Below, in pieces: positions 1 to 64,000 of a stretch of 64,000 bases of DNA. The position numbers were made by a program, and so were the translations under genes. The notes under the pieces were generated by a model. That model was not told the origin of the DNA and searched no databases. It saw only the letters and a list, made by a program, of their open reading frames with translations. How positions within the stretch are numbered: position 1 is the first letter of the stretch; every line of letters begins with the position of its first letter. Source of the stretch: Nitrospirota bacterium. Lineage in GTDB: Bacteria; Nitrospirota; UBA9217. The stretch covers positions 608,001 to 672,000 of the forward strand of contig CAWFSF010000002.1 in NCBI GenBank assembly GCA_963818475.1, read 5' to 3'.

Positions 1-36
1 AATAACCCGTCATTCCGGGCTAACGCCACCTACTTC

Positions 37-63
37 GTCATTCTCGCGAAAGCGGGAATCCAG
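37..63. repeat. REP-like palindrome GTCATTCTCGCGAAAGCGGGAATCCAG
   Basis: Hairpin with GAAA loop; matches the widespread GTCATTCCCGCGNANGCGGGAATCCAG palindrome type. Confidence 0.6.
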
Positions 64-122
64 GTACCGTGGCAACAACGAGGGGCAGCTATGATGGATT
101 CTAAAAATATCACAACTGCCCG

Positions 123-1847
123 CTACAAAAAATGTCCGGTCAACGTAGCGGTGTTGGACGTGATCCCTGACACTGGATCTGCCGCCGTGATATTCGTGGT
201 GATGAATTGATTTGGACCGCAGGCTGCTAAAACTGTCGCTACTCCATTGATCACCGAAGCAAAATCAGCGTTCGAGGAAGACCAGGCGGCGGTATTGGTC
301 AGATCCACCGTGGTCCCGTCAGTAAATAATCCCAAGGCAGAGAACTGGCTGGTCTGCCCCACTATACATCTGATAGAAGCGGACGACGGCGTTACCTGAA
401 TTGACGCCAGCACTGCAGGCGTTACCGTCAGCGTGGCGGTATTTGAGGTGACTAAGGAAGAACTTGCCGTGATCAGGGTCGTACCCACGGCCTTGGTCGT
501 GGCCAACCCCTGGGAACCGGTTCCGTTGCTGATCACGGCAACCGCTGCATTCGACGAACTCCACGTTACGCTTGTGGTAATCTCCTTAACCGAGGCATCC
601 GTTAGCGTCCCGATTGCGATATAGTGCTGACTCCTGCCCAGAGCGATGCTGGTATTTGTCGGCGAGGTGACTATGGATACCGGGACTGGTGGTGTGACCG
701 TGAGCGTGGCTGCGGGGCTCGAAATTGACCCGAGCTTGGCAGTGATCGAGGTCGTGCCCACTGCCCTGGACGTGGCCAGTCCATTCGAACCCATTGCATT
801 GCTTATCGTGGCAACTGAGGTGATCGACGAGTTCCATGTTACGGCTGCGGTCATATCCTGCGTCGAGCCGTCAGAAAACATCCCGGTGGCGCTATACTGC
901 AGATCCCTGCCAAGAGCGAGATTGGTACTTGCGGGAAAGGTCGCCAAGGAGTCGAGGGTGGCCGGCGTGACCGCAAGCGTGGCTGCGGGGCTCGAAATTG
1001 ATCCGACCGCAGCGGTGATCAAGGTCGTACCCGTGGCAAAAGAGGACGCTAAGCCTTGAGAACCGGCCGCATTGCTGATGGTCGCAACTTCGGGAACCGA
1101 TGAGGACCAGGTCGCCAATGTCGTCAGTACATGCGGAGCGCCGTCAACAAGCATGCCCGAGGCCGTGAACTGCTGCATGGTCCCCTTGGCAATACTCGCC
1201 GTTGCCGGAGATGTCGAGATGGTCGCTACTGGCGAAGTGGTAAGCAGAGCGGAACCCGTGATCCCGGTGAACGTCGCCGAAATTGTGACCGTACCCGGAG
1301 CGTTGACAGCGGATGCCAGGCCGGAAGTGTCTACTGTTGCGATATTTATGTCAGATGAGGTCCAGTTCACCCCGGACGTCAATTTCTGCTCCACGCTGTT
1401 GGCAAGCGTCCCGTAAGCAAGGAACTGCTGCGTCATATTCGGTGCGATGCTTGGTGCGATTGGCGGTGTAACGAATAACGACACCATCTCCGATGTCGTG
1501 AGGGTGGCTGATCCTGTTTTGCCGCTGTATTGTGCAGTAATGACAGCGATTCCTGTCGCCGTGCCCGCCGTTGCCAGGCCGTGTGCGCTGACCGTTGCAA
1601 TTCCCGTGTCCGAGGAACTCCACGTTGCCGATGAGGTGAGCTCCACCGTACTGCCATCAGCGTATTCGCCAGAAGCCCTGAACTGCGTGGTAGTAAGAGG
1701 TGCAATGCTTGGACCGGGCGGCGTTACTGCTATTGATATCAGGGTCGGAATTGCGGGCGGCATCGCTTCCTCATCGCCTCCTCCGCATCCGGTAAGCATC
1801 ACGGTCAGGATCATGCCGGAAATCGCTGCGTGTATTCCCCTTTGCAT
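123..1847 (-). CDS. Lipoprotein with about six bacterial Ig-like (Big_2) repeats, Lig/intimin-like adhesin
   Basis: Lipobox LTGC; repeated ~90-aa units 'SIAVTP...QF.A.G...DG....T....WSSS...VATI'. Confidence 0.85.
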   Translation of the reverse strand: MQRGIHAAISGMILTVMLTGCGGGDEEAMPPAIPTLISIAVTPPGPSIAPLTTTQFRASGEYADGSTVELTSSATWSSSDTGIATVSAHGLATAGTATGIAVITAQYSGKTGSATLTTSEMVSLFVTPPIAPSIAPNMTQQFLAYGTLANSVEQKLTSGVNWTSSDINIATVDTSGLASAVNAPGTVTISATFTGITGSALLTTSPVATISTSPATASIAKGTMQQFTASGMLVDGAPHVLTTLATWSSSVPEVATISNAAGSQGLASSFATGTTLITAAVGSISSPAATLAVTPATLDSLATFPASTNLALGRDLQYSATGMFSDGSTQDMTAAVTWNSSITSVATISNAMGSNGLATSRAVGTTSITAKLGSISSPAATLTVTPPVPVSIVTSPTNTSIALGRSQHYIAIGTLTDASVKEITTSVTWSSSNAAVAVISNGTGSQGLATTKAVGTTLITASSSLVTSNTATLTVTPAVLASIQVTPSSASIRCIVGQTSQFSALGLFTDGTTVDLTNTAAWSSSNADFASVINGVATVLAACGPNQFITTNITAADPVSGITSNTATLTGHFL

Positions 1848-1968
1848 GAAAGTCCCTCCTTTCCTTATGAGTTACCAAGATGATCATTAGTAAAGCCTCA
1901 CAAAGTAAATAACCCGTCATGCCGGGCTGAGCCGGAATTAGGATCAAGCGTGCGAAGCGCTTGAGCTT

Positions 1969-4900
1969 CTATACCACTGCCCTGCAGGCCCTCGCCGCAT
2001 GCGCTAGCACCTGCTGGATATGAACATCCACCTGCCGGAGGACCGACGGCGATACCGCATAGCCGTCGCTCTCGTAGGTCAGCACCGGCATCCCCTGCCT
2101 GATGCTGAGCGGTTTCAGGATCGCCTCGGAGATGCGGAACGGCAGGCAGTTGAAGGGTCCGATGATGATGATCCCGTCGTAGCCGTCAGCCTCGGCCTCC
2201 AGTCCCCGGCCCACCGTCGGGGTGATCTCGCCGTAGATCCCCGGCGACACGTGGCTTGCGGCCGTCTCGAACAGGGACGCTGCGTTATTGGGGCCGGCCA
2301 CGAGCAGGCCCGTCTTCGCAAAGAGGCTCCTGTAGTTGTCCTCGATCCGCTTCTCCAGCTGGTAGGCGAGCCAGTGCTGCAGATACTTCTTGCCGTCCTG
2401 CTGGAACATCCTCGAACAGGCCTTGGCGAGCGTCGCCAGGCCGCCCGGCTTCATGCCCCAGCCGCTCGCCGCATCGGCAACGCCGTAGTAGATGTGATAC
2501 TGCAGCAGATCGGTCATATCAACGGGCTTCAGGATGATGCCCTGCCTGGTGTAGAGGTCCCGGACGCCATCCATGAAGAACGGGCTGAAGCGGGTGAAAA
2601 AATCGCCCATGACCAGGACCTTGGGACAGGCCCGCGGCTCCCTGATGCGCGGGAGCGCCGCGATCTGTTGGACCAGTCCGGGAAGATCGGCCTGGAACCG
2701 GGCCTCCGAGTCTGTTGCGGCAGCGAACTGCCGCCATTGCCTGCCGAGGCTGTCCACGCTGCCTTCGTCGCCTGCGACACGCAGAACATGCTCGATCTCC
2801 ACGAGGAGATCCGCCACCAGGAGCGTGAGCGCCGTGTGCTTCGCGAGCGTTATTCTGTCGATGGCGCTCCTGCCGTTCTCTTCGGTCGGAGCGAACAGGA
2901 ACAGGTCGGTGAGCTGCTGCTCCGCGATGAACCGCCGGAGAAAGTCCAGGTAGGCGTCGAGCACGCAGGGCGCGCCGCCTTTCAGCATGTAAAATCCGGC
3001 GATCTCGCCGGGTCTGCGCTGTTCGCTGATCTTGAGCAGTTGTCCGATGCAGAGCGGCAGCGGAAGGCATTCGCGCCCCGACGTGTATTGGAGGCCTCGT
3101 TCGAGCTGGCTCCGGTCGAGCGGAGCGAGCTCGCCGGTGTGCAGGCCCATCCAGCGGAACGCCATGGCCATGGCCTGCGTATGGAATTCGGAGAAATTGG
3201 GAAAATAAAAAGTGACGCGCGGATCGTTCATGGCTACAGGCTCGCCGTTGGTCCCGATGACCTGGTTGTTGCTGCCGGTCCGGCAGAGGGAGAAGGTCGC
3301 GCTCTGGGGCGCACTCTGAACAGCTGGCGCGGCCTGATAGTTGTGAACGATGTCAAGAAACGCTTCGATGCGGGTCTGGATCCCGGCGTCGGCAGTGTGC
3401 GCGTCGATCTCGAGGATCAGGTAGGGCTTTGCGCCCATGCCCGACGCGACCTCGGCGTGGGTAAAGGCGTCCACGGTGCAGCTGAAATTGCTGACGCAGA
3501 CCAGGAACAGGTTCGGATGTTTTTTTGCCAACGCCATGGCGTTCAGGATCTGGTTCGAGAAATGCCACGCAAAGGGCCCCTCTTCGATCGGCGCCAGGCA
3601 GTCGGCAGGGATGGCTGCCACGCCCATGCTCGATAGTTTCCTGCCGATCGATTGGGAAGCCTCGGCTGCGTAGGCATTGTAGCTGCGGCCGGCAAGCAGG
3701 ATCGTTGGTTTTCCTTCGGAGAGCGCACGGGCGAGCGCCTGCTGTCCCAGCTCGCGCATGGCGCTTTCTGCATGCATCTGGGCGCTCTTTGCCGCTTCCC
3801 AGGCGTGCTGGACTCGTTCGCGCCGTATGCCGAATTCCTGCGCGAACAGCTCCTCCAGCTCGGGGCCGCATTCGTAGCCCTGCGTGAGATCGAGGACCGG
3901 CGACAGAAAACGGATGTCCGGAAAGGCCGCGGCAAGGAAAAAGGGGCTGGCCTGGGTGATCGGGCAGAGATAGGAATCGCGGCAGGGGCCCGATTTCGGC
4001 ATGCGCTTCACATGCGGCAGGAACACGAGGTCCACGCTCTTGTTTGGCAAGGTCCAGGATCGCTCCGTGCGCTGTCTGCGCCGGAAAGCAGAAACCGGAA
4101 TAGGATTTCAGCTCGCCCCGTGGGTCGACGCCGGACAGGACCACGTCCATGCCGAGGCTGTAGAGGAAGATCGAGTAGAGCGGGAAGAGCGAGTGCGTGA
4201 GGAGCGCTCGCGGGATCCCGATGCGCAGCCGATCGCCCGGTGCCGACGGCCGTTCTTCTCCGGTGTTCGTACGGAAAATCATTTCCGACCGCTGTCCCAC
4301 CAGGTCCGGCGCCGCAGCAACGTGAGCGTTCCGCTTCCACGCCTTTTCGTACAGGCTGCAGCGCCCGCCAAAGGGGAAGCGCCGGCCGCCGACCTCGAAA
4401 CGGTCGATGCTGCAATGCATGCCGCAGGCCTTGCAGATGAAGCGGCCCGGCGACTTCATCTCCGCCGCGGCCAGCGAAAGCAGGTCCGTAGCGCAGTCAA
4501 GCCGGCCCTGGGACCGCGTGAGGGCAAGAAGTGCCACGCCGAGCGCCCCCATCAGTTCCGGGTCGGGCGGGATCACGACCGTGCGGTCCACGCTGTGCGC
4601 AAAGGCATGGCCCACGGCGCGGTTCAGCGCTACACCGCCCTGCAGGAACACCTTTTTGCCCACGGCACGCGGGCCCTTGACCTTGGTGAGATAGTTTGCA
4701 GCAATGGCGTAGACCAGGCCGGCCACAATGTTTTCACGCGACTGGCCCTGCTGGAAGGCGATGCGGATGTCGGAATTGATGAACGCCGCGCAGGTCGCCT
4801 TGAGCTGCACCGGCGACGGCTGCGGAGAGTGCCGCGCCGGCGATCTCAAAGACCGTGATGCCGAGGTCGCCCTGGGCGCTCTCTTCCAGGAACGAGCCGG

Positions 4901-6198
4901 TGCCGGCGGAGCAGGCGTTGTTCATGGCATAATCGATCGGCACGCCGTTCCGGAGCAGGATGTACTTGGCGTCCTGGCCGCCGATCTCGAAGATGGTGTC
5001 CACATCGGGATCGAAGTGGGTCGCGCCTGCGGCATGGGCAGAGATCTCGTTGTACACCTGGCTGGTGCCGAGGTAGGCACCGATGAGCTCCCGGGCCGAG
5101 CCGGTGGTCCCGACCAGTCCGATGCGAAGGTTGCCGGCCTCGCCTGCCATGGCCCTGAGGCATTCGCGTGTCGCTGCCACGGGATCGCTTCGTGTGCGGG
5201 TATAGTGCGAAGCGACCACCGCCTGTGTCGCGGGATCGAGCAAGACCGCCTTGGTCGTCGTCGATCCGGCATCCAGGCCGAGGACCAGCAGGCCCGCCGG
5301 AGGGGCCTGGCGCAGCGGCGGCGCAATGACCCGTACCCGGTCCGCAGAGCGGCCGAGCGGCGGAAAGCTGTCCAGGACCGGCTGGAGCGCGATCTCCGGA
5401 GAACGGTAGCGCGGTTCGTCACGGGTAAGCAGGGCGCAGCCCCAGGCCTCGAAATAGAGGCTTTCGGGTAGGACGACAATTCCGCGGCAGGAAGCTTCTC
5501 CCGGAGCGCCGCGAGCATTGCCGCATTTCTGGACAGGCCGCCGATGACGAGCACCCGTTTGAGCTCCCGCTGCCCCTGTTCGAGCAGCGAGACCACCTTG
5601 TCGGCCATGCGGTCATGCAGCGTATGCAGGATGTCTTCGGTGCTCGCTTCGTTCCGGTTGAGCTTGTGGGTGATGTCCGATTTGCAGTGGACCGAGCACC
5701 GGCCCGCCAGGGGCACGACCGTGCCGCTGGAACGAGCGCTCGATCGCCTCCTCCATGCCGAGCCTCATTCGTCCGATCTGCTGCACAAAGAACTCGCCGC
5801 TTCCGGCAGCGCATTTGTTGTGCGAAAGCACATTCGCGATCCTTCGATCCGTCAGGAGGTATGACCAGGAAGGACTCGCCGCCGAGCGATGCCACGGCGT
5901 CGAAATCACCCCTGGTCTCGTCCAAGGCCCGCTGAATGGCGGCTACCTCGGTGATGTGGCCCCGGCTGCCGGAAACCCCGAAATAATCGGCCCCGGAGAA
6001 CTCCTTCTTGCGCAGCAGTTCCTTGAGCGCCTCCATCGGACGGCCCTGATGGGTCACCACGCTGGAGAAGAGATCGTCGCCTTGCAGGGCAGCCACCTTT
6101 ACGGTGATGGCGCCGATGTTCACGCCGACGCAGCCCGGCCCCCCTGCCAGCGATTCCGGCAAGTCACCATTCTTACTCCGGGACAGGTCATTCAGCAT
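1969..6198 (-). CDS. CoA-substrate-specific enzyme activase (two BadF/BcrAD ATPase domains) fused to DUF2229/2-hydroxyacyl-CoA dehydratase-like domains; about 5 apparent frameshifts
   Basis: Motifs spread over consecutive frames: GVNIGAITVK, HNKCAAGSGEF, CSVHCKSD, IGGQDAKY..MNNACSAGTGSFLEE, CAAFINSD, IGIPRAL, CFPAQ, GRECLP, GPFNCLP. Confidence 0.8.
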
Positions 6199-6439
6199 AG
6201 TTCTCCTTCATTCAGCGAGGCGAGATGACACGTCTGGGGCTGGGTCGCCGTGGCAAGATATGATAAGTATAGCTCACAGAAAAGTCAGGGAGATTTTATT
6301 CTATTGTTTGGTTTTCTGCGAGCTTAGCGGCTCTGCGCGAGACGCCTTGCTTGTGACCTGATTAGCTGGAAGATATTTATTTTGGGAGAACCGGCAGCAA
6401 GCCGGCAATCCAGGGCATTGCCGTACTCAGCAAGGCCTA

Positions 6440-6448
6440 TGCTAGAAT
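6440..6448 (+). promoter_or_regulatory. Extended -10 (TGcTAGAAT) 6 nt before the ftsH ATG; probable leaderless transcript
   Basis: Sequence match; no Shine-Dalgarno between -10 and ATG. Confidence 0.5.
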
Positions 6449-6454
6449 AGAATT

Positions 6455-8374
6455 ATGGATAGCGAACAGGACAAAACAAGCCGGCTCAAGAATCCCCAAA
6501 ACCGGATCCTTATAGCGATCATCCTCATTTCCATGGCCTTCTATCTCTGGCAATTCTCGACGCTTCCTTCCGGCCCTCAGCGCTTTACGATCTCCTACAG
6601 CCAGTTCATGGAGCAGCTCAACGCATCAAATATACGGTCCGTCTCCATCCAGAAACTGCGGGTGAACGGCGAGTTCGTGAAACGAACGGATCTCACCCTT
6701 GCCGATTCGACCAAGCCGGTTCCGGTTCAGCACTTCACGACGCACCTCCCGACCTTCCAGGGTCAGGACCTTTTGGCACGGCTCGACGCGGAAAAAGTCG
6801 CCATCACCATCGAGCCGCCTGAGGAGGGCTCGCTGTTCTGGAATTTTGTGCTGGGTATACTGCCCTGGGTGCTCATCCTCGGATTCTGGTTTTTCATGAT
6901 GCGCCGCGCCCAGCAGATCCAGGGCGGAGCGGGCGGCCTTTTTACCTTCGGCCAGAGCAAAGCCAGGCTCTATGACGTCAAGCGGCCCAAGGTGACGTTC
7001 AAGGATGTGGCGGGGCTGGACAATGTCAAGCAGGAGCTCCGGGAGTCGATCGAGTATCTGAAGGATCCCTCCAAATACGCAAAGATCGGCGCAAGAGTCC
7101 CGAAGGGCGTTCTACTCATCGGACCGCCGGGCACCGGGAAAACACTCCTTGCCCGGGCCGCGGCGGGCGAGGCGGGGGTCCCCTTCTACAGCATCAGCGC
7201 CTCGGAGTTCATTGAAATGTTCGTCGGCGTCGGCGCTTCCCGGGTGCGGGACATGTTCAAAAAAGCGCGCGATTCCCATCCCAGCATTATCTTCATTGAC
7301 GAGATCGATGCCGTGGGACGCACACGCGGCGCGGGCCTGGGCGGAGGGCACGACGAGCGCGAGCAGACGCTGAACCAGCTTCTGAGCGAAATGGACGGGT
7401 TCGATCCCCACGAAGAGGTCATCGTCATGGCCGCGACGAACAGGCCCGATGTGCTGGACCCGGCGCTCCTCCGGCCGGGCAGGTTCGACAAGCATATCGT
7501 GGTCGACCGTCCGGGCTGGAAGGAGCGCAAGGCGATCCTGGAGGTCCATGTGAAGGGAAAGGTCCTTGCAGCGGACGTGGACCTCGAGACTATTGCCCGC
7601 GGCACGCCGGGAATGACCGGCGCGGACCTCGAGAACCTTGCGAACCAGGCAGCGCTCGTGGCGCTCAGGAAGAACGAGAACCTGGTCTCGATGAAGGACT
7701 TCGATGAAGCGCGGGACACGATCCTCATGGGCGGCGTGCGCGAGGAGACGATCTCCGATGCGGAGAAGAAGATAACCGCCTATCACGAGGCGGGGCACGC
7801 GCTCGTTGCCGGGGAACTGCCGGGCACGGATCCGATCTATAAGGTAAGCATCATTCCGCGCGGAATGGCCCTGGGCGTCACCCAGCTCCTGCCTGCAGAG
7901 GACCGTCATTATTATCCCCGCACTTATCTTATGAACAGGCTGGCCGTCGCCCTTGGCGGCAGGTGCGCCGAGAAGCTCTTCTTCAACGACATGAGCAGCG
8001 GGGCCCAGAACGACCTGAAGGAAGCGACCGCGCTTGCGGAGAAGATGGTGGCCCAATGGGGCATGAGCGACAAGGTGGGTCCCATGAACCTCGGGAGAGG
8101 TGAAGAGCACCCCTTCCTGGGAATGGAGCTGGCGCAGCCCAAGCGCTACAGCGAAGAAATGGCCTGGATCATGGACCAGGAGATCCGGCGGCTGTTGCAG
8201 GAGGCCGAAGGCGTGGCCATGGACATCCTCACCCGGAACAGGCATGTCCTCGAACCTCTTGCCGCGGCGCTCATGAAAGAAGAAGTCCTCGAAAGAGCGG
8301 ATGTGGAGCGCATCATTGCGGAAGCGCGGGAAAAGACGACTTCCGGAACGCCGGGAACGGGTTCGGAGAAATGA
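6455..8374 (+). CDS. ftsH: ATP-dependent zinc metalloprotease FtsH
   Basis: Two TM segments, Walker [41 protein letters not shown]. Confidence 0.97.
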
Positions 8375-8562
8375 TCTGTTGCCGATCTTCCCCTATTTGA
8401 CAGGCCCCCATTGTCGCGTTAAGGTTAGTCATCAGCACATACTGCATAAGTATGACAACTGCAGCAAACGGCTACTGACTGCACGTTTCCAGTCTATTAT
8501 TCATCAATATGCAATATCTGATAAAAAGTTCATTGTTTCATTGCCATGAGGGAGGTTTGCCA

Positions 8563-9993
8563 ATGGATGTCTTTCACCATCACGGTGAAAAGAACAGCAA
8601 TTTTCTGATCAAAACGATCATCGACTCGATCAGCGATGCGGTCCTTGTTGTGGGCAAGGATCGCCGCATTGTGCTTGCCAACCCCGCCTCGTCCAGGCTC
8701 TTCGGTTACAGCATGGAAGAGCTGCACGGACAAACCACCGAAATGATCTATCCCGACCGGGAGGCTTATGAAACCACCGGCAAAGATCACTTCGCTTCCC
8801 TGCAGCAGGGGAAACGCCTCCTTTTCGAGTTCACCTTCAGGCGCAAGGACGGCGGCACGTTCGACGCGGAATCGCTCGGCGCTGTGCTGCATGACCTGCA
8901 CGGATCGCCGATGTGGTACGTTGCCGTGATCCGCGACATTACGGAGCGGAAGCGGCTGGAATCGGCGCTTCGGCGGAGCGAGCAGCAGTCCCGGGACCTC
9001 GTCTCGGTCATCGAAGCGCGGCACATTATCTATACGCATGACGAGAACGGAAACTTCACGTACCTGAGCCCTTCGGTCACATCAATACTGGGATATTCGC
9101 GGGAAGAGTTCATGACGCACTTCACCGAGTACATGACGGACCATCCTGCTAACGCCGAAGCGGTCAGGCGAACGGCACTCAGCTTACGGGGCGTGCAGCA
9201 GCCTGCTTATGAGGTCCAGCTTTTTCATAAAAACGGTGAACGCCGTTGGCTCGAGGTCGTCGAAACGCCCCTCCGGGGACCAGACGGTACGATCATGGCA
9301 GTTCACGGCATTGGGCTCGATGTCACGGAGCACAAGCGCAGCGAGGAGTTGCTGCTCGAAAGCGAAGCGCGCTTCCGGAGTATATTCCAGTCCGCCCCGA
9401 TCGGGATGCATATGTACGAGCTCCGTCCCGACGGCAGGCTGGTCTTCATCAACGCCAATCCGGCCGCGGACCGGATCCTGGGTGTAGATAACAGTGTGTT
9501 TATTGGGAAAACAATTGAAGAAGCTTTTCCTCCCTTAACGGATACGGAGATCCCCGATCGGTACCGCGAGGCGGCAGCCACGGGAACGTCGTGGCGATCG
9601 GACAATGTGGATTACGAGAATGGGCGGCTGATCCGGGGCGCCTACGAGGTCGCGGCCTTCCAAACATCGCCCGGCGTCATGGTAGCTGCCTTTACGGACA
9701 TCACCGATCGTAAGAGAAAAGAGGAGGAACTCCGCCGCCTGAATGCGGAATTACAGGAAGCGGCGGCGAAGGTCCGGATCCTCAAGGGCCTGCTGCCGAT
9801 TTGTTCATATTGCAAACGGATCAGGGACGACGACGGCAACTGGGAGCAGATCGAGTTGTACATCAGGAAACGTTCTCAAGCCGAGTTCACACACGGCATC
9901 TGTCCGGAGTGTATGAAGAGGCTGTACCCGCACAATGCATTCCCTACCACCGGCCGCAAGGATCCTGACGACCGTTCGAAATCAGGAAAGTAG
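8563..9993 (+). CDS. Multi-PAS sensor protein with C-terminal Cys/His metal-binding tail, no kinase domain
   Basis: Three PAS/PAC units ending DITERK, DVTEHK, DITDRK; tail LLPICSYCKRIRDD.G.W...FTHGICPEC; GGAGG RBS before ATG 8563. Confidence 0.85.
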   Translation: MDVFHHHGEKNSNFLIKTIIDSISDAVLVVGKDRRIVLANPASSRLFGYSMEELHGQTTEMIYPDREAYETTGKDHFASLQQGKRLLFEFTFRRKDGGTFDAESLGAVLHDLHGSPMWYVAVIRDITERKRLESALRRSEQQSRDLVSVIEARHIIYTHDENGNFTYLSPSVTSILGYSREEFMTHFTEYMTDHPANAEAVRRTALSLRGVQQPAYEVQLFHKNGERRWLEVVETPLRGPDGTIMAVHGIGLDVTEHKRSEELLLESEARFRSIFQSAPIGMHMYELRPDGRLVFINANPAADRILGVDNSVFIGKTIEEAFPPLTDTEIPDRYREAAATGTSWRSDNVDYENGRLIRGAYEVAAFQTSPGVMVAAFTDITDRKRKEEELRRLNAELQEAAAKVRILKGLLPICSYCKRIRDDDGNWEQIELYIRKRSQAEFTHGICPECMKRLYPHNAFPTTGRKDPDDRSKSGK

Positions 9994-10045
9994 GCCGCCC
10001 AGTATCATCCTTAAGAACAGACACAGTAACTCACCTTGCTTTGCA

Positions 10046-10201
10046 TCAATGGCAATCTGCTCCTTTGCTGTTGCCCCTGCCGTTGCACGCTCCCGCGTCG
10101 CAACCCGGGCAATGCCCCTTTTTTTTCCAGAGGGAATGATAAAGCAAGAAGAGCGCTCCCGCGATGATCGAGACCATCAGTACTATGTCAATAACTCCCA
10201 T
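10046..10201 (-). CDS. FeoB-associated Cys-rich small membrane protein, 51 aa (not in ORF track)
   Basis: Hand translation MGVIDIVLMVSIIAGALFLLYHSLWKKKGHCPGCDAGACNGRGNSKGADCH; RBS GGAGGGG; directly after feoB. Confidence 0.8.
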   Translation of the reverse strand: MGVIDIVLMVSIIAGALFLLYHSLWKKKGHCPGCDAGACNGRGNSKGADCH

Positions 10202-10266
10202 ATACCCCTCCTTGAAGTCCTTCAATTTGCCCGCGCCGTTAACGGAGCGATCCCAGAAAGTGTTCT

Positions 10267-12511
10267 TTATCCCAGCCCCAGCAATCTACCACCTTGATAA
10301 ATGGCGAACGCAACGACCCATGCCAGCACCATCTGATAGGCAAAGGCGATGCCGAACCACTTCCACGTCCCGAACTCCTGCTTCATAGCGATGGCCACGA
10401 CCACGCACGGCATATACAGCAGGACGAAGGTGATAAACGCATAGGCGCTGAGCGGGGTAAATTGCCCCTTGATCACCTCCCGCAACGGCGAGCGTTCCTC
10501 CTGTTCCTCCGATGATTCCTGCGCAGTAATGCTTGAGATGCCGATTCCGGAAACAACGTTGACGGCTGAATCACGAAGAGCATCGACAAAGCTTGTTCCA
10601 ACCTCTTTCACCTCCTCGGCAAAGGTCGGGGTTTCTTTCTTTTCCTCCTCCGTCTTGGGCACGTAGATCTCGCCCATGGTGCCTACCACGATCTCTTTTG
10701 CAATGAGTCCCGAAACCAATGATGATGCTGCCTCCCAGGTGCCGAACCCGAGCGGCGCCAAAGCAGGCGCGATCACCTGGCCCGCCCTGCCGAGGTAGGA
10801 GTCTTTCCTGTGCTCCACTCCCCACGGCAGGTTCAGGAGGAACCATACGAGGATAGAAACGGCAAGAATATAGGTTCCGGCCTTGATCAGGAAGTGCTTG
10901 CCTTTCTCCCAGGTATGGATCATCAGGCTCCGAAAGGACGGCATGCGGTAGGGCGGCAGTTCCATGATGAACATGGGGGCCTCACCTTTGAACAGCGTCC
11001 ACTTGAAAATTATGCCCATCAGCACGGCAAGCGCGATCCCCATGACATAGAGCGACCAGAGAACCGTTCCGGCATAGGCGCTGAAAAAGACACCGATGAA
11101 CACGACATACACGGGGAGACGGGCGCCGCAGGACATGAGCGGTATGAGAAGCGCCGTCAGCGCCTTGTCACGCTGATTTTCCAGCGTCCGCGTAGCATAA
11201 ACAGCGGGAACATTGCAGCCGAAACCCAAGAGCATCGGGATAAATGATTTTCCATGGAGGCCCATGGCGTGCATCGCCCGGTCCATCACGAATGCTGCCC
11301 GCGCCATGTATCCGCTGCCCTCCAGAAAGGTGATAAAGAACATCATGGCAAATATGACGGGCACGAAGACCAGCACGAAACCGACGCCGGCGATGATACC
11401 GTCGGTTGCAAGGGAGATCATCCAATCCGAGGCGCCCGACGAGGCCGAGAAGCGCTTCCGCCCACCGCTTGAAGGGTCCTGCGGTCATGGCGTCTATCCA
11501 GTCGACAAATGGCGTTGATACGTCGAAGGTGAGCTTGAACATGAGCCACATGGCTCCCAGAAAAATAGGAATGCCGAGGAAACGGTTCAGCACGAACCGA
11601 TCGATCTTTTCGGTCAACTCTTTCTTTTTTATTTCCGGTTTGCGAAGCACCTCACGGATCAATCCGGCCGCCTGCGCATACCGTGCATCAGCCATCAACG
11701 TCTCTATGTCTGACTCATGGGCTTCCTCCAAATGCGCAGTTGCCTGCTTCACCACTGAATCGATGCCGGCCAGGTTGATCTCATTCAAAACCCGCTCATC
11801 GCTCTCCATGATCTTGAGTGCCAGCCAGCGTTTTGGATATCGCTCAACCAGTCCCTGATGAATGCCGATGACCGCTTTTTCCACAGCCGATGCCGCCGCC
11901 TCAACGTCTTCTCCGTAATGCAGGTCCTTGGGACGGCGCGCAGTATCAGCGGCTGTTTCCAGCGCAGCTTCCAAAAGATTCAGAAGGCCGGTCTTCTTCG
12001 TGGCCACGGTCGGGATAATGGTTGCCCCGAGCATCTGCTCCATCGCTTTTACATCGATCTTGTAGCCTTTCTGCTCTGCCTCGTCGTAGATGTTCAGCGC
12101 GATGATCATGGGGATTCCCAATTCCATGAGCTGGACCGTGAGGTACAGGTTTCGCTCGAGATTCGTCGCGTCCACGACGTTGACGATCACGTCGGGGCGC
12201 TCGTGCACCAGGTAGTCCCGGGCGATGATCTCTTCCTGGGTGTAAGGGCTCAGGCTGTAGGTTCCGGGCAGGTCCACCAGTTTTACCAGCTGGTCGCCGT
12301 ATTCAAACTGCGCTTCTTTCTTTTCCACGGTAACGCCCGGCCAGTTGCCCACATGGAGCCGTGTTCCCGCAATGGCATTAATGAGCGTGGATTTCCCGGA
12401 GTTTGGATTTCCCGCCACCGCGATGGTGACGGACTTTTTCGCGACTGCCAGGCTGCAAATCCGCGGATTGCCTCTGCTTTTAATTCCGCTGTTCACTGTC
12501 GCATTGCGCAC
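10267..12511 (-). CDS. feoB: Ferrous iron transporter FeoB (frameshift near 11430; start uncertain)
   Basis: GNPNSGKS, VGNWPGVTVEKK, DLPGTYSL in the first frame; EGSGYMARAAF, GFGCNVP, CGARLP, LYMPC in the second. Confidence 0.92.
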
Positions 12512-12737
12512 TCATTCGCACCTCCACCGCAATGCCTTCAGCTTCTTTTTTTCTGAGAGAAAGCTTGTAATTCTTGATCGTCACCTCGATGGGGTCTCCC
12601 AGGGGCGCGATCTTTTCAACCTTCACTTCTTCGCCGACAAGCACGCCCATGTCCATGAGCCGTCGTTTGAGCGGTCCGAGAGCGCCCATTTTCGTGATTC
12701 TTCCCTTTTCTCCCGGCTTCAGCATTGCCAGATTCAT
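12480..12737 (-). CDS. feoA: FeoA (second copy)
   Basis: LKRRLMDMG...APLGDPIEVTIKNYKLSLRKKEA. Confidence 0.85.
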   Translation of the reverse strand: MNLAMLKPGEKGRITKMGALGPLKRRLMDMGVLVGEEVKVEKIAPLGDPIEVTIKNYKLSLRKKEAEGIAVEVRMSAQCDSEQRN

Positions 12738-13011
12738 TTCTCCGATCCTCCGTACCAGTATTTTCATCGCTATGCCGCGTCCCAGGGCGATCCGCGATTC
12801 GTCCACCTTGAGCAGGAGCGGTCCGCGGCCCCCGTTGCTCAGGACCTCCACGATCTTGCCGACGCGGACGCCCATGTCCTCGATCCGGTCCTGACAGCTT
12901 CGGTGCGCTGCGCGCTCTCCTGCGGGAACGGATGCGCATTCTCTTTCCGTTCCCGTACCTCTACGACCTCGCGCGAACTCCGTCGGCTCCGAGTAATCCG
13001 AGGGGAATCAT
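12738..13011 (-). CDS. feoA: FeoA-family protein (first copy; frameshifted at 5' end, reads in frame into the second feoA as assembled)
   Basis: GGAGG RBS + MIPLGLLG at 13011; later frame RIEDMGVRVGKIVEV...LLLKVDESRIALGRGIAMKILV. Confidence 0.7.
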
Positions 13012-13022
13012 TTGTATGCCTC

Positions 13023-13817
13023 CTATAATCTCCACGTGATCCCCGCAAGGAACGTGGTGTCTGTTTCCGGTTTATTCAAAGCTTCTTTTATGCCAAGATC
13101 GAGGTCCAGATTGTCGGTAACCGAGTAGACGAACCCGCCCAGGATGAAGGCCGGGTTCGTGTTCGAGGTCCTGTCCGGGTTCCGCTCCATGCCGATATTC
13201 GCGACGAGGTTCAAGTCCTTCACAACCTCCACCTGTGAGGCGAGGGAGGCGTGCCAGATGTTCTTTCTGTTTGCCTCTTCGTCCGCCTGAAGTTTGTACT
13301 CGTTGCGGGTGTATCCCGCATTGAAATGGAACGCCCAGGGACCTGTTTCCTTGGTGGTGATGAAGAACATACTGTAAGATACTTTTCCGTTGCCAAGCCC
13401 CTTCTCCTCGTCGCCGGTCGGAAGGCTGATGCCGGGCTTCACCGCAAAGCTCAAGCCGTCCTTTTCAGAGACGCGCGCTTTGAGCTCTATGGACAGGTCC
13501 GTGGCCCCCCGCACTGCCGTGGTAGTTCCCGCATCTTCGACCCTGACCGAAACAAAGGGAAGGCCGAACACGAGGTCTATGGTGTCGCTCAACCCGTATG
13601 ACAAGAAAGGAACCGTCGGCGCCTCAAAACTTTTCTCCGTAACCCCGTCTTCCTTATCGATCCCGTACTGGCCGGTGAATTCGAGCTGAGCCTTCCCCTT
13701 GCCCTGCGTTCCGGTGTCGTCAGTGATGAGCGGATGGGCGGCGAAAGCCGTTCCCGCAGCCGTGAGCGACACCATTAATCCGATTGACAAAACCGCTGCC
13801 GTAGCCATTTTAACCAT
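13023..13817 (-). CDS. Putative outer-membrane beta-barrel channel ('transporter' family)
   Basis: Signal peptide ending AFA; AHPLITDDTGT; amphipathic strands; C-terminal LAGITWRL. Confidence 0.7.
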   Translation of the reverse strand: MVKMATAAVLSIGLMVSLTAAGTAFAAHPLITDDTGTQGKGKAQLEFTGQYGIDKEDGVTEKSFEAPTVPFLSYGLSDTIDLVFGLPFVSVRVEDAGTTTAVRGATDLSIELKARVSEKDGLSFAVKPGISLPTGDEEKGLGNGKVSYSMFFITTKETGPWAFHFNAGYTRNEYKLQADEEANRKNIWHASLASQVEVVKDLNLVANIGMERNPDRTSNTNPAFILGGFVYSVTDNLDLDLGIKEALNKPETDTTFLAGITWRL

Positions 13818-13931
13818 TAACTGCTCCTCCTCTTTCTCTTTTGTTCATGAAGTTGATACCACGTACTACCGTACAATCGCTGTGCATCTTTTTTCGCTGC
13901 TTACGAAATCCGGCCGAGAGCCCCTTGTGCA

Positions 13932-13950
13932 GATAATGATAATCATTATC
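13932..13950. promoter_or_regulatory. Fur box, 19/19 match to the E. coli consensus
   Basis: GATAATGATAATCATTATC upstream of the porin-feo genes. Confidence 0.92.
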
Positions 13951-14023
13951 AACAAGAGGTCCAATAAAATGGCCGCTTCTGCCTCTTCGGCCCTCCTCCG
14001 GCGGCTTTACGACCTCGCGATCC

Positions 14024-14482
14024 CTACCTTGGTGAGCAGCTCACGGCTTCCGCCGTCTGGCACGCCGCGCACAGTCCATACATCTCCAGCTTATGGCTTT
14101 GAACTTTGAATCCCTTTTTGTTTGCCACGTCCTGCTGAAGTGCTTCGATGCGCTCATTCTCGAATTCGATGATCGAGCCACAACCGGTGCAGATCAGGTG
14201 GTCGTGATGAGCGTTCGGGTTCTTATATTCAAAGCGGGTGAAGCCATCTTCAAACCGACGCTCCTCGGCGAGGCCGGCTTCTGCCAGCAGCTTCAAGGTG
14301 CGATAGATCGTTGCATATCCGATACCGGGATGCGACTTTCTCACGCGGGCATACAGTTCTTCCGCACTCAGATGCCGCCCTGCCTCGATGAATGCGTTGA
14401 GGATTGCATCCCGCTGACTCGTGGATCTGAGCCCGTGCGTTGCAAGGTATTCAGACAATTGGAGAACGGGTGTTTTTTTCAT
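14024..14482 (-). CDS. fur: Ferric uptake regulator
   Basis: GLRSTSQR, HLSAEELY, ATIYRTL, HHDHLICTGCG, C-terminal CAAC. Confidence 0.93.
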   Translation of the reverse strand: MKKTPVLQLSEYLATHGLRSTSQRDAILNAFIEAGRHLSAEELYARVRKSHPGIGYATIYRTLKLLAEAGLAEERRFEDGFTRFEYKNPNAHHDHLICTGCGSIIEFENERIEALQQDVANKKGFKVQSHKLEMYGLCAACQTAEAVSCSPR

Positions 14483-14486
14483 ACTT

Positions 14487-14505
14487 GAAATTGATAACCA
14501 TTATC
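14487..14505. promoter_or_regulatory. Second Fur box (16/19), probable fur autoregulation
   Basis: GAAATTGATAACCATTATC 4 nt from the fur ATG. Confidence 0.8.
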
Positions 14506-14515
14506 AACAGGCGAT

Positions 14516-14544
14516 ATAGTACCATCCCCGATGTCTGCAGTCAA
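14516..14544 (-). promoter_or_regulatory. Sigma70 promoter of fur
   Basis: TTGACT-17 bp-TACTAT with TG extension on the minus strand. Confidence 0.7.
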
Positions 14545-14749
14545 TATGTTTTTCATTTTTTTTATTCAAGGCTAACAGGCTGCTTAAACTCTGAAAACCG
14601 CGCCTGTTAAGTAGTTTGCGGACTTCACGTCAATGAAAGCTAAAAAATGCGAAGCGCTCCCCACGTAATTCGTGATGAGGGAGCTGACAGGCTCGGCGAG
14701 AAACTCAACGTTTCTCGCCGCCCCGGCAGATTTTTTCGCGTGAAGTCTC

Positions 14750-14935
14750 TCAGGCGCCCTTCGCGCGGGAGCTTTTGTACCGTTCGAGGCACGGCTCACA
14801 TACACCGTCATGCTCGGACCAGCCCGGGAAATCTCGCTTCATCCGACTGATTACCAGCTCGTCGGCCGTACGGTGCAGGTCGTACAGCAACTCAGGAACT
14901 TCCTTTTTGCATAACGGACACTGTTTCATCTTCAT
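14750..14935 (-). CDS. Small hypothetical protein with two CxxC motifs
   Basis: CPLC...CEPC; purine-rich RBS-like sequence upstream. Confidence 0.65.
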   Translation of the reverse strand: MKMKQCPLCKKEVPELLYDLHRTADELVISRMKRDFPGWSEHDGVCEPCLERYKSSRAKGA

Positions 14936-15006
14936 AGCAAATCACCCTTTCGTTCATTCAATTGAATAAGACCCCTGCTTTCTCCGCAAAGAAACGGATC
15001 GTCGGA

Positions 15007-15198
15007 TTATTTGCACCTCTTGCAGCTTGAAAAGCCGACCAAGGCATAGGGCGGACACCAACCGATCAGGCCGGTCGCAAGAGGGACAATTCCAAGATAG
15101 GCCCAGGGCGATTGGGGTCCCGTAAAGGCAAGTGAGATAATCGCTATGCCTCCCATGATCCTGATTATTCTTTCAACTCCACCAATGTTTTTTTTCAT
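15007..15198 (-). CDS. DUF2892 (YgaP-like) small membrane protein
   Basis: KNIGGVERIIR...PLATGLIGWCPPY; AAGGAGG RBS. Confidence 0.88.
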   Translation of the reverse strand: MKKNIGGVERIIRIMGGIAIISLAFTGPQSPWAYLGIVPLATGLIGWCPPYALVGFSSCKRCK

Positions 15199-15283
15199 AC
15201 TGCCTCCTTAATATAGTGCGGCGCCGGCATAACTGCCGTACCGCTTTGTTGTCCGAAAGATATCAAAAAGGAGGACGGAGGTC

Positions 15284-15298
15284 TGTGACTTAGTCACC
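15284..15298. promoter_or_regulatory. Palindromic operator candidate (GTGAC-TTA-GTCAC) for the adjacent Crp-family regulator
   Basis: CRP-like half-sites about 85 nt upstream of DUF2892. Confidence 0.45.
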
Positions 15299-15441
15299 AG
15301 ACGGACGGAGGATGTGGTCAGGGAGGAAAAATCTGATATACACGGGTTGGACTTTAAACGATCTGTCACGTCACAAACTGCACAAAAGACCAGTTTGAAC
15401 GGTGCGATTCGTGTGCATCTATGCGGCAAAAACAGCGTATG

Positions 15442-16074
15442 TTACGGCCTCAACAGGGTGATCGAATTCCGGGAGAGCTTGACCAGCTTTCGGCGTTCAA
15501 AATCCTTGAGTAAACGGCTTACCACTTCACGCGAGGTGCCCAGGTCGTTGGCGATCTGCTGATGCGTACTCGCAAGCAGGTTGTTCCCGCTTTTTTCGAC
15601 AAGATAATCCATAAGCCGCTCGTCCATCCTGCCGAAGGCAATTTCTTCCACCAGTTCCATGACCATCGCCATTCGCTGGGTCATGATGGAAAAGACAAAA
15701 TTTTTCATCTGCTCTGATTCAGTTACCATACGCCTGAAATGCCGTGACGGACAAAGCATGAGATCGACCGCGCTAAGGGTCACCGCATGCGCAGGATAGG
15801 GTTTTCCCGAGAGGATGCACGAAGCATTCAGAATGCAGGTCTCGCCAGGCCCAATCTCGTAAAGCGTGATCTCCCTGCCCGTTTCACTGATCTTAAAAAC
15901 GCGGATATCTCCGGAAAGAACGAAGGCTATCGCGGAGCAGGCATCGCCCTCGCTGTAAAGCCGGCTCCCGGCCGACGCCTTTTGGCGGCTGCAGGCTGAT
16001 AAAAAATCCTGCAGTTGCCCGTCGCTCATTCCCTTGAATGCGGGAAACGTTTTGAGGAAATCATTTTGTTGCAT
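15442..16074 (-). CDS. Crp/Fnr family transcriptional regulator
   Basis: cNMP-like domain (GREITLYEIGPGETC), HTH THQQIANDLGTSREVVSRLLK; promoter TTGACA-17-TACTAT at 16086-16114. Confidence 0.92.
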   Translation of the reverse strand: MQQNDFLKTFPAFKGMSDGQLQDFLSACSRQKASAGSRLYSEGDACSAIAFVLSGDIRVFKISETGREITLYEIGPGETCILNASCILSGKPYPAHAVTLSAVDLMLCPSRHFRRMVTESEQMKNFVFSIMTQRMAMVMELVEEIAFGRMDERLMDYLVEKSGNNLLASTHQQIANDLGTSREVVSRLLKDFERRKLVKLSRNSITLLRP

Positions 16075-16297
16075 AGCTGGACAATATAGTAAGTGGAAGC
16101 ACGCAATTTGTCAATTCGAGAAATAGGAAAGAAAAGGCACAAGACGCTTTCTACAGGGAAAGAGACGCCGACCCTGGTCCGGGATCACTCGTCTAGGACG
16201 GGAAGGATGCCGAGGCTGCTCAGGAAGGAGAATCGGGCAATCTTGAAAATATAGTTTCTTATATTTCATGATCCGTCAACCGTAACCTGATAAATCG

Positions 16298-16328
16298 AAA
16301 AGCCTGCCGATGTAAATCCGGCAGGCTT
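16298..16328 (-). terminator. Intrinsic terminator after cytochrome c gene
   Basis: AAGCCTGCCG...CGGCAGGCTT stem with A-run on the plus strand. Confidence 0.65.
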
Positions 16329-16363
16329 GATTATTTCACGTGATTGCTGTTCCCCAGCCTGTG

Positions 16364-16951
16364 CTAGTGCGGCGGAGGCGGGGCAACAACGGAAGCAGGA
16401 ACCGCATTCCTGACCGGTTTGAGGCTCATGAGATACGCAAAGATCGCCTGGAGATCTGCATCGGTAAGCTTTGCATATTCCTGCCATGGCATAGGCGGCA
16501 ATATGTCCCTTTCACCACCCATGAACTTTCCTGTGCGAAGTATCCTGATGAACAGCTTCTCGTTCAAATTTCCGAAACCGGTTTCCCTGTCAGGAGTAAG
16601 GTTTGCGGCATAGCTGGTGCCCCATAAACCGACCCAGGCCGTCAAATTGTGGTTGAACAGGCCGCCCCATTTATCCATACCGATAACGCCCATCGGAATT
16701 GCGGCTATCCTCTCATCTGCCGGGTGCCCCGACAGCAGCCGGGCTTCATCCACTGCCGGGCCCTGCGCGGTCATCTTCTTGGGAGAGTGGCAGTCGTTGC
16801 ATCCACCCAGGGTGACAAGATATCTTCCGCGTTCGATCTCTGTTTTTTTCTGGCCGGTCATCTGTGGTTCTCCGGCGAAGGCAGGTTCATACACCAGAGT
16901 AAGACTGATGAATCCAACAAGCACCAATCCAGCAGCAGTAATTACCTTCAT
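16364..16951 (-). CDS. Periplasmic monoheme c-type cytochrome
   Basis: Signal peptide, RGRYLV, CNDCH, AANLTPD.ETG, PPMPW. Confidence 0.85.
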   Translation of the reverse strand: MKVITAAGLVLVGFISLTLVYEPAFAGEPQMTGQKKTEIERGRYLVTLGGCNDCHSPKKMTAQGPAVDEARLLSGHPADERIAAIPMGVIGMDKWGGLFNHNLTAWVGLWGTSYAANLTPDRETGFGNLNEKLFIRILRTGKFMGGERDILPPMPWQEYAKLTDADLQAIFAYLMSLKPVRNAVPASVVAPPPPH

Positions 16952-16980
16952 GATGTCTTCCTCCTTCGTAAGGGGCGTTG

Positions 16981-17168
16981 ATCCTAAAAATGGCATTTGG
17001 ACACGGAAGAATCGGAAACATCTGATTACCAGAAGTAGGCGCTTCTAAGCGACGCGGATAAATTCTGAAGCAAAGCATTCACCTATTAGGTGAACCTCTT
17101 ATAAAAGAAATAATCCGCCGTTATCCGGCTCTTATCCGTGTTTATCCGTGTCCAAATGTTTTTTAGGT
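16981..17168. repeat. MITE/REP-like intergenic element, family A copy 1
   Basis: Inverted ends CCTAAAAA..CATTTGGACACGGA / TCCGTGTCCAAATG..TTTTTAGG; central TTCACCTATTAGGTGAA. Confidence 0.75.
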
Positions 17169-17336
17169 TTATGCGCTGACAGCCTTCTCTTTTGATGAAA
17201 CGATAGCAAAAGGGTAAAGAGCAGTCAATGAGCCCAAAGGATGAATAATCAGGATGGTCTTTTTATAAGATAACGTTGTTGCTGGGAGGACCGGCCATCT
17301 GCTTGCCGGGAGATACACGTCGATCCTGCTCCGGGA

Positions 17337-18098
17337 TCACTCGTCAATGGCGGGAAGGATGCCGAAGGCAACCTCGTCGTTGATGAACCTGCGGATGATC
17401 TCTTTGGCGCCGGGAGTGGTCCTGACGAACTGCACCCCGACGCCCCACATGCCGGAAGCTTCGTCGTCCGGAGACTGGCAGTAGACGACCCGGGCTTCGG
17501 CGCGGACCGCCTCTTCCTGAAAGCTGACCTGCAGCACGACCTCGGAACCCTCGGGATAGGGCCGGAGCGTGCGCAGGTACATGCCGTTCGCCGAGAGGTT
17601 GGTGGCGCATTCGCCGTCCACACAGTCGAGGGGCCGGTCGTTCACGAGCACGGACAGCCGGGTGGGGATGCGGACGTCCCTGCGGCGCGATCCGGGCTCC
17701 AGCACGGGCTGAAGGACCTCATAGAGCTCATTGGCCTGGACGGGCTTGCTGATGCAGGACAGGGCTCCTGCCCGGCGACATTGCTGTTCGACCTCGGGCG
17801 CCAGGTCATGGGTCATGACGATGATGGGCACGGCAGCGGTCTGGTCGAGCTGCCTGATATGCTGCAGCAGGTCCAGGCCGCTCAGCCCCTTGAGGTGCAG
17901 TTCGGTCACGATCAGAGAGGGGGGCGAGGCTGACGCGATCTCGAGGGCGTTTCCGACGCCGAGGGCGGAGCAGGCATGGTATCCGAGGCGCTGGAGGATC
18001 ATGGACATGAGCACAAGGTTCCGGGCATCGCAGTCAACAACAAGGACGAACCTGTTCATGCGCTCCATGCTTCCAGGTGTGCTCCGGGCTTCCTCCAT
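17337..18098 (-). CDS. Pseudo-receiver + PilZ domain protein (start uncertain)
   Basis: REC fold with IVTEL in place of the phospho-Asp; PilZ RRDVR and NLSANG. Confidence 0.8.
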   Translation of the reverse strand: MEEARSTPGSMERMNRFVLVVDCDARNLVLMSMILQRLGYHACSALGVGNALEIASASPPSLIVTELHLKGLSGLDLLQHIRQLDQTAAVPIIVMTHDLAPEVEQQCRRAGALSCISKPVQANELYEVLQPVLEPGSRRRDVRIPTRLSVLVNDRPLDCVDGECATNLSANGMYLRTLRPYPEGSEVVLQVSFQEEAVRAEARVVYCQSPDDEASGMWGVGVQFVRTTPGAKEIIRRFINDEVAFGILPAIDE

Positions 18099-18484
18099 GG
18101 CCTGCCTCCTTGGATGGTACGGTGCTGCGTGACGTTCGTCGCCGGCCAATGCATCGGCATAGCGTGATTGTATAAGAAAGAGGCTGTCTGCGCAAGAGCT
18201 CTTTCCTGGGCAGGAGCCGTCTCAGTGGGTATTCTCGAGCTTCTGGACCGCGGTGCAGGCAACGCCATGCCCCGGACTGCAGGCTTTCTCGGAATTAGAG
18301 CATCAAGGGATTATAGGGTGTGATATTGGGGTCACCCGTTTACAGGGGTGACCCCAATAGAGATCTCGGATGAAGAACATCGGAAAACCATGTGCGGGAA
18401 AACCGCATTCACGGTTTGAAAGAGGGCTGGTCAATGAGACCGGCTCTCTACATTTAATGGCCATTCTTTTTTGGACAATTGTTG

Positions 18485-20137
18485 CTAATATTTTATAAAC
18501 GCCGCTTCACGATGGCCACCGTTCCCTTTTTCAACCCCTTTGCGCGTTGTCGCTGCCCCGGCCGCTATCTGTCCCTGCTGAGCGACAAACTGCCCGCTCT
18601 GTGCCTGCCGCCCTCCAGCCAGTTTTTTCATCGAAGGCGCTCGCAACGCAGTGTCCTCGCCATCTTCCACCTTAAAGAATGCGATCGTGCCCCGGAGCTG
18701 CTCGGCCTGGGATGAAAGCTCCTCCGCTGTGGCCGATATCTCCTCTGTTGCTCCCGCGTTCTGTTGGATGACATGGTTCAGCTGCTGAATCGCGGAGTTG
18801 ATCTGAGCGGATCCCGATGTCTGCTCCTTTGATGCCGCGCTGATCTCCTGTACCAGTTCAGCCGTCTTCTGGATGTCCGGGACGAGCTTTGCCAGCATTT
18901 GCCCGGCTTTCTCTGCAACCTCCACGCTCGTTATCGAGAGCTGGCTGATTTCGCCGGCCGCCGCCTGGCTTCTCTCCGCAAGCTTCCTGACTTCCGCTGC
19001 CACCACCGCAAAGCCCTTGCCGTGCTCGCCGGCCCTGGCCGCTTCTATTGCCGCGTTCAATGCCAAAAGGTTCGTTTGACGGGCGATCTCTTCGATAATA
19101 GAAACCTTTGCCGCGATCTCCTTCATGGCGCCAACCGTCTCGGACACTGCGTTTCCGCTCTCTGTCGCATCCTCTGCGGATTTAAGGGCGATTTTTTCAG
19201 TCTGGTGAGCGTTGTCCGCGTTCTGCCTGATGGTTGCGTTCATCTCCTCTATCGTGGAGGATGCTTCCTCGGCCGATGCCGCCTGCTGCGTCGTGCCCCG
19301 CGACAACTGGTCCGCGCCGGACGAAAGCTGCATACTGCCTGAGTTAACATTTTCCGCTGCCAGCTTGACGCCGGTGACGGTTTCGCGGATGTTTTCGATC
19401 ATTCCATTCAGTTTGACTGCGATGTCTCCGAGCTCATCGTCGGTTTTTATAAGAATGTTGTTCCTGAGATCGCCGTCCGATATCGTGGCGACCCAGTTCG
19501 ATATGGAGGTGAGACTCTTTTTGAGCGGTCTCGCCAGGAAAAAGGTCGATCCGGCAAAAAGCAATCCGACAACCCCGGCAAAGACGGCGATAAAGATAAG
19601 CTCCATGGTACGCTGTGCTTTTTCCATATCGCCCAATGCCTTCTCCGAAATGTTCTTCGCTTTATCGCTTAACTGCATGAGGATATCGTGTGTCTGTTTC
19701 AATGCAGGGACTGTTTCGGTCTCGTACGTGTCCATGGCGATGTCCGCCCTTCCTTCTTTGAGGGCAGTTATTATCTTGGAAGCTGTTGCATGAAGGTCTG
19801 AATGCGGCTTTTCGAGGCTCCGGTAAATGACCTCCAGCTCCTTGTCGGGCGTATAGCTGTAGTACCACTGGCCAAGAGCGCATTTTGTGTGATCGAGCTG
19901 CCCGGAAAAATCTTTTCCGAAAAGAATCGAATCTACGGCAAGCGCGTCTGCCCATTTGAAATGATCAAGTATGCGCACGTTGATAATGGACTGGAGCTGG
20001 GTTTGAGCGCTTACATGCTTAAGCCCGCTCCTGGTTTCACTGATTTTAATCTCGACGAAGCTAGCCAGTCCTATCAGCACAACGGTCAATATGACAATGG
20101 CTATGTAGGTCTTGTTGACGATGGTCACCCTCATCAC
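18485..20137 (-). CDS. Methyl-accepting chemotaxis protein with CZB domain
   Basis: TM-CZB ([22 protein letters not shown])-TM-HAMP-MA ([30 protein letters not shown]). Confidence 0.93.
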
Positions 20138-20261
20138 CGGATCCTCCTCCTCGTATCGTACGTATGCTGCGCTTAATGCTTTTTTTGTGGACCAAAGCTA
20201 AAAATGCCGGCAGCTGGCAATTTTAAGCTTCATGGGTTTAAATATATTCCATGCATTCGCC

Positions 20262-21113
20262 TTATTCCTGGATCTGCTTCCGATAGAGCTTCCAGAGATT
20301 GGCGCCTTCCCGGAGATTTACCGTCCCTTGCTGACTGATAATTTCCTGGCCTTCTTTGCTTTTTGCGAACTCAATGAATTTAGCGCTTGCTTGATCCGGT
20401 GCTACGGTTGTCACGAGATAAAGCGGACGATACAGAAGATATTTCCCGGATGCGATGTTTTCTTTCGAAGTATCAATTCCATTAAGACGAAGTATTTTCA
20501 CATCTCTTTTTCTCGCACTTGATATCCCGGTTATGCCCACTGCCCACTTGTCTTTTTCGATAGCCTTCTCCATTGGGCCGCTGTCCTCGAACAACGCTGC
20601 AGTAACGAAGGTCTTATTGGGATCATGGAACAGGATTTCGCGCACCATTAAGCCCACTCCCGAATCTTTTTCATCGCGATCGAAGTATTTGATCGGCATT
20701 TTCGACGGCCCTCCCAGGGCTCCCCAGTCCTTTACCCGGCCCTCCAGCACGGCTTTCAGCTGTTGCACGGTAATAGAATCCACAGGATTTGATTTGTTGA
20801 CGATCACCACCAGCGCGTCCCATGCAACGTGATGCAGGGTCACCCCTTTTTCTTCAGGCTGATCCACTGCATGACGGCACGTTCCCCCCAGATTTTTCTT
20901 ATGGGAAGCAATGTCCCTGATGCCGAGTGTTGCGCCACCGCCCTGTATGTCCACCTCTATTCCGTGCAGCTCCTTGAATTTAACTGCCAGTTGTTCCATG
21001 AAGGCAAGTTTCACGATGCCGCATCCCGTATAACTTATTTTTTGAGCAGGTGCCGCCCCGAGCAGGAACCCGGTAATAAGGACCACACAGCCTATCAACC
21101 ACATCTTTTTCAT
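20262..21113 (-). CDS. PstS-like periplasmic substrate-binding protein
   Basis: Signal peptide; GGGATLGI, VAWDALVVIVNKSNPV, SGKYLLYRPLY. Confidence 0.8.
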   Translation of the reverse strand: MKKMWLIGCVVLITGFLLGAAPAQKISYTGCGIVKLAFMEQLAVKFKELHGIEVDIQGGGATLGIRDIASHKKNLGGTCRHAVDQPEEKGVTLHHVAWDALVVIVNKSNPVDSITVQQLKAVLEGRVKDWGALGGPSKMPIKYFDRDEKDSGVGLMVREILFHDPNKTFVTAALFEDSGPMEKAIEKDKWAVGITGISSARKRDVKILRLNGIDTSKENIASGKYLLYRPLYLVTTVAPDQASAKFIEFAKSKEGQEIISQQGTVNLREGANLWKLYRKQIQE

Positions 21114-21192
21114 GATCTTTCTCCTTTTATCAGGTTTTTTAATTTTTCAGCTTTGTTTCCCGCTGCTGTTTTAATCATTTTTTTGATCGCGC

Positions 21193-21233
21193 AACTGTCG
21201 TTGGCCGGAACAGAATTCCGGCCAACGACAGTT
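21193..21233. terminator. Long perfect hairpin after the Tat cytochrome gene
   Basis: AACTGTCGTTGGCCGGAA-caga-ATTCCGGCCAACGACAGTT. Confidence 0.55.
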
Positions 21234-21240
21234 CGTTTGA

Positions 21241-22050
21241 CTATTTACCGTTCCTATGATGACCGTTCGTGCTCACTTTCGTGATTTCCGAATGGCATAC
21301 ATTGCAGTTCTCGTATCCTCTGGTGAACTGCCCGCCGCTGTAATCCGTGCCGACATAGTGGCACTGGACGCAGGTGGTAGAACTGGCCGGCACCGGCAGC
21401 CCGGGCCTTCCGTTGTTCAGCATCTCCACAGCTTTGGCGGCGACGTCGCCTGCCAGGCGCGCGCACCGTTCCGAACGCTCGGGCGATCCGCTTGCGTACC
21501 CCGATGCAAGGCACCAGTTCGTGACAGAGTTGTGGCAGAGAGTGGTTTTTGCGATGCTCTGCGCCAATGGACCGGTAGGAGCAACGATGTTCGATGGAAG
21601 CGGCGTCTGTGTATACCAGGTGAGAAGGTCCGAGATGAATCCCTGGGCATCCACTTGCGCGCAGATAAGCCCGATTGCCGCACATGCCCCGTTCAGCGCC
21701 CCGCAGAAACTGGCGAAACCGGCGACGCCGCTCGCAGCCCATTCCATCATAGGCGTCGGGATGTTCGCGTACGGGCCGTACGGGTCCGCGGCAGCCAGCT
21801 GGCTGATAATGGCGTTGAATGAAGCAAATCCACAATGCTGATGCTTGACCCCGTCAATAACAATTCCTTTATACGAGTTATATCCGAGCTGCCTTGTTGC
21901 TTCCGCGTCAAGCGGAGCATACCCGAAGGGATGCGCTACCGCGGCATTGGCCTTCCCCGGATTTACCAGAGTCAATCCGCCCGCTGCAACAACGCCCGCC
22001 ATCACCCCAGCACCTACTTTCAAGAAATCTCTTCGCGATGAGTCTGACAT
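21241..22050 (-). CDS. Tat-exported C-GCAxxG-C-C family redox protein with two C-terminal CxxCH hemes (split-Soret cytochrome c-like)
   Basis: SRRDFLK; HCG, CGALNG, LCHNSV, ERCARL; CVQCH and CNVCH. Confidence 0.8.
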   Translation of the reverse strand: MSDSSRRDFLKVGAGVMAGVVAAGGLTLVNPGKANAAVAHPFGYAPLDAEATRQLGYNSYKGIVIDGVKHQHCGFASFNAIISQLAAADPYGPYANIPTPMMEWAASGVAGFASFCGALNGACAAIGLICAQVDAQGFISDLLTWYTQTPLPSNIVAPTGPLAQSIAKTTLCHNSVTNWCLASGYASGSPERSERCARLAGDVAAKAVEMLNNGRPGLPVPASSTTCVQCHYVGTDYSGGQFTRGYENCNVCHSEITKVSTNGHHRNGK

Positions 22051-22244
22051 GTTATTTCCTCCTTAAGGTATGGGTATCATGATGTTTCGAGCACCGATGG
22101 TCAGAATTGCCAGCCAGTATGACTGCTCAGTGAAACGGTTCCGGTTTGCCGCCTTTCTTTTTTGCATGCCTCCCGCTGCACAGGGAATACTATAAAAGAA
22201 GCGCCGCACAGGTGAAAAATCCCTCTTCTTGCCTCGAAAATCTA

Positions 22245-22736
22245 TCACGCTGTTGTTTCGTTAGCCCGCAAAACAGATATTTCACTGCTCGAAAACACTT
22301 TTTCGATGTCCAGAATGATAACAAAGCGGTTCTCCTGCTTGCCCATGCCCTTGATAAACCCGGTGTTCGCCAGCGTCCCGATGCTGGGCCGGGGCTCAAT
22401 GCTGTCCTGCTCAAGATCTATCACCTCCTGCACGGAATCCGCGAGAGCTCCCAGCACTGTAGGCTGATCATCGATTGCCACCTCCACGATGATGATGCAT
22501 GTGTTGACCGTCATCCTGGTCCTGGGCATCCCGAATTTAAGACGGAGGTCCACGACGGGCACCACTCTGCCTCTGAGGTTGATCACCCCGTGCATGAATT
22601 CCGGCGTCCTGGGAATCCTGGTTATCGATGTGAAATCGAGCACCTCACGGACTTGTGAAATATCGATCGCAAAGGTTTCCGTATCAAGATTAAAGGTCAG
22701 GTACTGCGTCGTCTCCATGGTCCCCGCTGTCGTCAT
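22245..22736 (-). CDS. cheW: Chemotaxis coupling protein CheW
   Basis: QYLTF, VREVL, GVINLRGRVVPVVDLR. Confidence 0.95.
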   Translation of the reverse strand: MTTAGTMETTQYLTFNLDTETFAIDISQVREVLDFTSITRIPRTPEFMHGVINLRGRVVPVVDLRLKFGMPRTRMTVNTCIIIVEVAIDDQPTVLGALADSVQEVIDLEQDSIEPRPSIGTLANTGFIKGMGKQENRFVIILDIEKVFSSSEISVLRANETTA

Positions 22737-22790
22737 GGCATGCCTCCCTTTCCAGCATCGGATTTTTCAAATCTGAGACTTTGCCGGCGC

Positions 22791-22918
22791 TCGGCAACAC
22801 CGGCTATCGCTTCTGTTTGAGTACACGAAAGCACGTTATAATCATCACACCTCGTGGTTCACATTTCAGGCCGTCAGAGGTTGCATCCGCCGCGCGTGAC
22901 TGCCGATGTTCTGTGTAC
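22791..22918 (-). ncRNA. Possible degenerate c-di-GMP-I (GEMM) riboswitch upstream of cheW
   Basis: Minus strand TCGGCA...GGATGCAACCTC..CGGCCTGAA...GATAGCCGGTGTTGCCGA; GAAA tetraloop arm not canonical. Confidence 0.3.
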
Positions 22919-23597
22919 AAAATAGTGAAGTATGATAATTGCTGGTAGTGCGTGAGTAACGCTTGTGCCTTGGAGGCACGGGAATGCGGATATGCAGGAA
23001 TTCTGAAATACGAAGGAGCAGCTTTAATCCAGAATGGTCGTGTTGCTTTAGAACTGCAACAAAGAGTTACCTTAGCGTATTGCTTAATGCAGCATTCTTG
23101 TCACCTCTTCGAACACTCCCCTTGAGCTCGTTCATGTTTAGGCAACACTTTATTGCTATTTTCATACGCAACACCTTGTGTAATGATTTATTTTGCAATA
23201 TTTATACCCATACATAATAAATTTAAGTTGTTATTTATCAATTTGTTGCCGTTGGGAGCAGGTGTCGCGCATGTCCGAAAACACTACAGGTCCAGTTGTT
23301 GACTGGCAAAATTTGGCATTAATGATTGCGGTTATAGATCGTCACGAGAGCGGTCACCGTGACCGATACAAAACAGAAGCGCCCCAATAAGCGAGGCGCT
23401 TCACGTCGGAAGCTGAGGCCGTGGTTGCAGCACGTGTTGCGAACAACGCGACAAGGACAGCAAGGACAATAAGCCGTGTATTGATGATTTTTAGAATGCA
23501 CGCTTTTTTCGTTAAAACTTTGCGAATGTAGCATCGATTAAATTTGTCGTCAACCTAAAGTTATGATTTGAGATGACCCGAAGGAATAGTGCACTTG

Positions 23598-23741
23598 TGA
23601 TGGTCTCGTAAGAAGTCTCCTCTGCCGTCATTGCGAGGAGCTGAGCGACGCGGCAATCTCTTTTTTTCAGGCGGTTATAAACTGCGAGATTGCTTCGCTT
23701 TGCTCGCAAAGACGGCTTAAAGGACTTTTACGAACACATCA
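23598..23741. mobile_element. MITE-like element with imperfect TIRs, internal REP palindrome and 5-bp flanking repeat
   Basis: TGATGGTCTCGTAAGAAGTC ... GACTTTTACGAACACATCA; ACTTG on both sides. Confidence 0.55.
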
Positions 23742-23909
23742 ACTTGTAATTGTTTGATTTTATGTGGTGAGGTATTTTCAGAGCGTGGGCGAAAAGTTGC
23801 AGTCATTTGCAGCGCGCTTACGTCGAAAACGAATCTCAGAATGCATTAAGGAATAAGATAGGATGCAAAGGAGTGGGTATCTTGCTGATAAATCGTCATG
23901 AAAGAAAGC

Positions 23910-24380
23910 TCACTGCGGCCGATACCGGAGAGCCAGGCCTTTTAAGAAGCTCCTCAGGAACTGGTCGCCGAATTCCTTGTAGTTCTTATGGTCTTTTTTT
24001 CTGAAGAAGGCGGTCAGTTCGGAGCTTGAGATAGCGACCTCGCCCAGCTTCAGGACGGCGAGCATATCGTCCTCTTTCAGCTCCAGGGCGATCCTGAGCT
24101 TCCGCAGCACGGCGTTATTGTTCAGTTGCTGGTCAGGCCTTTTCACCTGCCCCGGTTCAGCCTCTTTCCTGCCCCGTTTATGAACAATAAGCCCGTCCAG
24201 AAAGGCGCCCAGCACCATATCGCTGCAGGCGACATATCCCGGTTCGTCCTCCTTCTTCAGGAGGTTCTTCAGACCGGCCAGATCGACGGCGTGACCGGCC
24301 TGCTTGAATATTTCGAGCATGGTCGGATCGTTGAGGTTCAGGGCGTAGCGTACTCTTTTGAGAATGTCATTGGGTGTCAT
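23910..24380 (-). CDS. DUF1456 (YehS) family protein
   Basis: NDILKRVRYAL...NNAVLRKLRIAL...DQFLRSFLKGL. Confidence 0.9.
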   Translation of the reverse strand: MTPNDILKRVRYALNLNDPTMLEIFKQAGHAVDLAGLKNLLKKEDEPGYVACSDMVLGAFLDGLIVHKRGRKEAEPGQVKRPDQQLNNNAVLRKLRIALELKEDDMLAVLKLGEVAISSSELTAFFRKKDHKNYKEFGDQFLRSFLKGLALRYRPQ

Positions 24381-24466
24381 AATATGCTTACTGTATATCG
24401 CATTGAGCAGCAGCGCAAGCGGAATTTTCCCGCATTCGAATTTCCATTGTTTCAAAACTTGTCTTT

Positions 24467-24631
24467 AACCTGAAAAACATTTGGACACGGAAGGAGCGGA
24501 TTAACAGCGGATAAAGGCGGATAAATCGTAAACAACGCACTCACCTATTGGGTGAACCATATATCAGGAAAAAATCCGCCGTTATCCGACTCTTATCCGA
24601 TTTGATCAGTGTCAAAGGACGTTTTTAGGTT
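24467..24631. repeat. Family A element, diverged copy
   Basis: CATTTGGACACGGA start, TCACCTATTGGGTGA centre, TTATCCG repeats. Confidence 0.7.
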
Positions 24632-25010
24632 TAAAGCTTTCCTTTGCGTCTTGGCGAGAGACGCCCTTGACTCTGCCCGGCTTGACAGTCATCAGCCTGC
24701 TCTTGAAATTGCAGCGGGAACCAGTTATGATGGCGGCATGAACGAGAACGCGGGAAATCTCTGCGGAATTTGTGACCTGCCTCCGAAGGAATGTGTCTGC
24801 TTTTGCGGGTGAAGCCACGTCTGCCCCCTGGACCAGGGGGAAGCATACTGCCCGATCTGCCTGCCGGAGCCTGAACATTAGGGCAGGAGCAGTACTACTT
24901 TCATTTTTTTCTATCATCTTCCTGCGGTTTCTTATATTATAATAGTGTTGTCAGTGACGAACGCTTTGGCTGCGAGCATATAATCTTATGTACGAAAGAG
25001 GTGAGGAATA

Positions 25011-25076
25011 ATGGCACAGTCGCGTCAGGGAGCAAAAAAGGAAGTTAAGAAGCCGAAGAAAGATAAAAAGAAGTAA
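25011..25076 (+). CDS. 21-aa lysine-rich micropeptide (not in ORF track)
   Basis: MAQSRQGAKKEVKKPKKDKKK; TATAAT at 24979, RBS GAGGTGAGG, terminator downstream. Confidence 0.6.
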   Translation: MAQSRQGAKKEVKKPKKDKKK

Positions 25077-25091
25077 CGATCGCAGCGCCTG

Positions 25092-25130
25092 AAAAAGACG
25101 AAAGGGAGCTATCGGCTCCCTTTGTCTTTT
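25092..25130. terminator. Bidirectional intrinsic terminator
   Basis: AAAAAGACGAAAGGGAGC-tatcg-GCTCCCTTTGTCTTTT between convergent genes. Confidence 0.75.
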
Positions 25131-25173
25131 GATGAACGCTTCATGAACGAACGATCCGCCTGCCGCCCTTCCC

Positions 25174-28100
25174 TCAGAAGAGCCAGAACACCCTGTATCT
25201 TTTCTTATGCTCAGGCGTGGTCTCCACGCCGAACAGCCCCCCCAGGACCGCCCAGTATGAGCCCTTGCCCTCTTCCGACTCAGTATAATAGAAGGGATTG
25301 AACTCAAAGATCGAGGACGTAGGCGTAGCGCTCTTCCTGATGACCCTCCAGAGGAACCGGAAATCGCTCGTCTCGGCGTCTTTCCGCTCGTAGGAAATGA
25401 CCTTCCAGAGGAAGCCCGTCTGTTTCACGAACTCTCCCTCGCTGCTGTAGGAAAACAGGAACCATAGCACGGACCAGCTCATGGCGTCCTGTTCCTTGTC
25501 AAAGGAATAGGAATAGAGCGGGAAGAGCCTGTGCTGCTCCAGAGTTCCTCTCCTGTTGTAGTGGAAAAGACTGATCTTCGGCGGCACCAGCCACAGAAGG
25601 GACAGGTCGGTCTCATCACGCGTCTCATCCCGTTCATACCAGTGAAGCAAGAGCGTCAGATCTCGTTGCCTGTTCTCGTCCTTTTCCTGATGCCACCACA
25701 CGGGAAAAACCGTGGACAGGGAGGCAGTCCCCTCCCGCCTGTGATAGTACAGCAGGAACTGGTCGAGTTCCACGTCCCGCATCGGATCCCGTCCGAAGCG
25801 GATGAGCGGCCAAAGGAGCGCGTGTTCCTGATAGGTCCCCTGTTCATGCCAGCGATAGATCGGCCAGACGTACAGCGTGTTCGTTCCCGGATCACGCTGA
25901 TGGTAATAGAACGGCGCGAGCGTCAACAGCGAGTCCGCGTCGCTCTGGCTGTAGTAGAGCGGGATGAGCCAGGTCTTCTTCTCCGGTCCCTCCACTTTCC
26001 TGCCGTACAGAGGGAAGACAGCGGTGAACGAGTCATTTTGTTCTCGCTTATGATAGTAGAGTAGAAACTGACTGAGCGTGATGTCTTTCACCGGGTCCCG
26101 TCCGAAGCGGACCAGCGGCCAGAGGAACGCATGCTCACGATAGCTCCCCGCTTCGTGCCACCGGTAGATCGGCCAGACGTACAGCGTGTTCGCTCCCTCG
26201 TCGCGTTGATGATAATAGAACGGCGCGAAGGTCAGGAGCGAGTCTTCGTCCTCGTAATGGTAGTAAAGCGGGAAGAGCACCTGCTGCTTTCTTGCTCCCG
26301 CTATCGTGCTCCAGAAAAGAGGGAACACCGTGGTGAACGATCTGTCCTGTTCCCGCTTGTGATAGTAGAGCAGGAACTGGTCGAGCTCCACGTCTTTCTC
26401 ACCGTCCTTTCCGAAGCGGATCAGCGGGTAGAGTGCCCCGTATTCACGGTAGCTCCCCTGCTCCTTCCTGCTGAAGAGAGGCCACAGATGGAGTGAATCG
26501 CTTCCCGGCTCCTTGCGGTGATAATAGAGCGGAGCGATGGTCAGGAGCGAGTCTACGTCTTCACGGTGGTAGTAAAGCGGGAAGAGCACCTGCTGCTTTT
26601 TTGCTCCCGCTATCGTGCTCCAGAAAATAGGAAACACCGTGGTGAACGATCTGTCCTGTTCCCGCTTGTGATAGTAGAGCAGGAACTGGTCGAGCGCGAT
26701 GTCTTTCTCCCGGTCCCGTCCAAAGCGGATGAGCGGGTAGAGGGCCCCGTATTCGCGGTAGCTTCCCTGCTCCTTCCTGCTGAAGAGAGGCCACAGGTGG
26801 AGCGTGTCCTTGTCCGCTTCCCTTCGATGATAGTAAGGCAGCACAGGGAGCGCGAGCGTCAACAGCGAGTCTTCGTCCTCGCGGTGGTAGTAAAGCGGGA
26901 AGATCACCTGCTGCTTCTTTGCTCCCGCTATCGTGCTCCAGAAAAGGGGAAAGACCGTGGTGAACGCTTTGTCCTGTTCACGTTTATGGTAATAGAGCAG
27001 GAACTGGTCGAGCGCGATGTCTTTCTCCCGATCCCGTCCGAAGCGGATGAGCGGCCAGAAGGAAGCGTGCTCGGTATAGGTCTTTTCGCGGCGCAGGCTG
27101 TAGATCGGGAAGAGGACCAGCTTTTCTTTATCCGGCTCCTTGCGGTGATAGTAGGGCAGCACCGGCAGCGCGAGCGTCAACAGCGAGTCCGCGTCGCTCC
27201 GGTGGTAGTAGACCGGGAACAGCCAGGAGAGCTTTTGCTCGTTCTCCACCCGCCTGCTGTAGAGCCAGAGCAGGGCGTCCTGCTGCGAGAGTCCGGCGCG
27301 GCTGTCGCGCGTATCCATGAAGAGCGGGCCGAGGACGAAGGTTTTTTTATACCAGTCGCCTTCCCGGTGTACCCCGTAGAAGGGAATGAGGTGCCGATAG
27401 CTGTTTTCCCCTGAGTCGAAGGACCAGTAGAGCGGGAAGAAAACAGTATAGGCATTGTCCGGCCTGGAGCCGTGCCAGTAGAACGGAGGGATCCTGACCG
27501 AGCGCGTTGTGGGCGAAGCTTCATAATGAAAGAACGGCCAGAGCACGTCCCACCCGGTGAGCTGTTGCTCCTGGTCCGCATATCGGGAGTACAGGGGGAA
27601 GAGGAGGAAATGCCGCGAAACAACGTCGCCGCGCTTGTACTCGCCGTAGAACGGGAAATAGTAGGTGAATGCTGACTGCTGCTCCTTGTCCTCTGCATTG
27701 AAGTACAGCGGAAAGACGGTTTTAAAGCTGAACTGCTCGCTTCGGTACCGCAGGTAGACCGGGACCCCGACGGTGATGCCGAAGTCCTTCCTTTCGTAGT
27801 CATAGTAGAGCGGCAGGAGCGTCGTGAACGCGCTCTCTTCCGACTTCCGCTTCATGTAGAGCGGGGTGATGGCCGAAAACTCGACCGTGGGGCTGTCGTA
27901 CTGTAGGTAGAAGGGAAGGAACGTGCGCAGCCTTGTCGTCCCCGTTACTGACGAGAAATAGGTCGGGAAGATATACCGGAAATGTCCTTCAGGCTCCCTC
28001 CTGCTGTGATAGAGAGGAATGATCGTCCTCACGCTGGTATCAGGCGTTTCGCGGTGGTAGTAAAGCGGCGCGACGATCCGCATCGACTCCTCCGGTGTTT

Positions 28101-29679
28101 TCCGTCCAAAATAGATCGGAAGCAGAAGGTCCCATGCAGCCTGGGGTTTTCTCGATGAGAACCAGAGGGGGAAAAGAGTGGTGAAGGCTTTGTCCTGTTC
28201 CCGTTTATGATAATACAGCAGGAACTGGTCGAGTTCGAGGTCTTTCTCCCGGTCACGTCCGAAGCGGATGAGCGGCCAGAGCACCCCGTGCTCGCGATAG
28301 CTCCCCTTTTCATACAGCCGGTAGAAGGGCCAGAAGTAGAGCGAGTCACTGCCCGGCTCCTTGCGGTGATAGTAGAGCGGCGCAAGCGTCAACAGCGAGT
28401 CTTCGTCTTCACGGTGGTAGTAAAGCGGAAAAAGCACCTGCTGCTTCTTTGCTCCCGCTATCGTGCTCCAGAAAAGCGGGAAAACCGTGGTGAATGATTT
28501 GTCCTGTTCGCGCTTATGATAGTACAGCAGGAACTGGTCGAGTTCGATGTCTTTCTCCCGGTCTCGTCCGAAGCGGATCAGCGGGTAGAGCGCCCCGTAT
28601 TCGCGGTAGCTCCCCTGCTCCCGCCTGCTGAAGAGAGGCCACAGATGAAGTGATTCGCTTCCCGGGTCCTTGTGGTGAAAGTAAAGCGGCGCGATGGTCA
28701 GGAGGGAATCCGCGTCGCTCTGGCTGTAGTAGAGCGGGAACAGCCAGGTCTTCTTCTCCTGGCCTTCGACCTTCCTGCCGTACAAGGGGAAGACTGCGGT
28801 GAACGAGTTGTTTTGTTCGCGCTTATGATAGTACAGCAGGAACTGAGCGAGCGCGATGTCCTTCACCGGGTCCCGCCCGACGCGGATCAGCGGATAGAGT
28901 GCCCCGTATTCGCGGTAGCTCCCCCGCTCCTCCCTGCTGAAAAGAGGCCACAGATGAAGTGAATCGCTTCCCGGCTCCTTGCGGTGATAGTAAAGCGGCG
29001 CGAGCGTCAGGAGGGAATCCGCGTCGCTCTGGCTGTAGTAGAGCGGGAGCAGCCAGGTCTTCTTCTCCTCGTCTTCGACCTTCCTGCCGTACAAGGGGAA
29101 AAGGGTGGTGAACGAGTTGTTTTGTTCGCGCTTATGATAGTACAGCAGGAACTGAGCGAGCGCGATGTCCTTCACCGGGTCCCGTCCGACGCGGATCAGC
29201 GGATAGAGGGTCCCGTATTCGCGGTAGCTCCCTTCCTCCTGCCTGCTGAAGAGGGGCCACAGGTGCGTATAGGAGTAGTCTTTACCCTCGCCTGCCCAGT
29301 AAAGCGGAAAAAAAACGCTGTAACTTCTCTCGGGAGAGCTCTTCTGCCAATAGAAGGGGAACAGGTGAGACGACGAGTGCTCCCCTTCCCGCTTGTAAAC
29401 GCCGAGGGGCCAGAGCACGCTGGTCTTGCGAAATTCCCTCGCCGGATCGCTTTCTGTTGCAAAGATGAAATACCCGAAGGAATACCTGGTCCAGCTGTCC
29501 CTGCGCTCGTAATGGTACAGGGAAAAGAGCGCGTCCGTCTCCGCCCGGCCTTGCTCCTCACTGTGATAAAGCAGCGGCCACGCCGTGATCGGACGCGACA
29601 CCTCCTCGGCGCCCGCACCGGATGCGATGGCCAGAACGAACGTGACGATGATGAAGAGCAGCAGAAATGCTTTTTTCAT
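25174..29679 (-). CDS. Giant exported aromatic/Pro-rich repeat protein of unknown function (1501 aa)
   Basis: Signal peptide ending AGA; recurring (F/W/Y)P(L/F)(Y/F) motifs; nine 103-aa units; C-terminal WLF. Confidence 0.85.
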   Translation of the reverse strand: MKKAFLLLFIIVTFVLAIASGAGAEEVSRPITAWPLLYHSEEQGRAETDALFSLYHYERRDSWTRYSFGYFIFATESDPAREFRKTSVLWPLGVYKREGEHSSSHLFPFYWQKSSPERSYSVFFPLYWAGEGKDYSYTHLWPLFSRQEEGSYREYGTLYPLIRVGRDPVKDIALAQFLLYYHKREQNNSFTTLFPLYGRKVEDEEKKTWLLPLYYSQSDADSLLTLAPLYYHRKEPGSDSLHLWPLFSREERGSYREYGALYPLIRVGRDPVKDIALAQFLLYYHKREQNNSFTAVFPLYGRKVEGQEKKTWLFPLYYSQSDADSLLTIAPLYFHHKDPGSESLHLWPLFSRREQGSYREYGALYPLIRFGRDREKDIELDQFLLYYHKREQDKSFTTVFPLFWSTIAGAKKQQVLFPLYYHREDEDSLLTLAPLYYHRKEPGSDSLYFWPFYRLYEKGSYREHGVLWPLIRFGRDREKDLELDQFLLYYHKREQDKAFTTLFPLWFSSRKPQAAWDLLLPIYFGRKTPEESMRIVAPLYYHRETPDTSVRTIIPLYHSRREPEGHFRYIFPTYFSSVTGTTRLRTFLPFYLQYDSPTVEFSAITPLYMKRKSEESAFTTLLPLYYDYERKDFGITVGVPVYLRYRSEQFSFKTVFPLYFNAEDKEQQSAFTYYFPFYGEYKRGDVVSRHFLLFPLYSRYADQEQQLTGWDVLWPFFHYEASPTTRSVRIPPFYWHGSRPDNAYTVFFPLYWSFDSGENSYRHLIPFYGVHREGDWYKKTFVLGPLFMDTRDSRAGLSQQDALLWLYSRRVENEQKLSWLFPVYYHRSDADSLLTLALPVLPYYHRKEPDKEKLVLFPIYSLRREKTYTEHASFWPLIRFGRDREKDIALDQFLLYYHKREQDKAFTTVFPLFWSTIAGAKKQQVIFPLYYHREDEDSLLTLALPVLPYYHRREADKDTLHLWPLFSRKEQGSYREYGALYPLIRFGRDREKDIALDQFLLYYHKREQDRSFTTVFPIFWSTIAGAKKQQVLFPLYYHREDVDSLLTIAPLYYHRKEPGSDSLHLWPLFSRKEQGSYREYGALYPLIRFGKDGEKDVELDQFLLYYHKREQDRSFTTVFPLFWSTIAGARKQQVLFPLYYHYEDEDSLLTFAPFYYHQRDEGANTLYVWPIYRWHEAGSYREHAFLWPLVRFGRDPVKDITLSQFLLYYHKREQNDSFTAVFPLYGRKVEGPEKKTWLIPLYYSQSDADSLLTLAPFYYHQRDPGTNTLYVWPIYRWHEQGTYQEHALLWPLIRFGRDPMRDVELDQFLLYYHRREGTASLSTVFPVWWHQEKDENRQRDLTLLLHWYERDETRDETDLSLLWLVPPKISLFHYNRRGTLEQHRLFPLYSYSFDKEQDAMSWSVLWFLFSYSSEGEFVKQTGFLWKVISYERKDAETSDFRFLWRVIRKSATPTSSIFEFNPFYYTESEEGKGSYWAVLGGLFGVETTPEHKKRYRVFWLF
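25700..29270 (-). repeat. Intragenic 309-bp tandem repeats (4 + 5 copies)
   Basis: QFLLYYH anchor at 29147, 28838, 28529, 28220, 26999, 26681, 26372, 26063, 25754. Confidence 0.9.
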
Positions 29680-29776
29680 AGGGTCTGCCCTATTATCATA
29701 AAAACCGATCTATACGGCTGCTGACCTTTTTTCTCTAATGCGAGATGTTGCCGCCATTTTGAGCAAACATTATTTG

Positions 29777-30421
29777 CTACTGCAACGCATCCGCGATCGC
29801 AGGACTGTTCAAAAGCTCCTCGATCTTTCCCTTGAATGCCCGGGGGACCGCTTGCCTGGCATGCGCCGGGGGATTCCAGGAACTTCCTCCCAGATCGTCC
29901 TTTCCCTGGATCCTTTTTTCCGCAAGAACCCTTCCGTCCTGGTCGTAGATCTTCATGGTAACGTCGTAGCTCAAGGCAGTATTCATGTAGGTATCGCTTT
30001 TCCATTCGTTCAAAATCAGGAGGATCAGGCGTTCGGCCCGAACAGCCTTCAGTTTTTCCAGAGCGGCGGCTTGATCGTCGTCCTGCGTCACAGCGACGGG
30101 CACGGCTTTATAGCCTTTCTTTGCCAGCGATGTCACAAGCGCCTCGGTCATGTCCTTTGCCAGCGGTTCTCCGCTCGCGGTCGTAATATTGAAAGGATTG
30201 CCGAAGCCGCCGCGCTGAAGGCCGACGAAATCGGGGGTCTTCTCCCGGTCCTTTACGTATTGCCGCTGATCGTGAGCCGCAACGCCCACAGCCTTGGTGC
30301 CTGAAACGGTAAAGTCAGCGACCACATTGCTGTAGCTATGCCGGTTCCCGACAGCGCACCCGGCGGAGAAGGCCAAAACGATCACGACAACGGCATATTG
30401 AACCTGCAAAAAGATCTTCAT
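29777..30421 (-). CDS. Lipoprotein of unknown function (possibly YajG-like)
   Basis: Lipobox SAGC; VGLQRGGFGNPF; AGGAG RBS. Confidence 0.7.
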   Translation of the reverse strand: MKIFLQVQYAVVVIVLAFSAGCAVGNRHSYSNVVADFTVSGTKAVGVAAHDQRQYVKDREKTPDFVGLQRGGFGNPFNITTASGEPLAKDMTEALVTSLAKKGYKAVPVAVTQDDDQAAALEKLKAVRAERLILLILNEWKSDTYMNTALSYDVTMKIYDQDGRVLAEKRIQGKDDLGGSSWNPPAHARQAVPRAFKGKIEELLNSPAIADALQ

Positions 30422-30855
30422 GGGAATGCTCCTTTCCTGACAAGGTGAAATGCCAACGGGCTTGCGTCCGCTGCGCTTAATCCTACAGATTTGAACTGCT
30501 GCACAAAAAAACCGAACAGACTTCAGGGGTTTCCCTGTCGGTTCGGACTCAGCGTTGTTCGTCTTTTAAGTATACTATAATTCTTATACTTTAGAAGTAA
30601 AAATACCAGCCGGAGGATTTATCGGGTATGTGGATAACAATAGCGGGATCGTCATTTTTGATTGCCGGCGCCTGGCAAAAAAAAGGCAAAAGACGCATCC
30701 TGCGCTCTTTGCCTTTGCAACACCGGCTGATGAAAGATCGATAACCGCACAGCCGCTCTTGCTGAACAGCCCGTACTGAAGCAAACACCTTTCTCGCTTA
30801 GCGTTTTTTCATGGTAGACGCCAAGCGCCTCATAGCGCGGACAGAAGCAGGAGCC

Positions 30856-31149
30856 TTATGCTGATTTGAGATGGCGCTCCTTCTCCTCGGTGTAAGCGGC
30901 CTTGCCCGCCTCAATGGCGTCGGTGAGGGCTGTCGTGCTCTCCTTGTACAACTCCTTGCCTCTTTGAACGGTAGAAGCGATCTTCTCCTTCGTCTTCTCG
31001 GCAAGGTCCTTTATGTCCTCCCGTGTTTCTCTTCCCGATTTAGGCGCCAACAGGAGCGCAATACCTGCTCCCACGAGGCTGCCAACCAGGAAGGGGATTA
31101 CCACAGAGCTTCCTTTTCTTCCAACTTCCATTTCTTCTTTCATTTTCAT
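30856..31149 (-). CDS. YtxH domain protein
   Basis: FLVGSLVGAGIALLLAPKSGRETREDI. Confidence 0.9.
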   Translation of the reverse strand: MKMKEEMEVGRKGSSVVIPFLVGSLVGAGIALLLAPKSGRETREDIKDLAEKTKEKIASTVQRGKELYKESTTALTDAIEAGKAAYTEEKERHLKSA

Positions 31150-31541
31150 TTCTCCTTTCCTTCTTTTTTGAGATCCTTTACCAGGGTTGCTACTCCGGTT
31201 CTTATACCTGCCTTGAGGCTCGCAAAGTCTGCCCTTGCTTCAGCGCCGGCCGTGTCTCTTATGAAGCCGTACAATGTCTTCACCTCCTTCTGGAGATTGG
31301 CGACCGACGAGGTAATCCCCCGCACGTCTTCGGTCACGACCGTGACATTATCGCTGATCTTTTTGAAGTTCTCGAGCGTTACCCTGAGCTCAGCCAGCAT
31401 TGCCAGCAGGTCCCCTGACGAGAGCGTGATGAACTGCCGGACAGCAGCTACCGTGCGATAGTTGCTCACCTGGTAGGCGATCGAGACTACGGCGTAGATG
31501 ATGAAAACAACCACTCCGGCGTTTAAAAGCACGTTATTCAT
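31146..31541 (-). CDS. DUF948/YtxG-like membrane-anchored coiled-coil protein
   Basis: N-terminal TM then helical region; stop overlaps ytxH start. Confidence 0.6.
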   Translation of the reverse strand: MNNVLLNAGVVVFIIYAVVSIAYQVSNYRTVAAVRQFITLSSGDLLAMLAELRVTLENFKKISDNVTVVTEDVRGITSSVANLQKEVKTLYGFIRDTAGAEARADFASLKAGIRTGVATLVKDLKKEGKEK

Positions 31542-31681
31542 GATCACCTCTGGTTCTCGAAATTGCGCGCCGATACCGCCGGCGGACCTCCTGCCAGCAG
31601 GTGTTTTTCTGATAAACACGAACGAAGGCCATGCTTCAACGAGATCGTCCGGAGCTGCCCCTTTAGTCTCTCAGGACCACG

Positions 31682-31978
31682 CTATCCCGTTTTTTTGAAC
31701 TTGTTCTTTGCTTCCGTAAAAGCATGCTTGAACTCGTCCCAGGCTGCATCCACGCCTGCTGTCATGGATTCCCAGGCCTCATTGCCCGCGCCTTTCAGTT
31801 CATGGAGCTTTTTGTTGACGGCTTCCCGCTTGGTCTTCATGTCGAGGATCCGGTTCTCATAGGTGACCCTGGCGTCTGCCTTGGCAGCGCGCGCCTTGAA
31901 CTCCAGTTCGTCGATCTTTCTCGACCACTCCTTAAGCTGGGCAGTCATCTTGTCAATATACTCTTCTCTGTTTTTCAT
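31682..31978 (-). CDS. Small coiled-coil stress-response-type protein
   Basis: EEYIDKMTAQLKEW...EAWESMTAGVDAAWDEFK; GGAGG RBS. Confidence 0.8.
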   Translation of the reverse strand: MKNREEYIDKMTAQLKEWSRKIDELEFKARAAKADARVTYENRILDMKTKREAVNKKLHELKGAGNEAWESMTAGVDAAWDEFKHAFTEAKNKFKKTG

Positions 31979-32167
31979 GACCGGTGCCTCCCTCCTTCGA
32001 AGCAGCGCTCTTGTGGTCCTTGTTTGCTGCCTCCGACTTTCTGCTGCTTGTACTTCTAATATAGCACCGGTGGAACAATGCGGCCGGGAAATCCGACAGC
32101 CCTCAATGCCAGTCAGCCGGATATTTTCATCATAAAGTACTAGACTTTTTTTTTGCCTCCATTGCTT

Positions 32168-32196
32168 GTAGGGGCAGGTTTTAAACCTGCCCTTAC
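32168..32196. repeat. GTAG-type REP palindrome
   Basis: GTAGGGGCAGGTTTTAAACCTGCCCTTAC. Confidence 0.65.
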
Positions 32197-32240
32197 CCAT
32201 GCGGCAGTCGCTTCACACAGCGGAGCTTTGCCCCCGAAAT

Positions 32241-32269
32241 TTGACTCAGCAAAGTACGCGTGATACTAT
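32241..32269 (+). promoter_or_regulatory. Sigma70 promoter 7 nt before the ybbA ATG (leaderless)
   Basis: TTGACT-17 bp-TACTAT. Confidence 0.65.
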
Positions 32270-32276
32270 TGCATCC

Positions 32277-32958
32277 ATGCCGATCCTTGAGACGCGCAGC
32301 ATCTCCAAGACCTATACTGCAGGCGAGCCGGAAGATCGCGGTGCTCGACTCGGTCTCCCTTGCGGTGGCAGACGGCGAGTTCCTCGTGGTCCAGGGCGAG
32401 AGCGGCAGCGGTAAGTCGACGCTGCTGTCGATCCTGTCGGGCTTGGACAGCGTGGACAGCGGCACGGTCCTGATCGACGGCAGGGACATTACCGATTGCT
32501 CGGAGGACGATCTGGCGCCGCTCCGGAACAGCTTCTTCGGCTTCGTGTTCCAGTCCTTCCACCTCGTCCCGTCGCTCACGGCTTTGGAGAACATCATGTT
32601 CCCCGCCGAGCTGCGGGGTGACGTCCGCGCTCAGGAAAAGGCGGAGGAGCTGCTGCGCCGCGTGGGGCTGTCGGACCGCGGAGCAAGCTTCCCCCACCAG
32701 CTCTCGGGCGGCGAGAAGCAGCGCTGCGCCATCTGCCGCGCGCTGGTGAACGGCCCGCGGATCATCTTTGCCGACGAGCCCACGGGCAACCTCGATTCCA
32801 TGAACGGCGCCGCCGTGCTCGATCTGCTCCTGGAGCTCCACCGCGAGCGCAACACCACACTGGTCCTGGTCACGCACAGCCGGGAAATAGCGGCAAAAGC
32901 CGGGCGCGTCGTGCTGCTCCGCGACGGACGGATCGCTTCGGGCAGCGGCCATGCGTAA
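32277..32958 (+). CDS. ybbA: ABC transporter ATP-binding protein (YbbA/LolD-like); frameshift near 32325
   Basis: MPILETRSISKTY then GESGSGKST, LSGGEKQR, FADEPTGNLD. Confidence 0.8.
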
Positions 32959-35443
32959 GATCCCCCTGGTCCGGCGCCAGCTCACCGGTTCCCGGCACCA
33001 GGCAGCGATCTTCGTTCTCTGCGTGGCCCTCTCGCTCGTGACCCTCGTCTCGCTCAGCGGGTTCAGCCAAAGCGTCCACTCGTCTTTTCTGAAGGACGCC
33101 CGTGCGCTCCATGCCGCCGACATCATCATCCACGCCCATTCCCCTTTCTCGGAACCGCTGCGGCGGCAACTGTCAGTCATGGAAAAAGAGCGCGTAGTCG
33201 CCAGCGCGCGCGTTCATGAGTTTTACTCGATTGTCCGGACTCCAATTGGTGATGCGTCGCTCCTGGCGAACCTGAAGGCCGCCGATCCGGGCTATCCCTT
33301 CTACGGGAGCGTGCAGCTTGCGTCGGGAAGGCAATTCAACGACGTCCTGAGGCCTGGCAGGATTATCGTTGAGCAGGCATTGCTCGACCGGCTTCACCTG
33401 AAGATCGGCGACCGGGTCAGCATAGGCAGGGCGGCTTTCACGATCAGCGATACTGTTCTGATGGAGCCTGACCGGCCGGTCAACTTTTTCTCGCTCGGCC
33501 CGCGCGTCTTCATCCCTGGCAGCGAACTCGCCTTTCTTGATCTCGTGGGCAAAGGAAGCCGCGTGAACTACACCATCCTCGTCAAGGTCATGGACCAGAA
33601 GGACCTGGACAGGATCGCGCTCCGCCTCAAGGCCGCTTCCCTGCCTGACCGTGAACGGGTCGAGACCTACCGGACCGCTGATTCAGGAGTTAAGCGCTTC
33701 TTTGACAATTTTCTTTTTTTCCTGAACCTCATCGGTATCTTTACGCTGCTTTTGGCAGGCATCGGCATCCAAAGCTCGCTCACCGCCTTTCTGAAAGAAC
33801 AGGAGCGGACCATTGCCGTCATGAAGGCCGTCGGCGCCGGAAGCTTCTTCATCATCAGGAATTATTTTCTCCTGGTCTCGGTCCTCGGTTTGATCGGCAC
33901 GCTCACAGGGCTCGGCGCAAGCGTGCTGCTCGGGCGGTTTCTGCCCGGCCTGTTCCAGGGCCTCCTTCCCGCCAGCATCGAACTTACCATATCAGGGGCG
34001 GCAATTGCCGAAGGGGTCGTTCTCGGGTTTGTGGTCGTGGTCCTCTTTACGATCATCCCCCTGCTCAGGCTCAAGGAAGTGAGGCCGCGGGCCATCTTCA
34101 ACAAGGTCGAACAGGAGGGACGGAAGGCCTACACCTGGCTGCTTGCCGGCGCCATTGCTGTTTTCTTTTCCGGCATGGTGCTCTGGCGGCTGCAGGAGGT
34201 GCGGACCGGGGCCTATTTCGTGCTCGGCGTGGCGACGCTCATTCTCGCCTCCCTTGCCTGCGCTGCCGCCATCCTCCGGCTTCTGCGGAAGCGCCGCCCA
34301 GGGAACCTCGTGCTGCGTCAGGCATTGAAAGGGCTGTTCCGGCCGCAGAACGCCACCCGCGCCATCATGGTGACGCTCGCTGCTTCGCTTGCCGTGATCT
34401 TCTCGATCACCCTCGTTGAAAAGAACCTTGATGCGACCTTTGTCAGCTCCTATCCCCCTGACTCGCCGAACGTTTTTTTCATCGACATCCAGCAGGCGCA
34501 GCAAAAAAGCTTTGCAGAAGAGCTCGGCATGCCTGCTATTTTTTATCCCCTGGTCAGGGGGACGGTCATGGCGATCAACGATGTCACGATCGACCGCGAA
34601 CAGGAGCAAAAGAAGCGGGGCGACAACCTCGGCCGCGAGTTCAGCCTCACCTATCGGGACAGCCTGCTGGATGACGAGCGGATCGTGTCGGGGAAATCGC
34701 TCTATCAAAAGGACTGGCAGGGGCCGCAGGTCTCGGTCCTCGACACGGTGGTCAAGATGCAGGATATGAAGGTAGGCGACAAGATAACCTTCCGCATCCA
34801 GGGCATCCCGGTCGAAGCGCGGATATCGAGCATCAGGACGAGGACAAAGGCGTCGCTCCAGCCCTTCTTCTACTTTGTCTTTCCCGCTGAGGTGCTGCAG
34901 GACGCGCCCCAGACGCTCTTCACCGCCTTGCGCGTCGAAAAGGGGCGCATTCCCCTGCTCCAGAACCGCATCGTAACGGCCTTCCCGAACGTGAGCGTCA
35001 TCGATGTGACCGAGACCATCGCCTCCTTCTCGAAGATCATGGCGCGGCTTTCGACGATCGTCAACTTCTTCACCCTCTTCAGCGTCGTGGCCGGCATCCT
35101 GATCATCATCAGCTCCGTCTTCGCCACGCGCTACACGCGGATCCAGGAGGCGGTCTTTTACACCATCCTCGGCGCCCGGGGAAGGTTCGTGCTTGCGGTC
35201 TTTGGCGTGGAAAGCCTGCTTATCGGGCTTGCCAGCGCCGGCATCGCCCTGGCGCTTGCCCAGACGACCGGCTGGATCGTCTGCACCTATGCGCTCGAGA
35301 TCGAGTACCAGCCGTTCATCGGCACGAGCCTGCTCATGGCGCTTTCGACCATGCTCATGGTCGTTGTCGTGGGCCTGGGGGCAGCGGTCCCGATCCTGCG
35401 CCAGAAACCGGCGGCGTTCCTGCGGGAGCAGGCGGAGGAATGA
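32951..35443 (+). CDS. ybbP: FtsX-like ABC permease (YbbP-like)
   Basis: Two FtsX permease halves; YPFYG, PNVFFIDIQ, REFSLTY. Confidence 0.8.
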   Translation: MRKIPLVRRQLTGSRHQAAIFVLCVALSLVTLVSLSGFSQSVHSSFLKDARALHAADIIIHAHSPFSEPLRRQLSVMEKERVVASARVHEFYSIVRTPIGDASLLANLKAADPGYPFYGSVQLASGRQFNDVLRPGRIIVEQALLDRLHLKIGDRVSIGRAAFTISDTVLMEPDRPVNFFSLGPRVFIPGSELAFLDLVGKGSRVNYTILVKVMDQKDLDRIALRLKAASLPDRERVETYRTADSGVKRFFDNFLFFLNLIGIFTLLLAGIGIQSSLTAFLKEQERTIAVMKAVGAGSFFIIRNYFLLVSVLGLIGTLTGLGASVLLGRFLPGLFQGLLPASIELTISGAAIAEGVVLGFVVVVLFTIIPLLRLKEVRPRAIFNKVEQEGRKAYTWLLAGAIAVFFSGMVLWRLQEVRTGAYFVLGVATLILASLACAAAILRLLRKRRPGNLVLRQALKGLFRPQNATRAIMVTLAASLAVIFSITLVEKNLDATFVSSYPPDSPNVFFIDIQQAQQKSFAEELGMPAIFYPLVRGTVMAINDVTIDREQEQKKRGDNLGREFSLTYRDSLLDDERIVSGKSLYQKDWQGPQVSVLDTVVKMQDMKVGDKITFRIQGIPVEARISSIRTRTKASLQPFFYFVFPAEVLQDAPQTLFTALRVEKGRIPLLQNRIVTAFPNVSVIDVTETIASFSKIMARLSTIVNFFTLFSVVAGILIIISSVFATRYTRIQEAVFYTILGARGRFVLAVFGVESLLIGLASAGIALALAQTTGWIVCTYALEIEYQPFIGTSLLMALSTMLMVVVVGLGAAVPILRQKPAAFLREQAEE

Positions 35444-35480
35444 AATAAGAAGCTGAATACTGCTCAAACCGGAAAGCATA

Positions 35481-35590
35481 TTCTCGCGGAGGCGCGGAGA
35501 TCGCGGAGAACGTCAACGACTGGGAATATGGTTTAAAACTAAAACAGGAGAGATTGTTTTTCTCCGCGTACTCTGCGTCTCCGCGTGAGA
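35481..35590. repeat. REP-like inverted repeat with CGCGGAG tandem arms
   Basis: TCTCGCGGAGGCGCGGAGATCGCGGAGAA ... TTCTCCGCGTACTCTGCGTCTCCGCGTGAGA; related half-copies near 6314 and 24642. Confidence 0.6.
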
Positions 35591-35643
35591 CGCCTTTTGG
35601 TATGCGCTTTTTGTTTCGGCTTGTCCTGGTTTGGAGGAAAATA

Positions 35644-36315
35644 ATGAAAATCTCTTTGATCCGTCAGACATACCTCATTCTTGCCCTGTGCATGCTGCTC
35701 GCTGGCAACGCAGCGCAGAGCGAGGCAGCGCCTTCTTCAGAGCCGCGGTCCAAAGGCATCATCGTTGCCGTAGGCGACAGCCTCACGGCCGGACTCGGCG
35801 TGAACGAAGAGGAAGCCTATCCAGCGCTTCTCGAAAAAAAGCTGCGGCAAGCGGGATATGACTGGAAGGTCGTCAATGCGGGCATCAGCGGCGAAACGAG
35901 CAGCGGCACGCTCTCGCGCATCAACTGGGTGATGAAGCTCAGGCCGGACATCGTTATCCTCGAGACCGGGGCCAATGACGGCTTGCGCGGCATTGATCCG
36001 GCCGTGACCAGGAAGAACATCGACGAAACGATCCGCATCCTGAAGCAGCAGAACGTAACGGTGGTCCTTGCCGGCATGCAGATGGTCAGGAACCTGGGCC
36101 AGAAGTTCACGCAAGACTTTGCGGACATCTATCCCTCTCTGGCAAAGAAGCACGGCCTGATCCTGGTCCCCTTCTTTTTACAGGGTGTGGCCGGCAACCC
36201 ATCCCTGAACCAGGCTGACGGTATCCATCCCACGGCAGAGGGCTACCGCATCATAACGGAAAAGATCTACCCCTTTGCACGCAAGGCGATCGATGGGAAC
36301 AAGAAGCGCTTGTAG
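35644..36315 (+). CDS. tesA: GDSL/SGNH arylesterase (TesA-like)
   Basis: GDSLTAG, NAGISGET, GANDGLRG, DGIHP. Confidence 0.88.
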   Translation: MKISLIRQTYLILALCMLLAGNAAQSEAAPSSEPRSKGIIVAVGDSLTAGLGVNEEEAYPALLEKKLRQAGYDWKVVNAGISGETSSGTLSRINWVMKLRPDIVILETGANDGLRGIDPAVTRKNIDETIRILKQQNVTVVLAGMQMVRNLGQKFTQDFADIYPSLAKKHGLILVPFFLQGVAGNPSLNQADGIHPTAEGYRIITEKIYPFARKAIDGNKKRL

Positions 36316-36402
36316 ATGCTCCCGCGAGCGTGCCAACCTCCAGAAGGTATCCGGGAATTCAGGATACCTGGGGATTGCTTTAGCAGAAGGCCTTTAATCC
36401 TT

Positions 36403-36744
36403 TTATTTCTTCTCTTCCACCTTCAAGAGACTCTTGACGGATTTAACACCCTTAATTTCCTTGATCTTTTCGACAAGCCGCGCTTCGGTGTCTCTGCTGT
36501 TCACAAAACCCTGGAGAACAACCTCTCCCTGCGTTGTCGTCACATCGATCTTCAGAAAATTGGCATCGGGGTCTTTAATTACTATCGCGTTAACTTTTGT
36601 CGAAATCGTTGAGTCGTCTATATATTCACCCGTTGATTCGCCTTTGAGTGTGGCGCACCCCGAAAGCAGGGCCAACCCAATAACCATTAATACTGCCGAC
36701 AAAAAGACCTTCTTCATTCCTGCCAACATAACAATCTTCTTCAT
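36403..36744 (-). CDS. BON-domain lipoprotein (OsmY-like)
   Basis: Lipobox LSGC; GEYIDDSTISTKV, IDVTT..GEVVLQGFV. Confidence 0.88.
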   Translation of the reverse strand: MKKIVMLAGMKKVFLSAVLMVIGLALLSGCATLKGESTGEYIDDSTISTKVNAIVIKDPDANFLKIDVTTTQGEVVLQGFVNSRDTEARLVEKIKEIKGVKSVKSLLKVEEKK

Positions 36745-36870
36745 GTCGCTCCTCCTCACTTTAGCTTTTCGGTTAAAAAAAGTGTGTTTGAAACTTCGTC
36801 GAGATCAACAGATCATAACACCAACTCCAATTGACAACGCAGTATTGTCAAAATCTTTGCCACGCTCAAG

Positions 36871-37032
36871 TTACGGATGCGGAGGCATGGGCACGTGCCC
36901 TGGTCCAGGTAAGTGCCCCGGTCTCGGTCCTCCTGGAAAACATGATGAAAGACCAAGTGATGACGCAAAGATAAGCAATACCATTAATATCCATATCTTT
37001 TTCATGAATCCACGTAGTACATTTTTTTTCAT
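36871..37032 (-). CDS. Small Pro/His-rich lipoprotein, 53 aa (not in ORF track)
   Basis: MKKNVLRGFMKKIWILMVLLIFASSLGLSSC-FPGGPRPGHLPGPGHVPMPPHP; AGGAG RBS. Confidence 0.6.
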   Translation of the reverse strand: MKKNVLRGFMKKIWILMVLLIFASSLGLSSCFPGGPRPGHLPGPGHVPMPPHP

Positions 37033-37466
37033 TTTATTTCTCCTTTTTTGTTATTACGTTTCGGATTCTTTCGCACGAAAGCACTCAAGTTGCTGTCCTT
37101 TGTAAATGGCCCTTTTTTCTATTTTTTTTATTTTAGCACTTTTGATGGTGACAAGCCCCGCGCGTCAGGCGCGTGTTAAACTATTCAAACCTTATCATTC
37201 CAGCCCCCCGCGCTTTACTGCACTTATCTGTATGCTTTATGGCTTTTCTCCGAGCTTTCAAGGTAAAAATGCACCCAAAGTATACATAAAAGCAGAACCG
37301 GTCCTCGTATTTTCAGGTACTTATATAAACACGTTGCCGGAGGGGACAGTTTTATTATTCGAATAATCATGATAAGCGAAGGGATCTGTTTCCTTAGGGA
37401 GCAAAGTCATAGGAAAGTCCAGTTTCAATTAACAGGAACTGGCTGAAAAATTGAGCTTCCCGTCCG

Positions 37467-37481
37467 CGGCATGGAACTTGC
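37467..37481 (+). promoter_or_regulatory. Sigma54 -24/-12 promoter, distal copy
   Basis: CGGCATGGAACTTGC (GG-N10-GC). Confidence 0.6.
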
Positions 37482-37839
37482 CTTTTCATGCACTGAACAG
37501 AACAAGAGCGACGTCTTCAAGAAGCAAATCCTGAATCCTTAAGGCAATGAATCCTCACGTGAGTGGCCCGTTTTATCCCCGGGATATTCTAGCTCATGGA
37601 AAAAGGTCTACACGCAGCAAATATGCGGGCATTCCAACGAAAGTTGTATCCAAAGTTTACAGTTTTTTTTGACAGGCCCTTTAATTTCCAATGAGTTAAG
37701 CAAATTGCTCCCCAAATGGACAGTGCAATGAATGATAAAAAATAGGAACAAAGCCGTTTCTGTTTCCGGAAGAAGCAATCCGATTACGACGCGAATAGCA
37801 GAAGAAGACAAAGGGCTGATAAATTGAGTTTCTCAAGTT

Positions 37840-37854
37840 CGGCATTGAACTTGC
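37840..37854 (+). promoter_or_regulatory. Sigma54 -24/-12 promoter of flp
   Basis: CGGCATTGAACTTGC (GG-N10-GC). Confidence 0.7.
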
Positions 37855-37986
37855 TATTTAGGCTACTACAAGAGCTTGAACGAAGGCAATGAGGTCCCCG
37901 GCATGTGCGGGAAAATAGAATAGCAGATTTCAGACAAGCCGGCTGTTGAGACCGGCTTATTTCAACTGTGAAAGGAGGTGAAGGAC

Positions 37987-38172
37987 ATGATAATGAATAT
38001 GATGAGGTATATGCTCGGGAAGCTGAAAGTACAAAGAGGCGCTACGGCTGTTGAATACGCACTGATGGTCGCTCTTATTGCCGCCGTCATTGTTGGTACC
38101 GTAGGGTTGCTGGGTACCACGGTTGACGGTATCTTTGACGGGATTGTGGAGAAATTGGCCCCAGCAGAGTGA
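37987..38172 (+). CDS. flp: Flp type IVb/c pilin
   Basis: RG|ATAVEYALMVALIAAVI; AAGGAGGT RBS. Confidence 0.92.
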   Translation: MIMNMMRYMLGKLKVQRGATAVEYALMVALIAAVIVGTVGLLGTTVDGIFDGIVEKLAPAE

Positions 38173-38219
38173 TCTGACTCCTCGGCCGAAACGCCATTCA
38201 TGCCGGCTAGTGTAACTCA

Positions 38220-38258
38220 CGGGAGAGATGCATCGGAGATGCATTTCTCCCGGATTTT
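38220..38258 (+). terminator. Hairpin after flp (partial terminator or mRNA stabiliser)
   Basis: CGGGAGAGATGCATC-gga-GATGCATTTCTCCCG followed by ATTTT. Confidence 0.55.
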
Positions 38259-38294
38259 AAGAAAAAAATCCTGTCTGATACGTGGGGGTGTGCG

Positions 38295-39158
38295 GTGAAA
38301 CGATATAAACCAGTCATTCTAATTGTCCTGACCGTGCTGGTCGCTCTGGCCACGAGTTTAATGACCTACCGATGGCTTAAGGCAAGGTCCGCCTATGGCG
38401 CCCAGGGAACGGGGACCGTAAACGTGGCAGTGGCAGTAACGGACCTGGACTGGGGAACGATCATAAAACCGGAGATGGTAAAGATCGTTCCGTTCCTGAA
38501 GGGGAGCCTGACCTCCGGTTTCTTTCCGGACCCGGCCTCTGTTGCGGGACGCGTTGTCATCACCCCTGTAAAGGCAGGTGAACCCATATTTGCATCGCGC
38601 CTGGCCTCTTCGGACGTGACGCGCGGCGGAGTTGCCGCCGTGATATCCGAAAACAAGCGGGCCATGGGCGTGAAAGTTGACAAAGTGAAGGGTGTATCGG
38701 GCTTCATCCATCCGGGAAACAGGGTGGACGTTGTCGCCACCTTCAAGCCGGCGCATTCAAGGGCGCCGGTAACCATGACCGTGATCGAAAATGTCCCTGT
38801 TCTCGCAGTGGGCACGGAAACGGAGCTCAAGAACAAGCAGGAAAAACCCTCTGATGTGGATGTGATCACGCTCGAAGTGACGCCCGAGGAGGCCGAAGTG
38901 CTCGCCCTCGCCGCGGCGGAAGGGAAGCTGCAGCTCTCCCTCAGAAATTTCAGCGATACTAAAAATGTCTCTACGAGCGGGGCCACCGTGCAGTCGCTCA
39001 TCAGTCTTTTAAGCGGCAAAGACGCTGCGCCCGTGCGAAGAACAGTCCGTCGGGGAAAAGGCTCGGACGTAAAACCAGCCTACTCCGCATACGCAAAGGT
39101 CCAGTTGATAGAAGGCCAGAAAGTTCAGGACGTGAACTTCAAGAAAAGAAGGGAGTGA
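38295..39158 (+). CDS. cpaB: Flp pilus assembly protein CpaB/RcpC
   Basis: SAF domain; GVSGFIHPGNRVDV, TLEVTPEEAE, LSLRN. Confidence 0.92.
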   Translation: MKRYKPVILIVLTVLVALATSLMTYRWLKARSAYGAQGTGTVNVAVAVTDLDWGTIIKPEMVKIVPFLKGSLTSGFFPDPASVAGRVVITPVKAGEPIFASRLASSDVTRGGVAAVISENKRAMGVKVDKVKGVSGFIHPGNRVDVVATFKPAHSRAPVTMTVIENVPVLAVGTETELKNKQEKPSDVDVITLEVTPEEAEVLALAAAEGKLQLSLRNFSDTKNVSTSGATVQSLISLLSGKDAAPVRRTVRRGKGSDVKPAYSAYAKVQLIEGQKVQDVNFKKRRE

Positions 39159-40603
39159 ATAGGGTCATGATAAAAAGCGCGCGCCGCGGGGTTTGTGTAA
39201 CCGTCTTTATAATTGCTTTGGCATACAGCGTCCTTGCCGGTCAGGCCGGGGCGAAAGAGTCCGCAATCAAGCTCGATACGACAACACCGCAAAAAATAAG
39301 CCTTATGGCGGGAAAATCCCTCGTCATCGAGAGCCCCATGGCGGTAAAGAGAGTTTCCCTGGCCGCACCCGCGTTAGCGGACGCCATCATACTCAGCACC
39401 CGGCAGATCTATCTTACCGGGAAAGCGGCGGGCATGACCAATCTGACCCTCTGGGAAAACGATGACAATTTTACGACCTTCGACCTCGAAGTGTATCCGG
39501 ACATGGTGCGCCTCAAGGAGAAGCTCCATGAAATACTTCCCCAGGAGGAGAACATAAAGGTTTCCTACTCCCACGATTCGATCATTCTTTCGAACACGAT
39601 CTCGAATGCAGCCAACCTCTCGCGGGCGCTGGCCGTGGCCGAGCCTTTCGGCAAGGTGGTCAACCTGCTCGAGGTGGGAGGCGTCCAGCAGGTGATGCTC
39701 GAAGTGAGGGTCTCCGAGGTGCAGCGAAGCACCATGAAGAAGCTCGGCATCAATTTCGGCGGGGTGGGGGCAAGCGGAAAACAGTTCGGCGTTTCCCTGC
39801 TCGGCAACCTCACCAGCATCGGACGCGAGTTTCCGGCGGGATCGGAGGCGATACGTGGTCGCCCCGGGAAATTTCAATGTGACCTCGAGTGTGAACGGCA
39901 TCTTCCGGTTCCTGCATGACGGCGCACCTGGACCGGCTTCATAGACGCCCTGCGGGAAGAGGGCTTGCTCACCGTCCTTGCAGAGCCGACGCTCACCACC
40001 CTGAGCGGCCAGATGGCGAGCTTCAACGCCGGCGGCGAAGTGCCGATCCCCGAATCCGGCGGTCTGGGCACGACAACTATCACCTACAAGAAATTCGGCG
40101 TGGGGCTCAACTTTACCCCGACGGTCCAGAGTGACGGCAGGATCTCGATGCAGGTAGCGCCGCGGGTGTCGGAACTCGATTTCACCAACGCCATCCAGTC
40201 GCAGGGCTTCCTGATCCCGGCCTTCACGGAGCGTGAGGTCTCCACGGTCATCGAGCTCGGCGACGGCCAGAGCTTCGCCATAGCAGGGCTTTTAAGCAAC
40301 AATGTGACCGAAGTGGTCTCCAAGTTCCCGGTTCTCGGCGATATTCCGATCCTCGGGGCGCTGTTTAGAAGCAGCTCTTTTAGAAAGAACGAGAGCGAAC
40401 TGGTGGTGATCGTCACGCCCCATCTGGTAAAACCGCTCGACATGAGCAAACAAACGCTGCCGACGGACAAATACAGCGACCCGGGCGACTTCAAGTTCTA
40501 TCTTCTGGGCGACCTCTCGGGAAAACCGAAGGAGCGCGCCTCTTCCGTGCCGGTCGGCAAAAAGGGTTTTGACGGCGAAGTGGGCCATATCGTTCTGCAG
40601 TAG
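39155..40603 (+). CDS. cpaC: Tad secretin CpaC/RcpA (two frameshifts near 39850-39930)
   Basis: QQVMLEVRVSEV; AEPTLTTLSGQMASFNAGGEVPIP; PVLGDIPILGALF; ELVVIVTP. Confidence 0.9.
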
Positions 40604-40694
40604 AACAGGCGGTGTTCTGCGCTTTCGGTATCGGACTTCATATTGCGGTACAACCAGGAAACGACAAACTGCTTTTCGGATGCGGGAGGAAGAG

Positions 40695-41006
40695 ATGCAA
40701 AAAAAATATTATGCAACAGTCGTTGTCTTGATCATGCTGGCTACGGGCGGGTGCGGCCATTACGGAGCACTGGAAGAGGATTACGGCAAATCGTTCAACC
40801 AGGCGAAGGCCGGTCAGATCCTGAACCCCCAGGCCTCGAAGAACCTGCAGCCCGTTACCGGGCTTTCCGGCGAGGCTGCGGCGGCGAGCGAGGCAAAATA
40901 TCTTCAGAGCTTCGGCAAGACCTCTCAGAAGCCGGCCTCGAAGAGTTTCGTGGTGCCGGTGATTCCCGGAGGAGCAGGAGCGGGACAAGATGCGTACGGT
41001 AAATAG
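40695..41006 (+). CDS. Tad-associated small lipoprotein
   Basis: TGGC lipobox-like; YGKSFNQAKAGQILNP; GGAGG RBS. Confidence 0.7.
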   Translation: MQKKYYATVVVLIMLATGGCGHYGALEEDYGKSFNQAKAGQILNPQASKNLQPVTGLSGEAAAASEAKYLQSFGKTSQKPASKSFVVPVIPGGAGAGQDAYGK

Positions 41007-41430
41007 AGAAAAAGGCGCCTCGGCCGTAGAGTTTGCTCTGGTGTTGCCGGTGCTCATGCTGGTCCTCTTCGGGATCATCGAGTTCGGATTTATCCTCTAC
41101 GACAAGGCGGTCATCACGAACGCGAGCAGGGAGGGTGCCCGAAAAGGTATAGCCTTCCGCCAGGACGCCACCGGCATTCTCGCCGTGTCGGAAACGGAGA
41201 TCACGAGCACAGTTGCCGGCTATACCGGGACCTATCTCGTCTCGCTCGGAAGCGTACTACCCGCACCCGTGACAAACGTTTCGGGAAATTGCTCGATTGC
41301 GAACAGTGCTCTTACCGTAACGGTGTCCTATCCCTATACGTTTTTGGTGCTGCCGAGCTTTGCCTCCAGCCTGACCGGCGGCATCATGTTGAATGCGGTG
41401 ACCGTGATGAATTGCGAATATCAAAATTAA
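40990..41430 (+). CDS. tadE: TadE-like pseudopilin
   Basis: KGASAVEFALVLP...GIIEFG...NASREGAR. Confidence 0.9.
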   Translation: MRTVNREKGASAVEFALVLPVLMLVLFGIIEFGFILYDKAVITNASREGARKGIAFRQDATGILAVSETEITSTVAGYTGTYLVSLGSVLPAPVTNVSGNCSIANSALTVTVSYPYTFLVLPSFASSLTGGIMLNAVTVMNCEYQN

Positions 41431-41445
41431 TGACCGGAAAATGCT

Positions 41446-42742
41446 ATGAAAAAACAACCAATGATCGCTGACGAATCCGGCGGTGTGGTGATCCTGGTCG
41501 CCCTCATGCTTGTCGTCCTCCTGGGCATGACGGCGCTTGCCATCGACATCGGACACCTTATGGTAGTCCGGAACGAACTGCGCAACGCCGCTGACGCCGG
41601 TGCGTTGGCGGGTGCGAGCAGGCTCTATACCGCTACCACAGGCACCGGCTTTATCATCAATCCCGAAACGAATGACGTGGCCGCCGCAGCTGCCATGGCA
41701 AATTCGAGCGACGGCGCTCCTGTGGAGGCCCCGTCCGATTCGGCTATCCAGAAAGGGCACTGGTGCTTCACCTGTCCCGCTGACCCTGCCGACCCGACGG
41801 GCGAAAAGGGTTTTTTCACAGCGAACGACACGGCAAGCACCTATACAATGAACAGTTTTGACTGGCTGACGGTCGACGCCGATACGAGCTATGTAAACGC
41901 CGTACGTGTCGTTGCCAGCCGCGGTTCGGCAGCGGCATACTTTGCAGGCATCTTCGGCTTCAGCAGCTTTTCGCTGAACGCCGAATCAGTCGCCTGGCTG
42001 GGCTTCGCCGGGTCGAACTTCACCGCCGACGCGCCCATCGCCATCTGCATAGAAAAAATTGTCAACGCCGACGGCGGTCTCAATTGCAAAACAGGAGTGA
42101 TGTCAAACACGGAAAACGAAACCACTGCATGGACCAATCTCACCCAGGACCCCTGGGAGTCGTCGAGCTCGAGCAGCGTCAACAATCTTCTCGAAAACGA
42201 GGGTGCGGAGCTCTCAAACCATATTCTTAGCTTAGGACCCATGAGCACCACAAACGCTGTGGCGGCCGACGTATTAGCTAACTTCTACGCCCTCTGGCCT
42301 TCAAAGACCCAGACTCTGGAAACTGACGCTGCCGATGATCGAATGCAACGACTCGCCCCCCGGACCAAGCAACAAGGTCGTCGGTGCAGTTAATGTAGAA
42401 ATCTTCTGGATGACAGGAAACGGGGAGGATCCGCACTTTATTGACGTCCCAACAGAGTTTGTGGTCCCGGCCTCATTTGGAACGGAAACGAAATATGAAT
42501 GCCCCTTAACGTGCGACACCGAACCGTGCGCTTCCCAAGCCACCGAAGACGGCCGCAAGCTCTGTTGGCAGAAGTTCCTGAAAGACTTCAAAGTGGTCGG
42601 CAGCGACGATCTGGAAACCGCGGTGAAGGATTACAAGAAAAAGAGCATTTATTTTGCGCCTTCCTGCACGATCGCGAGCGAAGGCAGTTCGGGCGGCGCG
42701 CCGTCGAACGTGCCTGCAAAATATCCAAGGCTGGTGAAATAG
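41446..42742 (+). CDS. tadG: TadG-like pilus tip protein (frameshift near 42320)
   Basis: ALAIDIGHL...ELRNAADAGALAGA; Cys-rich C-terminus ending PRLVK in the second frame. Confidence 0.8.
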
Positions 42743-42752
42743 CGAGGTCAAT

Positions 42753-44057
42753 ATGTTTATGTCGGAGATCTTAACCGTCAGGCTGGACATAAAAAATCCG
42801 GACGCAGCAGCCGCTTTGCATGAGGCCGTTTCCGCGGTCCCGGGTTTCTTCATCGGAGGCAACGGGAGCGCGCGTTACGACGTCCTGTTTCTGGAGATCG
42901 GCTATGACCTGGTTGAGGAATTCAAGCTCCTGGAACAGATCCGGGCGAAAGGCCTGGCCAGGCACATCTTCCTCACGTCGTTGCGCAAGGACCCGGACGT
43001 CCTCTTAAAGGCGTTGAAGACAGGAGTGCAGGAGTTTTTCCTCCAGCCGCTCGATAAGGATGAGGTCATCGCGTCCTTAACGAAACTCAAAAAGTGCGCA
43101 GAAGTGGAAGGCCCTCAAAAGGCGCCCGCGAAAAGGGGCATGATCATCACTGTTCTGGGAAGCAAGGGCGGCGTGGGATCGACCACCACGGCCGTGAACC
43201 TTGCCGTCTGCCTCAAGGCGGTGGAACGGAACAAGTCCGTGGTCCTGATGGATATGAACCCCGTCCTCGGCGGCGTCCATCTTTTTCTCGACACCAAAAC
43301 CTCCTTCAGCTGGACCGAGGGCGCCCGCGACATCGAGCGCATGGACTCCACCTATCTGCTGAATACCCTCTGCAGGCATGACACGGGAATTCATGTCCTT
43401 CCCGCTCCCTCGAAGCCGGTGGGGCTTGAGGAGGCGACCCCCGAGACCATGGAACGGCTCGTAGGTCTCATGCGGTCCACGTTCGACATTATCGTGATGG
43501 ACGGGTGCAGGTCCTTTGACGATCTGTCGCTCACGATGCTCGATCTTTCAGACATGATCCTGGTGGTCTCGGAGCTGAACCTTCCCTCGCTCGTCAACGC
43601 GAAGAAACTGCTGGAGACCTTCGATGGTCTGGGCCTTTCCTTTGGCAAGGAAATAAAGGTCGTCATCAACCGGTATCAGAAAAAAACGATGCTCTCTCCC
43701 GCGGAAGCGGAAAAGACCCTAGGCAGGAAGATCGTCGCCATGATCCCGAATGACTATGAGACGACCATGTCGGCCATTAATACGGGAAAAACCATTTCGG
43801 ACATGAAATCGGACATCATGGAGCATTTCAAAGAACTGGCCGTCCTGCTTCTCCATAAAGAAGCCGCCAGGAAGGAAAGGACGTTCGCGTCGCTGGAGTT
43901 CATCAGGAAAAAATGGAAGACTCTTACGCGGTCCGACGGCAAACCGCTGCAATCAGACGGCATACCGCTCAGAAAACCGGCTGCCGCGCCCCGTCGAACG
44001 GAAACGGTCACTCAGGAAAGAATCCTTGTTCCCTCGAAATTCAGCGGAAAAAAGTAA
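42753..44057 (+). CDS. cpaE: CpaE/TadZ (receiver-like + MinD-type ATPase)
   Basis: KGGVGSTTTAVNLA; N-terminal REC-like domain. Confidence 0.88.
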   Translation: MFMSEILTVRLDIKNPDAAAALHEAVSAVPGFFIGGNGSARYDVLFLEIGYDLVEEFKLLEQIRAKGLARHIFLTSLRKDPDVLLKALKTGVQEFFLQPLDKDEVIASLTKLKKCAEVEGPQKAPAKRGMIITVLGSKGGVGSTTTAVNLAVCLKAVERNKSVVLMDMNPVLGGVHLFLDTKTSFSWTEGARDIERMDSTYLLNTLCRHDTGIHVLPAPSKPVGLEEATPETMERLVGLMRSTFDIIVMDGCRSFDDLSLTMLDLSDMILVVSELNLPSLVNAKKLLETFDGLGLSFGKEIKVVINRYQKKTMLSPAEAEKTLGRKIVAMIPNDYETTMSAINTGKTISDMKSDIMEHFKELAVLLLHKEAARKERTFASLEFIRKKWKTLTRSDGKPLQSDGIPLRKPAAAPRRTETVTQERILVPSKFSGKK

Positions 44058-44089
44058 GACTTATTTAAAACGTCTTTGGGAGGTAGGAG

Positions 44090-45463
44090 ATGCGGGAAAT
44101 CAAAGGAGCGGGAGCTGTGCTGGATGTCCAGGGATTTCAAAAAGTCCCTCACCCTGCGGTCAGTCAGGGCTTTGTGTCGACCAACGAATACCAGGAACTG
44201 AAGACCGCTGTCCAGAACAGGCTCCTGGATGTTATCGACCTGAGGCTTCTGGAGACCGTCGAAAAGAGCCAGCTCAGGCAGGAGATCAGAAGGCTCGCCG
44301 AGCGCTTGCTCTCCGAAGTAAAGATGAACGTGCCGCTCAACTTCGAGGAGCGTGAAAAGCTTCTGAAGGACATCGAGGACGAGGTGATGGGCCTGGGGCC
44401 CCTGGAGCCCTTCATGCACGATCCGACGGTGTCGGACATTCTCGTCAACACCTACCGCCAGCTCTACGTCGAGCGGCGCGGAAAACTGGAGAAGACCGAG
44501 GCCCGCTTCAAGGACGACGCGCACCTGCGCAGGATCATCGATAAGATCGTTTCGGCCGTGGGACGGAGGATCGATGAATCGAGCCCCATGGTGGACGCCC
44601 GCCTTGCCGACGGTTCGCGGGTGAACGCGATCATCCCTCCTCTGGCGATCGCCGGGCCGATGCTCTCGATACGGCGCTTCGCCGTGGACCCGCTCGAACT
44701 CGAAGACCTGATCGGCCTGAAAACGCTGACGCCCGAACTGGGAGACCTTCTCAAGGGCATTGTCCGGGCGAAGCTCAACGTGATAATATCCGGCGGCACC
44801 GGCACCGGTAAGACGACGTTCCTGAACGTCCTGTCCCGCTTCATACCCGCCGACGAGCGGGTCGTCACCATTGAAGACTCGGCCGAACTGCAGATGAAGC
44901 AGGAACACGTCGTGAGCCTGGAAACGCGGCCCGCGAATATAGAGGGCAAGGGCGAGATCACCGCGCGGGACCTGGTACGAAACAGCCTCCGCATGCGGCC
45001 GGACAGGATCATCGTGGGCGAGGTCCGCAACAGCGAGGCCGTGGATATGCTGCAGGCCATGAACACGGGCCACGACGGCTCCCTGACCACCATCCACGCC
45101 AATTCGCCCCGCAACGCCCTCATGCGCCTCGAAACGATCGTGGCCATGGCCGGGCTGAATATCCCGAACGAGGCGATACGGAAGTACATAAGCTCCGCCA
45201 TCAACGTGTTCATCCATCTTACCCGTCTCGTCGACGGGACGAGAAAGGTCGCGAGCGTCCACGAGGTCGTGGGCATGGAAGGCGACGTGGTGACGATGCA
45301 GGAGATCTTCGCCTTCGAGCAGACTGGCGTGGACGATAAGGGCGCTGTCAGGGGCAGGTTCGTTGCCCGGGGGGTCATGCCCAAGTTCATCGAGCGCTTC
45401 AAGGTCATGAACATCCCCGTGCCCTATGAGCTTTTCGATGAAAACAACGTCATGAAGATCTGA
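44090..45463 (+). CDS. tadA: Tad secretion ATPase CpaF/TadA
   Basis: [38 protein letters not shown]. Confidence 0.96.
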
Positions 45464-45573
45464 GCAGGACCGCCCTGCTCAGAGGGCGATCCGCCGTTAT
45501 TGTGTCCAGCTGCGTTTATCAGGTACCAGTCAGCCGATGATCGAGATCATCGCAGCAGAGCGAGGTAAGAACA

Positions 45574-46539
45574 ATGGAGATCGTGATCGGGATCGGGGTT
45601 TTTATTTTCACCTTTCTTTTGATTTATCAGGGCTATTTCATCGTTAAAAGGATCTACCAGCCCGAGCTGAAAAAAGTTCAGGGACGGCTGAACAGTTTCT
45701 CGCTCTCCGGAAACCGCTCCGAAGCGGTGAATATCCTGAAAAAAAAGACGCTGAGCGAGATCCCCTGGCTGAACGAGATGCTCCTGAATATTTCCGTTGT
45801 CGATCGGCTCGAACGGCTGCTCGTCCAGGCCGGTTCGCACCGGCCATCCGGATTTTTTCTGATTCTTGCGGCTTTGCTGTTTATTTCCGGGCTTCTGCTG
45901 TCAGCGGTTCTCAGGATAAACGTTTTTATCATGGTGCTTCCCGCGGCCTTTCTGGCAGCGACCCCCTTTCTCTATCTTTTTAATGAGAGAAAAAAAAGGA
46001 TCGAGAAATTCGAGAGGCAACTGCCCGAAGCCCTCGAACTGCTCTCGCGGGCCCTTAAGGCCGGACATGCCTTTACCAGCGGCTTGAGAATGGTGGCCGA
46101 TGAGTTCGGCGATCCGATCGGCACGGAATTCGGAAAAACACTCGATGAGATCAATTTCGGAGTCGGCGTGCCGGAAGCCTTGACGAATCTGACCCGACGC
46201 TCGGACTGCGAAGACCTTAAGTTTTTCGCCGTCTCCGTGATCATCCAGAGAGAGACCGGAGGCAACCTGGCGGAGATACTTGAGAACCTGGGCCGCCTGA
46301 TGCGCGAGCGCTTTAAGTTCCATGGGCGGGTGAAGGTCCTTTCCGCTGAAGGCAGGGTATCGGCAAGAGTGCTTGTGGCAATACCGTTTTGCGTAGCCGG
46401 GCTCTTTTCCCTGCTCAGGCCGGAATATATAAAAATACTGTTCTCTGATTCCATTGGAAGGGTTCTGGTCGCACTGGCCGCGATCCTGATGTGCTTCGGC
46501 ATTTATGTGATGAAAAAGATGGTCGCTATAAGAGTGTAA
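45574..46539 (+). CDS. tadB: TadB platform protein
   Basis: QLPEALELLSRALKAGH, IQRETGGNLAEIL, SAEGRVS. Confidence 0.92.
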   Translation: MEIVIGIGVFIFTFLLIYQGYFIVKRIYQPELKKVQGRLNSFSLSGNRSEAVNILKKKTLSEIPWLNEMLLNISVVDRLERLLVQAGSHRPSGFFLILAALLFISGLLLSAVLRINVFIMVLPAAFLAATPFLYLFNERKKRIEKFERQLPEALELLSRALKAGHAFTSGLRMVADEFGDPIGTEFGKTLDEINFGVGVPEALTNLTRRSDCEDLKFFAVSVIIQRETGGNLAEILENLGRLMRERFKFHGRVKVLSAEGRVSARVLVAIPFCVAGLFSLLRPEYIKILFSDSIGRVLVALAAILMCFGIYVMKKMVAIRV

Positions 46540-46620
46540 CGCAATTCGTCCTTTTTGTGACCAAGGCGGTGACGAGGCGGGGTTTTTCTCCGGGACAAGG
46601 AGAGAGAACAGGGCGAAATA

Positions 46621-47559
46621 ATGAACATCGGTCTTTTGATAGCGAGCATGGTCTTTGTACTGACCGCGCTTCTGGGCTTTCTGGTGTTCTATTATGCGAA
46701 TTTTTTTAGCCGCAGGCAAAGCATCCGGGAGAGGATCAGGAAAGAGGCTGCGACCGGCGGGAGCGAAGTTTTCTCGAGGGAACGGAAGAAACGGAGTTTG
46801 CTCCTGCGCGCGGCAGGCTGGTTCGGAGAAACCGTCAGGCCGAAACTGGTAAAGGAAGAGTATCTTTCGAAAACACGTGAAAGGCTCTTGAGGGCTGGAT
46901 ATTACAGTGAAAAAGATCCCGTCGTCTTTTTCGGTGCAAAGGTTTTCCTGGCCCTGTTTTTTTCTCTCTTGTGCATGATAGTGTTCTCGGTCCTGCAGGG
47001 CTTGCCGATCCGATTTTTTCTAACGCTCCTCCTTGTTTTTCTGGCAGCGGGCTTTTATCTTCCCGATGCTTATCTTTACCAGCGAACGCGGCACCGGAAA
47101 AGAAAGATCTTCGAAGGGTTCCCCGATGCACTGGACCTCATAGTCATCTGCGTTGAGGCCGGCATGGGGATCGACGCGGCCGTCAGGAGGGTGGGCGAGG
47201 AGGTGGCGTTGAAATGCAAGGTCCTGAGCGATGAGCTCACGATACTGAGCCTGGAGCTCCAGGTGGGCAAACCGCGGGCGGAAGCCCTGCGAAACCTCGC
47301 CATGAGGACGGGCCTTGACGAGGTGGCAAGCCTCGCGTCCCTGCTCCTCCAGACTGACAAATTCGGCACCCGTGTGGCACAGGCCTTGCGGGTGCATTCT
47401 GAGTCGATGAGGACAGAGCGATATCTGCGGGCCGAGGAGCTGGCCGGCAAGCTGCCGGTAAAATTGGTTTTTCCGCTGATTTTTTTCACCTTCCCCGCTC
47501 TTTTTGTGGTCATCGTGGGTCCGGCAATAATCAGGGTCTTCAGGGACCTTCTCTCGTAA
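46621..47559 (+). CDS. tadC: TadC platform protein, copy 1
   Basis: FPDALDLIVICVEAGMG, QTDKFGT, AEELAGKLPVKL. Confidence 0.92.
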   Translation: MNIGLLIASMVFVLTALLGFLVFYYANFFSRRQSIRERIRKEAATGGSEVFSRERKKRSLLLRAAGWFGETVRPKLVKEEYLSKTRERLLRAGYYSEKDPVVFFGAKVFLALFFSLLCMIVFSVLQGLPIRFFLTLLLVFLAAGFYLPDAYLYQRTRHRKRKIFEGFPDALDLIVICVEAGMGIDAAVRRVGEEVALKCKVLSDELTILSLELQVGKPRAEALRNLAMRTGLDEVASLASLLLQTDKFGTRVAQALRVHSESMRTERYLRAEELAGKLPVKLVFPLIFFTFPALFVVIVGPAIIRVFRDLLS

Positions 47560-47637
47560 GTATCCGAATGGGCAGCAAGGGCATGCTGGTCTGAACGCCA
47601 GTTGAAGACGTTGTTGACGATAAAGGGGAGCGAAAAA

Positions 47638-48570
47638 ATGGACAACGATTATTTGATAGCAGGTTTGATGTTTATCCTGATCATGCTTCTGGGGTTGCTT
47701 GCGCTTTATTATGCGAATCGCTACAAAAGCAAAAAAGACATCCGTGAAAGGATCCTTGAGACAACGCCCGGAAATACCGAAGGCCCTTCGAAGGACGGGA
47801 AACGGGGGATTTTCCTGAAAACCGTAAGCAGGTTTGGTGAAGCAATAAGTCCCTCCAGCAACGCCTCTGTCTCACAGACCCGGAAAAAGCTTCTGACGGC
47901 GGGATACTACGGGAACAACGATCCCCTGCTCTTTTTCGGTGCAAAGGCATTCCTGGCGCTTTTCTTTACCGCGTGCAGTGTGATTCTCAAACTAGCGGTC
48001 GTGAAGGCGCTCCCGGCACCTTATTTCCTGGTCCTCATCCTTGTTTCCCTTGCAGCGGGCTTTTATCTGCCCGATGTGTACCTCTATCAGAGAACGGAAG
48101 TCCGGAAGAGAAAGATCTTCGAAGGGTTCCCCGATGCACTCGATCTCATGGTCGTGTGCGTCGAGGCCGGCATGGGTCTTGATGCTGCCATTAAGCGGGT
48201 GGGCGATGAGATGGCGCTTAAGAACAGGGTCCTGAGCGATGAGTTCAAGATCTTGAGCCTCGAGCTGCGCGTGGGCAAGCCGCGGGCTGAGGCTTTGCGG
48301 AACCTCGCTATGCGGACGGATCTCGAAGAGGTGTCGGGCCTCGTAGCCCTGCTCCTCCAGACCGACAAATTCGGCACCAGGGTGGCGCAGGCCCTGAGGG
48401 TGCATTCCGATGCGATGAGAACGAAGCGATACCAGCGGGCCGAGGAGCTGGCCTCCAAGCTGCCCGTAAAGATCGTCATCCCCCTGGTATGCTTTATCTT
48501 CCCCTCGCTCCTGGTGACCATTGTCGGACCGGCAATAATAAGGATCTACAGGGTGCTTATTCATGCGTGA
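47638..48570 (+). CDS. tadC: TadC platform protein, copy 2
   Basis: FPDALDLMVVCVEAGMG, QTDKFGT, AEELASKLPVKI. Confidence 0.92.
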   Translation: MDNDYLIAGLMFILIMLLGLLALYYANRYKSKKDIRERILETTPGNTEGPSKDGKRGIFLKTVSRFGEAISPSSNASVSQTRKKLLTAGYYGNNDPLLFFGAKAFLALFFTACSVILKLAVVKALPAPYFLVLILVSLAAGFYLPDVYLYQRTEVRKRKIFEGFPDALDLMVVCVEAGMGLDAAIKRVGDEMALKNRVLSDEFKILSLELRVGKPRAEALRNLAMRTDLEEVSGLVALLLQTDKFGTRVAQALRVHSDAMRTKRYQRAEELASKLPVKIVIPLVCFIFPSLLVTIVGPAIIRIYRVLIHA

Positions 48571-49510
48571 AAGGATGTGGCACATGATTAAAAAAATGAT
48601 GCGAAAGATTATTCTTTTCTGTTTGGCGGCAATGGTTTTACTCTCCGGATGCGCAGCCAAAAGCGCGGGCGATCTCTCAAAGAAATACGGAAATCCCGGT
48701 GAGCGGAGAATGCTGACTGCCGACGGCAAAAAGACCGACGAGGTCGTGATCACGGCGGGAGAATATGAGAACCTCGGGGACAGCAGCCTCAAGCGAGGCG
48801 ACATTTCCACGGCCTTTATAAACTACACCCGGGCGCTTCAAATGGAGCCCGGGAGGCTGTCGGCCTCGTATAAGACGGGAAGGTTGTTTTTGCTTAAGGG
48901 CATGACGGGTGAAGCGCGGATCGAATTCGAAAAAATGATAAAGAAGGACCCGAAAGACGCCCGGGCCCATGAGGCCCTGGGAAGGGCATATCTTCTCGAT
49001 GGCGACAACGAGCAAGCCATCAAGCATTTTACTACGGTCCTCGGCATAAACGAGCGACTTTGGGAAACCCATAACCTGCTCGGCATTGCCTATGACCGGC
49101 AGAAGAAGTTCAACCTGGCCGTTGACCATTACAAAAGGGCGATCTCGATAAAGCCCGAAGCAGGCGTCGTATATGGCAACCTGGGGGTTTCCTACTACCT
49201 GAATGAAAAGTATGGTAAGGCCAGAGACGCCTTCGTCACCGCGATCGAGAAGGGAGAGGATGGAAGCAGGGTTTACAACAACCTTGCGGTCACCCTGGCG
49301 AAACTGGGCAAATATCGCGCGGCCTATAAAGCCTTAAAAAAGGCAGGCAGCGACGCGACGGCACAGAACAACATCGGCTATCTTTACCTGCTTGACGGGA
49401 AAAACAAGGAGGCCGTGCTGGCCTTTGAAAAAGCCATCGAATTGAATCCGGCCTTTTACGCTAAGGCCCATGAGAACTTGAAGGCGGCCAAAGCTGCCCT
49501 GCAAGAATGA
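48563..49510 (+). CDS. tadD: TPR lipoprotein, TadD-like pilotin
   Basis: Lipobox LSGC; multiple TPRs; end of tad cluster. Confidence 0.75.
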   Translation: MRERMWHMIKKMMRKIILFCLAAMVLLSGCAAKSAGDLSKKYGNPGERRMLTADGKKTDEVVITAGEYENLGDSSLKRGDISTAFINYTRALQMEPGRLSASYKTGRLFLLKGMTGEARIEFEKMIKKDPKDARAHEALGRAYLLDGDNEQAIKHFTTVLGINERLWETHNLLGIAYDRQKKFNLAVDHYKRAISIKPEAGVVYGNLGVSYYLNEKYGKARDAFVTAIEKGEDGSRVYNNLAVTLAKLGKYRAAYKALKKAGSDATAQNNIGYLYLLDGKNKEAVLAFEKAIELNPAFYAKAHENLKAAKAALQE

Positions 49511-49692
49511 ACGTCGGGTAGCGGGCGTTCATTCGCCGTTTTCTGGCTGATCAGCCTGAAAACCTGTTGCAAAAGAGGTATGGTTGTCCTATGCGCTTGT
49601 GGCCGGGGAGGAGTAGGGATCTCGCTTCATTGCCTCATCGCCTGTGGAGGGTGGTTTTTCACCTCATCTTCGCAGGCCGAAAGGAGAGGACC

Positions 49693-50025
49693 TTGAAGAT
49701 CGTGACGCAAATGGCATTGTCGCTGGTTTTACTGGGGGCGGGTTTTGCCGCGGGATTTCCTGTTGGCAAAGACGCCGGATTCAACATCGGAAGCGAGTGG
49801 GCACTCATGCAGGCGAACCTTCTTGCGCGGGAGGCCGGCGTGTTCATGCCTGTTTCTCTGGAACAGGGACAGTTTCGGGTCGTCATCAAGCAGCCGAGAG
49901 GACTTTACAAGCGGGCATGGCAGCTTGCTGACGCAAAAGAGGAAAAAGTGCCCTGGCTGAACAGCGGGGAACTGGCCTTGTTAAAGACCGTACAGCATGG
50001 CGGCAAAGTGTCCATGGCACCCTAG
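49693..50025 (+). CDS. Hypothetical membrane-anchored protein, paralog 1 (TTG start)
   Basis: AAGGAGAGG RBS; near-identical to 52595-53059. Confidence 0.7.
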   Translation: MKIVTQMALSLVLLGAGFAAGFPVGKDAGFNIGSEWALMQANLLAREAGVFMPVSLEQGQFRVVIKQPRGLYKRAWQLADAKEEKVPWLNSGELALLKTVQHGGKVSMAP

Positions 50026-50268
50026 TTTTCCCGGCCAAGGGAACAGAGTGGTGACGCATGCAGCACCTCGCCCCTGCGCTGACCACGGCGTGCGATTTCC
50101 TGCCTGCAACTCCATTATTGCTGCACAAACCCTTCGTGCGTAAGTTCATTCCGTCCGCACTACGTCGGCAAACTTCATAGACAGCGAGAAGCGTCAGGGG
50201 AAACTGCTCGTGCTCTAGAACGCTGTTTCCTTCGGGGAGCAGCCTGCCCTGTTTATACGCGCATATTA

Positions 50269-50297
50269 TTGACAGCATCGGGCGGATTTGGTAGTAT
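50269..50297 (+). promoter_or_regulatory. Sigma70 promoter of thioredoxin-like/ccdA pair
   Basis: TTGACA-17 bp-TAGTAT with TG extension. Confidence 0.7.
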
Positions 50298-50336
50298 GCC
50301 GCACAGATTTAGCAACTCATGAACAAGGAGAATACA

Positions 50337-50738
50337 ATGGGCAGGATCATCGCAATCGTATCACTCATGGCAGCACTGCTGACAACGGGCCTGGCTCTGG
50401 CCGGCGATCAGGCGGCGCCGCTCAGCACACAGGAGCTCAAGCAGGTCATCGGCTCGAACAAAAAAAGCACGCTCGTTTTCTTCCAGAATCCCATGGGCGG
50501 GCCCTGCAGGGCGCAAAAGGAGGTCCTGCAGAAGCTCCAGCAGGACAGAAAAAACAATTTCAACATTGCCAACGTGAGCACCATGAAGCCCGAGGACCAG
50601 AAGGCTTTTTATGATTACGGCATCAGGAACCTGCCGATGCTGGTGCTGGTGGACAAGAACGGCAAGATCAGCCGCGTCTTCTCCCCAGGGATCCAGAGCT
50701 ATGAGACTCTGACCGCGGCGCTGGACGGACTCCGCTAG
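50337..50738 (+). CDS. Exported thioredoxin-fold protein with single Cys (GGPC)
   Basis: Signal peptide; LVFFQNPMGGPCRAQ; YGIRNLPMLVLVD..G. Confidence 0.75.
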   Translation: MGRIIAIVSLMAALLTTGLALAGDQAAPLSTQELKQVIGSNKKSTLVFFQNPMGGPCRAQKEVLQKLQQDRKNNFNIANVSTMKPEDQKAFYDYGIRNLPMLVLVDKNGKISRVFSPGIQSYETLTAALDGLR

Positions 50739-51379
50739 TGGAATTCGGCCTGGCGAACCTTCTGCTTGCAGGGAGTGCGGGGCTGGCGAGCGTGCTCTCG
50801 CCCTGCGTGCTTCCCGTCATCCCGGTCATCATGGCAGGGGCGGACCAGAAGGACCGTCTCCGCCCCCTGCTGGTGGTCCTGGGGCTTTCCCTGACGTTCA
50901 TGGCCATGGGAGCAGTCTCGTCCCTCTTCGGCTCGCTGCTGATCGGCCGCACGCGCTATATCGAAGTGGCAGGCGCGCTGGTCATCATGCTCATGGGCTT
51001 TATGGTGCTGTTCGACGTCAGCATCTTCAAGCGGCTCTATCGACTTTCCAATATACCGGTGAAGGCCGAGGGCAGGTTCGGCGGCCTGGTCCTCGGCCTG
51101 GCCCTCGGGCTGGTCTGGGTCCCCTGCATCGGGCCGTTCCTGTCAAGCATCCTCACCATGGTCGGCACCAGCGGCCAGCTCGTGCCCGGCATCATTCTGC
51201 TCGCGTTCTATTCCCTCGGCCTCGGCATCCCCATGCTGGCGGTGGCCTACTCCTCCCATTTGTTGCAGAGCAGGCTCAGGGGGCTGTCGCAACATGAGGC
51301 GATCCTCAGGTATGTTGCAGGAAGCATTCTCATCGCTTACGGCCTCTATTCGATCCTTGCAGGGAACCTCGCTTTTTAG
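50738..51379 (+). CDS. ccdA: CcdA/DsbD transmembrane disulfide-exchange protein
   Basis: SPCVLPVIP and WVPCIGPFL; about 6 TM. Confidence 0.9.
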   Translation: MEFGLANLLLAGSAGLASVLSPCVLPVIPVIMAGADQKDRLRPLLVVLGLSLTFMAMGAVSSLFGSLLIGRTRYIEVAGALVIMLMGFMVLFDVSIFKRLYRLSNIPVKAEGRFGGLVLGLALGLVWVPCIGPFLSSILTMVGTSGQLVPGIILLAFYSLGLGIPMLAVAYSSHLLQSRLRGLSQHEAILRYVAGSILIAYGLYSILAGNLAF

Positions 51380-51484
51380 CCACGCCACCCTGATCAGGGT
51401 GGCGCGCTGCTTGACTGACCGGGTCTGCCAGCGAAGTGGTCGCCTGCACTGCGCCAATCACCACAATCCCTGAGCGGATGTGAA

Positions 51485-52105
51485 ATGATGAGAACTGCAA
51501 ATAAAATCCTAATCGTTGTTGTGCTTGCCTTCGTAGCGGCAACAGCCGCGCGGAATAACATATGGAGAACCGATGCCGGCCTGTGGGAAGATGTAGTGCG
51601 TAAGACACCGACAAATGTGCGAGCACATTTCAATCTTGGGAGGATTTACCAGGACATCGATGCACTTGACAAAGCTGTTGAGGAATACCTCATTGTTATA
51701 AGAATGAAACCGGATCATGCGAACGCGCATAATAACCTCGGCAATATCTATTTAGATCAAAACCACTATCAGGAAGCGCAACGGGAGTTTGAGGTCGCCA
51801 CTAAACTGGACACTAAATTTCCCTTCGCCCAGTATACCCTCGGAAACCTTTATGCGGCGCAGGGCCGTTATGACGAAGCGCTCAGGCGATACTGGACCGT
51901 ACTGGAACTCATGCCGCGGTCCGCATACACGCATAACAGTCTCGGTATGTTATATGCCGAACAAAACCGCTATTCCGATGCGATCAAGGAATTCGAGATC
52001 GCGCTTATGCTTCAACCAAATTTTGATGGGCGTTGCAAAACCTTCGCAGTACCCGGGAGAAAACACCTTAGGCTACATCGTATCAATGCCTGCTTCCATG
52101 CGTGA
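51485..52105 (+). CDS. TPR protein resembling the C-terminal part of TMTC-type proteins; 3' end probably frameshifted
   Basis: TAARNNIWRTDAGLWEDVV.K.P...RAHFNLG followed by TPRs. Confidence 0.75.
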   Translation: MMRTANKILIVVVLAFVAATAARNNIWRTDAGLWEDVVRKTPTNVRAHFNLGRIYQDIDALDKAVEEYLIVIRMKPDHANAHNNLGNIYLDQNHYQEAQREFEVATKLDTKFPFAQYTLGNLYAAQGRYDEALRRYWTVLELMPRSAYTHNSLGMLYAEQNRYSDAIKEFEIALMLQPNFDGRCKTFAVPGRKHLRLHRINACFHA

Positions 52106-52132
52106 CCGGCAAGCGCTCTCGGAAAATGCATA

Positions 52133-52295
52133 ATCCTAAAAACGGCATTTGGACACGGAAGAATCGGAAACATCTGATTAACTCGGATAAATTCTAAAGC
52201 ATTCACCTATTGGGTGAACCTCTTATAAAAGAAATAATCCGCCGTTATCCGGCTCTTATCCGTGTTAATCCGTGTCCAAATGCTTTTTTAAGGAT
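52133..52295. repeat. Family A element, near-identical to copy at 16981
   Basis: Long shared identity apart from an internal indel after CATCTGATTA. Confidence 0.8.
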
Positions 52296-52594
52296 AATCA
52301 GCATAAAAAAATTCAGAGATGCCGGCTGGGCGGTGAGAGATCACCGCCCTTTTTGCGTGCGCAGCAAGAGCGCGTGTTCTTCTCTGTGGCGACCTGTCAG
52401 AACGGTCCATGATTTTAATTCACATTACTGCGAAAAGATGCAGTCATATGCGCTATATTTTTTGTAGATCGTTTTTGTTTGTTATTTTATCAGCCCAAAA
52501 GGGCTGCTATCCGGGGAAGCGCGGAGGGACATTCTTATTTCCGCTCATCCGGGTGTTGTTTTCGCCACATTTCTCTTACAGAAAGGAGAGGACC

Positions 52595-53059
52595 GTGAAG
52601 ATCATAACACAGGCCGCATTGTCGTTGGCTTTACTGGGGGCGGGTTTTGCAACCGGATTTCCTGTTGGCAAAGACGCCGGATTCAATGCCGGAAGCGAGT
52701 GGGCGCTCATGCAAGCGAACCTTCTTGCGCGGGAGGCCGGCGTGTTCATGCCTGTTTATCTGGAGGAGGGACAATTCCGGGTCGTCATCAAGCAGCCGAG
52801 AGGTCTTTACAAGCGGGCATGGCAGCTTGCTGACGCAAAAGAGGAGAAGGTGCCGCTGCTGACCAGCGGGGACCTTGCCCTGTCCGAGACCATACCGCAT
52901 GACGGCAAAGTGACCCCGACTCCCGCGGATTTTCCCGGCGCATTGGAAAATGATCCCGTGCTCATGGTGCCGGATGCTGCCCCGTCCCTGCTCGAACCTC
53001 GGCAGGCGGATTTTGAGGCGATAGACTTTTGCCTTATGGAGCTTCCCTGCAATATTTGA
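52595..53059 (+). CDS. Hypothetical membrane-anchored protein, paralog 2 (GTG start)
   Basis: GFPVGKDAGF..GSEWALMQANLLAREAGVFMPV shared with paralog 1. Confidence 0.7.
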   Translation: MKIITQAALSLALLGAGFATGFPVGKDAGFNAGSEWALMQANLLAREAGVFMPVYLEEGQFRVVIKQPRGLYKRAWQLADAKEEKVPLLTSGDLALSETIPHDGKVTPTPADFPGALENDPVLMVPDAAPSLLEPRQADFEAIDFCLMELPCNI

Positions 53060-53149
53060 CCGGTTGTATGAGTGTTGGCCCCCTTGGAGAAGGAGTGCTA
53101 CCAATGCTTAGTTGTGTCGGGATTCTCGTACTACGGTCAGGAGCCGTTC

Positions 53150-54457
53150 ATGATGCAGAGCAGGTCACTACACCGCGACCTTCCGTTGATCCAGGATGCC
53201 GACCTGCAGGGCAAGATCGTCCTCGTACGGTTCGATCATAATGTCGTGAAGAACGGCGCCATCCGCGATCCCTTTCGCATCGACCGCACCATCGGCACGC
53301 TCTTCCACATCGTGGAACGGGGCGGCAGGCCCATCCTGATGACCCATGTGGGCAGGCCAAAGGATAAAAAGACCGGCGCCATCACCTGCAGGCCCGAGGA
53401 ATCCGTTGAACCGGTGGTGCGCTATCTCGAACAGAAGCTGCATACGAAGCTTTATGTTCCCTCCTTTCCGCACGATCCGCTCCAGGGCATCAGCGGAATC
53501 GACACGTCCATCAATCTTGCGGTGCGGGACCTGCGGGAACGGAAGATCGGCGGGATCTACCTTCCGAATACGCGGTGGTTCCGGGGCGAGGAGGCCGATG
53601 GCGATCTCCGGGAGCGCTTCGCGCTGCAGCTTGCCGGCCTGGCCGACATCTATGTGAACGACGCCTTCGGCTCCTGGCAGCCCCATGCGTCCACGTTCAA
53701 CATCACCCGGCATCTGCCGTCCTGCGCCGGCTTTTTGCTGCAGCAGGAGATCATGCACCTCGAAGGCGTCATGGCACCCGAGCGGCCCTTCCTTGCCGTG
53801 GTGGCCGGAGCAAAGTACGATACCAAGATCAGGCCACTCAATGCCCTGTACGACAAAGTGGATCTCCTGGTTCTCGGCGGCGTGATCTACAATACCTACC
53901 TCTGCGCCAAGTATCAGGTGCGGATCAAGGGCGTGAGCGACGAGGACGTTGCCCTGGCACGGGAACTGGTAGAAAAGGACCGCGGCCGGAACAAGATCGT
54001 CGAGCTGCCGCTGCTCGTCGAATCAGATGCGGCCGAAGGAAGGACCGAGGGGAAATACCGGACCATCTCCATCAGGGACTTCAAACCGGGCAGCTCCTTC
54101 GGCTTTGTCATGGACATCGATCCCCGGTCCTTTGAAGAACAAGGCGTTGCCCGGGCCATCGGCACGGCAAAGACCATCTTCGTCAACGCGGTCATGGGAT
54201 TCACGCCGCACTTTGTCGCCGGCTCCCAGGCGCTCGACAACACCATCGACCAAAACCGTGAAGCCATGAAAATGTACGGCGGCGGCGACACGCTTCAGGA
54301 GTTCAAGAGCCTGCTGCCCGGCCTGTACCTTTCGGTCATGGATGACGCAAGCTATTACTTTTTCACCGGCGGCGGTACGGTGCTTACGGCTATCGAACGC
54401 GGCAGCCCCTACAGCCTTGAGCCGGTCCAGGCATTGATGGAAGCGAAGAGGAGATGA
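53150..54457 (+). CDS. pgk: Phosphoglycerate kinase (divergent type)
   Basis: LVRFDHNV, MTHVGRP, YVNDAFG, AGAK, GGGDT, TGGG. Confidence 0.85.
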   Translation: MMQSRSLHRDLPLIQDADLQGKIVLVRFDHNVVKNGAIRDPFRIDRTIGTLFHIVERGGRPILMTHVGRPKDKKTGAITCRPEESVEPVVRYLEQKLHTKLYVPSFPHDPLQGISGIDTSINLAVRDLRERKIGGIYLPNTRWFRGEEADGDLRERFALQLAGLADIYVNDAFGSWQPHASTFNITRHLPSCAGFLLQQEIMHLEGVMAPERPFLAVVAGAKYDTKIRPLNALYDKVDLLVLGGVIYNTYLCAKYQVRIKGVSDEDVALARELVEKDRGRNKIVELPLLVESDAAEGRTEGKYRTISIRDFKPGSSFGFVMDIDPRSFEEQGVARAIGTAKTIFVNAVMGFTPHFVAGSQALDNTIDQNREAMKMYGGGDTLQEFKSLLPGLYLSVMDDASYYFFTGGGTVLTAIERGSPYSLEPVQALMEAKRR

Positions 54458-54481
54458 AGGAGGCCTTCGGGGAGGAGCTTT

Positions 54482-54640
54482 AAAACTAAAAAGGACCTTT
54501 GGACACGGATCAGGTCGGATAAGAACCGGATAACGGCGGATTTTCTTTTGACGGGGGCTCACTCTTGTGGATAGATGGTTCTTTGCTTATCCGCCCTTAT
54601 TCGTCGTTCATCCGATTTGATCCGTGTACAAATGCTTTTG
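54482..54640. repeat. Family A element, reverse orientation
   Basis: TTTGGACACGGATCAGGTCGGATAAG...ATCCGTGTACAAATG; left arm is the reverse complement of the right arm at 24575-24630. Confidence 0.65.
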
Positions 54641-54657
54641 TGTAGATTTATGCGACC

Positions 54658-55257
54658 TCAGCGACGCCGGGCTAGCTTCAACCGTCTGGCTCCTTTTTCT
54701 GCCGCCTCTTCCACCAGCCGTCCGCAACCCTCGCCGTAGACAAGCTCGATAGCTTCAGTAAAGCTTGCGCTGATGGACCTCGATCCTTTCCGCTTCGGGG
54801 CATTGCAATGAAAAAGAAGCGCATCGTCAGTGAGCGACAAGGCCTCCGCGCCCTCGGAAAAGATCATGGGCCAAAGCAGACAGGCTTTCGGCTTCACCTG
54901 CGCAAGCGGGATCCCGCGCTTGAGTGCGACCGTATGCAGGGCGCACTGGATCTTTCGCCGGGTCTTATAAGCGAACAGGCAAAGCCCGTCCTCGGTCGTG
55001 TCGATGGCATAGAGGCCGGGCTCCACGTACTCGAACACATTGTCGTATCCATCATCCGTTTCGAGAAGAGGGCAGAGCTTCACCACCTCGGGCATGATCC
55101 GGATGATCCGGCGCATTTCAGCGGCAGTAACGCAGACCTCATAGGTCGAACAGCAGCAGCGCTTGCCTGATCCGCAGCCATTGCAGTCGTGCTCAACAGA
55201 GCAAAGAGACGCGATGTCGGTATCCACGGGAGCGAAGCCCTTGTCTTTTGTTTTCAT
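54658..55257 (-). CDS. CxxCxxCC (YkgJ/DUF3109-like) Cys-cluster protein
   Basis: CNGC....CCC, GLCLF, CALH, KPKACLLWP. Confidence 0.75.
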   Translation of the reverse strand: MKTKDKGFAPVDTDIASLCSVEHDCNGCGSGKRCCCSTYEVCVTAAEMRRIIRIMPEVVKLCPLLETDDGYDNVFEYVEPGLYAIDTTEDGLCLFAYKTRRKIQCALHTVALKRGIPLAQVKPKACLLWPMIFSEGAEALSLTDDALLFHCNAPKRKGSRSISASFTEAIELVYGEGCGRLVEEAAEKGARRLKLARRR

Positions 55258-55434
55258 AAATCCTTATCTGAAATTAATACGGTATTATGGATTCCAATGC
55301 TCTTTGGCAACGGATCAGGTTTGACGACTGAAGGTTGAAGGCGAAGAATAAGAGCTATGGATGTTTAAAAAAGCACTTTAATTGGACGACTACGTATCGT
55401 GGTTGTTTTTCCTGAATAACTTCAGTCTTCAGCC

Positions 55435-57998
55435 TCAGCACCTGTAATTACCTTCCCCCGGCCTCCGCTCCTGCCCCATAATCCGCTGCAGCTCTTCGCT
55501 CAACTCATCCATGGTATAGGGCTTGACGATGATGCCGGCAAACCCGTACCAGGCGTAATTGGCCATGACCGCGTCATTCGAGTACCCGCTCGAAACAATG
55601 GCCTTTGCAGCCGGATCAAACTCCAGCAGGTCCCTAATGGCGTCCTTGCCTCCCATTCCACCGGGAATGGTGAGGTCCATGATAACGACGTCGTACGGGG
55701 CTTTCGAGGATCTGGCCTTCTTGAACATCTCGATCGCGGTTGTCCCGTCCGCGGCAAAATCCACCGAGTAGCCAATGAGGTCCAGCATGACGCCCGCTGT
55801 TTCCCTGACGATCTCATCGTCATCCATCAACAGTATCCGGCCCGTTCTCTTTTCATCCGAAGCGGCAACGAACGGCGGGACAGCAGGCACTGCATGTTCG
55901 GAAGAGGCTGGCAGAAAGATCGTGAAGGTGGTGCCGGTCCCCGGGTCGGACTCCACGTCGATCGCCCCTTCATGTTTTTTGACGATCGAGTACGTCGTTG
56001 CAAGCCCGAGACCGCTGCCGCCTTCTTTTGTCGTGAAGTAGGGCTCGAATATCCTTCCGATCAGCCCCTTGGGGATCCCCCGCCCGGTGTCCTGAACGAT
56101 GATGCTCACGTAGGTTCCCGGCTTCAGGTCCTGAAGCCCGGCCGGCCCTACCGTGGCGTTTCGGCCGGTGATAAGGATGGTGCCTCCCCGGGGCATTGCC
56201 TGCACCGCATTGACGACCAGGTTGCTGATGACCTGGCTGATCTGGCCCTCATCGATCTCAGCGTCCCACAGATCTTCCGGCAGGGAGAATTCGCAGCGGA
56301 CACCGGAGCCCCGTGTGCCGAAGTCGGCGGTATCGCGGATAAGGTCCCCTATGGCGGCCAGTTTTTTGACCGGCGCTCCTCCTTTTGAAAAGGTGAGGAG
56401 CTGCTGCGTCAGTTCTTTCGCACGGGTCGATGCTTTTTCCGTGCGCACCAGGCTTTTGTACACCTCGCTCTCCGGCGCGGAGTACTTTTTGCCGATATCG
56501 ATATTGCCGATGATGGCGTTCAGCAGGTTGTTGAAATCGTGCGCAATGCCGCCGGCCAGTACGCCCAGCGATTCGATCTTTTCGGACTTGTTGATCCGGT
56601 CCTCCAGCCTTTTCCGTTCGGTGATGTCGCGAAAGACCAGCACCGTGCCGGACATTACGCTGTCCTTGTCCATAATGGGGGCGACGCTGTCCGTGATGAT
56701 ACACCGTGAACCGTCGCGCGAAACGAGGAGGGCTTGCCCTTCGAGTTCGCATGCCCTGCCGGTCCTGAGCACCTGTTCAACCGGGGTGATGCGCGCCTCG
56801 CCGGTCTTTTCGTCCTGCAGTGGAAAAACATCCTTGATCGGCCTGCCCCGTGCCTCGCCCTGCTTCCAGCCCGTAAGCCGTTCGGCGACCTTGTTGATCA
56901 GCACCACGTTCCCGTTGATGTCGGTGGTGATGACGCCGTCGCCGATGCTCCGGAGGGTCACGGCCAGCTGCTCCCGCTCGGCAGCGACCATGGTCTCGAT
57001 GCGCTTGCGCTCCGTGATGTCGCGGAAGATGCCGCGCGTGCCCATGAACTTTCCGCCCTCTGCGATGGCGCTTACATTGCCCTCGACCACGATCTTGCCG
57101 CCCTGCTTCGTGATGAAGGTGGTCTCGAACCGGCCGTCCTTGTCCCCGCAGACCACGCTCTTGAACTCGGGGCCGCAGTCCGTGCACTCCGGATGGAGCA
57201 GATCGAAAATGGAGAGTCGGCACTGCTCTTCTTCCTGGTAGCCCAGCGTATCTTTCCAGGCCTTATTGACATAGCGTATGGAGCTGTCCGCGCCCAGGAC
57301 CTGGATGAGGTCCGTTGAATTCTCAAACAGGTCGCGGTACCGCTCCTCGCTCCGCCGCAGTTCCTCCTGGGCGAGTATGCGCTCCGTCATGTCCATGTAC
57401 ACCAGAACGATCCGTGACACAGCGTCTGCTTTGTCCTTGACGGGCGTGGCCACCGTATTATAATGGCGCCCGTCCAGGTCCATGTCCTGCTGGCAGCTCC
57501 TGCCCGTTGCAACGGCTCTCCTGCCCGGGCAATCCTTGCGGTTCTCAACGTGGCAGAGCAGTTCGTGGCAGAACCGCCCCGCTGTTGCGCTCCGGTCAAA
57601 TTGGAACTGCTCTTCGATCTTTTTATTCCAGGCAATGACGCGCATTTCCCGGTCCAGGACCAGAATGCCCATGCCCGCGGAATCGAAGATGGCCGTGATC
57701 TCGTCGTGGGCCGTTCTGAGCTGTTCGTTCGTTTCCTTCACGTTCCGCAGGATCTGCGAAAAGAGTCGCTCACAATGCCGATGGGGTCAAGCTCGATCAG
57801 GGTCGCATCATCCAGCTCCTCGGGCTTGAGCTCTGCCGTGCCCATGACGGTAAGCAATTGGTTCACCTTCTGGCGGATATACTGCGTTGCGTTCGTGTAT
57901 TTTTCGCGCAGCTCCAGCACCTCCTGCTGGAGCTCCTCACGTGACCGAGGCGCCTCCTGCTCCCCCGGTGGTCCCTTTTTTTTCTTATTGCCCGCCAC
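55435..57998 (-). CDS. Cytoplasmic hybrid sensor kinase (unknown N-domain, 3 PAS, HisKA, HATPase, REC); frameshift at 57759-57762
   Basis: AGGIAHDFNNLL, EPYFTTK..GSGLGL, LMDDD/MDLTIP; one extra base in the A4 run joins the 86-aa and 768-aa ORFs. Confidence 0.88.
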
Positions 57999-58001
57999 CT
58001 G

Positions 58002-58244
58002 TCAATCCTTTTTACCTGAGATCACGATGCAATAGTATCCTTCTCTCTTTTCAATGGACACGCCATAGCCCATATTGGTCGCTGATTCTGGTATGGTGAT
58101 CGTGGCATCCCTGTTGTCGGTGAAGAAACAGAGCAGTACACTTCCCTGCCGTAGGCCCTCCGCCCGGCTGTTCACTTCCTTCAGCGCAACCAGAAGGGAT
58201 GACGGGCAGATCTGCCCCCGGATATCGAATTCTATGGTTTCCAC
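58002..58244 (-). CDS. TusA/SirA-family sulfur carrier
   Basis: FDIRGQICPSSLL...TDN....TIP.....MGY; AAGGAG RBS. Confidence 0.85.
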   Translation of the reverse strand: METIEFDIRGQICPSSLLVALKEVNSRAEGLRQGSVLLCFFTDNRDATITIPESATNMGYGVSIEKREGYYCIVISGKKD

Positions 58245-58341
58245 TCGTGCTCCTTACATGATTGTTCGTTCCTGACCATGTCGAAATGAAATATAAAAAA
58301 TCGATTTTTTAACTTTTGCCGGGGAATCGGTTCCCTCAGGT

Positions 58342-59478
58342 TCAAGCGGCCTTAGCAGGGCCTGCACCAAGGACCTTGATCAGGAGCATGCCGCCGATCA
58401 ATGCGCCTGCAAGCGTGCCGAGGAAAAAGAGCATGCTCGACATAGCCAGGATCGGCAGTCCGCCCATCAGGTGCCAGACGTTGCAAGTCGGCGCCATACG
58501 GGACGCCAGCCCCATGAGGGTCCCGCCTGTCGCGGCCAGCACGTATTGACGGGCCGGCACCTTGTAATAGAACTTCAGTTCGCCGAGCAGGGCGGCCGAG
58601 ACGGCGCTTCCGGCTATGATGCCGCCAATGAGCGGGAACTGGATCGCTGCCAGTGTATCGAACCGGGGCCCTACTCCGCCGGTCAGAACAGCATTGGTCA
58701 GGCGGTGGAGGAAGTTGAGCGGGACGGCCTGGTAAAAAACAAGTCCGTCATAATGGGAGGCGAACAGGGTACTCTCGACGAATCCGGCGATCTTGGTAAA
58801 GGAGGAGGTCACACCCAGGGGCATGCCGACCAGGACATAGGAAAGTGCGCCGATCAGAGAAAGCAGCAGGGCCGCTTTTGCAGGCTGCAGATATCCGGCG
58901 GCAAAGGCAGGCCGCACCAATTCGCCCTTCCGGTGCCACGAAAACAGAAGCAGGGCGCCGGGAACCATGACCGCCAGCACCGGGAGCAGGGGGTCGACAT
59001 TGAGCATCTGTGCGATGGTGACCTTGCCCGGCGCAAGGACCGTGCTTTTCGCAAAGGCCGCCCACGCCGGATGGAACTCGGCATAGAGCCCGCTGCCGAA
59101 AACCAGTCCTGCGAAGGCCGTCAGGCTCAGAACGCTGCCGGCGCCCATTTTATACAGCGTGCCGACGACGCAGCCTCCGGCAAAGACCATGCCGATGCCG
59201 AAGAGAAGTCCTCCGATCAGGTTCGCTGTGGTCGGCGGGTAGAGGAGCGGGAAGGGATAGGCGGACAGCAGCCCGGACTGGCGCGCGGCTTCGAACAGCA
59301 GCATGCTCGACAGGACCAGCAGGACAAAGGACTTGATCATTGCCGTACGCCTGAAAAGAAAGAGATCGCGGAACATGCCGGCCATGCAGAAATCAGACCG
59401 GTGCATCACGAACCCCGCGGCAAGGCCAAGCACCAGGGAAATGCTTCCGATAAAGATATAAGGGTCAGCAGCGAGCAT
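58342..59478 (-). CDS. YeeE/YedE family sulfur-compound (thiosulfate-type) transporter
   Basis: RSDFCMAG, FGIGMVFAGGC, LMGLASRMAPTCN; about 9 TM. Confidence 0.9.
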   Translation of the reverse strand: MLAADPYIFIGSISLVLGLAAGFVMHRSDFCMAGMFRDLFLFRRTAMIKSFVLLVLSSMLLFEAARQSGLLSAYPFPLLYPPTTANLIGGLLFGIGMVFAGGCVVGTLYKMGAGSVLSLTAFAGLVFGSGLYAEFHPAWAAFAKSTVLAPGKVTIAQMLNVDPLLPVLAVMVPGALLLFSWHRKGELVRPAFAAGYLQPAKAALLLSLIGALSYVLVGMPLGVTSSFTKIAGFVESTLFASHYDGLVFYQAVPLNFLHRLTNAVLTGGVGPRFDTLAAIQFPLIGGIIAGSAVSAALLGELKFYYKVPARQYVLAATGGTLMGLASRMAPTCNVWHLMGGLPILAMSSMLFFLGTLAGALIGGMLLIKVLGAGPAKAA

Positions 59479-59943
59479 CGTGGAGCTCCCCCATGCAGGA
59501 TCCGGAAGATTCCCTGTCGCGGGATTGAGAGAACCCGCCGACCTTTTCGCGATCAGAACGTACCTGCCCGTCCGGTTTTACAGTAAAATACAGCAATTCA
59601 TAGGCAGGAGCAAGATTTTTTATTCAGAAAGTTGCATAGTTTCATAGGTATCTTACGGCGGGCGGGAGGCGCAAACGGGAATCACCGGTGGCAACAACTC
59701 AATGGCAAGACGTCATTCCCTGTAACAAGAACATTTGGATACTGAAATATCGGGTTAGCTTCTGATCGTTTGGGCATTACTTGCAGAAATAAAGGGGGAC
59801 AAATGCAACCCGCGGCCTTGTCCTCGCAGATGAGACTGTTCGTGCTTTGCGCGGGGGGGAAAAATGTATCATGCGCGGTGTTGGTGAGGGGTGCTGTAAG
59901 TGCAGTTGGAATCAGGTGGACAGGGCGTGCTCCAAAGCTCGCT

Positions 59944-60129
59944 TCATGCATTGCAGGCGGCCCAGCTGCAGCCGACGCAGGTGAACTCGCCGCGCCCGTT
60001 CAGCTCACGCGTGCGGAGCGCGCAGATGTTCTTAGGCACTTGGTCTGCAAAGAGCTTGCAGTAGAGACTGCCGGCACCCTCCTGTGTATTCAGGCTCTGA
60101 TCAATGCTCTTCTGTTCACAGAGAATCAT
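59944..60129 (-). CDS. Small Cys-rich hypothetical protein (61 aa)
   Basis: Six Cys including CVGC; GAGAGGG RBS; promoter TTGACA-17-AATAAT at 60185-60213. Confidence 0.55.
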   Translation of the reverse strand: MILCEQKSIDQSLNTQEGAGSLYCKLFADQVPKNICALRTRELNGRGEFTCVGCSWAACNA

Positions 60130-60382
60130 GCTGGTCCCTCTCTTCCGGCGCTCCTGCCCGTCGCCAGAGTACGATATATGGCGTATTATTGATTCTCTGC
60201 AAGAAAATGTCAATCACCCGGTCAGGGTAATTTCAGGGTATGCCAGGCCTTCTAGTGTTGAGATCCGTTTTGGAGCAGGACAGCACCGTCTTAAAGCAAT
60301 TGTCGATCGGAACAGGGACCGCTCCCCCATCGATCCGCTGCTGGCTGATCAAAAACGCTTGTAGCGGTTGCCACAGTTTACC

Positions 60383-60412
60383 TTGACAAATCGACGGAAA
60401 ACGACATATTAT
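60383..60412 (+). promoter_or_regulatory. Sigma70 promoter with long structured leader
   Basis: TTGACA-18 bp-TATTAT. Confidence 0.55.
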
Positions 60413-60630
60413 TACATTTTTATGAAGTTCCGAAAAAGGCGTTCCTGATCAGGAGCTGTTCGTTTGGTTACGGAACGGAATACAATAACTGATTCCCGGA
60501 ATTACACTGATAAGGCCATGATTAAGAGGCAAGACAAGAAGATGTACCGTGTAAATCATTGTCTTATCGGTTTTTTTCAGTGTCAAAGACTTTGTCCTTG
60601 TGACGCAGAAACAGCGAGGTTTAACGCTTT

Positions 60631-61431
60631 ATGAACGTAATCGACTTCCACACCCACATCTTCCCGGACAATATCGCCAGGCAGGCCATGGATGCCCTGG
60701 CCGCGGCCTCCGGCAAGTACCGCCCCTGCACCGACGGGACGCTTAAGGGCCTGCAGGACTCCATGAAGCGGGCGGATATTTCGGCGAGCCTGGTGGCGAA
60801 CATCGCCACGAAACCGTCGCAAATGTACCCCATCCTGGAATATTGCGGGGAGATCCAGAGCAGCAGCATCCACCCGCTCGTCTCGTTCCATCCGTCCAAC
60901 TCCCCGGAGGAGGTCGAAGATATGCTGGGCCAGGCGCAGCGCGCTGAGATCCGCGGGGTGAAGCTTCACCCCATGGATCAGAATTTCAATATCGACGACA
61001 AATGGATGTACGGCTTTTATGAGCTGATCGCAAGCTGCGGACTCTTCCTCATGTTCCACAGCGGGTACGACATGGCCTTTCCCGGCAATACCCAGGCGGA
61101 CGTGGAGCGCATTAAAAAGGTCGCCGACTGGTTCAAGGACCTCACCATCGTCTGCACCCATGTGGGTGGATGGAAGCAGTGGGAGCGCATCAGCTGTCTC
61201 AGCAACTGCGCGAACGTGCATACCGAAACGTCCCTGACCCTGACCGAGGTGGACGACGAGGAGTTCATCCGGCTCATCGACCATTTCGATGAGGACCGGG
61301 TGCTCTTCGGGAGTGACAGCCCCTGGACGGACCAGCAGAAGATGCTGAAGCGGACCGTAGAGCTGAAGATCTCCGATGCGCGGAAGGAAAAGCTGCTGCA
61401 TAAGAACGCCGCTAACTTGCTGAAGCTGTAG
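60631..61431 (+). CDS. Amidohydrolase_2 family metal-dependent hydrolase
   Basis: IDFHTHIFP, GVKLHP, FHSG, THVGG, VLFGSDSPW. Confidence 0.9.
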   Translation: MNVIDFHTHIFPDNIARQAMDALAAASGKYRPCTDGTLKGLQDSMKRADISASLVANIATKPSQMYPILEYCGEIQSSSIHPLVSFHPSNSPEEVEDMLGQAQRAEIRGVKLHPMDQNFNIDDKWMYGFYELIASCGLFLMFHSGYDMAFPGNTQADVERIKKVADWFKDLTIVCTHVGGWKQWERISCLSNCANVHTETSLTLTEVDDEEFIRLIDHFDEDRVLFGSDSPWTDQQKMLKRTVELKISDARKEKLLHKNAANLLKL

Positions 61432-61465
61432 TAGCGGCCGGGGCGTCGGAGCACGGGAGGGCATC

Positions 61466-62167
61466 GTGCAAAAAGTACTTATTGCACAGGAACTTCATGC
61501 GTTATTGAAGCAGGAGAACAGCGTTCTCAACCGTGAGGAGTTTGCCATCTTCACAGCGGCTTCGAACGATGAATTACTGAATGTTCACCGGGCGGAGAAG
61601 GTGAGCCTCATCATCACGCAACTCGATATGCCCGGCATGCCGACAGAACAGCTCTGCTCCGTCATCAGAGACGAGCCAAGTCTCCGGGCGGTCCCGCTTA
61701 TCATGGTCTGCGGGAACGACCCTGCGGCGATCGAAAAGTGCTCACGATGCAAGGCGAACGCGGTGCTGCTGCACCCGGTTAATCCCCTCCTGCTGATCAT
61801 AACAGCGCAGCAGCTCCTCGATATGACTTCCCGGGACACCTGCCGCGTGCTCCTGAACGCCGACATCGAGGGGCGCTCCGGGGAAGACTGCTTCTTCTGC
61901 CGGTCCAGGAACATCAGTGCCACAGGCATTCTAATGGAGACCGACAGGATTCTTGCCAGGGGCGCACACCTGTCTCTCTCCTTCTTTCTTCCTGATGCGA
62001 AGCAGGTGCAAGTCACGGGTAAGATCGTGAGGACCCTTGCGCAGACGCCGGGTGAAAAGAGCAATCAATATGGACTGATGTTCACTGAGCTCTCTCCCGA
62101 GGCTAAAGAGCTGCTTAGGGAGTTTGTCGAAAAAAATTCGTTACCATCCCGTCCTGCCGCCTTGTAG
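61466..62167 (+). CDS. Pseudo-receiver + PilZ domain protein
   Basis: IITQLDMP receiver-like segment; RDTCR and NISATG. Confidence 0.8.
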   Translation: MQKVLIAQELHALLKQENSVLNREEFAIFTAASNDELLNVHRAEKVSLIITQLDMPGMPTEQLCSVIRDEPSLRAVPLIMVCGNDPAAIEKCSRCKANAVLLHPVNPLLLIITAQQLLDMTSRDTCRVLLNADIEGRSGEDCFFCRSRNISATGILMETDRILARGAHLSLSFFLPDAKQVQVTGKIVRTLAQTPGEKSNQYGLMFTELSPEAKELLREFVEKNSLPSRPAAL

Positions 62168-62317
62168 TAACCAACTGGTTCCGTAGTATCCACACACCCC
62201 TCGTGCCGTTGCCAGCTCTTTCGCTGATTGCAGAACTCCTTTATCATTTAACCTTTTCCCGGGACCGGTGTCTCAATTTGCGTAATACCTATTACTTTCC
62301 CCACGAGGAGGAGATCC

Positions 62318-62653
62318 ATGAGAACCCTGTTCAGACTCGCAGTTGCCGTGCTGTTCCTGGCGGCCTTTTCACCGAATACCTTTGCCCAGCAACAGCCCCC
62401 CAATGACCAGAAAATGATGGGAAGAGAAATAACGCCGGAGAATTTCAGCGAGATGAAATCCCTCATCCTTACCATGATCGAGAACCGCAGGACAAGGCTC
62501 GACACGGAAAAGGTCTGTGTGGAGGCGGCAAAAGACGCCGAAGAACTGAAAAAGTGCAGGCCCGAACAGCCCATGGGGATGGGCAGCGGCATGTACAAAA
62601 ACGGTCCCGGCAGACAGCGGGGCCCAGGGGCAGGCATGCAAGGACAGCAGTAA
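62318..62653 (+). CDS. Small exported hypothetical protein with Gly/Met-rich tail
   Basis: Signal peptide ending TFA; two Cys; GAGGAG RBS; terminator follows. Confidence 0.75.
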   Translation: MRTLFRLAVAVLFLAAFSPNTFAQQQPPNDQKMMGREITPENFSEMKSLILTMIENRRTRLDTEKVCVEAAKDAEELKKCRPEQPMGMGSGMYKNGPGRQRGPGAGMQGQQ

Positions 62654-62688
62654 GGGAATGACCTGCGTCAGTGTTTCAGAACATACGT

Positions 62689-62720
62689 GCCGGCAGGAGA
62701 TGGTTCCTGCCGGTTTTTTT
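62689..62720 (+). terminator. Intrinsic terminator
   Basis: CCGGCAGGA-gatggt-TCCTGCCGG-TTTTTTT. Confidence 0.8.
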
Positions 62721-62864
62721 ATTCAGCTTAGCTTATGGGGAGCGCAGAAGGAGAAAACAGCTCATTTTTATGAGATAGAGTCTCTTCACAAAAGCAGCCG
62801 CCCGTGACCGTAGGATATACGACAAATATGTTATACTAATACGGGCTGTTGCCCAAAGCCAATC

Positions 62865-62939
62865 TGTCACCCTGAACGTAGTGAAGGGTCTACTATCATG
62901 TTGTTTATGCGAGATTCGTCGCTACCGCTCAGAATGACA
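62865..62939. repeat. REP-like palindrome
   Basis: TGTCACCCTGAACGTAGTGAAGGGTCT ... AGATTCGTCGCTACCGCTCAGAATGACA. Confidence 0.6.
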
Positions 62940-63034
62940 TTATCGTCGTAATGTGATTTGGGCAACAGCCCGAATATCTGTGGCATACATCCTCATTTCT
63001 CAAAATGAGTATTCCAGGAACCTGCGAGGTGTCT

Positions 63035-63685
63035 ATGTCTTTCCCAATAGGATTAAGTTGTCTGTTGACTATGATTTTACTTTTTACCGCGCCGGTAGGG
63101 GCCGAAGACAGCATGGTAATCGCGGATTTTTCTTCCGTTGCCGCTGGAGTGCCGGCAGGGTGGGAACTCAAAGAGAAATCAGGCAAGGCAGACTTTGCCG
63201 TTGTGAAGGACGGTGATATTGCCGCAGCCCGTTTCCGGAGCGCGAACACGTCCTTTTCGCTTCAGAAAGAGGTGCGGGTCGAGCTGAAGCAGTTCCCGAT
63301 TCTCACATGGAAATGGAAGGTGACCAAACTGCCCGCTCGGGGAGACTTCAGGAAATCCAAAACAGATGACCAGGCAGCGCAGCTTTTTCTGGCATTCTCA
63401 AAAACCAAGGCTATTGTATATATCTGGGACACCACGGCTCCCCAGGGAATCATGGAGAGCACCTCTCCGGTGCCGTTCATGACGGTCAAGGTGGTCGTAT
63501 TACGGTCAGGTCCTGCGGAAGTGGGTAAATGGATTACCGAGAGGCGTAACGTATATGAGGATTATAAGAAACTGTACGGTTCTGAACCGCCGATGGTGAA
63601 CGGCGTCAGGCTCCAGATAAACTCCCAACACACGGAAACATCGGCCGAAAGTTACTTTGCCGATGTCGTGTTTCAGAAACGATAG
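63035..63685 (+). CDS. DUF3047 family exported protein
   Basis: PILTWKWKV..LP..GD.....DD.AA, YIWD, GKWITERRNVYEDY. Confidence 0.85.
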   Translation: MSFPIGLSCLLTMILLFTAPVGAEDSMVIADFSSVAAGVPAGWELKEKSGKADFAVVKDGDIAAARFRSANTSFSLQKEVRVELKQFPILTWKWKVTKLPARGDFRKSKTDDQAAQLFLAFSKTKAIVYIWDTTAPQGIMESTSPVPFMTVKVVVLRSGPAEVGKWITERRNVYEDYKKLYGSEPPMVNGVRLQINSQHTETSAESYFADVVFQKR

Positions 63686-63759
63686 CAAGGCGTAATTCCT
63701 CCTCAGAAACACTGAGCCAGTGAGTAAAGCCTAAAAATAGAAAAGCGATGCAGATATAT

Positions 63760-63793
63760 AAAAAGGGCCGCCTTTAGTTTCAAAGGCGACCCT
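63760..63793 (-). terminator. Terminator downstream of tRNA-Asn, shared with the convergent gene
   Basis: AAAAAGGGCCGCCTTT...AAAGGCGACCCT. Confidence 0.6.
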
Positions 63794-63802
63794 CGTTCTG
63801 TT

Positions 63803-63878
63803 TGGCTCCCGGAGCAGGACTTGAACCTGCGGCATGGTGATTAACAGTCACCCGCTCTACCAACTGAGCTATCCGGGA
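63803..63878 (-). tRNA. tRNA-Asn (GTT)
   Basis: 76-nt cloverleaf TCCCGGATAGCTCAGTTGGTAGAGC...CTGTTAA...GGTTCAAGTCC...CCA. Confidence 0.97.
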
Positions 63879-64000
63879 ATGATTGGGAAATGGAAGGAAA
63901 TCAGGCTGGTATAATTACCATATACGGCCTGATATGTCAATTGGTTATTTACTGGCAGGAAGGATTATGAGCCGCCCTCCTGGCCTTTCTTGAGTTCCAT

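Follow-up and report, generated by a model that had tools for sequence, protein, structure and literature searches.

A giant exported repeat protein from a Nitrospirota bacterium is predicted to form a long ribbon of 17-residue beta-hairpins

What kind of protein is made almost entirely of short aromatic and proline-containing motifs repeated along 1501 residues, and what could it do in a bacterial cell? This question is raised by a gene found in the 64,000-nucleotide stretch of a Nitrospirota bacterium contig that was analysed here as a whole (the window). The gene occupies positions 25174..29679 on the minus strand, with an ATG start and a stop codon at 25174-25176, and encodes the beta-hairpin-repeat protein P0001. 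At most 10 more in-frame codons are available upstream of the ATG. The gene is single-copy in its own genome. About 50 nt past the stop codon, a terminator-like hairpin (25101..25123, minus strand), recognized as a consensus match only, has a stem of 9-10 bp, five of them G-C pairs, and then a T-run. In the 97-nt gap upstream of the gene, no clear sigma-70 promoter was found. No sigma-54 promoter was found near the gene either, the whole window containing 5 matches as compared to 10.9 expected.

The first 24 residues (MKKAFLLLFIIVTFVLAIASGAGA; 29608..29679, minus strand), read by eye from the translation, resemble a signal peptide and read as a putative Sec signal. The equivalent segment of a 781-aa homolog (aa 3-17) is modelled as a helix by AlphaFold2 (AF2). 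P0001 has no Cys among its 1501 residues, contains 19.1% aromatic and 25.6% charged residues, and terminates with ...RVFWLF. The terminal Phe could perhaps belong to a truncated hairpin rather than to an outer-membrane sorting signal. The window's own outer-membrane-type protein ends with ...ITWRL, so that no sorting-signal comparison can be drawn from it.

The strict motif [FWYLIV]P[LFIVT][FYWLI] occurs 52 times in P0001. Its spacings (n=51) fall at 17-20 aa in 30 cases and at 33-35 aa in 17 others. Using a unit HMM, 73 units of 17 residues were detected between aa 29 and 1417, representing 83% of the chain, with the consensus ..VLFPLYWH.R.PD. (17 aa) and a Pro at unit position 7 in 60 of them. 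The total would come to about 80 if each of the gaps contained a degenerate unit. In the family, an offset of 17 aa gives the strongest self-similarity in 140 of 246 members, and 17 is also the commonest unit spacing family-wide; therefore, the 17-aa period is not due to chance. The initial annotation had described a signal peptide followed by repeats over almost the whole chain, no Cys and a WLF end, all of which were recovered here. Its repeat was also correct, though its count of about 85-90 units was somewhat high.

A second level of organization is superimposed on the units. Blocks of 103 aa, each made of six units and 50-75% identical to one another, are arranged in two arrays (aa ~121-526 and ~804-1335). 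At the DNA level, they correspond to 309-bp tandem repeats, present in 3.5 copies within 28168-29262 and in 4.3 copies within 25733-27069, in agreement with the six units per 103 aa of the initial annotation. Following the signal-like segment, conserved N-terminal hairpins (aa 25-120, RPITAWPLLY...; 29320..29607, minus strand), with units from aa 29, have an occupancy of 0.94-0.97 in the alignment A2. Array A (aa 121-526; 28102..29319, minus strand) contains about four copies of the 103-aa super-repeat, as judged from self-identity at offsets 103 and 206 and from the 3.5 DNA copies (84% matches). Its part at ~aa 210-500 is a lineage-specific expansion, with A2 occupancy down to 0.02-0.4. Divergent middle hairpins common to shorter homologs come next (aa 527-803; 27271..28101, minus strand), with a unit spacing of 17-20 aa and a pLDDT of 75-97 in model 1; their A2 occupancy is mostly 0.86-0.97 but drops to 0.37 in aa 551-600. 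Array B (aa 804-1335; 25675..27270, minus strand) holds about five super-repeat copies, judged from self-identity and from the 4.3 DNA copies (78% matches). It is expanded at ~aa 850-1250 in a lineage-specific manner (A2 occupancy 0.02-0.18), and two segments with few aligned homologs, aa 903-1050 and 1112-1231, have an AF2 confidence under 50. The chain ends with variant hairpins that make up a conserved C-terminal cap (aa 1336-1501, FEFNPFYY ... WAVLGGLFG ... RVFWLF; 25177..25674, minus strand; pLDDT 80-94). This cap is the best-conserved part of A2, with P1462 invariant and E1459, N1461, L1479, G1480, G1481 and W1499 near-invariant.

P0001 is thereby about twice as long as its ~780-aa homologs, through two tandem expansions of the six-hairpin 103-aa block that coincide with gaps in A2. 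The super-repeat period itself varies among family members (77, 91, 103, 122 aa ...). Moreover, among pairwise indel runs of at least 16 aa, 144 of 280 lie within ±1 of a multiple of 17 as compared to about 49 by chance, the pairs being non-independent. Judged from these sequence comparisons, the architecture is open-ended, length varying by whole units or blocks.

The family comprises at least 3278 clusters at 50% identity and has a patchy distribution, being found in 11 of 301 genomes of the phylum. Hosts include Nitrospirota, Thermodesulfobacteriota, Elusimicrobia, Planctomycetota, Methylomirabilota, Bacteroidota-type MAGs and Leptospira. Hosts with a name come almost exclusively from diderm phyla; a single fragment of 269 aa bears an archaeal label. 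No family member was found on viral contigs, and no relative longer than 2627 aa was found, which is weak evidence. A signal-like hydrophobic N-terminal 10-mer is present in 237 of 281 long members, the last residue is L, F, W or I in 190 of 281, and the median aromatic content is 17%. Lipobox-like patterns, seen in 18 of 292 members, were unconvincing. Neither the 161 shorter matches nor the 10 clusters looked up carried an informative name, source names being "hypothetical protein", as were those of all ESM Atlas neighbours of two homologs.

In Pfam, P0001 matched no family at E<=1 save a spurious FARP match, and no domain was found in the 20 long members tested; PF28462 is listed on the homolog P0002 in a precomputed table. 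A sequence search of the PDB with P0001 gave 0 matches at E<=1. Two candidate matches were discarded as meaningless: a chitinase, the best hit of a PDB profile search (A1; E 1.1), and the LptD profile in one homolog (12.7 bits against a cut-off of 944). The only library model to match P0001 was NCBIfam NF047486 (LA_1737_Cterm, Leptospira), with 76.1 bits (E 2.8e-21, cut-off 60). This score is summed over four repeat stretches, the best of which aligns aa 800-849 to profile positions 13-61 of 158. P0001 does not carry the model as a single C-terminal domain: its C-terminal 168 aa score 26.8 bits and its C-terminal 408 aa 40.8. All nine homologs tested remained under the cut-off (31-52 bits), and a search of the genome with NF047486 gave no match, controls likewise giving none. 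The likeness of P0001 to NF047486, as read from the alignments, is at the repeat level only. Leptospiraceae / Leptospira biflexa genomes do contain distant members, with 8-10 units and a similar hydrophobic C-terminus; no paper was found on LA_1737 or on the family. As for PF03640 (Lipoprotein_15, threshold 24.4 bits), P0001 gave no match, and two of five homologs scored 24.0 and 24.6 bits, through a stretch of 24 residues resembling G.PLY.F..D. Small Lipoprotein_15 proteins are present in relatives and have no sequence relative in the PDB copy searched; in one paper, the PF03640 family is merely listed among unmodelled repeats. The early statement that no family could be recognized thus nearly holds, Pfam being empty while NF047486 does match, through the repeats only.

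To what fold do the units correspond? Covariation was computed from 1903 adjacent-unit pairs of 356 family proteins, and 496 position pairs were ranked. The 12 pairs expected from hairpin ladders (i+j=14 within a unit, i+j=31 between units) all ranked between 1 and 50, and 11 of them in the top 25. Intra-unit ladder pairs ranked 9, 15, 3, 50, 24, 19, 11 and 1, and inter-unit pairs 5, 8, 2 and 20. This signal was reproduced in two random halves of the proteins, and also without the window's clade. Parallel i,i+17 pairs ranked 36 at best. Single mean-field DCA scores peaked at 3.1, no higher than the 3.13 reached with column shuffles, which were exceeded only when the ladders were taken as sets. 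Units that are not neighbours (k=2-7) showed no covariation beyond a register artefact at position 7.

AF2 modelling gave a similar picture. The model of aa 302-1501 contains 104 strands with a mean length of 5.8 residues and no helices, the pLDDT being at least 70 in 772 of 1200 residues. In the confident parts, all 39 units have Pro7 in the turn between two strands. Strands occupy unit positions 1-5 and 9-14 at a frequency of 0.77-1.0, as compared to at most 0.13 for positions 6-8 and 15-16. For the full-length 781-aa homolog P0249, the model has a mean pLDDT of 90.7 and 82 strands, which at 4.8 A per strand would give a ribbon of about 40 nm. The pTM of the AF2 models is only 0.50-0.54. Two independent methods, covariation and AF2, thus support the suggestion made at the outset of a long beta-meander of Pro-turn hairpins with the aromatic turns on one edge.

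Overall, P0001 is very probably a Sec-exported, Cys-free structural repeat protein, modelled as about 75-80 tandem 17-residue beta-hairpin units. In each unit, positions 1-5 would form strand 1 and positions 9-13/14 strand 2. A tight hydrophobic turn (F/W, Pro, L) would occupy positions 6-8, and a polar turn, typically P/G then D/E, positions 15-17. Because adjacent hairpins pair, the chain would form one continuous single-layer antiparallel beta-meander of about 150 short strands. The near-invariant Pro being in the F-P-L turn of each hairpin, all aromatic turns would be on one edge of the sheet and the charged turns on the other. With Pro left out, hydrophobic or aromatic residues account for 64-99% at unit positions 4-10, on both faces, and positions 1-3 and 11-17 are charged or polar. 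One edge of the predicted ribbon is thus greasy and aromatic, the other charged. On a Wimley-White scale, the tip heptad averages -3.0 kcal/mol per unit, as compared to +4.7 for the rest of the unit.

Open single-layer sheets were the best structural matches of the models: the CPAP G-box (Z 10.6-12.7), MORN1 (9.7-10.3) and OspA (8-9.9), with porins at 5-8. A Foldseek-independent search of 48,161 chains gave CPAP 10.9, OspA 10.5 and junctophilin-2 9.3, a Z of about 10 being only modestly over the tool's stated background of 7-8. All Foldseek TM-scores were at most 0.15, so the likeness to the matches is local. The G-box of CPAP/SAS-4 (TCP10 C-terminal) is a solvent-exposed single-layer beta-meander. 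It was matched over 130-164 of its 136-183 residues, but belongs to a eukaryotic centriole protein, has about 20 strands and 2-9% aligned identity, and lacks the aromatic-Pro turn motif; P0001 has no Pfam match to it. MORN proteins (MORN1, junctophilin, radial-spoke) resemble P0001 in having tandem short hairpins in an elongated, purely antiparallel single-layer sheet, a trait visible in P0001 from the covariation ladders, the AF2 strands and the Z values (MORN1 over 152-162 residues; junctophilin-2, Z 8.3-9.3). The MORN unit has 23 aa, with two 6-residue strands, loops of 5 and 6 residues, and GxG and YEGEW motifs. In contrast, P0001 is exported and has about 75 units of 17 aa with a Pro-centred aromatic turn, whereas MORN proteins are cytoplasmic with about 6-15 units; P0001 gave no Pfam match to the MORN profiles (PF02493 / PF07661). 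The RHS / YD-repeat shell (PF05593) gave no Pfam match either, and teneurin YD shells reached Z 6-7.5 with an rmsd of 13-30 A.

Entries of apoB100 occupied Foldseek ranks 1-4 with model 1 (E 1.2e-8), and 9bde_A gave a VIA-align Z of 8.0 (rmsd 4.6 A over 231 residues). This top rank was not reproduced with model 2, for which LRP2 propeller strings lead and apoB100 ranks 21 or lower. The apoB100 beta-belt is a continuous antiparallel sheet of 120 strands, ~61 nm by 4 nm, on a lipid surface. However, its strands average 11 residues and its amphipathicity opposes face to face, as compared to 5-6 residues and edge to edge here. It also has a lipid-transfer N-terminal domain that P0001 lacks. The resemblance to apoB100 is a functional analogy only.

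Gene neighbourhoods were compared across loci. No stable neighbour partner, no envelope partner and no conserved secretion-system gene was found beside the family gene in these loci; synteny with the window was limited to the same-genus locus, and no neighbour was shared in L015-L017. Some lipid-related genes do lie near some members. In the window, 32260-36315 encodes a YbbA/YbbP-like ABC pair and a TesA-like GDSL hydrolase. Among 17 Nitrospiraceae loci with sufficient flank, 12 carry an MFS + acyltransferase + AMP-binding fusion (LplT-Aas-like) immediately downstream, and secreted GDSL hydrolases lie 1.2-2.6 kb away in L034, L046, L049 and L052. This lead failed replication in fresh loci. 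A scan of 15 metagenome loci, 14 of which had flank ORFs (92 in total), revealed no GDSL gene, and no GDSL or YbbP gene lies by the family gene in G123, G149, G188, G210 and G013. The 12 LplT-Aas-positive loci form one related subclade, and the LplT/Aas pair of the window's own genome is on another contig.

How would such a ribbon be used? About 75 Pro-capped aromatic tips in line cannot stay in water, so we propose that the tips dip into a membrane or a lipid surface. Combining the hairpin ribbon with an envelope scaffold is our preferred explanation overall, and a tentative one; we infer the scaffold itself, with its hydrophobic tips in a membrane leaflet or on a lipid surface, at best equally tentatively. 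The aromatic edge would insert into a single leaflet of a membrane of the envelope, the outer membrane being the likeliest candidate, or rest on a lipid surface. Basic residues at unit positions 11-13 would lie level with the head groups, with the acidic turns facing outward. The protein might then act as a long membrane-attached belt or scaffold, like the lipid-borne belt of apoB100 but much narrower. The greasy tip edge, the exported, envelope-type traits of the family and its diderm hosts are consistent with this. What counts against it is the lack of an envelope partner in the neighbourhoods and the soluble nature of the closest matches (G-box, MORN), whose surfaces are buried by self-association or by partner proteins. 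A stricter version, a "beta-comb" with 40-80 Pro-capped aromatic hairpin tips in a single leaflet, would be a new mode of membrane attachment, but we consider it improbable. If true, one chain would line a bacterial envelope membrane with a belt or fence tens of nm in length, comparable to the lipid belt of apoB100 but narrow and anchored by its edge.

A rather unlikely alternative is a soluble, self-associating ribbon that would bury its aromatic edge on another copy or on the other half of the chain, giving a fibre, mesh or spacer in the periplasm or at the cell surface and entering no membrane. Not only are the best structural matches of this type, but MORN1 forms tail-to-tail dimers and meshes, with no lipid binding found in the MORN1 study, and the two homologous arrays of P0001 could pair with each other. 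Simple two-layer pairing would nevertheless leave a greasy surface exposed, because the tip half is hydrophobic on both faces, and no secretion-system gene or partner is conserved beside the gene. Sugars could also cover exposed aromatics, by stacking. Aromatic-rich short hairpin repeats are typical of choline-binding and cell-wall-binding proteins, and SGNH/GDSL hydrolases, encoded near some members, can also act on acetylated polysaccharides. Hairpin repeats binding glycan or cell wall in a choline-binding-like manner are however most improbable here: P0001 has no Pfam match to CW_binding_1 or to any carbohydrate-binding family, the conserved Leu, Pro and Val suit burial rather than sugar stacking, and covariation indicates a continuous sheet rather than separately stacked hairpins.

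Closure of the sheet, either into one giant transmembrane beta-barrel or into a string of shallow 12-strand rosettes, one per 103-aa block, is very unlikely. The rosettes would recall beta-flowers (PF21784-PF21786, Tubby-like clan), since six hairpins make the 12 strands of a six-fold beta-flower. Beta-flowers are described as hairpin petals of short antiparallel strands, with 8, 10 or 12 strands in all. Their loops bear aromatic and basic residues, and an association with membranes or lipids has been proposed for them. The super-repeats of the family vary in length as well. Beta-flowers are however closed shallow barrels of ~96 residues, whereas the AF2 models match open sheets best, and the hairpins of P0001 follow each other without linkers, its length differing from that of homologs by whole blocks. 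No beta-flower family matched P0001 in Pfam at E<=1, PF21786 (Bflower_3) is absent genome-wide at E<=1, and no beta-flower or Tubby entry was among the structure matches listed. With outer-membrane barrels, P0001 shares export, the lack of Cys, aromatic richness, an all-beta antiparallel meander and a terminal Phe, many members ending with an aromatic or hydrophobic residue. However, the predicted strands have about half the membrane-crossing length, the hydrophobic residues form one run around the turn (positions 4-10) instead of alternating along strands, and porins and VDAC (Z 5-7.8) were outscored by open sheets (10-12.7) in both structure searches. The largest known single-chain barrel has 36 strands. 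Among the three shapes originally put forward, the very large barrel is therefore the least supported. We regard as highly improbable a periplasm-spanning lipid conduit, or a lipid-handling accessory with a TamB/AsmA- or LptA-like groove working with lipid-turnover enzymes. LptD and LptF/G do appear among weak structural matches, and the lipid-related neighbours described above would fit, but these neighbours were not retained in other loci, no AsmA/TamB or LptA/LptD family domain matched P0001 in Pfam, and a taco-shaped groove is impossible with 5-6-residue strands.

The architecture of P0001 is thus well supported. The protein represents a very large family of bacterial proteins that lack a name, a Pfam domain in the library used and any sequence relative among the solved structures searched. 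Should the model be correct, its sheet would rank with the longest single-layer beta-sheets put forward for a bacterial protein, with an unusual edge-wise amphipathicity. This would make the family a good target for structural and envelope biology, as well as a natural scaffold for protein design.

The gene at 25174–29679 (minus strand) is a single open reading frame, present in one copy in its genome (4.66 Mb), with a terminator-like hairpin on its 3′ side (25101–25123). Its product, 1501 residues long, begins with a segment that resembles a signal peptide when read by eye and contains 19.1% aromatic and 25.6% charged residues. As stated in the initial annotation, the protein is free of cysteine (0 of 1501 residues) and ends in WLF (RVFWLF). 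A strict aromatic-Pro motif was found 52 times, 47 of the 51 spacings being 17–20 or 33–35 residues. Using an HMM of the 17-residue unit, 73 units were located from residue 29 to 1417, covering 83% of the protein, and 60 of the 73 have proline in their seventh position. Six units make up a block of 103 residues, the copies of which are 50–75% identical. Self-comparison showed two block arrays (residues ~121–526 and ~804–1335), both also visible in the DNA as 309-bp tandem repeats. Motif spacing, unit HMM and block arrays therefore confirm the repetition of aromatic-Pro units, six per 103 residues, that had been read from the sequence. In an alignment with 60 relatives, residues ~210–500 and ~850–1250 were mostly missing from the relatives and the common core amounted to ~780 residues. 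The ortholog in a same-genus relative (locus L002, 7983–12819, 77% identity) is fragmented into four or more overlapping ORFs that differ in frame, and only one 309-bp array was detected in it. This broken ortholog reflects either frameshift errors of long-read assembly or a decaying gene.

The register of the units was derived from covariation in 1903 pairs of adjacent units (34 columns, 356 family proteins), the 496 column pairs being ranked by APC-corrected mutual information. Within units, pairs 1–13, 2–12, 3–11 and 4–10, taken in both units, ranked 9, 15, 3, 50, 24, 19, 11 and 1 of 496; between units, pairs 10–21, 11–20, 12–19 and 13–18 ranked 5, 8, 2 and 20. These ladders persisted in each half of a random split of the proteins and after removal of the window's clade. 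Mean-field DCA recovered the same ladders which, as sets, beat column shuffles in 20 of 20 cases, whereas single scores did not. Turns are thereby placed at F-P-L (positions 6–8) and at positions 14–17. Because consecutive ladder pairs covary on both sheet faces, the family sequences indicate that the units are hydrogen-bonded hairpins rather than beta-arches. Parallel pairs (i, i+17), as a curli-type solenoid would show, ranked 36 of 496 at best.

AlphaFold2 was applied to residues 302–1501 with 99 homologs (model 1). Mean pLDDT was 70.7, reaching 75–97 in stretches covered by homologs and falling below 50 in the lineage-specific expansions. Model 1 contains 104 strands, 5.8 residues long on average, but no helices. 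In all 39 units of the confident regions, the proline sits in the turn that connects two strands, and strand occupancy per unit position agrees with the covariation register. The model of a full homolog of 781 residues (P0249, model 2) reached a mean pLDDT of 90.7 and shows a signal helix followed by 82 strands. The proposed beta-meander of Pro-turn hairpins is thus borne out by the ladders and by the modelled turns.

Relatives comparable in length numbered 339 in a word-indexed search; an exhaustive profile search extended the family to 3278 clusters at E≤1e-3, 1139 of them at E≤1e-30. The 17-residue period runs throughout the family while the super-repeat length varies between members (91, 103, 122 and others). 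Every informative name among the entries looked at, RefSeq included, was "hypothetical protein". Members with a named host come from Nitrospirota/Nitrospira, Elusimicrobia, Planctomycetota, Delta-/Thermodesulfobacteriota, Desulfuromonadales, Methylomirabilota, a Bacteroidaceae MAG, Petrachloros, Leptospiraceae and Leptospira biflexa. The sole non-bacterial label among these entries, a 269-residue fragment (P0279) on a 4.2-Mb contig of a Thermoplasmata archaeon MAG, may be a binning artefact. Within Nitrospirota, the family is scattered, occurring in 6 of 61 near relatives and in 11 of 301 sampled genomes. Neither the giant protein nor 20 long family members matched Pfam, the library being scanned without PF28462. 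The closest full homolog (P0002) bears a precomputed PF28462 label; this entry may already represent the family. The giant protein passes the cut-off of NCBIfam NF047486 (LA_1737_Cterm) with 76.1 bits, only as the sum of repeat matches. The initial statement that no family was recognisable thus holds for Pfam, but has to be qualified for NCBIfam. PDB sequence and profile searches found no solved structure related by sequence. A CxGLLWC motif is conserved directly after the signal peptide in 49 of 292 long members (the Nitrospira clade), where it may staple the first hairpin by a disulfide; the giant protein lacks this motif.

The surroundings are those of an ordinary chromosomal region, with genes for FtsH, FeoB, Fur, chemotaxis, a Tad pilus and PGK, and no neighbour was conserved past genus level among the family loci compared. 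In the Tad/Flp locus (38295–49510), the RcpA/CpaC-type pilus secretin (39155–40603, plus strand) is split into two ORFs, with an in-frame stop behind a short, seemingly out-of-frame stretch; it is a pseudogene or else was assembled wrongly. Immediately upstream of the giant gene, an ORF (29777–30421, minus strand) encodes a lipoprotein-like product of 214 residues (LAFSAGC lipobox), which matched no Pfam or NCBIfam family and has no counterpart in the otherwise syntenic L002 locus. An ORF resembling DUF948 and a stress-response protein of the sll1863 family (31146–32200, minus strand; sll1863 109 bits, cut-off 35) separate these surroundings from a cluster on the opposite strand (32260–36315, plus), 2.6–6.6 kb from the giant gene. 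This cluster encodes an ABC ATPase, matched best by LolD/YbbA in NCBIfam, an 830-residue permease of the FtsX/MacB type, for which YbbP was the best match (260 bits, below its cut-off), and a GDSL hydrolase resembling TesA; its layout is similar to that of the YbbAP-TesA lipid-hydrolase system of E. coli. At 12 of 17 Nitrospiraceae loci, the 12 belonging to one subclade, the family gene adjoins an LplT-Aas-like (lysophospholipid recycling) fusion, starting 16–105 nt past it in most of the 12. At these loci (9055–12591 in L026, and 11 others), the fusion protein of 1129–1181 residues combines an MFS transporter with an acyltransferase and an AMP-binding enzyme. GDSL hydrolases lie close to the family gene at four loci. 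In a fresh metagenome sample, none of 92 flank ORFs, which came from 14 of the 15 scanned loci, was a GDSL hydrolase, and the lipid theme was not reproduced in five further genomes either. A lipid-gene neighbourhood was therefore not upheld as a common theme in these samples.

Model 1 was compared by VIA-align with Foldseek's best 953 chains. Among these, open single-layer sheets ranked first: the CPAP/SAS-4 G-box (Z 10.6–12.7), MORN1 (9.7–10.3), OspA and engineered OspA (8–9.9), junctophilin-2 (8.3) and apoB100 (8.0, rmsd 4.6 Å over 231 residues). Teneurin shells (6–7.5) and porins/VDAC (5.8–7.2) scored lower. A scan with model 2 that did not depend on Foldseek and covered 48,161 chains agreed with this ranking (CPAP 10.9, OspA 10.5, MORN proteins 8.6–9.4, porins at most 7.8). 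Foldseek likeness itself was local only (TM ≤0.15) for both models, and its leaders differed, being apoB100 for model 1 and LRP2 propeller strings for model 2.

Over 2755 distinct units, positions 4–10 (Pro aside) are 64–99% hydrophobic or aromatic, as compared to 8–39% at positions 1–3 and 11–17. The two sheet faces differ little in hydrophobic fraction (0.54 and 0.46). Therefore, the contrast runs across the width of the predicted ribbon, which has one greasy and one charged edge. Basic residues are most frequent at position 13, acidic residues at positions 14 and 16. Tip heptads of the giant protein average −3.0 kcal/mol, as compared to +4.7 for the rest of the unit (Wimley-White scale). 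The greasy aromatic edge would have to be buried. We tentatively favour its burial in lipid, either within a membrane leaflet or at a lipid surface, because the tip half is hydrophobic on either face, the proline takes a backbone NH out of the buried turn, the aromatic residues are followed by a basic collar, and this exported protein occurs in diderm bacteria. The main rival is self-association, which the likeness to sheets of the G-box and MORN type would suggest by analogy with G-box fibrils or MORN dimers; we consider it only a little less likely. Closed barrels or beta-flower-like rosettes have little support and appear improbable. Whichever way its edge is buried, the models indicate that the giant protein adds a new and very long form to the single-layer sheets built of beta-hairpin repeats, and it belongs to a large uncharacterised family.

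Follow-up and report, generated by a model that had tools for sequence, protein, structure and literature searches.

To our knowledge, sensing of external reduced sulfur in sulfur-cycling bacteria is known only for a few repressors. The closest precedent for the locus described here is the SoxT1B-TusA-SoxR signalling system of Hyphomicrobium denitrificans (Li et al. 2024; PMC11582611), in which a YeeE-like membrane protein serves signalling instead of bulk import, a TusA encoded nearby is put forward as acceptor and the receiver uses conserved cysteines. That receiver is an ArsR-type DNA-binding repressor, whereas the cassette examined here ends in a soluble PAS sensor that combines a dedicated N-terminal module (N-module) with a kinase or GGDEF-EAL output; the words ‘kinase’, ‘two-component’ and ‘diguanylate’ are absent from that paper. 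The TsuA-TsuB pair (YeeE-YeeD; 6leo, 8j4c and 8k1r, the last two being solved YeeE-YeeD complexes) shares with the cassette both protein families, the gene order, three transporter cysteines and the carrier cysteine, but the YeeE studied here falls far under the TsuA equivalog cut-offs, the cassette carrier has CP(S/A)(S/T/C) rather than CPxP, and a sensor gene follows. YeeD departs from YeeE once thiosulfate is bound (PMC13047784, citing Ikei 2024). The same paper describes the YTD cluster of sulfur disproportionators (YedE-like, TusA-like, DsrE-like, Chp1 and Chp2), which resembles the cassette in having a presumed sulfur acceptor after yeeE-tusA and in overlapping taxa (Desulfobulbales); its acceptor is a DsrEFH-like metabolic complex, whereas the cassette has a signalling protein in that place. 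Finally, a PAS domain with three cysteines senses sulfide in NreB (PMC13478379), whose locus also encodes a TusA homolog, YrkI (PMC9918477). NreB resembles the cassette sensor as a cytoplasmic PAS kinase that has three conserved cysteines and is encoded in a sulfur-metabolism locus with a TusA homolog, but its cysteines are spaced differently, it has no N-module and no YeeE, and no close sequence relation was detected. No description of a yeeE-tusA-PAS sensor set was found in the literature searched, which comprised main texts and few subscription journals.

In the window (the whole 64,000-nucleotide stretch of Nitrospirota DNA that was analysed), the YeeE-like, TusA-like and sensor genes all lie on the minus strand, in agreement with the co-orientation reported in the initial annotation. 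The receiver at this locus is not an ArsR-type repressor, and a Pfam scan of 14 flanking ORFs found no domain of that type. Where the YTD cluster has DsrE-like, Chp1 and Chp2 genes after yeeE-tusA, a sensor gene follows tusA at a distance of 3 nt; a DsrE-like gene was absent from the window flanks and was not a conserved family in the loci examined elsewhere. An Rfam scan of positions 54000-61000 at E ≤ 0.1 returned zero matches, and a promoter and terminator scan gave no signal particular to the operon ends.

The first gene (58342..59478, minus strand, 378 aa) encodes a YeeE/YedE-family membrane transporter that scored 156.8 bits against PF04143 (cut-off 27; E 1.3e-45) and contains 10 hydrophobic 19-residue runs above a Kyte-Doolittle value of 1.6. 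Its nearest solved structure is the Spirochaeta thermophila YeeE (6leo, E 2.7e-23), with whose cysteines Cys31, Cys103 and Cys332 align; of 63 aligned homologs, 59, 60 and 60, respectively, share these residues. Scores did not reach the equivalog cut-offs for TsuA (109.7 versus 400 for NF052577 and 58.9 versus 645 for NF041049) or those for YedE/FdhT (98.2 versus 350 for NF033796 and 55.1 versus 200 for TIGR04112). A role in selenium metabolism was dropped, as scores fell under the YedE and YedF cut-offs and the host taxa would point to sulfur.

The canonical TusA motif is CPxP. The carrier encoded here (58002..58244, minus strand, 80 aa) belongs to PF01206 (44.1 bits, cut-off 28.6; E 1.9e-11) and carries CPSS in its place at residues 13-16 (nt 58197-58208), as had been read from the sequence at the outset. 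Across 72 cassette TusA-like homologs, Q11, C13, P14, L18, M58 and G59 were invariant, and in all 65 rows listed the cysteine was followed at +3 by S, T or C, without a single P. Among solved TusA-family chains only a weak match was obtained (3hz7, E 5e-4).

The spacing between tusA and the gene that follows was correctly noted in the initial annotation, the TGA at 58004..58002 being followed by 3 nt and then a GTG at 57998, but this GTG opens a separate ORF of 86 aa (57738..57998, minus strand) that ends in TGA, so the kinase does not, as claimed, begin with the ~85-aa domain in the window sequence as given. This ORF holds the N-module, the 5' part of the sensor gene, while the kinase frame opens only past the stop at 57789..57787, with GTG 57741 as its first start codon, and continues as the 3' part (55435..57741, minus strand). 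The hybrid kinase thus lacks one intact reading frame here. DNA alignment and frame translations show the window to be without one nucleotide relative to orthologs L001-L003, near a T run at about 57759..57763 (minus strand). The break is most likely an assembly indel rather than the mark of a pseudogene, because feoB and a pilus secretin gene are likewise split within the same 64 kb. A true pseudogene or split gene, confined to the window, in which a free 86-aa peptide would be made and the kinase would restart at GTG 57741, is fairly unlikely: the break is present in the sequence as given and the GTGA stop/start overlap would permit coupled re-initiation, but the sensor is one intact protein in L001 and L002 (849 and 844 aa), the two window parts, break aside, sum to the length of the former (81 + 768 = 849), and the close relative L003 contains many frame breaks. 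Programmed frameshifting was also considered and dropped, there being no in-frame X XXY YYZ heptamer at the break.

The kinase ORF encodes three PAS domains (57714..57367, 57357..56992 and 56970..56608), HisKA (56559..56377), HATPase_c (56253..55906) and REC (55836..55489), all assigned by Pfam on the minus strand. With ORF residue 401 as the H-box His and an Asp-bearing REC stretch at about residue 689, both read from the sequence, it has the domain make-up of a hybrid histidine kinase. Neither it nor the N-module ORF contains a 19-residue window above Kyte-Doolittle 1.6, consistent with the earlier reading of a kinase lacking a transmembrane segment. The PAS domains described there as Cys-rich are indeed so, with Cys58, Cys63, Cys71 and Cys83 in PAS1 (57487..57570, minus strand) and Cys186 and Cys189 (HPECTDC) in PAS2. 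Cys58, Cys63 and Cys71 sit within the helical part of PAS1 in the L001 model, at positions 144, 149 and 157 of L001, where 49, 54 and 57 of 68 aligned sensors have cysteine.

No Pfam or NCBIfam model covers the N-module, which was matched at E ≤ 1e-3 by 124 representative proteins, almost always at the N-terminus. In the model of the L001 ortholog it is a predicted helical hairpin, comprising a helix (20-51), a loop (52-63) and helices at 64-70 and 72-107, the last running into PAS1. Searched against the PDB with Foldseek, the N-terminal model of L001 gave PAS matches alone and none for the hairpin, and a profile search of PDB sequences gave no match for profile positions 1-65 and generic matches for the PAS part. 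The N-module alignment contains no conserved cysteine; the module can therefore dock but cannot be the persulfidated site, and the initially suggested persulfidation of the kinase by TusA would have to fall on PAS1, where the conserved cysteines lie.

Genomes were scanned with a close alignment of eight N-module sequences, and loci were selected by N-module similarity alone; 195 stretches, found via two conserved peptide patterns, were confirmed and the best 80 loci examined. As only the best 80 of 195 were examined and the search used two patterns, more distant N-modules may be unlinked to the cassette. Among these 80, N-module homologs adjoined a TusA-like gene in 78 loci and a YeeE gene in 75, as anticipated for a linked set, and two of the five loci missing YeeE were contig ends. 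In 77 of the same best 80 of 195, tusA immediately preceded the sensor gene in the same orientation, with a median gap of 2 nt, at most 30 nt in 59 of 77 and many 4-nt overlaps; none of the 77 carried a natural TusA-sensor fusion. One locus had the permuted order sensor-yeeE-tusA (L068), L075 had TusA and no YeeE match, and two others had no yeeE or tusA upstream, with only 86 and 254 nt of downstream flank covered (L034 and L078). When 803 flanking ORFs were clustered, the next commonest family beyond the three occurred in only nine loci, antisense to yeeE.

The outputs attached to the N-module were as varied as had been predicted. Of 83 matches tallied from the 124, 52 had HATPase_c, 12 had GGDEF (10 with EAL) and 19 had neither, and the full sensor ORFs in the best 80 of 195 loci comprised 30 kinases with REC, 10 plain kinases and 22 GGDEF-EAL proteins. 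A tree of 68 sensor N-termini required at least four changes between kinase and GGDEF-EAL, only one of which was forced by well-supported branches. The hosts included Nitrospirota, Desulfobulbaceae, relatives of Geobacter and Desulfuromonas, Chromatiaceae, and relatives of Thiobacillus and Sulfuricella. That the three genes stay together across such distantly related sulfur cyclers suggests that the sulfur brought in goes to the sensor rather than to a metabolic enzyme.

From the genes, their synteny, the residues conserved in them and the range of attached outputs, we infer a substrate, a loading of TusA, a TusA-sensor contact and a chemistry at PAS1. On balance, we lean towards the yeeE-tusA-sensor set forming one transport-coupled sulfur signal-input module. 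The YeeE-family channel would carry sulfur into the cell, as thiosulfate or sulfane sulfur, where the invariant Cys13 of the TusA-like protein would take it up, and the near-zero intergenic gap would lead to the carrier being made in step with the sensor. The loaded carrier would then meet the soluble sensor, whose N-terminal hairpin, with its acidic conserved loop, may act as a docking or dimerisation element, while the three-Cys site in the adjoining PAS1 would receive or read the sulfur and the resulting change would run along the long helix to the attached output, a hybrid kinase in the window and a plain kinase or GGDEF-EAL protein elsewhere. The more specific proposal, in which a carrier and a channel from dedicated TusA and YeeE clades work together, the carrier being loaded at the channel, docking on the N-hairpin and delivering sulfane sulfur to the three-Cys PAS1, is put forward tentatively.

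Docking of TusA on the sensor, as first suggested, passed a complex prediction weakly. The pair used (L001 sensor residues 1-205 and the L001 TusA-like protein) scored 0.52 (runs 0.52, 0.51 and 0.64) against 0.23 for the best of three controls, the runs sharing at least 90% of contacts with partner pLDDT of at least 84. Of 80 solved complexes 58 passed the mark, as did 2 of 110 mismatched pairs; both mismatches but just 7 of the solved complexes did so with scores at 0.60 or below, and 0.52 falls in this band, where, unless the pairing was likely beforehand, a passing score misleads more often than not. The original idea of a relay ending in signalling came through both computational checks named at the outset as able to refute it, those on linkage and on varied outputs; the N-module is not its persulfidated site, and the docking step carries that weak pass.

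The weakness of that prediction speaks for a rival reading in which the sensor receives no sulfur, its hairpin docking on YeeE from the cytoplasmic side, or on YeeE-TusA, and reading the transport cycle, with TusA serving transport only. This reading, which we consider unlikely as a whole, is compatible with the cysteine-free N-module and with YeeE being linked as well as TusA (75 of the best 80 of 195 loci, two of the five misses being contig ends), and the solved YeeE-YeeD complexes give TusA a known non-sensor partner. However, it leaves the conserved PAS1 cysteines unexplained, the tight tusA-sensor junction points to a TusA-sensor pair, and L075 retains TusA and sensor with no YeeE match. 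It is quite improbable that the three PAS1 cysteines instead hold a putative Fe-S cluster or metal and sense sulfide or redox state on their own, with yeeE-tusA kept for supply or co-regulation only: they do fall within the helical pocket region of this PAS domain, and Bacillus licheniformis NreB senses sulfide through a [2Fe-2S] cluster on Cys63, Cys66 and Cys78 (PMC13478379), but the spacing here is C-x4-C-x7-C rather than C-x2-C-x11-C, the PDB-sequence profile search gave generic PAS matches only, and it leaves unexplained why a dedicated N-module lacking conserved cysteine travels with yeeE-tusA through output swaps.

If the more specific proposal above is true, bacteria of at least three phyla would have in the cassette a portable, output-agnostic input for extracellular sulfur in two-component and c-di-GMP signalling. 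As a ready-made set of three proteins it would feed kinases as well as c-di-GMP enzymes. It would also define a new sensor domain outside Pfam and NCBIfam models, assign a function to one TusA-like clade and one YeeE clade, each of them distinct, and possibly supply a sulfur biosensor part; being compact and self-contained, it is directly testable.

The PAS1 triad itself varies, which counts against the preferred reading. It was incomplete or shifted in 20 of 65 tabulated rows, 11 of which, nearly all Pseudomonadota loci, had zero cysteines in the three columns. An apparent link between CPxC-type TusA and an incomplete triad (13/22 versus 7/43 in raw counts) found no support, coming down to three independent supported-branch pairs. 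Several of the rows with a deviating triad have a CxC at a different position.

In the window, the YeeE-family gene (59478..58342; 378 aa; Pfam PF04143, E = 1.3e-45), the TusA-like gene (58244..58002; 80 aa; PF01206, E = 1.9e-11) and the sensor gene occupy four ORFs on the minus strand; the three genes are co-oriented, as the initial annotation stated. The sensor is read as an 86-aa ORF without a Pfam match (57998..57738; the N-module) and a 768-aa kinase ORF (57741..55435) with three PAS domains, HisKA, HATPase_c and REC. Other details of that annotation also hold: the TusA-like protein carries CPSS rather than CPxP (residues 13-16), its stop codon is separated by 3 nt from the GTG at 57998, and neither sensor ORF contains a hydrophobic segment.

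When 185,579 species genomes were scanned with an alignment of eight N-module sequences, 259 stretches matched, of which 195 were confirmed and the best 80 kept with their flanks. In these loci, selected on the N-module alone, tblastn with the window proteins recovered a TusA-like gene in 78 and YeeE in 75, so that among these loci homologs of the N-terminal domain are linked to tusA and yeeE. Of the best 80 of the 195, 77 carry tusA immediately 5' of the sensor and in the same orientation, with a median gap of 2 nt (≤30 nt in 59/77 and ≤100 nt in 76/77). The order is permuted to sensor-yeeE-tusA in L068, where yeeE begins 20 nt past the sensor and tusA comes last (L068:2645-6017); its nearest relative in the sensor tree, L034, may share this order, its contig ending 86 nt past the sensor. 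Neither gene was found upstream in L034 and L078, whose downstream flanks were examined over only 86 and 254 nt; the upstream sides of L036 and L039 are cut by contig ends, and L075 has TusA with no YeeE match. Clustering the 803 ORFs of all flanks yielded no further family common to more than nine loci, the 9-locus family being antisense to yeeE. As no other flank family is widely shared, the cassette is self-contained and its surroundings are variable.

Searched against 1.84 billion representative proteins, the 86-aa ORF had 124 matches at E ≤ 1e-3; of these, 52 reached E ≤ 1e-10 and none reached E ≤ 1e-30. The matched proteins are 55-1960 aa long, and nearly all have the module at the N-terminus. 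One match (P0001, 152 aa) has two tandem copies, and in another (P0111, 518 aa) the module is internal, following a GAF domain (residues 200-258), so the module is not confined to N-termini. The suggestion that this domain is fused to varied outputs was borne out by a Pfam scan of 83 of the 124 matches (41, mostly short fragments, omitted; tallied by hand): 52 have HATPase_c, 12 have GGDEF (10 of these with EAL), and 19 have neither; two of these matches (P0062 and P0119) are probably noise, and the others are proteins that are short or truncated. Domain probes over the 80 sensor ORFs assigned 30 full ORFs to kinase+REC, 10 to kinase and 22 to GGDEF-EAL, while 7 full-class ORFs were short and without an output domain, several coming from visibly frameshifted assemblies; 11 were cut by contig ends (7 with no output, 2 GGDEF, 1 kinase and 1 GGDEF-EAL). 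On a tree of 68 of the 75 usable N-termini (L023, L035, L069 and L075 omitted as near-duplicates, L049 as frameshifted, and L020 and L047 for want of an alignable PAS1, the first PAS domain, after the N-module), kinase and GGDEF-EAL interchange at least four times, only one change being forced by well-supported branches. Channel, carrier and N-module with Cys-PAS are constant, the output changes and no other neighbour is conserved, a pattern that, on sequence comparison, looks like a dedicated signal-input unit.

By genome record labels, the hosts include Nitrospirota, Desulfobulbaceae, Desulfurivibrio, Desulfocapsa, Dissulfurispiraceae, Caldimicrobium, relatives of Geobacter and Desulfuromonas, Chromatiaceae, Ectothiorhodospiraceae, Thiobacillus, Sulfuricella and Rhodocyclaceae, mostly sulfur-cycling groups. 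Of L036 and L069, one is labelled Desulfuromonadaceae and the other Chloroflexota; the two share the same, or almost the same, TusA-like and sensor sequences, which is probably a binning artefact, so the Chloroflexota occurrence should not be counted.

The N-module falls outside all Pfam and NCBIfam models, and PDB structure and sequence searches with the sensor N-terminus matched the PAS part only. The predicted structure of residues 1-205 of the ortholog L001 (pTM 0.60; pLDDT 83.9, only 65-78 over residues 40-80) consists of helix 20-51, an acidic, conserved loop at 52-63 and helices 64-70 and 72-107, the last running straight into PAS1. Alignment of 68 sensors shows Y, R, K, Q, L, G, T, P, E and D residues fixed or almost fixed within the module, with no conserved Cys. 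Full-text literature searches, with most subscription journals and supplements outside their scope, returned no account of the yeeE-tusA-PAS sensor set or of the N-module, and we class the cassette as a putative form of transport-coupled sulfane-sulfur signalling that brings in a new sensor domain and new classes of receiver.

Conserved residues occur in all three proteins. YeeE Cys31, Cys103 and Cys332, conserved respectively in 59, 60 and 60 of the 63 homologs, align with Cys residues in the solved structure of YeeE from Spirochaeta thermophila. In the TusA-like proteins (72 of 74 sequences, two duplicates removed), Q11, C13, P14, L18, M58 and G59 are invariant, and none of the 65 rows listed has Pro at position +3 from the Cys. 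We propose that sulfur would be imported by YeeE and loaded onto TusA Cys13, that TusA would then dock on the sensor hairpin, and that the Cys site of PAS1 would provide the read-out. This relay would extend steps reported for TsuB/YeeD and SoxT1B-SoxR: TsuB/YeeD is reported to become persulfidated when it cleaves thiosulfate and then to leave YeeE (PMC11582611, PMC13047784, citing Ikei 2024), and SoxT1B is reported to act as a signal unit for SoxR, with TusA the likely acceptor (PMC11582611). The words kinase, two-component and diguanylate are absent from the SoxT1B-SoxR paper (PMC11582611).

Complex prediction with L001 sensor residues 1-205 and the L001 TusA-like protein, both as alignments, scored 0.52 (runs 0.52, 0.51 and 0.64) against 0.23 for the best of three controls; runs agreed in at least 90% of contacts, with partner pLDDT of at least 84. 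The score mark is reached by 58/80 solved complexes and 2/110 mismatches, and scores between the mark and 0.60 come from only 7 of the 80 solved complexes and from both mismatches. The model thus weakly supports contact between TusA and the sensor, counted as mild support because synteny gives a strong prior; it bears on residues 1-205 as a whole, no interface being reported, and does not point to the suggested N-terminal domain in particular. Alternatively, the sensor may dock on YeeE itself, as in co-sensing. PAS1 could also hold an autonomous Fe-S or metal site, by analogy with NreB, a PAS protein reported to have such an Fe-S site (PMC13478379). PAS1 Cys at L001 positions 144, 149 and 157 are present in 49, 54 and 57 of 68 sensors; the triad is incomplete in 20/65 rows tabulated, and in 11 of those 20, nearly all of them from Pseudomonadota, the three columns lack Cys altogether, several carrying CxC elsewhere.

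What had been described as an 85-aa N-terminal domain of the kinase is, in the window, the 86-aa ORF, out of frame with the kinase ORF. In homologs the N-module is continuous with the helix preceding PAS1, and aligning the DNA with that of the three closest loci (L001-L003) shows one base absent from the window at about 57759-57763, beside a T run. L001 and L002 encode single intact sensors (849 and 844 aa), feoB and a pilus secretin in the same window are also split, and the close relative L003 has many frame breaks. Taken with the missing base, this makes an assembly indel appear considerably more probable than a pseudogene. The two overlapping feoB ORFs (10267-12511, minus strand) match TIGR00437 positions 1-283 (12511..11168) and 301-594 (11421..10267), with the frame switch near 11425-11445. 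The Flp/Tad pilus secretin (39155-40603, plus strand), within a tad-type pilus gene row (38295-49510), is apparently split into ORFs 39155-39919 and 39965-40603, the latter matching only the C-terminal part of secretin profiles.

Other genes lie near the cassette. A 61-aa Cys-rich ORF without a family match (59944-60129, minus strand), upstream of yeeE, recurs in L002 and L003 only (66-71% amino-acid identity), and a 199-aa ORF with no Pfam or NCBIfam match (54658-55257, minus strand), downstream of the kinase gene, in L001-L003 only (79-81%). Downstream of the kinase gene, at a distance of about 4 kb, a gene for a thioredoxin-like protein precedes one for a DsbD-type membrane protein (50319-51379, plus strand), and a REC-PilZ protein gene (61466-62167, plus strand) lies 2 kb upstream of yeeE; beyond the closest relatives, neither is conserved next to the cassette.
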